NCBI RefSeq assembly: GCF_018977255.1
Contig: NW_024704821.1
Span: forward strand, 186,001 to 229,337
DNA from: Callorhinchus milii
Taxonomy: Eukaryota
Direction of reading: 5' to 3'
Length of the DNA: 43,337 bases
Both the position numbers and the translations under genes were made by a program. Under the pieces are notes generated by a model. The model saw only the letters and a list, made by a program, of their open reading frames with translations, searched no databases and was not told where the DNA came from. Below are positions 1-43,337 of the stretch, one piece after another; position 1 is the stretch's first letter, and every line of letters starts with the position of its first letter.

Positions 1-859
1 TAGGAAGGAAACCTGTTTGTTAGTTGATTTGCGGATACCGTTCCAGTTGAAATTGTCCCTGAAAAAAAATTGTCACTCAATCTACGACTGTTTGAGGGTC
101 TCTGCTGTGTCCAATTCGTACTCGAGTTTCGCCCATGAAATACGCAGTCACTAACATTGCAGTATTATCTGTCAAGCGATTTGTGGTGTCTCGTTGATTT
201 GATAGGCGCTGTATCAAATGGCAAGAATTATTATCAGATAGATAGTCAAAAAGAAGGTTGGACGAGGTATTCAATGGAGGCCGCTGAGTGTGTGCAGACG
301 GCTCGTGAATGGCCTCATGTGTGTTGGTTTCACATCCCCGGGGGCACTTTGTCAATTTGGTAACGAGCCATTGAGAGGATTCAAAACGAAAAGGGAGGAT
401 CCACGTGAACTCAACAGTTTCCCAGATGTCTCTGCCCCAGTTAATTGAAAGTTTCCTTCCCGCCCCTTTCCGGTCTCTGTTTCCGGGTTCGAGCCGTTTG
501 GGTAAAACACAGGTTGGTTTGTCTGTTCAAAGCGTTTTCTGGCCTAATTTACAGCTTCATGTCATTGCACTGTTCTGTGTAGTTCGCAGAATCAGACTTC
601 ATAATTTACCATTTATTTTCGTTAACTGGGAATCTGTCACATGTGGAAACCTATCATCTTGATTATGGTTATTCAATTCCAGATCAAGCGGAGAAATATC
701 GGGTTAATCGTTCCATTTGATACAACATCTTATCGCATCTTTTAGACGGCCGAAAGTGCCTCGAAGAATATAATGTAAAATAATATAAGGACAAGTTGAG
801 AGTGGGAGACAGGATTTGTCCTTAAATTGTCCTAAGAAACATCTCTCCCATCCAACAGA

Positions 860-1000
860 CCCCAGTTCTGACGAAGAGTCGGTGACCGGAAGCGTTGACT
901 CACTTTACTTTCTCAATAGATGCTGTCTAACCTGTTGAGTATCTCCAGCTCTCTCTGTTTTTGTTTCAGATTCCAGCATCTGCAGTATTTTGTGTTTCGA
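860..1000 (+). repeat. Shark-type interspersed repeat end (ctgacgaagagtc...gatgctgtctaacctgttgagtatctccagc...cagattccagcatctgcag), possibly Penelope-like
   Basis: Recalled similarity to a common chondrichthyan repeat terminus; not verified by search. Confidence 0.45.
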
Positions 1001-1402
1001 TAATGTAAAGTAAATTGACAGTCTGATTTGCGGATAAATTACGCAGCCAATTGTGCACAGCAATGCCCCAAATATCTAGTTGTGAAACATGTTTTAATGA
1101 TTGTTATTAAATATATTTTTNGGGTATTGCCAAAATTTCATACTTATAGTTCGATAAACAGGGGCGAGAGTGTAAATAAAGGAAGCTTGGGTCGGGTGTA
1201 GCGCTCTCATTATCGTTAATGAAACCCAGGTCCTCTCGTTTGCAAGGCGAGTGTTATAACCACAATATTACAGGACACCAAAGCCCTGCATACGTGACAC
1301 GAACAGGCCGTCATCAACAAGGAAATTGAGGTAAACTTAGTGCGGTGAGTGCTGAGCAGTTATTGTGATGAACAAGAGGGGAATTGCTGACTGATCACTG
1401 GG

Positions 1403-1441
1403 GGTTTATGTACGGCCTCTCTATGTGAATGTGTCACTGTG
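1403..1441 (-). other. 23-RSS of V-A1
   Basis: CACAGTG (1441-1435), 23 nt, ACATAAACC (1411-1403). Confidence 0.95.
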
Positions 1442-1890
1442 TCCCCACTGCACACAAGTAAGTGGCGGCGTCTGTCAACTCTGTGCCTGTGATGCTCAGA
1501 TTACTGCCCTTCTCTTTATAGTTCATTGTTGCTGTGATCCTCTCCTTCTGCTGCTCTCCTGTCTTTCCTGTTACCAAGTGCTTCAGAGCCTGGTTCGGAT
1601 ACTGTCTGTACCACTGTAAAGCTTGAGTTGTTCCTTTTGCGGAACAATTGATAAGCACGTTTTCCTTCTCCCCAACAGTCACAGAGAGTGGCGTCTGGTA
1701 GACTTCCTCTTGACCACTGACTCCTGGTAAACGAACGAAAATCAGTTAATGAAACTTACTCGTTAATTATGGTCGAATTAAATACAATTTCTCGGAAAGC
1801 GCAAGTGGGGTTCATCTGTGAAACATACTCACCCCATAGGAACACGGCAGCTTTCAGGAGGATGAAGAGTAAAGTGTATTCGCGCTTCAT
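1442..1890 (-). CDS. TCR V segment, family A copy 1, apparently functional (leader 1890-1833, V exon 1723-1442)
   Basis: Leader MKREYTLLFILLKAAVFLW-G/GTGAG; 109-bp GT-AG phase-1 intron; open V exon GVSGQEEVYQTP...INC...WYRQ...DAATYLCAVG. Confidence 0.92.
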
Positions 1891-2839
1891 AGCCAATCTT
1901 TCAGCGCTTTAATGAAGAAACTATAATTGCCTTTAAAACCGTAGGCAGTTTTCCTTATTCCACGCGTCTGTTTAACGAAGAGTAAACAGGAACCCGACTG
2001 CGAGTCGATCGGTGGATCGCTTTACAGAACGAATAATCCCTCAAAAAGATAGTCAGTCAATCCACGACCCTTCGAGATACTCCGCGGTGCACGGTTCGTT
2101 CTCGAGTTTCGCCCAATCTTTAAGCGGTCACTGGATTTGAGAATGTATTGTATGAATCGCTTTGAGAAGCCTCAGTGACGAGATAAGGCACTGTCTCGAA
2201 CGTGAAAGACTGTTAAGGTAGAGACAGTCAGAAGAATGTAGGAAGAGGTATTCCGTGGAAGGCCCGGAATGTGTGCGGACAACTGGACAACGGCCTAATG
2301 TGTGTTGGCTTCACATCCCCGGGGGCACAGTGTCAATTTGGTAACGAGGTGAAACGAGCCATTGAGAGGGTTCAAAGCGAATGGGGATCAGTTCCTCAGA
2401 TGACTCTGCCCCGGTTAGTTGAAAGTTCACTTCCCGCCCCTTTCCGCTCTTGGTTTCTGGTTTAGAGCCGTTTGGGTACACCACACTCGTTTTCTCGCAT
2501 AATTTATGACTGCAAGTGATTGTAATGTACAATTGATTCTGATGAATAACGCTTCATATTTTCACGTTTATTTTCTCTAAAATATGTGTCTGACATATTT
2601 GGAAGCCAACCACCATGCTGATGATTATCCAAACCAAACTGAGAGATATCATAATAATACTTGCATTTGAGACGTCTCAAAGCGCTTGAGAGGCAATAAT
2701 TTCAATTGTAGTGACTGTTTGTTTGGAGGGATAAAACAGTAACCAAATTGCTCTAACGTTCTGTCCTACCGAGAATCGAACCCAGGCCCTGTCGTCTGTG
2801 AGACGAGTGCTTTAACCATTGAGCTACAATATCCCCAAT

Positions 2840-2878
2840 ATGTTTTGTACAGATTTCTCTTACACAGGCAACACTGTG
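2840..2878 (-). other. 23-RSS of V-B pseudogene
   Basis: CACAGTG (2878-2872), 23 nt, ACAAAACAT (2848-2840). Confidence 0.9.
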
Positions 2879-3691
2879 CTCACCGCACAGAAGTAAGTGG
2901 CGGTGTCCGACACCCGCACGCCTTGGATTGATAGACTGATTCTTTTTATCTTTTACAACCGTCGAAGCCCTTATGCTGTCCTTCACGTTAACCTCACTTG
3001 TTCGCAAAGGCAAAAATAGGATAGAGCCGTTTCCATACTGTTTGTACCATTGAAAGAAAGAGTTGGACACAGTGGTGGTGCACTCCACAAATACATTTGC
3101 TTTTGCATTCTCTGACTAGGCCCGAGTTCTCTGTGACACCTCGTTTTCAGCCAAAACACCTGAAAAGATCATAAATAAATGAAGATGAATCACAAAGTGA
3201 GCGAGAGAAAGCCTGGGAGAGACAGACAGACGGAGAAATTGGGCAAAAATATAACATAAAGTGTAGTGACTTTGTGTTTTGTGGGAAAGACTGAGAGATT
3301 GACTAAGAGAGAGACAGAGGGAGAAAATATAGTAGAACATGTATGGACCTTGTTTAGTGGGAGAGACTCAGAGAGAGAGAGAGATAGGTAGAGAGCGAGG
3401 GAGAAAGGGGGAGAGAGGCGACGAGGGGGAGAGAGAGAGAGAGTAGGAGAGGGAGGGAGAGAGACGAAGATAGATGGAGATAGAGATGGAGGCGAGAGGG
3501 AGAGAGACATCGATACAGAGAGAGACTCAGGGAGACTCAGAGAGAAAGACTGCGAGAGAAACGAAGAGACTGAGATAGACTGAGAGACACTGAGAGAAAG
3601 ACAGAGAAGGTGAGAGACTCATACCACACTTGCATGAGAGGGAAAACATTATATTCAAAATAACATACGTTGCATTGAAATTCCGCTTCAC
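2879..3691 (-). pseudogene. TCR V pseudogene, family B (leader 3691-3625, V exon 3159-2879)
   Basis: Homologous to B1/B2. Start codon is GTG, in-frame TAG in FR1 (GCC TAG TCA), 2-nt deletion in FR3 before SLSIQGVRVSDTATYFCAV. Confidence 0.9.
3200..3620. repeat. GA-rich simple repeat expanding the leader intron of the B pseudogene
   Basis: (GA)n/(GAGAC)-like low complexity. Confidence 0.85.
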
Positions 3692-3985
3692 CCTCCACTC
3701 TCAAATCAAAATCTCTGTTTGAAATGCAACCAGAAATCAGCAAAAGGGCTGCAAAAGTTTACGAAATTTGTCGAACGCCGTAAACGTTGTAGGTTATAAT
3801 TACATTCTCGGTGACGGCTTCACTAACTGCTCACTCCCTGTATATTTGTTTGTGCTAAATTCACTCGCCAATCGATATATTGACCGATATGTCAACATAG
3901 GCGTTTGTTTCGATGAAGAAAACTGTCCCAACATTGCTCCCTGTTCGAGAAGTGAACACTCGCCCTCTCCCTTATGATGAATTAG

Positions 3986-4110
3986 TCTCTCTCTCTCTCT
4001 CTCTCTCTAACTCTGTCTCTGTCTCTCTCTCTCTCTCTCTCACCCACACACACTGAGTCTGTCTCTCTCAATCTCCGTCTATCACTCTCTCTAAGTCTCC
4101 CTCACTGACT
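3986..4110. repeat. (CT)n microsatellite
   Basis: Direct reading. Confidence 0.9.
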
Positions 4111-5439
4111 CTGTCCACAAACGATAATCTAGAGCACTTTCTCCACGTTTTATTCGGTGCCGCGTTTCGCCCAAAAAATACACAGTCAATTCATTTTACA
4201 GGACATGGTGTGAAGCGTTTGAGATGTTTTCAACAACAACAACAACAAAATTACAGTTACAGAGCCTTTTCATGTCGGGAGAACGTCCCAAAGCGCAGAT
4301 TTTCAAATACATGAGAAGTCCGCGTATCAAATCCAAGGAATATTTTTAGTGATGAAATTGGAAGTAGAATTTGCATGATTTAATTCTCACCCACTGACAA
4401 TGATAATAATATAATAATATAAGAGTATTATTATTATATTATTATTTTTCCTGCCTCAGAGACCTCCTGACTCTCTACCAACCTACTCTCTCCCTCTGTT
4501 TGGGGATCTCCTTCTGCTTCACACTCCCTGCCTCGCCTACCCCACCATTGACGGGTGAACCTTCAGCCACTCCATCGCAAAACTCTCCGTGCAGTCCCAC
4601 CGACTGGCCCCCTCACTTGACCCATCTAAAGACCGTCTATTCCCACCTTGTTGTCAGTTACCCTACTTCCCAACAAATGCATCCCCCGCACCCACATCAC
4701 CCCCTCTCCCCAATAAGTTCTTTTCACATCCTCACAAGGAGGACCAGTGACGTTGCAATTGATGTGGCACAGCGCAATATCAACTCCTGGTGGCAATAAA
4801 TTGGCACTGCAATTTTCATGTTTAATATGAACGCAGTGTAAACCACAGGAAATTATTTTATTCCTCAAATACACAACAGCCACCAGGAGAGAGGCAGACG
4901 AACTGGTTTGGTTTCTCTGTCTGACCACTCTCTAGCATTGGGTGATGATAACCAGAACGAGTGAAAGAGTCGTGCAATTAATGACATCGGATTTAGCGGG
5001 GAATTGCTTATTTACATAAACATATTAAAAGCGAATGAGAATGCATTTTTCAAATGTAAAACAACACCGAGAAATAGCTCAGAGTCGCGGTCTTACGGGA
5101 AGGATCCAAAACGAACGAAATTGTTCGTACTTTTGTTGAAAAAGTAATAACTTATTAATTGAATTTTATTGGAGCTGTAATACCGTGGCCAGTTTCTGGG
5201 TTGTGGTATTGTACTGTAATAGTGGAAGGAATTAACTGCTTCTATTGCCGGATTTTTAGGCATTCCAATCTGGCAAATCTTGGGTTTTTTTGAAATCCCC
5301 CCTCCCCATTCAGTGTTTTATTATTGACAGCTGTAAGTGACCAGGAAACTGGAAAAAGTGGCCCTGCAGGGGTTCAACTGGGAAGTTTTTCCGACGCGGA
5401 GGGTGCTACACATTTGTAACTTGTTGCTGCATATTGTTG

Positions 5440-6170
5440 TTGCCACTCCCCATTCACACACAAACCCACACCCAGCCCTTCCCATCCTCATCCTAACCCA
5501 GCCCCTCCAAATTCTCACTCATATCTAACCCCTATCCCTCGTCACTCAAATCCGGCCCCTCCCCATCCACAGCAGCAAAGAGCCCCTTCCCATCTTCACA
5601 CTGACCTGGACACTCCCAATCCTCGCACGATCGCCTCACCACCCCATCGATCCTCAAAAAAATACCCTCCCTACCTAGAACCACTCTCAACACCTCCCAT
5701 TCAGCAACTGCTCCCAGTCCCTCCTCATCCTCACAACAACAACAATAACAACAAGATTACATTTATTGAGCGCCTTTCACGTCGGGAGGACGTCACACAC
5801 TGCTAGCACCTCGCCTTACTGACATACATCCAGCCCTTCCCCATCCTCACACACACCCAGCACCTCCCCATCCTCACACACTCCTGGCACCTCCACATTC
5901 TTACACACACCTTGCCCTCCCCCATCCTCACACACAGCCAGTCACTCCCCAACGCACACACACAGACACAGCACCTCACCAAAACTCAAACACTGCCATT
6001 ACCCATCCTCACCAGACACACAGCCCATTCCCTTTCACAACCGCTCCCAGCCCCTCCCCATCCACTCACACATACCCAGCCCCTCCCAGTCCAAGCATAC
6101 AACCAGCCCGTCCCCAATGTCACACATACACAGCCACTCCCCATCCTCACCCACACCAAGCTCCTCCTTG
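5440..6170. repeat. Degenerate C/A-rich tandem repeat (ccccatcctcacacac...cagccc units)
   Basis: Recurrent cccatcctcac motif. Explains the spurious Pro/His/Thr-rich ORFs. Confidence 0.7.
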
Positions 6171-6175
6171 TTATA

Positions 6176-6542
6176 GTGACCAGCTGAGCACGGACACCAT
6201 AATCACTAGATCAGCACTAAAACCATGTTGATGATCTCGGCACAAACACTGTGGTGACCAGCTAGGCAATAACAACATGGTGACCAGCTCAGCACTGTCA
6301 CTATGTTGACCAGCTCAGCATTAACACCCTGGTGACCAGCTCAACACTAACACCATGGTGATCAACTCAGTACTAGCACCATGGCGACCCGCTCACTATG
6401 AACACCATGGTGACCAGCTCACCAGTAACACCATGGTGACCAGCTCAGCACTAACACCATGGTGACCAGCTCAGCACTCACGCCATGGTGACCAGCTCAG
6501 CACTGGCCGCATGTTGACCAGCTCACCACTAACACCATGGTT
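6176..6542. repeat. 26-bp minisatellite, about 14 copies, consensus ctaacaccatggtgaccagctcagca
   Basis: ccatgg recurs at 6431 and 6457 (period 26); units degrade toward the left. Confidence 0.92.
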
Positions 6543-6544
6543 AC

Positions 6545-6941
6545 TGTGGGAATGTAAGAAGACTAATATACGTAAAATACAGAGTGTCTAGACTATGATA
6601 ATGCTAAAGTTGTTTTTTACGCAACAACGTAGATAAATTGGAGCAGAACCAGTGTCCTTGTCCTGTCCTTTCTGTAAATGTATAACCGAACTTGTGTTGA
6701 CTGAACATTGCTTGTCAATCAACAGCAAGAATTATTTTGAGACATGAGGTGTTCGCAAATAATCATAATTATATACTGATGGGACTGCCCCATTGGTAGA
6801 GGGAGTGTACCGCCTGTTCTGAGACACGTGCTATTCTATTGCCACACGCTTTCCCTTTCCTTGCTAGAGTATTAAATAAACTATATTTCTGAGCTAACTC
6901 TGTTTGTGAGTGTCCGTTTAATCCTATCTATAGCGACTACA
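6545..6941 (+). mobile_element. Possible solo LTR
   Basis: Begins TGT and ends ACA (~397 bp), TATA-like tatatact near 6770, AATAAA near 6875 followed by a GT-rich segment. No target-site duplication found. Confidence 0.4.
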
Positions 6942-6950
6942 GCTGGACTA

Positions 6951-7261
6951 AATAATCCTTGCATTTGATATAGCGCTTTTCACGTCGGGAGGACATCCCA
7001 AAGCGCTTGACAGAACACACTGTAAAGTGAATTGACTATATATTTGTGGGCGAACACGGCAGCCAAGTGCGCACAGCAGTGTCCCACAAACAGTCGTAGA
7101 TTCAAAATGACCAATTTATTATTGTTTTTGGTTTTGGAGGGATTCTTATTAGGCTCTGTGTGGAGTAAGGAAACTTGCCCAAGGTTTCGCCCTCTGCCTG
7201 GAATTGAACTCAGGTCTCTCGCTAGCAAAGCGAGTGCTCTAACCACTGAGCTGCAGGACTC
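6951..7261 (-). mobile_element. tRNA-derived SINE, near full length
   Basis: A box and B box head, tgtgggacactgctgtgcgcacttggctgcc core, tail ...cgacgtgaaaagcgctatatcaaatgcaaggattatt. Confidence 0.9.
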
Positions 7262-8118
7262 CACAGGTTCGACAGGGAGGAGCTTCAGTCTGTCTGCAAC
7301 CTTGATTCGGGAGTGTCGAAGGGCACTGAACTGGAGTTTTACTGTGTTTCTTTCCGTGAACTGTGCGTTTTGGTGGTCAGTTTGATGGGAATATTTAATC
7401 TGTTTTGTAAGATATTCAAACTACCGAAGAGTAATGACAAGTGAGCAATCAATCGTTTAATTCGACATCACATCAATTAACACGTAAAAAATATAATTCT
7501 TGCAGTTTAAGCAAGTTACAACGATAGGTTACAGGAAAAACGATGAGCCGTTCCTACTCGAGAGCAAATGTGTAATTCGTCTGATCACGTCTCTTGCTTT
7601 TGTTGGCTCTGATCTGCACGTGAAAACTACGCAGCTTAAAATGCAATTGTAGTTTAAACTAAGCAAGGCCTGAGGATGCACTTGCTCTTTTATACCTGCT
7701 CTTAAGATGTCCATCTGTTACTTATGTATCGTGCCATTAGATAGTCCGTTGCTTTGCAATAGCTGTTTTCCTTAACATACCCGACCCTTTGCTCCCTTGT
7801 CTCTCCCGACCTCTCTTACCTCAACCAATCTTTTTTTCCTGATTGATTTCCATTCAACAGCACTTTACTTTTGGGTATTCATTGTGTCCCGTTTTGCTTT
7901 GTGTTCTATCCTTGACGATAACTTGCGCGTATACCATTGCTGTTTGGTTCATGTCGACTGTGAAATAGGGTTTCTGGCATATCCTGTAATCTCCAAAGCT
8001 AACCTGGGAAATCGGTCGCAGAGTGCAGCATTTCTCGATTTCTATTGAAATAAACATTGTATTAGAGTCGCCGGCAACATTTGTTAATTATATAATTTAA
8101 CAAATAGATTTATTTGTG

Positions 8119-8450
8119 GAGTCCTGTAGCTCAGTGGTTAGAGCACACGCTTTGCAAGTGAGAGACCTGAGTTCATTTCCAGGCAGGTCAGGGCGAAACC
8201 TTGGGCAAGTTTCCTTACTCCACACGCCTAATAATAATCCCTCCAAAAAAAAAAAAACAATAATTAAATTGGTCATTTTCAATCTACGACTGTTTGTGGG
8301 ACATTGCTGTGCGCAATTGGCTGACGCGTTCGCCCACAAATATACAGTCAATTCACTTTACAGTGTGTTCTGTGAAGCGCTTTGGGACGTCCTCCCGACG
8401 TGAAAAGCGCTATATCAAATGCAAGGATTATTATTATTATTATTATATTA
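8119..8450 (+). mobile_element. tRNA-derived SINE, full length, (TTA)n tail abutting the GPCR stop
   Basis: gagtcctgtagctcagtgg head with TGC anticodon-like loop; same body and tail as the other copies. Confidence 0.92.
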
Positions 8451-11400
8451 TATTATTGGAAACTTCACCAATTTTTTCAGTTCCTCCCTAAATTTCGTCT
8501 GGGAAACCGCGTAAATACACGTGTTTGTACAGGACCTCAAAAGCTGCAGCATGTAACCAGTTTGCCAGATAATATAAAAAGGATCCAAAGGGCCTTTGTG
8601 GAAATAACTTTTTGAAAACCTCCAATATATGTAAAATAAAACATACGTCATCCATAATAATATAAAACTGTTTGAAACCGCGAAGAGCAAAACAATGGAT
8701 TTCCTTCTGTTCCTCATCTCCGGATCAATGTCACTCGCTCTTCTATTCCTATCCCCATTACTCCTTCCCCGCAATCTTTTGCGGGCTCGACCGGCCATCA
8801 GTATGTGTCTGACCGTCAGTGCATTGAGCAGCAAAATAATGAGGAATGGGAGAATTGGTGTTAAAATAAAATTAAGCGTGTCAAACGCTTTCCATGCGAG
8901 TGAAGCGAAATAACTCGTTTTAGGATCCCAACCCCACGGTATATCATTAACTATGTACCGTGGTTTAAATATAAAACCCCAGGGAACGTTTATCAGGACG
9001 CAAAGCACACTCAATATTGCTATCACTGCACCAGAAGTTTTTCCTGAGCAATATTTTGTTTTCAGATTTTGGCAACAAATAGCCACATGTCGATCAAAGG
9101 TGAAAGCCACAGTTAACCAGACAGAGATTGACGTTGTAGAAGCAGCCAGTATCATAAGGAGCGCACAAATAGGTGTGATGGACACGAATGAATATGGGAA
9201 ATGAGGAAGAATTATTCGATAGAAAACCACTGATGTGATAATCACGAACAGATCTGCTGTGGACATGGCCACCAGATAGCGAGAGATACATTTGGAGAGT
9301 CCACACCGCCCTCCAGACAGGATTACAATCGATACCAGATTTGCTAGAGAGAGAGAGAGAGACAGAGAAATGCCCATCACAACAATACAACCACTTGCAT
9401 TTACTTAACAAGTCGCTTCAATCAATAAAGTATCAAGAAATCGAAAGCAGTGACTCTCTGAATGAAGAACAGTCGACTTTCTCTTCCACCTCAAAAGCTA
9501 ACCTTATGGATTCGATGTGTGATCGCACAAAACCTGACTCGCAAATGCGTGACATGCAAAGGTACCAAAACAGGGAAAGAGAGAGACAGATATCGATACA
9601 CGCAGACAGAAAAATACAGAGACAAACAGACAGAGAGAGATAGATACAACAATCACTTGGATTTATATAGAGCCCTTCAAGCGACGTGGAGCACTTGATA
9701 CGAACTCGTACAGAGATAACGCGCAAGTTAGAGACAGACAATGGTAGAAGCTGTTAGAACAGAAGCAAAGAGAGATATCTTGTCAGGGATTCTATCATTA
9801 TTTTAAAATTTGTATGATTTTTACATTGCCCGTTTAGAGTCTGTATCGTAACTGAAATGGAGTGAAACTGCATTAAAATGATACAGTTTTAATGCAGGGT
9901 TTCTATACTCCTACGGGTTGTGTTTCTCGATCGGAAACACATAAATGTTGCTTGTGCCCTCGAACGCTGTTTCGCTGTGTGTTTGTGGTCTGTCCCGGAC
10001 GTAAAAACAGAATACCAACTTCAGCAGAAATTGTCAATCATTTTTAAAAGGATAACAGAAGAGCGATTCCCTGACACAGACAGACACAGAGAGACGCAAA
10101 AACAATGCGCAAAAAGGAATCATCGCAATCAGAAAGAATGAGAGAGAGAGACCAGTGGAGAGAGAAACACACTCATGGACAGCGTGAGAGAGAGATTCAA
10201 AGAGAGAGAGAGAGAGAAACACAAACGCACGCAGCGATAAACACCCAGACACAGAGAGAGATACACACCCAGGTAGAGAAACAGAGACACAGACAGAAAA
10301 ATATACGCACAGAGACAGAGAGAGGCACAGCAGACAGCACGAGAGAAATACACACGAAGTCATACATAATTACTGAGCAATGCAGTGACAGAGAAATCAG
10401 AGAATCACAGCGATAGCGACAAGCACGGACTGACAGAGTGTTAAACAGATATACAGAGATGGATTCAGATACAGAGATATCAACTGACAGGGCGAGATAC
10501 ATAGAAAATATCACACAAACAGACAGAGAGATGGAGAGATCCTCATAGACAGACCTACATAGGTAGAGAGAGACACACATATTTATATAGTGTGGGATAC
10601 AAAACTACATGCAGTCAAGGAAAGGTACAGACATACACACAGACAGAGAGAGAGATAGAGAGAGTGAGAGAGAAAGGGACAGAGAAAGAGAGAGTAAAAG
10701 ACAGGGAGACACACAGAGAGACAAATTTCTCATCGCTGTAGGTATTATTGTTTGACAATTTGGATTATTTTTTACTGCCTATCTAAAGGTTGAATTGTGT
10801 ATCAAATAAAGGTACACAATTCTAAACATATGATTTCTATATAATTCTTACAGGTTATGTTTCTTAAAGACAATCATAAACTGTTGCTTATGTGGCAGTC
10901 ATCCGGCCCTCATTAATAATAAAATTATTAATAATAATTAATAGAAATGCTTGCGTTCGATGCAACGCTTTAACGTTTCGTTGTGAGGTCTAAAATAGGT
11001 TCACAAAATAACCTGAAAGTGAATTAACTGTATATTTTGTGGGCGAAATGCGGCAGCCAAACGCACAGAGTTTTACAATTTAAAATTGTGGGTAAATTGC
11101 CAGGAAACAACACAGGCCAAAAGCATCGACTATCACGGTTCGGACCCTCAGCTCAATGTTGTGTTGTGGTCTTCAATCCGCAAACTTATAACTGAGAGGT
11201 AAGAACACTAATAAATGAGTCAAACGTATGGATAATCATTGGCTAAACCCACAGTTTAAAATAATAAAACCAGTTGCGATTTTTCCCTCTGTGTAATATA
11301 TAATCATGATAGTAATTTTACTTGCATTTGATATGACACTTTTCACTTGTTATAGACATATCAAAATGCTTCACTTGATATATCCATTTACCGAGCAGTA

Positions 11401-12349
11401 AGCAGACACCCGGTTGTTAGTCAATTGGTAGTTCACATTTCCTAGGATAATAATCATTAAAATAAACATCTGGCCGCCAAATCCATGGTTGTTTGTGGTA
11501 TACTGCAATGCGCAAATGGCTGCCGAGTTTAATCTATCGGTGTAAAGACAATTCTCTGTGCACTATATTCTCTGCAGCACTTTGCGTTGTATGGAATACA
11601 TACAAAGTGCAATATCAAATATGAGGAATATTATTATTTTTGTAAAGTGAATTGACTGTACGTTTGTGGATGAATCGCGGCAGCCAATTCCAAACAAAAA
11701 TGTCTCACAGACTCACTTGGATTTTTTGTACGGATTACTATCTCCATTTCGCAACATTTCGCACTCCCGGGAATTGAACCCTGGTCTCTCGCTTGCGATG
11801 TTATTGCTCTTACCACCGAGCGATAGGAATCCATTAATATATATATATTAATAGTACGGTACAGACTGACTAACATTTGATGCATCGCCACCTTTCGGCG
11901 TCCAAACATCCCAAAGCATTTGAGTTTACTGAAAAGCCTATTTGTTGGCATTCGCGGCAATTAAAAGCAGACAAACAGATATAAAGTAAATTACCAAGCA
12001 TACCGCGAAGCGTTTTTTGCCAGTTGGTGTTGCCCATCAACCCCCAAACAAATCTCCCCTTTTTTTTAATTGTGTCACCGGATCTTTAATATCTGAAGGG
12101 TCAAATAGGACTTTACTTGTTAACTACGTATACAAATCGCGGCTCCTCCAGCAAAGATCAATGGGTCGGAGTCTGCAAACCACATCTTTCTGATTCAGAG
12201 GAGAAAGTGCTACCAACTGAGTCAGGCTGCAAACTTTACTGCAAACTAGTCTAACTAACGATTAAGTTAAACAACTTGCCAGGAACTCCAAAGGCAGCGA
12301 GAACCGGATAGTAAATGTTTTGTATCCTGTGTGTTAGCGCAATTGTCAT
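8448..12349 (-). CDS. Class A GPCR, GPR139/GPR142-like chondrichthyan expanded type, ~321 aa; exon 1 12349-12280, exon 2 9343-8448
   Basis: Seven hydrophobic segments; ANLVSIVIL (TM1), LVAMSTADL (TM2), AFTFDRHVAIC (TM3), CTNTCIYAVSQTKFR (TM7/H8). Exon 1 MTIALTHRIQNIYYPVLAAFGVP-G joins in phase 1 to CA-AAT after a (TC)n-TAG acceptor. The ORF-track start MMGISLSLSL is intron polypyrimidine tract. Confidence 0.88.
9345..10740. repeat. GA/CA-rich low-complexity tract in the GPCR intron
   Basis: Source of several spurious R/E/T- or L/S/C/V-rich ORFs. Confidence 0.8.
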
Positions 12350-13294
12350 CTTCTCAGAGAACCGATGGTACCTCCTCTCGGTACAGACAAGAGAACAGAA
12401 TAACTGTATGAGATTGCATAGCGAAAAACACAGCCTGATTTATACCAACGTGAACGCTTGACTCAGAAGATTTATTACATGATGACAAACGAGATTCAGC
12501 CATGTGGATAACATGTACTCTCCCTGAGCGGTGCAAATTACGTAAATTAATTATTTTTAGCGACTTGTTATGGCATCCATGCGGAAAACTATCGCCACGG
12601 TTTCGACATCGAGAAGCCAACTTGCTATTATTAAAACATCCAAACCAGAAACAGTGGTCAACTTATGTAGCCATTTACAAATTATTATATGTAATAATAA
12701 TAATAATAATAATGTAAACCACACAGTGTCTGAAATTGAAGGCACACTCTCTCCCTGGAGACTCGCACTCTCCTTGAACTAATTCTGGAGTGTATTGGGT
12801 ACAGCAAGGCAAGAAACAAGGCTTTGGGACTCCAGTGAAGGCACTGTTGCAGATTATGTAGCTATGAGGAAATGTTTCAGAATAATAACCACATAGAAAT
12901 AATTATGATCCTTGACTTTGATAAAGCAATTTATCAGGTCTTCAAGACTTCTAGAAACGCTTCGCAAATATATTGTAAAGTAAATTGACTGTTTATTTTG
13001 TGTGCGAAATAATTTCAATATGAATTCCCTACATTCAATAGATTGTGGTATCAATTGAGTTTTCAGCTGCTAAACATTAGGATGTCAGCTTGGATTAGTT
13101 GCAGCATTCTCACCTCTCGAATCGGCACTTTGTGTGTTCAAGCCCCAATTTGGGACAATCCAATCAAGTGCTGGATCCCTCTCTCTCCCACTCGCGTCTG
13201 CTTCTCCCTTCCTTTGTCTGCATGCATGTCTCTCTTTGTCTGTGTGTATGTCACTCTCTCTGTGTTTCGCATACATTATAATGAATATCCAATT

Positions 13295-14228
13295 GTTTGA
13301 CCGCAAGAGACCAGAGGATGGTAAAACGAAGAATGTCATCAGACTGGGAAAATATTACTTGGGGAGTTCAGCAAGGATTTGCTTTTCGACCTCCGTTGTT
13401 TAGTATTTGAAATATCTGGAACTAGGAGTCACGAGCACAGTGGCTACGTTTACATGTGACAATTACCTAATGAATGTAGTAGGTTGCAAATCTGAACAAG
13501 ATAGGTGAGGAGGATTCGTAGGATTTTGAAAAAGATTTGGAATTGGCCAGTACGGTGGCAGATGAAACTCAGTGTGGAGAAATGTAAAGAACTTCATAGG
13601 GAACAAAATAGCGATTACTGAACGCAAGGAAAATAACATGTATGGAGAAGAAAATGGAGCTGGGGTTTCTGTCTGACAATAAACTGAATCTCATGCAACA
13701 ATGCTCTGTGGCAATGAGAAAAACTAACCAGATTTTGGGATGTATCAAAAGATCAATACCAAGCCGCAACAGTCGGGTGATCACGCCACTCCACAAATTA
13801 TTGGTGAGACAATACTTAGAGTCCTGTAGCTCAGTGGTTAGAGCACTCGCTTTGCAAGTGAGAGACCTGAGTTCAATTCTAGGCAGGTCAGGGCGAAACC
13901 TTGGGCAAGTTTCCTTACTCCACATGCCTAATAATAATCCCTCCAAAAACAAAAACAATAATAAATTGGTCATTTTCAATCTACGACTGTTTGTGGGACA
14001 TTGCTGTGCGCAATTGGCTGCCGCGTTCGCCCACAAATATACAGTCAATTCACTTTGCAGTATGTTCTGTGAAGCGCTTTGGGACGTCCTCCCGACGTGA
14101 AAAGCGCTATATCAAATGCAAGGATTATTATTATTATTATTATTATTAGAGTACTATGCCCAGTTCCGTTCGATGCATTACCAAAAGGATGTTGGGTGAG
14201 TCGAGAGGATAAAGAGGAGGGTGACCAA
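13295..14228 (+). mobile_element. Degenerate CR1 LINE ORF2 (RT C-terminal part), interrupted by a SINE
   Basis: Decayed CR1 motifs: GVQQG..PPLF, WQMKLSVEKCK, QCSVAMRKTNQILGCIKRSI...LVRQYLE, and YYAQFRSMHYQKD after the SINE. Confidence 0.85.
13819..14147 (+). mobile_element. tRNA-derived SINE nested in CR1 with TTAGAGT target-site duplication
   Basis: TTAGAGT at 13816-13822 and 14146-14152; the CR1 reading frame resumes across it. Confidence 0.92.
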
Positions 14229-14645
14229 AATCACAGAATCACACAACCGTAAGGCACAAAAAGAAGCCATTCGGCCCATCGAGTTTCTGCCGACTCTTTG
14301 AATACAGCAATGTAATGTTAATCCGATTCCCCAACCCTTTCCCCATAACCCTGCAAACGCGTCCTCCACAAATACCCGTCCACCGCGTTTTTAAAATTAG
14401 TTATCGAATTGGCCTCGACCGCCCTTTCAGGCCATGCCTTCCAGATTCGAACAACTCGCTGCGTGAAAACAATTCTTCTCACATCCTCTCTGCTTCTTTT
14501 AGATAGTATTTTGATTCTGTGACCTCCAGTCATTGACACACCCACCAGTGGAAACAGTTTTTTCTATTTCTAACCTATGAAATCCCCTCACGATTTTGAA
14601 GAGCTCTACTAGCTCTTCTCGTAACCTTCTCTGCTCCAATTAGAA
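14227..14645 (-). mobile_element. CR1 (HER1-type) 3' end fragment
   Basis: LEQRRLREELVELFKI...GHRIKI...VFTQRVVRIWKAWPERAVEANSITNFK...LQGYGERVG, then tail gatgggccgaatggcttct...gattctgtgatt. Confidence 0.88.
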
Positions 14646-15084
14646 TAAACCCACAACACAGTAATAATAACGATAATAATGAACAAACGTTGATTTGATA
14701 TAATGCCATATTACGTCGTTGAGACGTTTTAAAGTACATCACAGAATACGCTGAAAAGTGGAGTTACTGTATTGTTTGATGCCAATTGGATACAGCAGTG
14801 TCGTACAAAATGTGTTGGTTTCAGTTGCCTTATTTTGTGGCACTGTGTGTGTGGGAGATTGTGGGGTGTGGGGGGAAGGGGGGGAGGGGTTGGATGGGTC
14901 GTTAGATTGTAATGGGGGGGAGACAAACTTGGTAGCCAACTGTGTAAAAGAGTGGCCCACACATTGTTGTGGATTGAGTGACTTGATTGTGTGGCACTGT
15001 GTGTGTTTGTGTGGGGGGAGTGGAGGAGGCGGGGCGCTGTGTGGGCGGGGTGCTGCGATGTAACGGCAGTGATTGGGCGATGCG

Positions 15085-15310
15085 GCTCAGTGCGGGCGGG
15101 GCAGTGACTGAGTGACGTAGCTCTGTGGACTTGGCAGAGGCTTCGTGGGCGGGGCTCAGTTCGGGCGGGGCAGTGACTGAGTGACGTAGATCTGTATGCG
15201 TGGCAGTGGCTGTGTGGGCGTGGCTCAGTGCGGGCGGGGCAGTGAATGAGTGACGTAGCTCCGTGGGCGTGGCAGTGGCTGTGTGGGCGGGGCTCCTTGT
15301 GGGCGGGGAT
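15085..15310 (+). promoter_or_regulatory. 69-bp tandem repeat in the family C promoter (GC boxes, TGACTGA and TGACGTA sites)
   Basis: gctcag unit starts at 15085, 15154 and 15223, partial at 15292; ends ~75 bp before the leader ATG at 15384. Function inferred. Confidence 0.7.
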
Positions 15311-15383
15311 TAACTGTTTGGCTACTGAGCCCAAAAGCCCCATCAGTCCACATTGGGGAGTTAATGTCAGACACGGGATCAGG

Positions 15384-16154
15384 ATGCTCATGTGGGAGAC
15401 ATGTGCTGTGCTCTCAATCACTCTCAGCTTACTTTGCCGTTAGTGTCTTTTGTATATTTTCTTTTTTTAATATCTTATTATACCTTTTACAACATTACAA
15501 CATTAATAATCGTTTGATTAGACATTGTGCCTTTTCATATATTCGAGCCGATTGCGGACAACAGTTTTGACCGAATGTTCATGGATTGAGTAACCAAATT
15601 ATTACCTTTCTTTATTAAATTAAAATTGAAGGGCTAATTACCCCTGGAAAAGATAAACTGCAATCGACTAACAAACGTGTTCCGATTTTCTGCTTGATAA
15701 ACAGAGGCGTATGGAGCAAGGATAATTTCGAAAGCTTTCGTCCTACCCTGGTATAGATCCTCTTGCTTGTGATGCGAATATTGTCACCAATACACTGCAG
15801 AGCTCCACATAAGACAAACTTGCTGTTCCACTATCTTTTCTTTTGAATCACAGGAAACAGTCTGCAAAACACGGTGAAACAACAGAAAGGCGATACAACA
15901 GTTGAAGATGGAAATGATGTGAAATTATCCTGCAGCTTAAAGAAAATCAGTGACACCTCCTACCTCTACTGGTACAGACAAGCTTCCAGGAACGCTCCTG
16001 TCTACATACTTCGCTCAATTTCAGGAACGGATTATATGAGCTCTGACTTCCCAAATGATTCTCTCCACCGTCAATAAAACAAGTGAATATTTCGAACTGA
16101 GTATTGTAACCGTCCTGATCAGGGACAGTTCGTATATTACAGCGCCAAGAGGCC
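15384..16154 (+). pseudogene. TCR V pseudogene, family C copy 1 (leader 15384-15438, V exon 15854-16154)
   Basis: Leader MLMWETCAVLSITLSLLC/GTTAGT. Two 1-nt deletions near 16065-16072 lead to TAA; further indels in FR3; second Cys codon reads AGC. Confidence 0.9.
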
Positions 16155-16193
16155 CACATTGCTGTCGTACTATGGCGGCTCCGTACAACAACT
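16155..16193 (+). other. 23-RSS of C1 (degenerate)
   Basis: CACATTG, 23 nt, ACAACAACT. Confidence 0.85.
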
Positions 16194-16217
16194 CCAACTG
16201 TTTGTTTTATCGCGAAA

Positions 16218-16232
16218 CCGCGAGGGGGAGTC
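16218..16232 (+). promoter_or_regulatory. CTCF-like motif 24 bp 3' of the C1 nonamer
   Basis: CCGCGAGGGGGAGTC resembles the CTCF core CCACCAGGGGGCGC. Confidence 0.55.
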
Positions 16233-17852
16233 ATTGCATTTGTATTTATTTTAATACAGAGAAAATTTCACAAGCAGATTGGCGACACAAGGGCGAAATT
16301 TGCTGATTTGTTTATAATCAAAGCAGCGCTTAAAACGTTATCGATGAAATCAGTTAAAGGGAATCATGTCGAGAGTCCTGTGGTGTACTGTTTAGACTTA
16401 AGACAATTCAGTTCGCAAGCATGAAGTTCTGGGATCGATTCCCGGGTGGAACGAAACATTGGGCAAATGTGTTTGCTCCGCACACATGCTTCTGCATACC
16501 TTGAGGTTGGAGCAACACGGTTTGTCATTCGGATCGCTTTTCCAGGATTAATAATCCCTTAAAAATAATGACAACAATTTGGTAACACAATCGTTGACTG
16601 ATTGTGTGCAATAGACCACCACTTTTCGCTCCCGAAAAACGCTGTACATTATTACACCACACACAATATCCTACGAAACTCTTTCTGACGTCCCAACGGC
16701 ATTATGAGGCGTTGCATCAAATGCAACCATTAGTATTATCCTAATTGTTATTTTGGGTTCAGCTAAACAATTCTATTGCGAAGCATGACCACTGGGTGTC
16801 ATTGGTGCGCTGATGTTTCCCACAGACACCAATGGTTGAAAAGTCTTTAAAAATTCAATAACATATATTATTGTACCCGATTTCCAATCGTTTTCAGAAG
16901 ATTGCCAACCTCTTCCTTTTACTTGGTTTGCACATTCCATTATGAACAACAGATGCATTGGAAACGTAGATTATTCGAATCAAAGTTTATCACAAAGTGT
17001 AGGTGATCAGTCTACCCAATGTTAGGGTGCTTCAGGAATCTTTCACTGTCCAACTCCCACGATTATTGGAAATCTCTTATTCCTTATATCCTAAACTATC
17101 CTTAACTTGGCATCTGTACGACACTGAGAATCGTATGATCTAATTCTCTCAATAACAAGGTTCCTGATATATTATTCTTGCATGTCGCCAAGTTACCAAG
17201 ATCTGGGCACTTTCTAAAGCTATCTTGGTCCTATAGCTGAGTGGCTAGAGCAGTCTCCTCGCAAGTAGGAGACGTGTTTTCGATTCCCATCGGGGCGGAG
17301 TTTTGGCCAAGTTTCCTTACGCCACATGCCTCGGTTTAACCTCGCAGTAAATAGGAACCCATTTATTACTCGATGATGGATCGATTTCCGGTGTAATAAA
17401 ACTTTCAATAGAGTGGTAAACTGGTCACTCCATCCTAGACTGTATGTGTGACATTACTGTGTGCTATTGGATGGCGTAATTGTAAACCTGAAATTACACA
17501 ATCAATTGGCAAAACAGTATAATCTGTGAAAGAATTCGAGACGACTCGAAGACGTGAAAAGGCTCTATGTCAATATCAAAAATCATTACTGTTATTTGTA
17601 CCTTTCCTTCAGTATTTGTAACTGTGTCACTTTACATTGTCTCTTTCACATATTACTGTGGTTTGCCACAGCGAATCGAATGGAATCTGAGCACAAACGA
17701 TAGGCGGAGTCGCAATACACCTTCAGCAATAAACAGAGAAAGGATAGTGCCATCTTCTCACATAAAAAAGTCTATAAACCGGGTGCTACGCTTAAACGAT
17801 TTCTCACTGCATGTCAACGAAACAAGTTCACTTGAATCTACACGAGTTGAGA

Positions 17853-18305
17853 ATGAAGCAGATTTACAACGCAAAATATATTATTTTGAATTTAGTTATA
17901 TTTCCACTGTGTAGGTAGCACAGGAGTTTGGGCAAATATTCTAGTTTTCCTGCAAAGTGATTTCAAATTTTCTTCGCAGATATTTTCGGAATTTCTTGCA
18001 AAGAATTTTCATTTCTATTTCCCAGGTGTTTTGGCTGAAAGCGATGTGTCACAGAGACCTGAGGCCATGACAGAGAATGAACATGGAAATGGATCTATGG
18101 AGTGCAGCATCACTGGAAACAACCCTTACTTTCATTGGTACACACAGCATGGAAACGGCTCCATGCGGTTCTTGGTTTTGGGAAAAAGCGACATCAATGT
18201 GAAGGACAGGATAAGAGCTTTGGCTAATACAAGGCAGGGAAACTGCACGCTAACGATCCAAAACGTGAGAGTATCAGACACCGCCACTTACTTCTGTGCG
18301 GTGAG
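17853..18305 (+). CDS. TCR V segment, family B copy 1, apparently functional (leader 17853-17910, V exon 18026-18305)
   Basis: Leader MKQIYNAKYIILNLVIFPL-T/GTAGGT; open exon ...MECSITG...WYTQ...NCTLTIQNVRVSDTATYFCAV. Confidence 0.9.
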
Positions 18306-18344
18306 CACAGTGCTGTGTGTCTAAGAGGGACCTGTACAAAAACA
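18306..18344 (+). other. 23-RSS of B1
   Basis: CACAGTG, 23 nt, ACAAAAACA. Confidence 0.95.
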
Positions 18345-19652
18345 TTCTGGGTATACTGTAGATCATTGGATGGAGCAATCGCCTGCAAACGAGTGGCTGG
18401 GTTCGATTCCAGCTGTGCAAAACGGAGGATAAATTTCGTTGCTCCACATGCCACTGTTTGACTTGCAATAATTAGAAACCCGGTTGTACGTCGATTAGCA
18501 GAACACAGTTCCGGAATAATAATTCGTAAAAAATATCGAAAAAGAATACTTAATCGATCGCATGTCTACGTGACACCTTGTGTGAAATTGGCTGGCGTGT
18601 TTCAACCACTGCATATTTCTTACTGCCAATAAATCTATTTACCTGGCATTAAGTAGGAAACTGGTTGGTCATCGATTGGCGGGATCAAAACGTATAAGAA
18701 AGTGTCGCAATTCCTTCAAATTAAAGATAGATAATGTGGTCACTCAATCAATCAATCTTTGTGGGATATTCTTGTGCGCAACTGGCAGCCAAGTTCCGTC
18801 ACCACAAAACGCAGTCACTATATACTAAGTTATAACCGTGAAGCAATTCGAGACGTCCAGAAGATATAATACGTCGCAATAGAAATATCCAAGCTGATAA
18901 TTGTAAGTCGCAGTTTGTTTTGGATACACAAAATCACAGTGAAGTTAATCTCCATGTGTCAGACACACAGGTTACAAACGTGAACGTTAATACATGAAGC
19001 ATCATTCAGTGAAATGAACCGTAGAGTACAACAAATTTTAGCTACAAAATCGACCCAAACGGCTGTAAACCAGAATCCTAGAGCGGAAAGGGGCAGAACT
19101 TTCAACTAATTGGGGCAGAGACATCTGAGAAACTGCTGACGTCACGTGGCTCCCCCCTTCCGCTTTGAACACTCTCAATGGCTCGTTTCTCCTCGTTACC
19201 AAATTGACACCCGCCCCCGGGGATGTGAAGCCAACACACATTTGGCCATTGTCCAGTCGTCTGCACACACTCAGGGGCTTCGACTGAATACCTCGTCTTA
19301 CCTTATTTTGACTCTCTATGTAACAATAATCCTTGACACTCGATTCCGCGCCTTAATTCGTCACTGAAGCCTCTCAAAGCGCTTCACATAATATACTGTA
19401 AACCTCAGTGACTGTGTATTGCATTTGCCAAGAAACGAAAACGTATTGCGCACAGCGGAGTCTCTCAAACAGCCGACGATAGAGTGTAATTTTTTTTTTA
19501 GTGATTATCATTCCCCAGAAATTCAAACCGCCATCCGACTAACAACCTAATTCCTACTTACTTCTCGATAAACAGATCCGTGTGGAGTACGGAAACCTGC
19601 CTGTATTTTAAGGAAACTTGCATTTCTTCATCAAGTCGCAGAAAGATCGGCT

Positions 19653-20099
19653 ATGATGTGCTATTATTCTTTAATAATCATCCTCCTGAAAGCTGACCTT
19701 TCGCTCTGGGGTGAGTTTGGTTCTCAGACAAGACCCGTTTTCTCGTTGTGTGTAATTGTATTTAATTCCACCACAATTTACGAGTGAGTTTTTTAAACAG
19801 ATTGTCTTGTATTTATCAGGGGTCAGTGGACAGGATAAAGTCTCCCAGTCGCCACTCTCTGTGTCTGTTGGTGAGAAGGAACAAGTGCTTATCAGCTGTT
19901 CCACAACAGAACAGGGTCAGGGCTTACAATGGTACAGACAGTACCCGAACCAGGCTCTCAAACACTTTGTAACAGGACAGACAGGAGAGCAACAGAAGGA
20001 GAGGATCACAGCTACAATGAACTATTGAGAAGGTCAGTAACCTGAGCATCACAGGCACAGAAGTGACAAATCCCGCCACCTACTTGTGTGCAGTGGAGA
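19653..20099 (+). pseudogene. TCR V pseudogene, family A copy 2 (leader 19653-19710, V exon 19820-20099)
   Basis: AAC TAT AAA GAG in A1 is AAC TAT T GAG here (net 2-nt loss), giving TGA at 20026-20028. The rest matches A1. Confidence 0.9.
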
Positions 20100-20138
20100 C
20101 ACAGTGAGACAATCACATAGAGAGGCCGTACATAAACC
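20100..20138 (+). other. 23-RSS of A2
   Basis: CACAGTG, 23 nt, ACATAAACC. Confidence 0.95.
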
Positions 20139-20744
20139 CCCAGTGATCAGTCAGCAATTTGTTCATCACAATAACTGCTCAGCGCTCACTGTCTCTTAGT
20201 TTCCCTCAATTTCCTTATTAATGTCGGGATGTTCATGTCATGGCTGCAGGACTGTGGAGACGTGTAAATCCCTGTTGAGAACACTCGACTCGCAAGCGAT
20301 GAGTCGTGGGATCGATTTCAATGAAGGGGGTAACTTTAAGCAAATATGCTTTCTTCACAGACATACCTCGGTTTACCTTGCAGTGAGCTGGAAATCATCC
20401 AGCAATTCCCATTTTGTTCACCATTATAAACGTACTGCATCCTCTGCCTCTGAGTTTCCTTCAACCTCCTTAATCACGAAATTTTCATATCATATCTGCC
20501 GGATTGTGCTATCCTGTAATATAATAGTTTGAGGACTCGACTTGCAAGCGAGAGTAACTGGGTTCGAGTACCCGACAGTAGAGGGCTATACCCTTGAAAA
20601 GTTTGCTTTCTCTTCACGCATAACTCCGCTTAAGTAGATATTGATACTCGGGTAATATCTCTTAAAATATTGTTTTAAATTATAAGGACTAAAACGCATT
20701 TCATGACTACTTATGCGGCACCGCTGTGTAAAATTGGCTGCCTC

Positions 20745-21112
20745 AGCCTTCTCTTCAAATCCCTCCACCCCTCTGCACCCACCTCTCTGAACTCCTTACT
20801 CCTCAAAACCCTTCCTGTTGCCTTCGTTCCACCGGGTCTGTCCTCCTACTCATCCCCCGACTCCTCCGTTCAACCCATCGGCGGCCGTGCCTTCCGCCAA
20901 TATGCCCCGAGGCTCTGTAACTCACTTCCTCCCGCCCTTCGCCTCGCCCCTTCTCTTCCTAAAGTTAAGTCTCTGCTGAAGACCTTTCTTTTCGGCCGCG
21001 ACTTTAGTCACCTTCCTCCCCCTGCCCCTGACTCGGCCCGGGATCCGTTACTGTGAAGCTCTGAGACACTTTCCGGCATGGAGGGCGCTATATATATATA
21101 TATATATATATA
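20745..21112 (+). mobile_element. L2-clade LINE 3' end with (TA)n tail
   Basis: PIGGRAFRQYAPRLCNSLPPALRLAPSLPKVKSLLKTFLF is typical of the L2 ORF2 C-terminus; tail ctgtgaagct...gagggcgctatata. Confidence 0.8.
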
Positions 21113-21425
21113 TCCAAGTTGTTTTTACTGCCTCATTTCTTCCACGAACCATGCAATGAATTTTCTATACAATGTATTCTGTGAGGCGCTCTCAGACGTC
21201 TGTATTATGTGACAAGGCGCTCATCAACTGAAAGGATAATTGCTATATTTCTATGTTTTAATTGGATACTCATAGGAATGGTGTTGGAATTCCACACGTG
21301 TCAGTGTCAGACACCCGGTTTACCAAAATAAATATTAAAATATTAAGTGTGATTCAGCGAAATACACAATACAGCGCAAATAAATTGTAGATACGAATTA
21401 GGCATGAATTATTTTTTGAAAATAA

Positions 21426-21450
21426 NNNNNNNNNNNNNNNNNNNNNNNNN
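21426..21450. other. Assembly gap (25 N)
   Basis: Run of N; also a single N at 1121. Confidence 0.99.
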
Positions 21451-22260
21451 AAAAACATGTTTTTTTACCCAAACGGCTGAAACCCAGATGTATGGACCGG
21501 AAAGGGGCAGGAAAGGAATTTTCAACTAACTGGGGATGTAAAACCCACACACATTAGGCCATTGTGTCTGCACACACTCAGGGGCTACCGCTTAATATCT
21601 CCTACTCCCTTTTTTGACTATATATAATATTAATCCATGAACGTTAAACGGCACCTTATCGCGCTTCTGAGATGTCTTAAAGCGCTTCACACAGTCTACT
21701 TTAAAGTGTTGCCACTGTGTATCTTAAATACGAAACGGGATTGTTATCCCCAGCAAAGTAACCGACAGTCGACTGACAACAAGTTTCCTACTTACTGATG
21801 AAAGTTGTAAAAATTTGTGGTAAAATTGTTTGTTGGGAGTTGCGAAACTGGCCAACATTTCAGATTGCTTGGAATCGAACGCAGGTCTTGTATGGTGAGG
21901 GCTTTAAACAGTGAGCTTCAGGCCTCCACAGATGGCACACCTTTGTGGAACTCATGTATATGTTTTCGCTGAACATAAATATGGGTGTAACTTGCTGCAT
22001 GTTTCAGACACCCGATTGAACAAATATATGTCAGCGATGGAAGAGAACCAATGGAGGAGCGAAATGGCAGACGAGACAAGATGACGCAGAATGACAGAGA
22101 CACAAGTCTTGTACATAACACTCAGTCCTGCTCCCTCACAATATATGACAACTTCTGTATGTTGTTGTTCCCTGTTCAGCCCTCCTCACGGAATCTTTAG
22201 GCCAACATTCTCCAAATATTCAATCAACGCTCTCTCAACGCGTCTCGTCATTAAATACAT

Positions 22261-23136
22261 ATGGCCATGTATATGTGTGTAGCAGCCGCCATCATTGCCT
22301 TGTCAGGTAAGCGGAAAACTTACCCCTTAAGTCTGGTTCCTGCAAATGAAATCCAAAGCTTATGTTTTATTGCACCAAATAACCGATACGGTACAGGACA
22401 TTTGTGGTCGTGGAGTACTATAGTTCAGTGGTTAGAGCACTTGTGTAGCAAGGGAGAGGAGCTGGACTCGATTCCAGGACGGAACAGGTCAAAACCTTCA
22501 GCAAGTTTCCAGACTCCACACACTCGCGAGTGCTTTCCTATGAATACGTAGGATTCCAGGTATAAGTCAATGGGCAGATGCCTTTTATGGTGGTGATAAT
22601 CCCTCAAAAAATGTTACCTGTGATAATATGGGGGCGTCATGCAGGACATTTTGTGCGTTGCTGCACTGCGCATACGCTGGTGTGCTTCGCCCGGAAAATA
22701 CACTTAATATCCATTGTGTGAAGCGCTTCGCCATCTCCAAGTTGTGATAATTCGCTATATCAGTTGCAAGCTTTATCACGGTCATTATAATTATTTTATT
22801 GAACGCTGTTGCATTGTATCTGTTTCCCAGGATATTGTAGAGGTGATTCGGTGACACAGCTCCAATCTACAGTGACAGTGAATGAAGAGGAGGATGTTAC
22901 TCTCCAATGTAATTACACAACTACAAGCAACACTCTCTATCTGTTCTGGTACCGTCAGTATCCTAACAAATCTCCGGATTATATCCTTGGACATACAGCA
23001 GGGGCCAACCGCAACATGCAGACTTTGCGAAAGAACGTTTCTCAACGAAAGTGGATGCAAGTCGTAGAACCGTCCCCTTAAATATAGCCCAAGTGAGAGT
23101 TGCAGACTCCGGGGCGTATTACTGTGCACTGAGCCC
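22261..23136 (+). pseudogene. TCR V, family D copy 1, single-base frameshift (leader 22261-22306, V exon 22831-23136)
   Basis: atatccttgg at 22981 versus atatcctttgg in D2: one T missing after FR2, otherwise intact. Could be a sequencing error. Confidence 0.8.
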
Positions 23137-23175
23137 CACAGAGGCACAGATCAGCGGTTCCGCCTTACAAAAACT
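23137..23175 (+). other. 23-RSS of D1
   Basis: CACAGAG, 23 nt, ACAAAAACT. Confidence 0.92.
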
Positions 23176-23380
23176 ACCACGTGGAGTCCTGCAGCTCAAT
23201 GGTTATAGCACTCGTCTAACAAGCATCAAGCAAGCGAGATACGTGTGTTCGATTCACGGCAAAGCGCGTTGAGGCGTTTCGACGATGTGGTTTGGCACTC
23301 TAATAATTGCAACGATTATTATTGCTAAATACGTTCATGTTATTTTCACAGAAATAGCTTCATATATTTTGCATTCTGGG

Positions 23381-23712
23381 GAGACCTGTAGCTCAGTGGT
23401 TGAGCACTCGCTTTGCAAGCGAGAGACCTGAGTTCAATTCCAGGTAGAGGGCGAAACCTCGGGCAAGTTTCTGTACTTCACAAAGAGCCTAATAATAATC
23501 CCTCCAAAACCAAAAACAATAATAAAATCGTTCATTTTCAATCTACGACTGTTTGTGCGACATTGCTGTGCGCAATTGGCTGCCGCGTTCGCCCACAAAT
23601 ATACAGTCAATTCACTTTACAGTTTGTTCTGTGAAGCGCTTTGGGCCGTCCTCCCGACGTGAAAAGCGCTATATCAAATGCAAGGATTATTATTATTATG
23701 ATTATTATTATT
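23381..23712 (+). mobile_element. tRNA-derived SINE, full length
   Basis: Same family as 8119-8450; duplicated at 35374-35697. Confidence 0.9.
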
Positions 23713-25070
23713 ACCTGCACGTTGAAGTGTCTTCCTTAACTTGCATTTACGTAGTGAAATTCGTAACGGGAAGTTATGACGGGCAGAAATCTGTTTGCTA
23801 TCTACTGTCTCCAAATGCACAAATGCTGTAGCTGCAATCCGCCAGCAGATATCGCATTGGAAACATATATAACATGAGCTCCGACTGACAAAACTTGTCA
23901 CATTCCTTTCTGCAGCTTACATACTTGGCAGCAATAACAGGAGCTTCTTGTTACAGTTGACATAGTTCACTCATAAACACTGTTGCTGCTTCAGCTGAAG
24001 TGTAAAAATCTTGTCTGAAAAATGATAAGCACAAAACTTAAATTGCTCCAGAAGCATCAGTTGTGTCACTTTTTATTTGTGTTGCATTTCTGCAACATAA
24101 GCAGCGGCCTTTATGTGGATCTCACTGCGGTAATAAAAGTGTGAATTTTTGTAAAGAACAATACGGTCATTGATATTGGTTTAGCTTGAAAAAGAGATTA
24201 CAACCGCCCTAGTTTAATTTAATTTAAGAATTCAAGAACTATCTCGGATCGCCTGTGAAATTAAACTGCCGAACTGGGTGCAAAACCAACAACATTCAGA
24301 CTCATAACAACAAGTACCAGTAACAGAGGCAGATTTTCACCTCAGCCACCATGATAGAAAGTAAACTTTTTTTCTAAAGCTGGGCTGCTTGGTTCAAAAT
24401 CAAACAAGTGAATGCATTCAGAACATTAATGAAAATAAAAATGAGCATTTGATATGGAACCATATTGCGTCATGGAGGCGTGTGAAAGCGCTTCACAGAA
24501 TATAGTTTAAAACAAAATTGTGAGTGGGTGAAACGCGACTACTCACATCCTGGCCCAGAATCTCTCGCCTCCAATCCGCGGCAGATCAACTTCGTGATCC
24601 TCACAGGAGAAAGTAACATCAACAGAGAAATGTTGTCACCTCAGCCTTGATGTCAGAACGTAAACCTTTATCCCTTCAAAGCTCTGCTGCATGTCTCAAC
24701 CATTCATCAACTTAATGAATGCATTCAGTTTAATCATAAAGTTTAAAATAAAAATAAAGTTTTCATTTGATGTAGCGACTGATCACATCTTAGAGGCATC
24801 TCAAAGCAGTTTACATAATACATTGTAAAGGGAAATGTCACTGTATGAAATGTATGTCAATGATCCCATCCAAACCCAGACCCATTGGCTCCCAATCGCC
24901 AGCAGATCAAGTTCAAGTTCCTCTGATTAGTGGGAAACGCCTACAATTGTACAAAATAAACCATTCAACATGTCAGATCAGCCGCTCCCTCACAACTTGT
25001 CGCTGAAGCAGCAACACAGCGATATACAAAGGAAGAGATCACATTATCTGTCCACACCGCAGCAGCCAAC

Positions 25071-25848
25071 ATGACAGCTCACTGCCAGTTACTGATAGCA
25101 ATCCTCACCATAGCCAGTAAGTGTGTGAGGACATGCACAGCGCATGCTTTTTGCATTATAAATTTTCCGAAGCATAATGTTTAGAGAGGTCGCCTCACCA
25201 ACGAGAGAACCCGAGTTTGATTGCCGGGCAATGAAACCTTTCAATGCGTTTGCTTACACCTCACCAATCTGTTTCCACAGCAGTAAGTAGGAAACATGTT
25301 GATAGTCGATTCCCCGATCGCTATCGGAGGTCAATAACCCATTATCGTACAAATCAATATACAATAATATCGGTGAAATACTGCGGTGTTCAATTGTCTG
25401 CTCAGTTTCGCCAAAAATATAATCAATTCGCTTTGCAATATATTCTGTGGTTTCTTTGAGACTGATGTACTGTGCGGTAACGTGCTCTATAAAGTGGATA
25501 AAAGCGAATTATAAGTTGCTCGGAAACATGTGTTGCTCTTGTTCTTGCAGAAGTGAGCGGGCAAGATGTTGTATCCCAATATCCTCGCGAGAAAACAGAA
25601 ATTGAAGGGCAAGACGTGGCACTAAACTGCAATATTTCAAGATTGGCCACTGTGTTCTGGTACAGGCAAAACCCCGACGGAGATCCTCAATACGCGCTCA
25701 GGATATTTACCTCTGGAACGGTAGACAAATCTCCTGATCTACCTGAACGATTCACTGCTGAGCTGATCAAGGAGAATAAAGTAACTAAGCTGCAGATACT
25801 CGGGGCTGTTGTGTGTGACAGCGCTGTGTATTACTGTGCCCTGGACCC
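25071..25848 (+). CDS. TCR V segment, family E copy 1, apparently functional (leader 25071-25116, V exon 25551-25848)
   Basis: Leader MTAHCQLLIAILTIA/GTAAGT; open exon ...LNCNISR...WYRQNP...RFTAEL...DSAVYYCALDP. Confidence 0.92.
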
Positions 25849-25887
25849 CACACTGTAACAGGAAGGCAGAATCCCCGTACAAAAACT
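25849..25887 (+). other. 23-RSS of E1
   Basis: CACACTG, 23 nt, ACAAAAACT. Confidence 0.92.
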
Positions 25888-26588
25888 CAGCAGAAAGTCA
25901 TGACTTCCGCTCACACATTTAATTTGGTGCTTTCAGCAAACTGATGTGGTTATGCAATATTAACAAGGAGAGTGGTGTAAACAGACTGTGCGGTCTTGTT
26001 GTATATGGGATTAATCAGTCGTTTTGCAAGCTAGGGGAACCGGGTTCTTTGGAAAAAAACGCTTTTTCCTGCCAGCAGACAGCGGTTGAATATAACAACA
26101 AAAGAGAACTAATGCACCAGAATGGAGCCCAAAATAGATATACCTCACCAAGTCTTGTCTCTTGCCTCTCAGCACCCAGTAATCTGTTAAATTAAGCAAA
26201 CACTATGCCTTCCTCCAGGGAGAAAGAGAAAATTCGTTTCCATAGGCACATTTACACGCGAAGATGGCATATATATGTGGAACTCATGTATGTGTTTTCG
26301 TGAACTGGAATATAGGTGTAACTGTGTGCAGACACACTGCTCTGCAAAGACATGTCACTGATGGAAGAGAACCATTGGATGAGTGAGATGGCAGAGCAGA
26401 GAAGGTGACGCACAATGACAGAAACACAAGGTTTGTACATAACATTCAGACCTGCTCCCTCACATTATGTGACAACTTCTGTATGTTATTTCCTGTTGAG
26501 CTCTCCTCACGGTATCTTACAGCCTCCCAGCCAACTTTCTCCAACTCCACCATCAACGCTCTCACAACGTCCCGTGACATTAATACAT

Positions 26589-27431
26589 ATGACAATGTAT
26601 GTCTATGTGGTAGCAGTGATCATTACCTTGTCAGGTAAGCGACAAACTCGCTCTATTAGTCTGCTTCATGTGCATACTATCCAATGAATATATATTTTTG
26701 CATTACATAACCAATACGGTACACGACTCATGCATTCCTGCAGCAAACGTGTTGACTTGGGTTTAGTTCACGGCTTGGACATAGCGAAACCTCAGGCAAG
26801 TTTCCTTCTTCCAGAAACGCACCACTTTTTACATCGAGATATGTAGGTACCCGTTCGTTGGTCGATCGTCGGATCCGTTTTCGGTGTTAACAATCGCTTA
26901 ACAGGTACCAGTAATAATAATGCTGTCAGTTAATCCATGACTTTTTATTAGGAGAATGCTGTGCGCAATTTGCTGCCACGTGTCGCCCACACAATACACA
27001 TTCTCAGAATGTTCCATGAAGTATTTGGAGACGCAATTATATAGTATGGCGCTGTATGAAAAGCAATAATTTGTATTATGATTATTGTTATGGTATTGAA
27101 CGCTGATATGGGTCTGGTTTCCAGGACATTGTGGAGGAGACGCTATAACACAGCTCCAATCTACAGTGACTGAAAGGGAGGATGTTTACCTGCAGTGCAA
27201 TTATACAGCTACAAGCGAATACAATACCTACCTGTTCTGGTACCGTCACTTTCCCAACAAATCTCCAGAATATATCCTTAGCACAGACACCAACAACAGG
27301 ATCAAGAAAGGCGCGGAATTTGAAGAAGAAAGTTTCTCAAGGAATGTGTCTCAAGCGGAAAGAACCGTCCCATTAAATGTATTGCAAGTGAGAGTTACAG
27401 ACTCCGCGGGGTATTACTGTGCACTGAGCCC
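26589..27431 (+). CDS. TCR V segment, family D' copy 1, open frame (leader 26589-26634, V exon 27125-27431)
   Basis: Leader MTMYVYVVAVIITLS-G/GTAAGC; exon GHCGGDAITQ...LQCNYT...WYRH...DSAGYYCALSP. Confidence 0.88.
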
Positions 27432-27470
27432 CACAGAGGCACAGATCAGCGGTTCCGCCCTAAAAAAATT
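27432..27470 (+). other. 23-RSS of D'1 (weak nonamer)
   Basis: CACAGAG, 23 nt, AAAAAAATT. Confidence 0.85.
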
Positions 27471-27989
27471 GCCATGTGGGGTCCTGTGGCTCAGTGGTTA
27501 CAGCACTCGCCTCACAAGCGATAGAAACCTGCAGAACGAAACATTGTGCAACATTCTTTATTCCACAGAGTAGTCACTGGTTAACAGCAGTAAATAGGAA
27601 GCAGGCTGTTAATCGATTGGAGGATCGCTTTTTCAGAGGCAATATTTCCTTCTGCATAATAGTGTTAAAAGTAAATTTGTTACTTCATCCAATTAGTCAC
27701 CGATAATTACAATTTGCTGCCGTGCTTCGCCCTCACACTATGCAGTCAATTCGTTTTCTGCATATTCAATGAAGCACTGAGTGGCATCTCAAAGATGTGA
27801 TGTGGCGCTATATCAAATGCAACAATAAATATTATTGCTATTAACTGTAGTCATCTTATCATCAAAGTAATAATACAAAATGTCTTGCTTTCTGGGGAGC
27901 GCTGCCACATGTACGATTCTTTCTATGCTGCATTGATAAGTAAGTAAACATCAAAACAAACAAGTTCCGTTTAAATTGCTTCAACAAAA

Positions 27990-28306
27990 ACTATCTGTAG
28001 AGAAACTGTTTCTTCTGGTGGTTGGGGAAATGCAGAATAATGGTGCATTAGAGCCAGTCCAGTTAGCAGAGAAATTGGTAGGAAAAAATTACGAAAAATT
28101 TAAGGAAATCTGGAAAACGTCCACAAAGATTCTGGAGATGTTCGTTCCATTCATATTTTCCAGACTGAGTTGGATACATTTATTTTAGCTCAGAATTTCA
28201 AGGGTTACGGAGAAAAGGTTAGAATATGTGTTGAGAGATAAATCAGACATGATGTAATATAACGTTGCACCAAACTCAAGGACCTGATGGTCTGCTCCTA
28301 TTCCTA
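27990..28306 (+). mobile_element. Degenerate CR1 3' fragment (copy at ~40043-40359)
   Basis: gtagagaaactgtttcttctggtgg...caagggttacggagaaaagg...ggacctgatggtctgctcctattcct resembles a CR1 3' end. Confidence 0.6.
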
Positions 28307-28809
28307 TTTAGCGCTTTCCACGTATGGGAGCGTCTTGGCGAGTCACTAAAGAAACGAAACCATTTAGTGTATTGAAGTTAAAGAAGAATGAACATTACAT
28401 TTCATTTAAAGTCTAGTGAGCACATTTGACTTGCGACGACGTCCTGACATGAACTGACTTGAATAAATGTCAATATGTTGTCACTCTGGTGCAAAATGCT
28501 CCCAGTCAGCTAACTGTTCAGTCAAATGATATAATCGATGAAACAATAAGACAAGGAATTCAATAGAAATGGAGGAGCAAGTGGCGCAGCAAGTGTTAGC
28601 ACAGAGACACGTCAATGTAAAAGAATGTGAATGACACCGAATATCCGAGTGTTCCAGAGAGGAATAGAAAATAAGGGGAACGAGCAGGGAAACTAGACTA
28701 ATGCATAAACTTCCTGTGCGGAAGATAGCACCAAGGAAAGGCAAGACGGGCCCAAAATAATTATGCTATGAAACCTCTCCAATTGTGTACGTGTTGTAGC
28801 TACAATCCA

Positions 28810-28823
28810 CCAGCAGATGGCGA
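28810..28823 (+). promoter_or_regulatory. CTCF-like motif (copy at 40863-40876)
   Basis: CCAGCAGATGGCGA matches the CCASYAGRKGGCR core. Confidence 0.6.
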
Positions 28824-30337
28824 ACTAAACAAACACAAATAACATGAGCTGCAACTCACATAACACGTCACGCTCCTTTCCGTAACTAACTTCCTTTGTA
28901 GCAGTAACAGGTGCTTCCTGTTGCAGTTGACATATTTCACTCATACACACTATTGCTGCTTCAACAGAAATGTTAAAATATTTGCCTAAATTATTAACAC
29001 AAGGCCTAGTTTGCTCATGAAACAATTTTTATCTCACCTATTTTATATTTTTTCACGATTAGCAGCCGCTCTTGAATTATTTTCTCTGCGGTATAGCAAT
29101 TCTCTGTTGACATTTGTTACAGTATCGGCTTCTGCCACCCTTTCAGGTAATGCATTCAAGATCAGTGGCAGTGTGAAAAATAAATCTGCTTCTCACAGTT
29201 TGTTCAGGCAACAACATTAAACGTGAACATTAAGATATTTAATACGTTTATTACTATACAATTTAAAAGGATCATTGATATGTCATCCCGCCACTGAAAC
29301 ATTCAAAAGCGACGAAACTGCTCACTGTGACATATAGTTTGGATTACGTTCTGCTGTTCTGGTCTGACACTCTAGAGCAGGCCTGGCTGTCTGTATTGTT
29401 GGTGAAGCTTGTCCTACCGAGGAGATATTAAACCCAGGTCCAGGCGGCTTGCATGAAGGGACTATAGTGATGCCACTGCAATGCTCGAGAAAGTTTTCAA
29501 CCGGTGTCTGGACAGACTTTCCATCGGTTAAATTCATCTTTCGTTCATAGCTGTTCGTAGGAAAGTGTTGCATACAAATTGTTTGAGGAGGTTTGGGACG
29601 TTTCGACTAAATGACAAGGCTGTATTTGATAAAAGCTTTTCTGAAACCCGAATACTAAAAACATTAGTAAGGGTACATCTTGTTCAACATTGTAATCATA
29701 ACGACAATAAAAGCAAAAGTTGCATTTGATATACTGCAATAATACGTCATTGAGACGTCTCAGAGCTCTTCGCAGAATACGCTGAAAAGCGTAGTGACTA
29801 TATTTTTTGATGCCAATTGTGTACAGCAGTGTCCCACAAAAAGCTGTGGTTTGAGTTGCCAGATTTTTCGGCGCTGTGTGATTAGGAAAGTGTGGAAGGT
29901 GGGGTGGAGGGGGGGTTTAGGGTTAGGTTAGGTGTGGGGCGTTAGATTGTCTTGTGTGGGCCAATCGTGGTAGCCAAATATGTAAAACGGCGGCCCAAAA
30001 AATATTGTGGATTGAGTGACCTGATTGCGTGGCACTATATGTGTTTCTGTGAGGGGCGTGGAGGGGGCGGGGCGCTCTAGTGCAACGGAAGTGATTGGGC
30101 GACGCGTCTCAGTGCGGGCGGGGCAGTGACTGAGTGACGCAGCTCTGTGGGCGTGGCAGTGGCAGTGTGGGCGGGTCTATCTGTGGGCAGGGCAGTGACT
30201 GAGTGATGTTGCTCTGTGTGCGTGGCAGTGGCTGCGTGGGAGTGGCCCTGTGTGGGCGGGGATGTAACTGTGCGGCTACTGAGCCTAAAAGCCCCATCAG
30301 TCCACATTGGGTAGTTAATGTCGGACACGGGATCAGG

Positions 30338-31118
30338 ATGCTCATGTGGGAGACATGTGCTGTGCTCTCAATCACTCTCAGCTTACTTTTCCGTTAGTAA
30401 CTTTTATATATCTTTTTTTAACATCTTGTTATAACTTTTACAACAAGGTAACATTAATAATCCTTTGATTATATATTGCGCCTTTCCATATATTCGAGAC
30501 GATTGTCAGCAGCAATTTTGATCAAATATTCTCATCGATTGAGTGTCCAAATTATTATCTATTTTATTATTGTTATTTCATTGAAGGACTAATTACCCCT
30601 GGTAAACAGAGATGCCAATCGAATAAAAAACTTGTTTCTATTTACTGCTTGGTAAACAGAGGAGCATGGAGCAAGGAAAATTGCCTAAGCTTTCGCCCTG
30701 CCCTGCTGTAAAAGCCAGATCCATTTGCTTGTGAGGCGATTGCTCTCAACACTACACTGCAGGAATCCACAGAAGACAAACTTGCTGCTCAACAGTATTT
30801 TCTTTTAAATCACAGGAAACAGCCTGCAAGACATTGGGAATCAACCGATTGCTGAATATCAATTGAAGAGGGAAAAGATGTGAAATTATCCTGCACCTTA
30901 TTGAAAATCAGTGATGCCAACTCTCTTTACTGGTACCGACAAGCTTCCAGGAACTCTCCTGTCTACATACTTTACTCTCTTTCAGGGAAGGATTATATGA
31001 GCTCTGACTTCCCACATCGATTCTCCTCCACCGTCAATGAAACGAATGAAGATTTCGAACTGAGTATTGTCACCGTCCTGATCAGGGACAGTGCCGTGTA
31101 TTACTGCGCCAAAGAGGC
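30338..31118 (+). pseudogene. TCR V, family C copy 2, 1-nt frameshift in FR1 (leader 30338-30392, V exon 30816-31118)
   Basis: gaatatcaattgaa (14 nt) versus gatacaacagttgaa (15 nt) in C1 gives TGA at 30881. The downstream frame is intact to DSAVYYCAKEA. Confidence 0.85.
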
Positions 31119-31157
31119 CACACTGCTGCCGAGCTATGGCGACTCCGTACAAAAACT
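31119..31157 (+). other. 23-RSS of C2
   Basis: CACACTG, 23 nt, ACAAAAACT. Confidence 0.92.
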
Positions 31158-31181
31158 GCAACCGGTTCATTTGCTGCTGAA

Positions 31182-31196
31182 CCGCCAGGGGGAGCC
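31182..31196 (+). promoter_or_regulatory. CTCF-like motif 24 bp 3' of the C2 nonamer
   Basis: CCGCCAGGGGGAGCC. Confidence 0.68.
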
Positions 31197-31828
31197 ATTG
31201 CATCAAGTCAAATTAAAACAGCATTTATGTCTCTTTACTTACAGAGACCCTTGTCATATTGGTTTGACGTTAGCTAATTCAGTTCCCAAGCGTGAAGACC
31301 GGGGTTTGATTCCCGGGTGGGACAAAACATTGGGCAAATTTCTTTGCTCCACACACATACCTCTGCCTTCCTATCAGTTGTAGGAACATGGTTGGCATTC
31401 CGTTAGCGTATCGCATTTCCAGGAGTAACAATTCCTTAAAAATTATAACAACACTTTGCTAGCTCAATCGTTTACTCTTTGTTTGCAATAGACTGCCACG
31501 TTTCAACTGTCACAATCAGAATATCGTTGCTATACATAATATAATATGACATAATTGTTATTTTGCCTCTGTCTATCACGCAGAAACAGGAACACGGCTG
31601 ATAGTCTCTTGGCTGATCGCTTTTCCAGAATTAATAATCCCTTAAAAAAATAACAGCAAGTCGGTGACTGAAAATATGAATACTCGTGTGCAGTAGACGA
31701 CCCGCTTCGCCTCCAGTAATCTCTGTACATCATAGCGCTGCACATAATATTCTGCGAAACGCTTCCTGTCGTCCCAATGGCACTATAAGGCGCTTTATCA
31801 AATGCAATCATAAATGTAATCATCACTA

Positions 31829-32056
31829 TAATAATAATAATAATAATAATAATCCTTGCATTTGATATAGCGCTTTTCACGTCGGGAGGACGTCCCAAAG
31901 CGCTTCACAGAACACACTGTAAAGTGAATTGACTGTATATATTTGTGGGCGAACGCGGCAGCCAATTGCGCACAGCAATGTCCCACAAACATTGGTAGAT
32001 TGGAACTGACCAATTTATTATTGTCTTTGGATTTGGAGGGATTATTATTAGGCTCT
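31829..32056 (-). mobile_element. 5'-truncated tRNA-derived SINE with long (TTA)n tail
   Basis: Reverse complement of the SINE body and tail. Confidence 0.88.
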
Positions 32057-32740
32057 GTCTAATAATTATTATTACTATCAAGATCTGGGCTCATTCCTCA
32101 GGACATCTGGACGTATAGCTCAGTGGTTAGAGCACTCGCCTCGCAAGAAGGAGACATTGGTTCGATTCTTATTGGGGCAAAATTTTTTGGCACTTATCCT
32201 TACTCCACACGGTTTGGTTTAACATTGCAGTGAACAGTAACCCGGTTGCTACTCAGATGGCTGATAGATTTCAGTGGTAACATTTCCTTAAAAAAGGCTA
32301 AATAAGTCATTAAAGCCACAAATATTTGTGGGCGACGTATGTTCGTAATTTTCTGCCATACTGTCCCACAACTTATGCAGTCAATTAACTTGACAGTATA
32401 CTCCATGTAGCGCTTTGAGACGTCTCAATGACGTGATAAGGCGTTGTATGGGTTATTGATATTTTTACCTTTATCTGCTTCAGTCTTTGTAACTCGCTTC
32501 CTCTACACTGTCTCTTTCACACATTACTGTGGTTTCCCACTGCGAGGCGGAGGGAATCTGAACTTAAAAGATAGGAGGAGTCGCAATACATCTCCAGCAA
32601 TGAACAGAGACGGAGTAACGACGCGGGGATAAGAGTCAACGTCTCAAGTGAACCAACGTGTGTCCACCAGCCTCTGACTTTAGATGATTTCTGGTTGCAA
32701 TTTATCAGGTTATATTGACGTGAATCGAACAGAGTTGAAA

Positions 32741-33199
32741 ATGAAGCAGATTTTCAGCACAACGTATATTATTTTGAATTTAACAATAAAGCTTTGGTGT
32801 AAGTAGTGTATGAATTTGTATTAAAAAAATATTTTTTACCTGCAAAATAATTACAGTTTATTGCGGCAGAGACTTTCCTAATTCCTTTGCGAGTTTGTTA
32901 ATTTCTGTTATCTTTCCAGGTGTATTGGCTGAAAGTCATGTTTCACAGTCACCTCAGGCCGTGACAGGGAATGAAAATGGAGATGTATCTATGGAGTGCA
33001 ACACCACAGGATACAGCCCAACGTTTCAATGGTACAAACAGTATGGAAACGGCTCCATTCGCTTCTTGGTTTTGGGAAAGAGTGAAATAAATGTGAAGTA
33101 CAGGATACGAGCTTTGTCTAATACGAAAGAAAAAAACTGCACACTAACAATCAAATACGTGCGACTGACAGACACCGCCACTCACTTCTGTGCGGACAG
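32741..33199 (+). CDS. TCR V segment, family B copy 2, open frame (leader 32741-32798, V exon 32920-33199)
   Basis: Leader MKQIFSTTYIILNLTIKLW-T/GTAAGT; exon ends DTATHFCADS (conserved Tyr replaced by His). Confidence 0.88.
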
Positions 33200-33238
33200 C
33201 ACAGTGCTACGTGTCTATGGGGGACCTCTACAAAAACA
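33200..33238 (+). other. 23-RSS of B2
   Basis: CACAGTG, 23 nt, ACAAAAACA. Confidence 0.95.
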
Positions 33239-34335
33239 TGTTGGGTTTTTTGCAGCTCAATGTTCAGAGCATTCGCCTCGCAAGCGAAGTAAATGGGTTC
33301 GATTCCCGGCAGGACAAAACGTTGGGAAAGTTTCCTTACTCCTCACGACTCTGTATATCCCGCAGTAAGTAGGATCTGGGCTGTTAGTCGATCAGCGGAT
33401 CGCTTTTCCTGGAGCAACAATTCCTTAAAAAAGTCAAAAAAAAGGTTATCGATCATATCACTGTCAGTGTGACACCGTTGTGCGACATTGGCGTAAGCGT
33501 GGAATCCACAAAACAAACAATTACGGCCGTAATAAACTCAGTCACTGCGGTTTAAGTTATTACCGTGAAACGCTTTGAGTCGTCTAGAAGAAGTGATAGG
33601 ACGAAATATACATTAATTCTATATCGAGGCATCTGCACACATTCAGGTCCACTGAATCGCTCGTCCTAACTTATTTTGACTGTCTGTATCATAGCAAACC
33701 TTAACGTTTGGAACAGCGCCTTGTGTCGTCTCTGCGGTGTCTCATTGCGCTTCATATAGTTCACTGTAATTTGTAGTGTTAAGTATGACTGTGCATTTTG
33801 AATAAGAAACGAGAATATTATCCGCAGAAAGGAAGCCGATAATCGACCAAGAACCTGGTTATTATTTACAGCAAGGTAAACAGGTGTGTTTAGGGAGTAA
33901 AGAAAGATGGCCAACATTTCGCCTTGCCGTGAATTGAAGCAACATCTCCCGCTTATGTGGCAAGAGCAATAAGCATTGAGCTACAGGACTCCACAGATGG
34001 CAAACATTTGTGGAACCCATGAATGTGTTTTCGATTAACTTAAATATGGTTATAACTTGCTGCAGGTGTCAGACACTGAGCTGAACTAAGACACACCAGT
34101 GTTGGAAGAGAACCAATGGAGGAACGAGACGGGAGAGCAGAGAGGATGACGCAAAGTGACAGAGACACAAGGTTTGTACATAACCCTCAGATCTGCTCCA
34201 TCACTGTATATGCCAACTTCTGTATGTTGTTTCCTGTCTGGCTCTCCTCACGGTATCTTCAGCCTCCCAGGAAACATTCTCCAATTGCACCATCAACTCT
34301 CTCTCAACGCCACTTGCCATTAAACACATACGACA

Positions 34336-35134
34336 ATGTATCTCTATGTGGCAGCAGTGATCATTACCTTATCAGGTAAGCGATAAACTCACTCGTTCAG
34401 TCTGGTCCCTGCAAATAAAATCCAATGCTTATGTTTTATTGCAAACAATAACCAATATGCGACAGGGCTTTGGCGTTCGACTGGCGGCACAGGTTAAAAC
34501 CTTCGGCAAGTATCCTTACTCCACACACACGCCGGTGTTGACCTGTCAGTACGTGGGCTTCCGATTATAAGTCGATTCGCCGATGCCTTTTGTGGTGTGA
34601 TAATCCCTTTAAAAAATTACCTATGATAACATGGGCTCGCCATCCAGAACTCGTTAGCGGTTACTTCTGTGCGCATACGATGCGGTGCTTTGCCCAGAAA
34701 ATACACTTAATGTGAATTACATGAAGCGCTTGGACATTTCCAAGCTGCGGTAAGTCGCTATATGAATTGAAAGCTTTATCAACGTGATTATAATTATGAA
34801 TGTTGTTGCATTGTGTCTGTTTCCCAGGATATTGTGGAGGTGATTCAGTGACGCAGCTCGAATCTTTTTTAACAGTGAATGAAGGAGAGGATGTTAGTCT
34901 CCAGTGTAATTACACAACTACAAGCAACACTCCCTATCTGTTCTGGTACCGTCATTATCCCAACAGAGCTCCAGAATATATCCTTTGGACATACAGCAGG
35001 GGCCAACCGCAACATGCAGACTTTGCAAAAGAACGTTTCTCAACGAAAGTGGATGAAAGTCGTCGAACCGTCCCATTAAGTATAGCCCAAGTGAGAGTTG
35101 CAGACTCCGCGGTGTATTACTGTGCACTGAGCCC
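34336..35134 (+). CDS. TCR V segment, family D copy 2, apparently functional (leader 34336-34375, V exon 34828-35134)
   Basis: First family ATG is ACG; the second ATG gives MYLYVAAVIITLS-G/GTAAGC. Open exon ...LQCNYT...WYRHYP...ERFSTKV...DSAVYYCALSP. Confidence 0.88.
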
Positions 35135-35173
35135 CACAGAGGCACAGAGCAGCCATTCCGCCCTACAAAAACT
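35135..35173 (+). other. 23-RSS of D2
   Basis: CACAGAG, 23 nt, ACAAAAACT. Confidence 0.92.
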
Positions 35174-35373
35174 GCCATGTGGAGTCCTGTAGCTCAGTGG
35201 TTACACCACTCGCAAGCAGCAAGCAGGCGAGATACGTCGGTTCGTTTCACGGCAAAGCGCTTTGAGGCTTTTCGAAGATATGCTTTGGCACTATAATAAT
35301 TGCAAAGATTATTATTGCTAAATATGTTCATGTTATTTTCACAGAAATAGCTTCATATATTTTGCATTCTGGG

Positions 35374-35697
35374 GAGACCTGTAGCTCAGTGGTTAGAGCA
35401 CTCGCTTTGCAAGCGAGAGACCTGAGTTCAATTCCAGGCAGAGGGCGAAACCCTGGCCAAGTTTCCTTACTCCACACAGAGCCTAATAGTAATCCCTCCA
35501 AAACCCAAAATAATAATAAATTGGTCATTTTCAATCCACGACTGTTTGTAGGACATTGCTGTGCGCAATTGGCTGCCGCGTTCGCCCACAAATATACAGT
35601 CAATTCACTTTACAGTGTGTTCTGTGAAGCGCTTTGGGCCGTCCTCCCGACGTGAAAAGCGCTATATCAAATGCAAAGATTATTGTTATTATTATTA
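35374..35697 (+). mobile_element. tRNA-derived SINE, full length (duplicate of 23381-23712)
   Basis: Same flanks as the 23381 copy. Confidence 0.9.
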
Positions 35698-37089
35698 CCT
35701 GCACGATGACGTGTCTTCCCATGTTCTTTGAATAAAGGGTAAAAAATAAGAAACCTTCACTTGCATTTACGTAGTGAAATTCGTAACGGGAAATTTATGA
35801 CGGGCCGAAAACTGTTTGCTATCAACTGTCTCCAAATGCACAAATGCTGCAGCTGCAATCCGCCAGCAGGTATCGCAATAGAAACATATATATCATGAGC
35901 TCCGACTGACATAACTTGTCACATTCCTTTCTGCAGCTTACATACTTGGCAGCAATAACAGGTGCTTCTTGTTACAGTTGACATAGTTCACTCATAAACA
36001 CTGTTGCTGCTTCAGCTGAAGTGTAAAAATCTTGTCTGAAAAATGATTAGCACAAAACTTACATTGCTCGAGAAGCATCAGTTGTGTCACTTTTTATATG
36101 TGTTGTATTTCTGCAACATAAGCAGCGGCCTTTATGTGGATCTCACTGCGGTAATAAATGTGTTAATTTTTGTAAAGAACAATACGGTCATTGATATTGG
36201 TTTAGTTTGAAAAAGAGATTACAACCGCCCTAGTTTAACTAAATTTAAGAATTCAAGAACTATCTCGTATAGCATGTGAGCTGAAACTGCCGAACTGGGT
36301 CCAAAACCAACAACATTCAGACTCATAACAGCAAGTACCGGTGACAGAGGCAGATTTGTACCTCAGTCATGATGATAGAAAGTAAACCTTTTTCTAAAGC
36401 TGGGCTGCTTGGTTCAAAATCAACCCAGTGAGTGCATTCAGATCAATAATGAAAATAAAAATGAGCATTTGTTATAGAACCATATTGCGTCATGGAGGCG
36501 TCTGAAAGCGCTTCAAAGAATATACTTTAAAACAAAATTGTGAGTGGGTGAAACGCGACTACTCACATCCTGGCCCAGAATTTCTCGCCTCCAATCCGCG
36601 GCAGATCAACTTCGTGATCCTCACAGGAGAAAGTAACATCAACAGAGAAATGTTGTCACCTCAATCTTGATGTCAGAACGTAAACCTTTATCCTTTCAAG
36701 GCTCTGCTGCATGTCTCAACCATTCATCAACTTAATAAATGCATTCATTTTAATAATAAAGTTTAAAATAAAAATAAAGTTTTCATTTGATGTGGTACTG
36801 ATCACATCTTACAGACATCTCAAAGCAGTTTACATAATAAATTGTAAAGGGAAATGTCACTGTATGAAATGTATGTCAATGTTCCCATCCAAGCCCAGAC
36901 CCATTGGATCCCAGTCGCCATCAGATCAAGTTCAAGTTCCTCTGGTTAGTGGGAAACGCCTACAATTGTACAAAATAATCCATTCAACCCGTCAGATCAG
37001 CCGCTGCTTCACAACTTGTCGCTGAAGCAGCAACACAGCGATATACAAAGGAAGAGATACCATTATCTGTCCACACCTCAGCAGCCAAC

Positions 37090-37866
37090 ATGACAGCTCA
37101 CTGCCAGTTACTGATAGCAATCCTCACCATAGCCAATAAGTGTGTGAGGACATGCACAGCGCATGCTTTTTTACATTATAAAATTTCCGAAGCATAATGT
37201 TTAGAGAGGTCGCCTCACCAGCGAGAGAACCCGAGTTTGATTGCCGGGCAATGAAACCTTTCAATGCGTTTGCTTGCACCTCACCAATCTGTTTCCACAG
37301 CAGTAAGTAGGAAACATGTTGATAGTCGATTCCCCGATCGCTATCGGAGGTCAATAACCCATTATCGTACAAATCAATATACAATAATATCGGTGAAATA
37401 CTGCGGTGTTCAATTGTCTGCTCAGTTTCGCCAAAAATATAATCAATTCGCTTTGCAATATATTCTGTGGTTTCTTTGAGACTGATGTACTGTGCGGTAA
37501 CGTGCTCTATAAAGTGGATAAAAGCGAATTATAAGTTGCTCGGAAACATGTGTTGCTCTTGTTCTTGCAGAAGTTAGCGGGCAAGATGTTGTATCCCAAT
37601 ATCCTCGCGAGAAAACAGAAATTGAAGGGCAAGACCTGGCACTAAACTGCAATGTTTCAAGATTGGACACTGTCTTCTGGTACAGGCAAAACCCCGGCGG
37701 AGCTCTTCAATACGCGCTCAGGATATTTACCTCTGGAACGGTAGACAAATCTCCTGATCTACCTGAACGATTCACTGCTGAGCTGATCAAGGAGAATAAA
37801 GTAACTAAGCTGCAGATACTCGGGCGTTGTGGGTGACAGCGCTGTGTATTACTGTGCCCTGGACCC
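37090..37866 (+). pseudogene. TCR V pseudogene, family E copy 2 (leader 37090-37135, V exon 37571-37866)
   Basis: Donor GTAAGT changed to ATAAGT at 37136; 2-nt loss in FR3 (ctcgggcgttgtgggtga); RSS spacer 21 nt. Confidence 0.9.
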
Positions 37867-37903
37867 CACACTGTTACAGGAAGGCAATCCCCGTACAAAA
37901 ACT
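37867..37903 (+). other. RSS of E2 with 21-bp spacer
   Basis: CACACTG, 21 nt, ACAAAAACT. Confidence 0.88.
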
Positions 37904-38589
37904 CAGCAGAAAGTCATGACTTCCGCTCACACATTTATTTGTGCTTTCAACAAACTGATGTGGTTATACAGTATTAACAAGGAGAGTGGTGTAAACAGGC
38001 TGTGCTGTCTTGTTGTACATGGGATTAAGCAGTCGTTTTGCAAGCTGGGGAACGGAAAAAACGCTTTTCCTGCCAGCAGACAGCGGTTGAACATAACAAC
38101 AAAAGAGAACTAATGCACCAGAATGTAGCCCAAAATAGATATACCTCACCAAGACTTGTCTCTTGCCTATCAGCACCCAGTAATCTGTTAAATTAAGCAA
38201 ACACTATGCGATCCTCCAGGGAGGAAGAGCAAATTCGTTTCCATAGGCACATTTACACGCGAAGATGGCATATATATGTGGAACTGATGTATGTGTTTTC
38301 GTGAACTGGAATATGGGTGTAACTGTGTGCAGACACACTGCTCTACAAAGACATGTCACTGATGGAAGAGAACCATTGGATGAGTGAGATGGCAGAGCAG
38401 AGAAGGTGACGCACAATGACAGAAACACAAGGTTTGTACATAACATTCAGACCTGCTCCCTCACATTATGTGACAACTTCTGTATGTTATTTCCTGTTGA
38501 GCTCTCCTCACGGTATCTTACAGCCTCCCAGCCAACTTTCTCCAACTCCACCATCAACGCTCTCACAACGTCCCGTGACATTAATACAT

Positions 38590-39432
38590 ATGACAATGTA
38601 TGTCTATGTGGTAGCAGTGATCATTACCTTGTCAGGTAAGCGACAAACTCGCTCTATTAGTCTGCTTCATGTGCATACTATCCAATGAATATATATTTTT
38701 GCATTACATAACCAATACGGTACACGACTCATGCATTCCTGCAGCAAACGTGTTGACTTGGGTTTAGTTCCCGGCTTGGACATAGCGAAACCTCAGGCAA
38801 GTTTCCTTCTTCCAGAAACGCACCACTTTTTACATCGAGATATGTAGGTACCCGTTCGTTGGTCGATCGTCGGATCAGTTTTCGGTGTTAATAATCGCTT
38901 AACAGGTACCAGTAATAATAATGCTGTCAGTTAATCCATGACTTTTTATTAGGAGAATGCTGTGCGCAATTTGCTGCCACGTGTCGCCCACACAATACAC
39001 ATACTCAGAATGTTCTATGAAGCATTTGGAGACGCAATGATGTAGTATGGCGCTGTATGAAAAGCAATAATTTGTATTATGATTATTGTTATGGTATTGA
39101 ACGCTGATATGGGTCTGGTTTCCAGGACATTGTGGAGGAGACGCTATAACACAGCTCCAATCTACAGTGACTGAAAGGGAGGATGTTTACCTGCAGTGCA
39201 ATTATACAGCTACAAGCGAATACAATACCTATCTGTTCTGGTACCGTCACTTTCCCAACAAATCTCCAGAATATATCCTTAGCACAGACACCAACAACAG
39301 GATCAAGAAAGGCGCGGAATTTGAAGAAGAAAGTTTCTCAACGAATGTGTCTCAAGCGGAAAGAACCGTCCCATTAAATGTATTGCAAGTGAGAGTTACA
39401 GACTCCGCGGGGTATTACTGTGCACTGAGCCC
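38590..39432 (+). CDS. TCR V segment, family D' copy 2, open frame (leader 38590-38635, V exon 39126-39432)
   Basis: Nearly identical to D'1 (FSTNVS versus FSRNVS). Confidence 0.88.
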
Positions 39433-39471
39433 CACAGAGGCACAGATCAGCGGTTCCGCCCTAAAAAAATT
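39433..39471 (+). other. 23-RSS of D'2 (weak nonamer)
   Basis: CACAGAG, 23 nt, AAAAAAATT. Confidence 0.85.
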
Positions 39472-42395
39472 GCCATGTGGGGTCCTGTGGCTCAGTGGTT
39501 ACAGCACTCGCCTCACAAGCGATAGACGTTGGTTCAATGACCTGCAGAACGAAACATTGTGCAACATTCTTTATTCCACAGAGTAGTCACTGGTTAACAG
39601 CAGTAAATAGGAAGCAGGCTGTTAATCGATTGGAGGATCGCTTTTTCAGAGGCAATATTTCCTTCTGCATAATAGTGTTAATAGTAAATTTGTTACTTCA
39701 TCCAATTAGTCACCGATAATTACAATTTGCTGCCGTGCTTCGTCCACACAGCCACTGCCACGCTGCGTCACTCAATCACTGCCCCTCACACTATGCAGTC
39801 AATTCGTTTTCTGCATATTCAATGAAGCACTGAGTGGCATCTCAAAGATGTGATGTGGCGCTATATCAAATGCAACAATAAATATTATTGCTATTAACTG
39901 TAGTCATCTTATCATCAAAGTAATAATACAAAATGTCTTGCTTTCTGGGGAGCGCTGCCACATGTACGATTCTTTCTATGCTGCATTGATAAGTAAGTAA
40001 ACATCAAAACAAACAAGTTCCGTTTAAATTGCTTCAACAAAAACTATCTGTAGAGAAACTGTTTCTTCTGGTGGTTGGGGAAATGCAGAATAATGGTGCA
40101 TTAGAGCCAGTCCAGTTAGCAGAGAAATTGGTAGGAAAAAATTACGAAAAATTTAAGGAAATCTGGAAAACGTCCACAAAGATTCTGGAGATGTTCGTTC
40201 CATTCATATTTTCCAGACTGAGTTGGATACATTTATTTTAGCTCAGAATTTCAAGGGTTACGGAGAAAAGGTTAGAATATGTGTTGAGAGATAAATCAGA
40301 CATGATGTAATATAACGTTGCACCAAACTCAAGGACCTGATGGTCTGCTCCTATTCCTATTTAGCGCTTTCCACGTATGGGAGCGTCTTGGCGAGTCACT
40401 AAAGAAACGAAACCATTTAGTGTATTGAAGTTAAAGAAGAATGAACATTACATTTCATTTAAAGTCTAGTGAGCACATTTGACTTGCGACGACGTCCTGA
40501 CATGAACTGACTTGAATAAATGTCAATATGTTGTCACTCTGGTGCAAAATGCTCCCAGTCAGCTAACTGTTCAGTCAAATGATATAATCGATGAAACAAT
40601 AAGACAAGGAATTCAATAGAAATGGAGGAGCAAGTGGCGCAGCAAGTGTTAGCACAGAGACACGTCAATGTAAAAGAATGTGAATGACACCGAATATCCG
40701 AGTGTTCCAGAGAGGAATAGAAAATAAGGGGAACGAGCAGGGAAACTAGACTAATGCATAAACTTCCTGTGCGGAAGATAGCACCAAGGAAAGGCAAGAC
40801 GGGCCCAAAATAATTATGCTATGAAACCTCTCCAATTGTGTACGTGTTGTAGCTACAATCCACCAGCAGATGGCGAACTAAACAAACACAAATAACATGA
40901 GCTGCAACTCACATAACACGTCACGCTCCTTTCCGTAACTAACTTCCTTTGTAGCAGTAACAGGTGCTTCCTGTTGCAGTTGACATATTTCACTCATACA
41001 CACTATTGCTGCTTCAACAGAAATGTTAAAATATTTGCCTAAATTATTAACACAAGGCCTAGTTTGCTCATGAAACAATTTTTATCTCACCTATTTTATA
41101 TTTTTTCACGATTAGCAGCCGCTCTTGAATTATTTTCTCTGCGGTATAGCAATTCTCTGTTGACATTTGTTACAGTATCGGCTTCTGCCACCCTTTCAGG
41201 TAATGCATTCAAGATCAGTGGCAGTGTGAAAAATAAATCTGCTTCTCACAGTTTGTTCAGGCAACAACATTAAACGTGAACATTAAGATATTTAATACGT
41301 TTATTACTATACAATTTAAAAGGATCATTGATATGTCATCCCGCCACTGAAACATTCAAAAGCGACGAAACTGCTCACTGTGACATATAGTTTGGGTTAT
41401 GTTCTGATGCTCTGGACTGACACTCTAGAGCAGGCCTGGCTGCCTGTATTGTCGGTGAAGCCTGTCCTACCGAGGAGATATTAAACCGAGGTCCAGGCGG
41501 CTTGCATAAAGAGACTATAATGATGCCATTGCACTGCTCGAGAAAGAGCAAGATTTGTACGGGTGTCTGAACAGACTTTCCATCGGTAAAATTCATCTTT
41601 CGTTCTTAACTGTTCGTAGGAAAGTGTTGCATACAAATTGTTTGAGGAGGTTTGGGACGTTTCGACTAAATGACAAGGCTGTATTTGATAAAAGCTTTTC
41701 TGAAACCCGAATACTAAAAACATTAGTAAGGGTACATCTTGTTCAACATTGTAATCATAACGACAATAAAAGCAAAAGTTGCATTTGATATACTGCAATA
41801 ATACGTCATTGAGACGTCTCAGAGCTCTTCGCAGAATACGCTGAAAAGCGTAGTGACTATATTTTTTGATGCCAATTGTGTACAGCAGTGTCCCACAAAA
41901 AGCTGTGGTTTGAGTTGCCAGATTTTTCGGCGCTGTGTGATTAGGAGAGTGTGGAAGGTGGGGTGGAGGGGGGGGTTTAGGGTTAGGTTAGGTGTGGGGC
42001 GTTAGATTGTCTTGTGTGGGCCAATCGTGGTAGCCAAATATGTAAAACGGCGGCCCAAAAAATATTGTGGATTGAGTGACCTGATTGCGTGGCACTATAT
42101 GTGTTTCTGTGAGGGGCGTGGAGGGGGCGGAGCGCTCTAATGCAACGGAAGTGATTGGGCGACGCGTCTCAGTGCGGGCGGGGCAGTGACTGAGTGACGC
42201 AGCTCTGTGGGCGTGGCAGTGGCAGTGTGGGCGGGTCTATCTGTGGGCAGGGCAGTGACTGAGTGATGTTGCTCTGTGTGCGTGGCAGTGGCTGCGTGGG
42301 AGTGGCCCTGTGTGGGCGGGGATGTAACTGTGCGGCTACTGACCTAAAAGCCCCATCAGTCCACATTGGGTAGTTAATGTCGGACACGGATCAGG

Positions 42396-43173
42396 ATGCT
42401 CATGTGGGAGACATGTGCTGTGCTCTCAATCACTCTCAGCTTACTTTTCCGTTAGTAACTTTTATATATCTTTTTTAACATCTTGTTATAACTTTTACAA
42501 CAAGGTAACATTAATAATCCTTTGATTATATATTGCGCCTTTCCATATATTCGAGACGATTGTCAGCAGCAATTTTGATCAAATATTCTCATCGATTTAG
42601 TGTCCAAATTATTATCTATTTTATTATTGTTATTTCATTGAAGGACTAATTACCCCTGGTAACAGAGATGCCAATCGAATAAAAAACTTGTTTCTATTTA
42701 CTGCTTGGTAAACAGAGGAGCATGGAGCAAGGAAAATTGCCTAAGCTTTCGCCCTGCCCTGCTGTAAAAGCCAGATCCATTTGCTTGTGAGGCGATTGCT
42801 CTCAACACTACACTGCAGGAATCCACAGAAGACAAACTTGCTGCTCAACAGTATTTTCTTGTAAATCACAGGAAACAGCCTGCAAGACATTGGGAATCAA
42901 CCGATTGCTGAATATCAATTGAAGAGGGAAAAGATGTGAAATTATCCTGCACCTTATTGAAAATCAGTGATGCCAACTCTCTTTACTGGTACCGACAAGC
43001 TTCCAGGAACTCTCCTGTCTACATACTTTACTTCTCTTTCAGGGAAGGATTATATGAGCTCTGACTTCCCACATCGATTCTCCTCCACCGTCATGAACGA
43101 ATGAAGATTTCGAACTGAGTATTGTCACCGTCCTGATCAGGGACAGTGCCGTGTATTACTGCGCCAAAGAGGC
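42396..43173 (+). pseudogene. TCR V pseudogene, family C copy 3 (leader 42396-42450, V exon 42872-43173)
   Basis: Shares the C2 FR1 frameshift, plus extra small indels near 43032 and 43092-43098. Confidence 0.85.
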
Positions 43174-43212
43174 CACACTGCTGCCGAGCTATGGCGACTC
43201 CGTACAAAAACT
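43174..43212 (+). other. 23-RSS of C3
   Basis: CACACTG, 23 nt, ACAAAAACT. Confidence 0.92.
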
Positions 43213-43235
43213 GCAACGGTTCATTTGCTGCTGAA

Positions 43236-43250
43236 CCGCCAGGGGGAGCC
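43236..43250 (+). promoter_or_regulatory. CTCF-like motif 23 bp 3' of the C3 nonamer
   Basis: CCGCCAGGGGGAGCC. Confidence 0.68.
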
Positions 43251-43337
43251 ATTGCATCAAGTCAAATTAAACAGCATTTATGTCTCTTTACTTACAGAGA
43301 CCCTTGTCATATTGGTTTGACGTTAGCTAATTCAGTT

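What the first reader, a model, noticed from the sequence alone, without database searches (positions are those of the whole stretch)
16194..16232. CTCF-like site fixed 23-24 bp downstream of every family C RSS
CCGCGAGGGGGAGTC (16218), CCGCCAGGGGGAGCC (31182) and the same motif at 43236 follow the nonamer at constant distance. Between C1 and C2 the motif is better conserved than the surrounding sequence. In mouse Igh, RSS-adjacent CTCF elements of proximal VH genes promote accessibility during loop-extrusion RAG scanning. The same architecture in a chondrichthyan TCR locus would point to a very old or convergent V-selection mechanism. All strong motifs here point the same way, consistent with a recombination centre to the right.
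Basis: partly seen in the sequence, partly recalled or inferred. Interest (0 to 1): 0.75.

Follow-up and report, generated by a model that had tools for sequence, protein, structure and literature searches.

The report
CTCF-like site behind chimaera V genes
A good match to the CTCF genome-looping motif sits 24 bases behind the recombination signal of one family of chimaera T-cell-receptor V genes, as in mouse and human antibody genes. It is inherited by gene duplication, shows no sign of selection, and here lies behind three broken genes, so it is a plausible but untested looping site.

Summary
The sequence observation holds. A 15-base CTCF-like motif lies on the V-sense strand 24, 24 and 23 nt after the 23-RSS nonamer of the three family-C V segments (16218, 31182, 43236).

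C2 and C3 are 98.8% identical recent duplicates, so there are only two independent copies. By a CTCF weight matrix, C2/C3 match strongly (17.2 bits, p about 8e-7) and C1 matches weakly (9.6 bits, p about 4e-5).

Elephant-shark (Callorhinchus milii) predicted proteins that read through the RSS show the motif in the same register in at least seven more family-C genes. It therefore belongs to the family-C V cassette.

It is not specially conserved:
- C1 versus C2 gives 13/15 for the motif against 82% for the whole duplicated block.
- Across the family it changes as fast as the RSS spacer and faster than the heptamer and nonamer.
- The changes seen cost as much matrix score as random ones.

All three local family-C genes are pseudogenes.

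The layout parallels the RSS-associated CTCF sites of mouse and human proximal VH genes (17-19 bp, one orientation). Function remains untested.

The scan has noted a similar "CTCF site 24 bp after an RSS" on another piece of this genome (s1-139930), and co-oriented CTCF-like modules elsewhere in the array.

The parts
15384..15438 (+). C1 leader exon (ATG to splice donor)
   Evidence: Read. It encodes MLMWETCAVLSITLSLLC, matching the N-terminus of C. milii P0006. It is the best-conserved stretch between C1 and C2.
15854..16154 (+). C1 V exon, a pseudogene: frame shift near 16056-16064 and a second near 16130; Cys104 codon is AGC (Ser)
   Evidence: tblastn frame change 1 to 2; alignment; sequence.
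16155..16193 (+). C1 23-RSS (CACATTG, 23 nt, ACAACAACT)
16194..16217 (+). 24-nt gap between nonamer and motif; 58% identical to the C2 gap
16218..16232 (+). C1 CTCF-like 15-mer CCGCGAGGGGGAGTC, a weak match (matrix 19-mer 16215-16233, 9.6 bits, p 4e-5)
16233..16239 (+). ATTGCAT directly after the motif; its two full codons (Leu-His) are invariant in every family-C copy seen
30338..30392 (+). C2 leader exon
30816..31118 (+). C2 V exon, a pseudogene: 1-nt deletion in FR1 gives an in-frame TGA at 30853
   Evidence: the deletion is shared with C3
31119..31157 (+). C2 23-RSS (CACACTG, 23 nt, ACAAAAACT)
31182..31196 (+). C2 CTCF-like 15-mer CCGCCAGGGGGAGCC, a strong match (19-mer 31179-31197, 17.2 bits, p 8e-7; 12/14 to CCASYAGRKGGCRS)
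42872..43173 (+). C3 V exon, a pseudogene: the C2 deletion plus further indels (three reading frames)
43174..43212 (+). C3 23-RSS, identical to that of C2
43236..43250 (+). C3 CTCF-like 15-mer, identical to C2; the gap is 23 nt because of a 1-nt deletion
16405..16627 (+). tRNA-derived SINE shared by the C1 and C2 flanks (C2: 31276-31504, 79% identical). It shows that homology continues beyond the motif.

Best explanation
The motif is an inherited part of the family-C V cassette: leader, V exon, 23-RSS, 24 nt, then a CTCF-consensus 15-mer on the V-sense strand.

Its strong versions are most likely real CTCF-binding sites. These are C2/C3 here and the inferred CCGCCAGGGGGC-type copies in other elephant-shark family-C genes.

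Inferred mechanism, by analogy with the RSS-associated CTCF elements of mouse and human proximal VH genes:
- Bound CTCF would face downstream, towards the D/J/C side.
- It would stall cohesin extruding chromatin from the recombination centre.
- That would hold the adjacent RSS there for RAG.

Shown here: the sequence match, the register, the orientation and the family-wide presence. Inferred: binding, loop anchoring and any effect on V usage.

In this window the site sits behind three pseudogenes and is simply carried along by duplication.
For: - The weight matrix gives 17.2 bits, p about 8e-7, for C2/C3. About 0.09 such hits are expected in the window.
- C2/C3 match the published consensus CCASYAGRKGGCRS at 12/14. 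With up to 2 mismatches there are 13 window hits against 4.3 expected.
- Outside V exons, consensus hits are 9 V-sense to 1 antisense.
- The best sense-strand score exceeds the best antisense score behind 13 of 14 V genes.
- Seven C. milii genes show the motif codons N-R-[Q/E]-[G/W]-[E/A]-P the same number of codons after the nonamer.
- Inferred scores are 15-20 bits for the RQGAP type, and about 8.7 bits or more for all variants.
- Mouse IgH RSS-associated CTCF sites lie 17-19 bp 3' of the nonamer in one orientation, with a non-conserved spacer (PMC6746451). They promote proximal VH use (PMC7930373).
- Skate domain boundaries use the same motif with an orientation bias (PMC10115646).
Against: - There is no constraint beyond descent. 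C1 versus C2 gives 87% for the motif and 82-85% for promoter, V exon and RSS.
- Across nine copies the minimum number of changes per codon is 1.0 in the motif, 1.0 in the RSS spacer, 1.4 in the gap, 0.25 in the nonamer and 0 in the heptamer.
- The observed changes cost 3.2-6.4 bits each; random changes cost 4.6 bits on average.
- C1 is a weak match.
- All three local V genes are pseudogenes.
- Only family C has the site next to its RSS; the other four V families in the window do not.
- No binding data exist.
It was cross-checked only against consensus strings quoted in PMC6746451.
Confidence: 0.45

Rival explanations
1. Neutral hitch-hiker. A CTCF-like string arose once, by chance, in the 3' flank of the ancestral family-C V gene. 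Cassette duplication then copied it. Its fixed distance and orientation reflect shared ancestry only, and it has no role in recombination, whether or not CTCF sometimes binds it.
For: - The motif evolves at the rate of the unconstrained spacers, and its substitutions are as damaging as random ones.
- C2 and C3 are recent duplicates.
- All local copies sit behind pseudogenes.
- Earlier follow-ups on other pieces of this genome likewise found no selection on the CTCF-like motifs of the intergenic modules (s1-139367, s1-139531, s1-139590).
Against: - A hit at p of 1e-6 or better within 100 nt of one of five V-family RSSs, on the sense strand, is expected with probability of roughly 5e-4 before allowing for the many motifs a reader might notice.
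- It reproduces a layout with proven function in mouse Igh.
- All strong motifs in the window share the V-sense orientation.
- The most critical motif positions (matrix positions 5, 9, 10, 13, 14) are unchanged in all ten copies, although that alone has p of about 0.09.
Confidence: 0.4
2. The G-rich element, alone or together with the invariant ATTGCAT that follows it, binds a different factor. Candidates are an Sp/KLF/MAZ-type zinc-finger protein, or a C/EBP- or Oct-like factor on ATTGCAT. It would act as a small V-flank enhancer or accessibility element rather than as a loop anchor.
For: - The codons covering ATTGCAT (Leu-His) are invariant in all nine family-C copies compared, while the CTCF core varies.
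- In C2/C3 and two C. milii genes the string extends to ATTGCATCA, which resembles a C/EBP-ATF composite site (from memory, not tested).
- No match to the upstream CTCF module was seen in the 24-nt gap (read by eye).
Against: - The 15-mer fits the CTCF matrix far better than chance.
- The run of G alone is a poor Sp/KLF or MAZ site.
- Invariance of 6-7 nt across nine related copies is not significant (about 0.1).
- No matrix scan for other factors was run.
Confidence: 0.08
3. It is a real CTCF site, but its role is general domain insulation or control of germline V transcription, for example shielding each V cassette from the neighbouring SINE and the next promoter. It would not present the RSS during RAG scanning.
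For: - Co-oriented CTCF-like motifs recur through the array at variable distances from V genes.
- In mammals, TCR-locus CTCF sites are mostly promoter-associated (my own knowledge).
Against: The 24-nt spacing to the nonamer is specific to the RSS-associated class. Nothing in the window discriminates between the two roles.
Confidence: 0.07

Closest known systems
RSS-associated CTCF-binding elements of mouse and human proximal VH genes (for example the VH81X CBE; PMC6746451, PMC7930373)
   Same: - A CTCF core motif lies a fixed short distance 3' of the nonamer of a V 23-RSS.
- It has a single orientation relative to V transcription.
- The spacer length is kept while the spacer sequence is not (C1 versus C2: 58%).
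- The site is inherited within V families.
   Different: - The locus is TCR-type, not IgH, and the animal is a holocephalan.
- The distance is 24 nt to CCGCC (22 nt by the 14-mer definition used for mouse) against 17-19 in mouse and 19 or 48 in human.
- The core is CCGCCAGGGGGAG or CCGCCAGGGGGC, with a CpG at the methylation-sensitive position, rather than GACCAGCAGGGGGC.
- Across the family the motif is not as conserved as the RSS.
- The local copies flank pseudogenes.
- Binding and function are untested.
CpG-containing CTCF sites of the H19/Igf2 imprinting control region (CCGCGNGGNGGCAG) and chicken beta-globin FII (CCGCTAGGGGGCAG), as quoted in PMC6746451
   Same: Both start with CCGC followed by a G-run. 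C1 matches CCGCGNGGNGG at 11 of its first 11 positions, and C2 matches CCGC.AGGGGG.
   Different: The 3' triplet differs (AGC or AGT instead of CAG), and the context is different. Methylation sensitivity is only inferred.
Intergenic CTCF-like plus E-box/ETS modules of this same V array (this window: 23839, 28807, 35860, 40860; earlier notes s1-139409, s1-139590)
   Same: They have the same V-sense orientation, lie behind V genes, are spread by cassette duplication, and show no detectable selection on the CTCF-like core.
   Different: They lie 0.7-1.4 kb from the RSS, inside a block of about 200-300 bp with an E-box/ETS pair about 95 bp further on. The core is of the CCAGCAG type and is unrelated in sequence to the family-C flank.

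Membership tests
Vertebrate CTCF-binding site (core motif MA0139.1 / CCASYAGRKGGCRS) | Significant match to the core motif | tested here: met
   C2/C3 score 17.2 bits, p 8e-7, and match the consensus at 12/14. C1 scores 9.6 bits, p 4e-5, and has more than 2 consensus mismatches.
Vertebrate CTCF-binding site (core motif MA0139.1 / CCASYAGRKGGCRS) | Occupancy by CTCF in vitro or in vivo | not testable with these tools
   No ChIP, ATAC or gel-shift data are available here, and no paper on CTCF in chondrichthyan antigen-receptor loci was found.
Vertebrate CTCF-binding site (core motif MA0139.1 / CCASYAGRKGGCRS) | Motif evolves more slowly than its flanks (usual for functional sites, though not strictly defining) | tested here: not met
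   C1 versus C2 gives 87% for the motif against 82% for the block. Family-wide there is 1.0 change per codon, equal to the RSS spacer. The substitutions are as costly as random ones.
RSS-associated CTCF element of proximal VH type | Fixed short distance 3' of the V nonamer | tested here: met
   The gaps are 24, 24 and 23 nt in the window. Seven C. milii read-through translations show the same codon count, but only in-frame copies could be seen. Mouse: 17-19 bp.
RSS-associated CTCF element of proximal VH type | Uniform orientation relative to V transcription | tested here: met
   All three copies lie on the V-sense strand, as do all other strong motifs in the window.
RSS-associated CTCF element of proximal VH type | Motif as conserved as the RSS and more conserved than the spacer between them | tested here: inconclusive
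   The C1/C2 pair fits: RSS 85%, gap 58%, motif 87%. The family-wide count does not: heptamer 0, nonamer 0.25, motif 1.0, gap 1.4 changes per codon.
RSS-associated CTCF element of proximal VH type | Present at functional, recombining V genes and lacking at pseudogenes | tested here: not met
   C1, C2 and C3 all change reading frame inside the V exon, and C1 also has Ser for Cys104. Apparently intact family-C genes exist in C. milii, but their DNA could not be fetched.
RSS-associated CTCF element of proximal VH type | Anchors loops to the recombination centre and raises use of the adjacent V gene | not testable with these tools
   This needs Hi-C or 3C, repertoire sequencing and motif editing.

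The most novel reading that the evidence does not exclude
RSS-adjacent, V-sense CTCF elements are a working part of V-gene choice in a holocephalan TCR locus. On this reading, presenting RSSs to RAG by loop extrusion, with a CTCF site about two helical turns behind the nonamer, either dates to before the split of cartilaginous and bony vertebrates or was reinvented in a TCR locus.
Probability: 0.15. Interest if true: 0.8.

Novelty: new member of a known kind. Interest (0 to 1): 0.4.

Why it matters
RSS-associated CTCF elements are the best-understood device by which loop extrusion presents particular V genes to RAG. They are documented only for mammalian IgH proximal VH genes.

A bound, functional equivalent in a chimaera TCR V family would push that mechanism back to the base of jawed vertebrates, or show that it evolved twice. 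The family's natural motif variants would also allow a direct test:
- strong: CCGCCAGGGGGC type;
- intermediate: GGGGGAG or TGGGC types;
- weak: C1 and the Lys variant.

As it stands, the evidence is a sequence match inherited by duplication, so its value is as a precisely specified candidate for ChIP and repertoire tests.

Tried and rejected
- **Fetching DNA of other family-C genes.** The look-up of encoding contigs returned nothing for P0001, P0003, P0006, P0011, P0012 or a window ORF. Cluster members are UniRef-only. The family-wide test therefore rests on read-through translations, which hide many third-position changes and include only in-frame copies.
- **PDB phmmer to type the V genes as TCR or Ig.** Not discriminating, because multi-domain antibody chains dominate. 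The TCR alpha/delta call rests on CAL/CAV-type V ends, the translocon layout and literature on the C. milii locus.
- **CpG retention as a sign of constraint.** Dropped, because CpG observed/expected is 0.74 across the window.
- **Upstream CTCF module in the 24-nt gap.** No convincing match by eye.
- **Motif as part of a SINE or other repeat.** Rejected. The only copies in the window are the three family-C flanks, and the tRNA-derived SINE starts about 65 nt further 3'.
- **The divergent P0012/P0014 subfamily.** It has different codons at the motif position, which cannot be interpreted without DNA.

Full report
**What is there**

The window is a V-gene array. Fourteen V segments with 23-nt-spacer RSSs were found, twelve on the + strand and two inverted at the left end. 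Their ends read CAL, CAV or CAK, and no J or C exon is present.

The three family-C segments have this structure:
- a leader exon (C1: 15384-15438);
- an intron of about 415 nt;
- a V exon (15854-16154, 30816-31118, 42872-43173);
- a 23-RSS.

That is 3 matches against 0.07 expected from shuffles. They lie 24, 24 and 23 nt after the nonamer.

The best protein matches to the family-C V exon are all Callorhinchus milii V-set proteins, at 74-87% identity. C1 is 97% identical over 65 residues to one of them. The genome is therefore the elephant shark or a very close relative, as earlier follow-ups on this genome also concluded.

**How many independent copies**

A self-comparison shows that C2 and C3 lie in a 3.5-kb duplicate that is 98.8% identical (27730-31284 versus 39783-43337). 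The differences are 29 substitutions and 10 small indels, one of which makes the C3 gap 23 nt. C1 and C2 are 83% identical over 1.1 kb. The window thus offers two independent observations, not three.

**Is it CTCF-like**

- C2/C3 score 17.2 bits (p about 8e-7). This ties for the best score in the window with 28807 and 40860.
- C1 scores 9.6 bits (p about 4e-5).

As a check that does not depend on my memory, I used the consensus CCASYAGRKGGCRS quoted in PMC6746451. With up to two mismatches it finds C2 and C3 (12/14) but not C1. In total there are 13 hits against 4.3 expected, though duplicates inflate the count.

Orientation is consistent:
- Outside V exons, the consensus hits are nine in V-sense and one antisense. 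After collapsing the recent duplicates this is five to one.
- Within 1.5 kb behind each V gene, the best sense-strand score exceeds the best antisense score in 13 of 14 cases.

**Is it conserved more than its surroundings**

A global C1/C2 alignment gives these identities:

| Region | Identity |
|---|---|
| Promoter and leader | 82% |
| V exon | 82% |
| RSS | 85% |
| 24-nt gap | 58% |
| Motif | 87% (13/15) |

The 3' side is then broken by indels until a shared tRNA-derived SINE resumes at 79%. The motif is an island only relative to its immediate neighbours. Against the block average, 13/15 is what chance gives about half the time.

**Family-wide evidence**

Several C. milii gene predictions run through the RSS into the non-coding flank. 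They therefore carry a translation of that flank.
- Seven of them, plus C1 and C2, align without gaps from the Cys104 codon to the motif.
- The nonamer codons V-Q-K-L are followed by seven codons and then by N-R-[Q/E]-[G/W]-[E/A]-P-L-H.
- The motif is therefore in the same register in all of them. The caveat is that only in-frame copies could be recognised.

Counting the minimum number of amino-acid states per codon gives these changes per codon:

| Segment | Changes per codon |
|---|---|
| Heptamer codons | 0 |
| Nonamer | 0.25 |
| RSS spacer | 1.0 |
| 24-nt gap | 1.4 |
| Motif | 1.0 |

The motif changes fall at matrix positions 4, 8, 11, 15 and 17. They cost 3.2-6.4 bits each, against a mean of 4.6 bits for random single changes. 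The inferred variants range from about 9 bits (K-R-E-G-E-P) to 15-20 bits (R-Q-G-A-P, that is CCGCCAGGGGGC).

So the site is an ancestral feature of the cassette. It remains recognisable in every copy, but it shows no purifying selection that these data can detect.

**State of the genes**

tblastn with the C. milii proteins shows a change of reading frame inside the V exon of all three genes: C1 (1 to 2), C2 (2 to 1) and C3 (three frames). C1 also has Ser for Cys104 and a weaker RSS. C2 and C3 share the same 1-nt deletion in FR1, so that deletion is not a random assembly slip. All three local family-C genes are pseudogenes in this assembly.

**Comparison with what is known**

Mouse IgH has RSS-associated CTCF sites whose core lies 17-19 bp 3' of the nonamer.
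- More than 98% of them lie in one orientation.
- They are as conserved as the RSS, while the spacer between is not.
- Human sites lie at 19 or 48 bp (PMC6746451).
- Functional proximal VH genes carry such a site and pseudogenes lack it. Mutating or repairing the site changes V usage (PMC7930373).
- Skate domain boundaries carry MA0139.1 motifs with an orientation bias, so the motif and its code apply to cartilaginous fish (PMC10115646).

The family-C site shares the position class, the orientation and the spacer behaviour in the C1/C2 pair. It differs in these respects:
- the locus type and the lineage;
- the spacing (24 nt, or 22 nt by the mouse 14-mer definition);
- the core sequence, which is CpG-containing and resembles the H19 and FII sites;
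- family-wide conservation;
- its presence behind pseudogenes here.

No paper on CTCF in chondrichthyan antigen-receptor loci was found.

**Verdict**

The sequence observation is real and family-wide. The constant distance is explained by descent. The match is good enough, and the parallel with proximal VH genes close enough, that binding by CTCF in the strong copies is about an even bet. A role in V selection is plausible but unsupported by any signature of selection.

Other V families in the window carry co-oriented CTCF-like motifs 0.2-1.4 kb behind the RSS, inside a separate module with an E-box/ETS pair. Earlier follow-ups found those also lacked selection on the CTCF core. A first-reader note on another piece of this genome reports a perfect CTCF site 24 bp after an RSS (s1-139930). 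That fits the inferred CCGCCAGGGGGC-type copies, but I could not check it.

Noticed in passing
window 23839-23857, 28807-28825, 35860-35878, 40860-40878 (blocks about 23790-24030, 28758-29000, 35811-36050): A paralogous block of about 200 bp lies behind family-B V genes. It carries a V-sense CTCF-like core (CCACCAGCAGATGGCG scores 17.2 bits; its paralogues have GGC changed to ATC and score 8.8-12.7). About 95 nt further on there is a conserved AACAGGTGCTTCCTGTT (E-box plus ETS-like). It matches the module described in earlier notes on this genome.
   Followed up: partly
C. milii proteins P0003, P0004, P0008-P0011, P0013, P0014: Public elephant-shark gene predictions for family-C V genes read through the RSS into the non-coding flank. 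One (P0013) joins a family-B-type leader to a family-C V exon. These are annotation artefacts, but they preserve a translation of the flank.
   Followed up: yes
window 16233-16239, 31197-31203, 43251-43257: ATTGCAT follows the motif directly. Its two full codons (Leu-His) are invariant in all nine family-C copies compared, although the CTCF core itself varies. In C2/C3 it extends to ATTGCATCA. It is unexplained and the invariance is not statistically significant.
   Followed up: partly
window 18345-18420, 23176-23250, 33239-33310, 35174-35250; also 16405-16627 and 31276-31504: tRNA-derived SINE heads (A- and B-box-like) begin within about 10 nt of the nonamer in two other V families, and about 105 nt after it in C2 (about 210 nt in C1). 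The same point appears in note s1-139791.
   Followed up: no
window 1233-3162 versus 18023-20303: An inverted duplicate (75-78% identical) of a pair of V genes. Its two RSSs, at 1441-1403 and 2878-2840, lie on the minus strand, so these V genes would have to join by inversion.
   Followed up: no
window 8451-9380 (-): An open 310-codon rhodopsin-family GPCR ORF (Pfam 7tm_1, E 8.7e-16) lies inside the V array. It recalls the receptor genes that border mammalian TCR alpha/delta V regions.
   Followed up: partly
window 22480-31284 versus 34485-43337: The 12-kb tandem duplicate is a mosaic: 93.4% identity over the first 5.3 kb and 98.8% over the last 3.5 kb. In the latter part, 22 of the 29 substitutions cluster in 29343-29550. 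This suggests gene conversion or two duplication events.
   Followed up: no
window 6951-7266, 8112-8451, 13819-14152, 23373-23711, 31825-32058, 35366-35697: A dispersed repeat of about 320 bp, 91-96% identical between copies, in both orientations. It is probably a young SINE.
   Followed up: no
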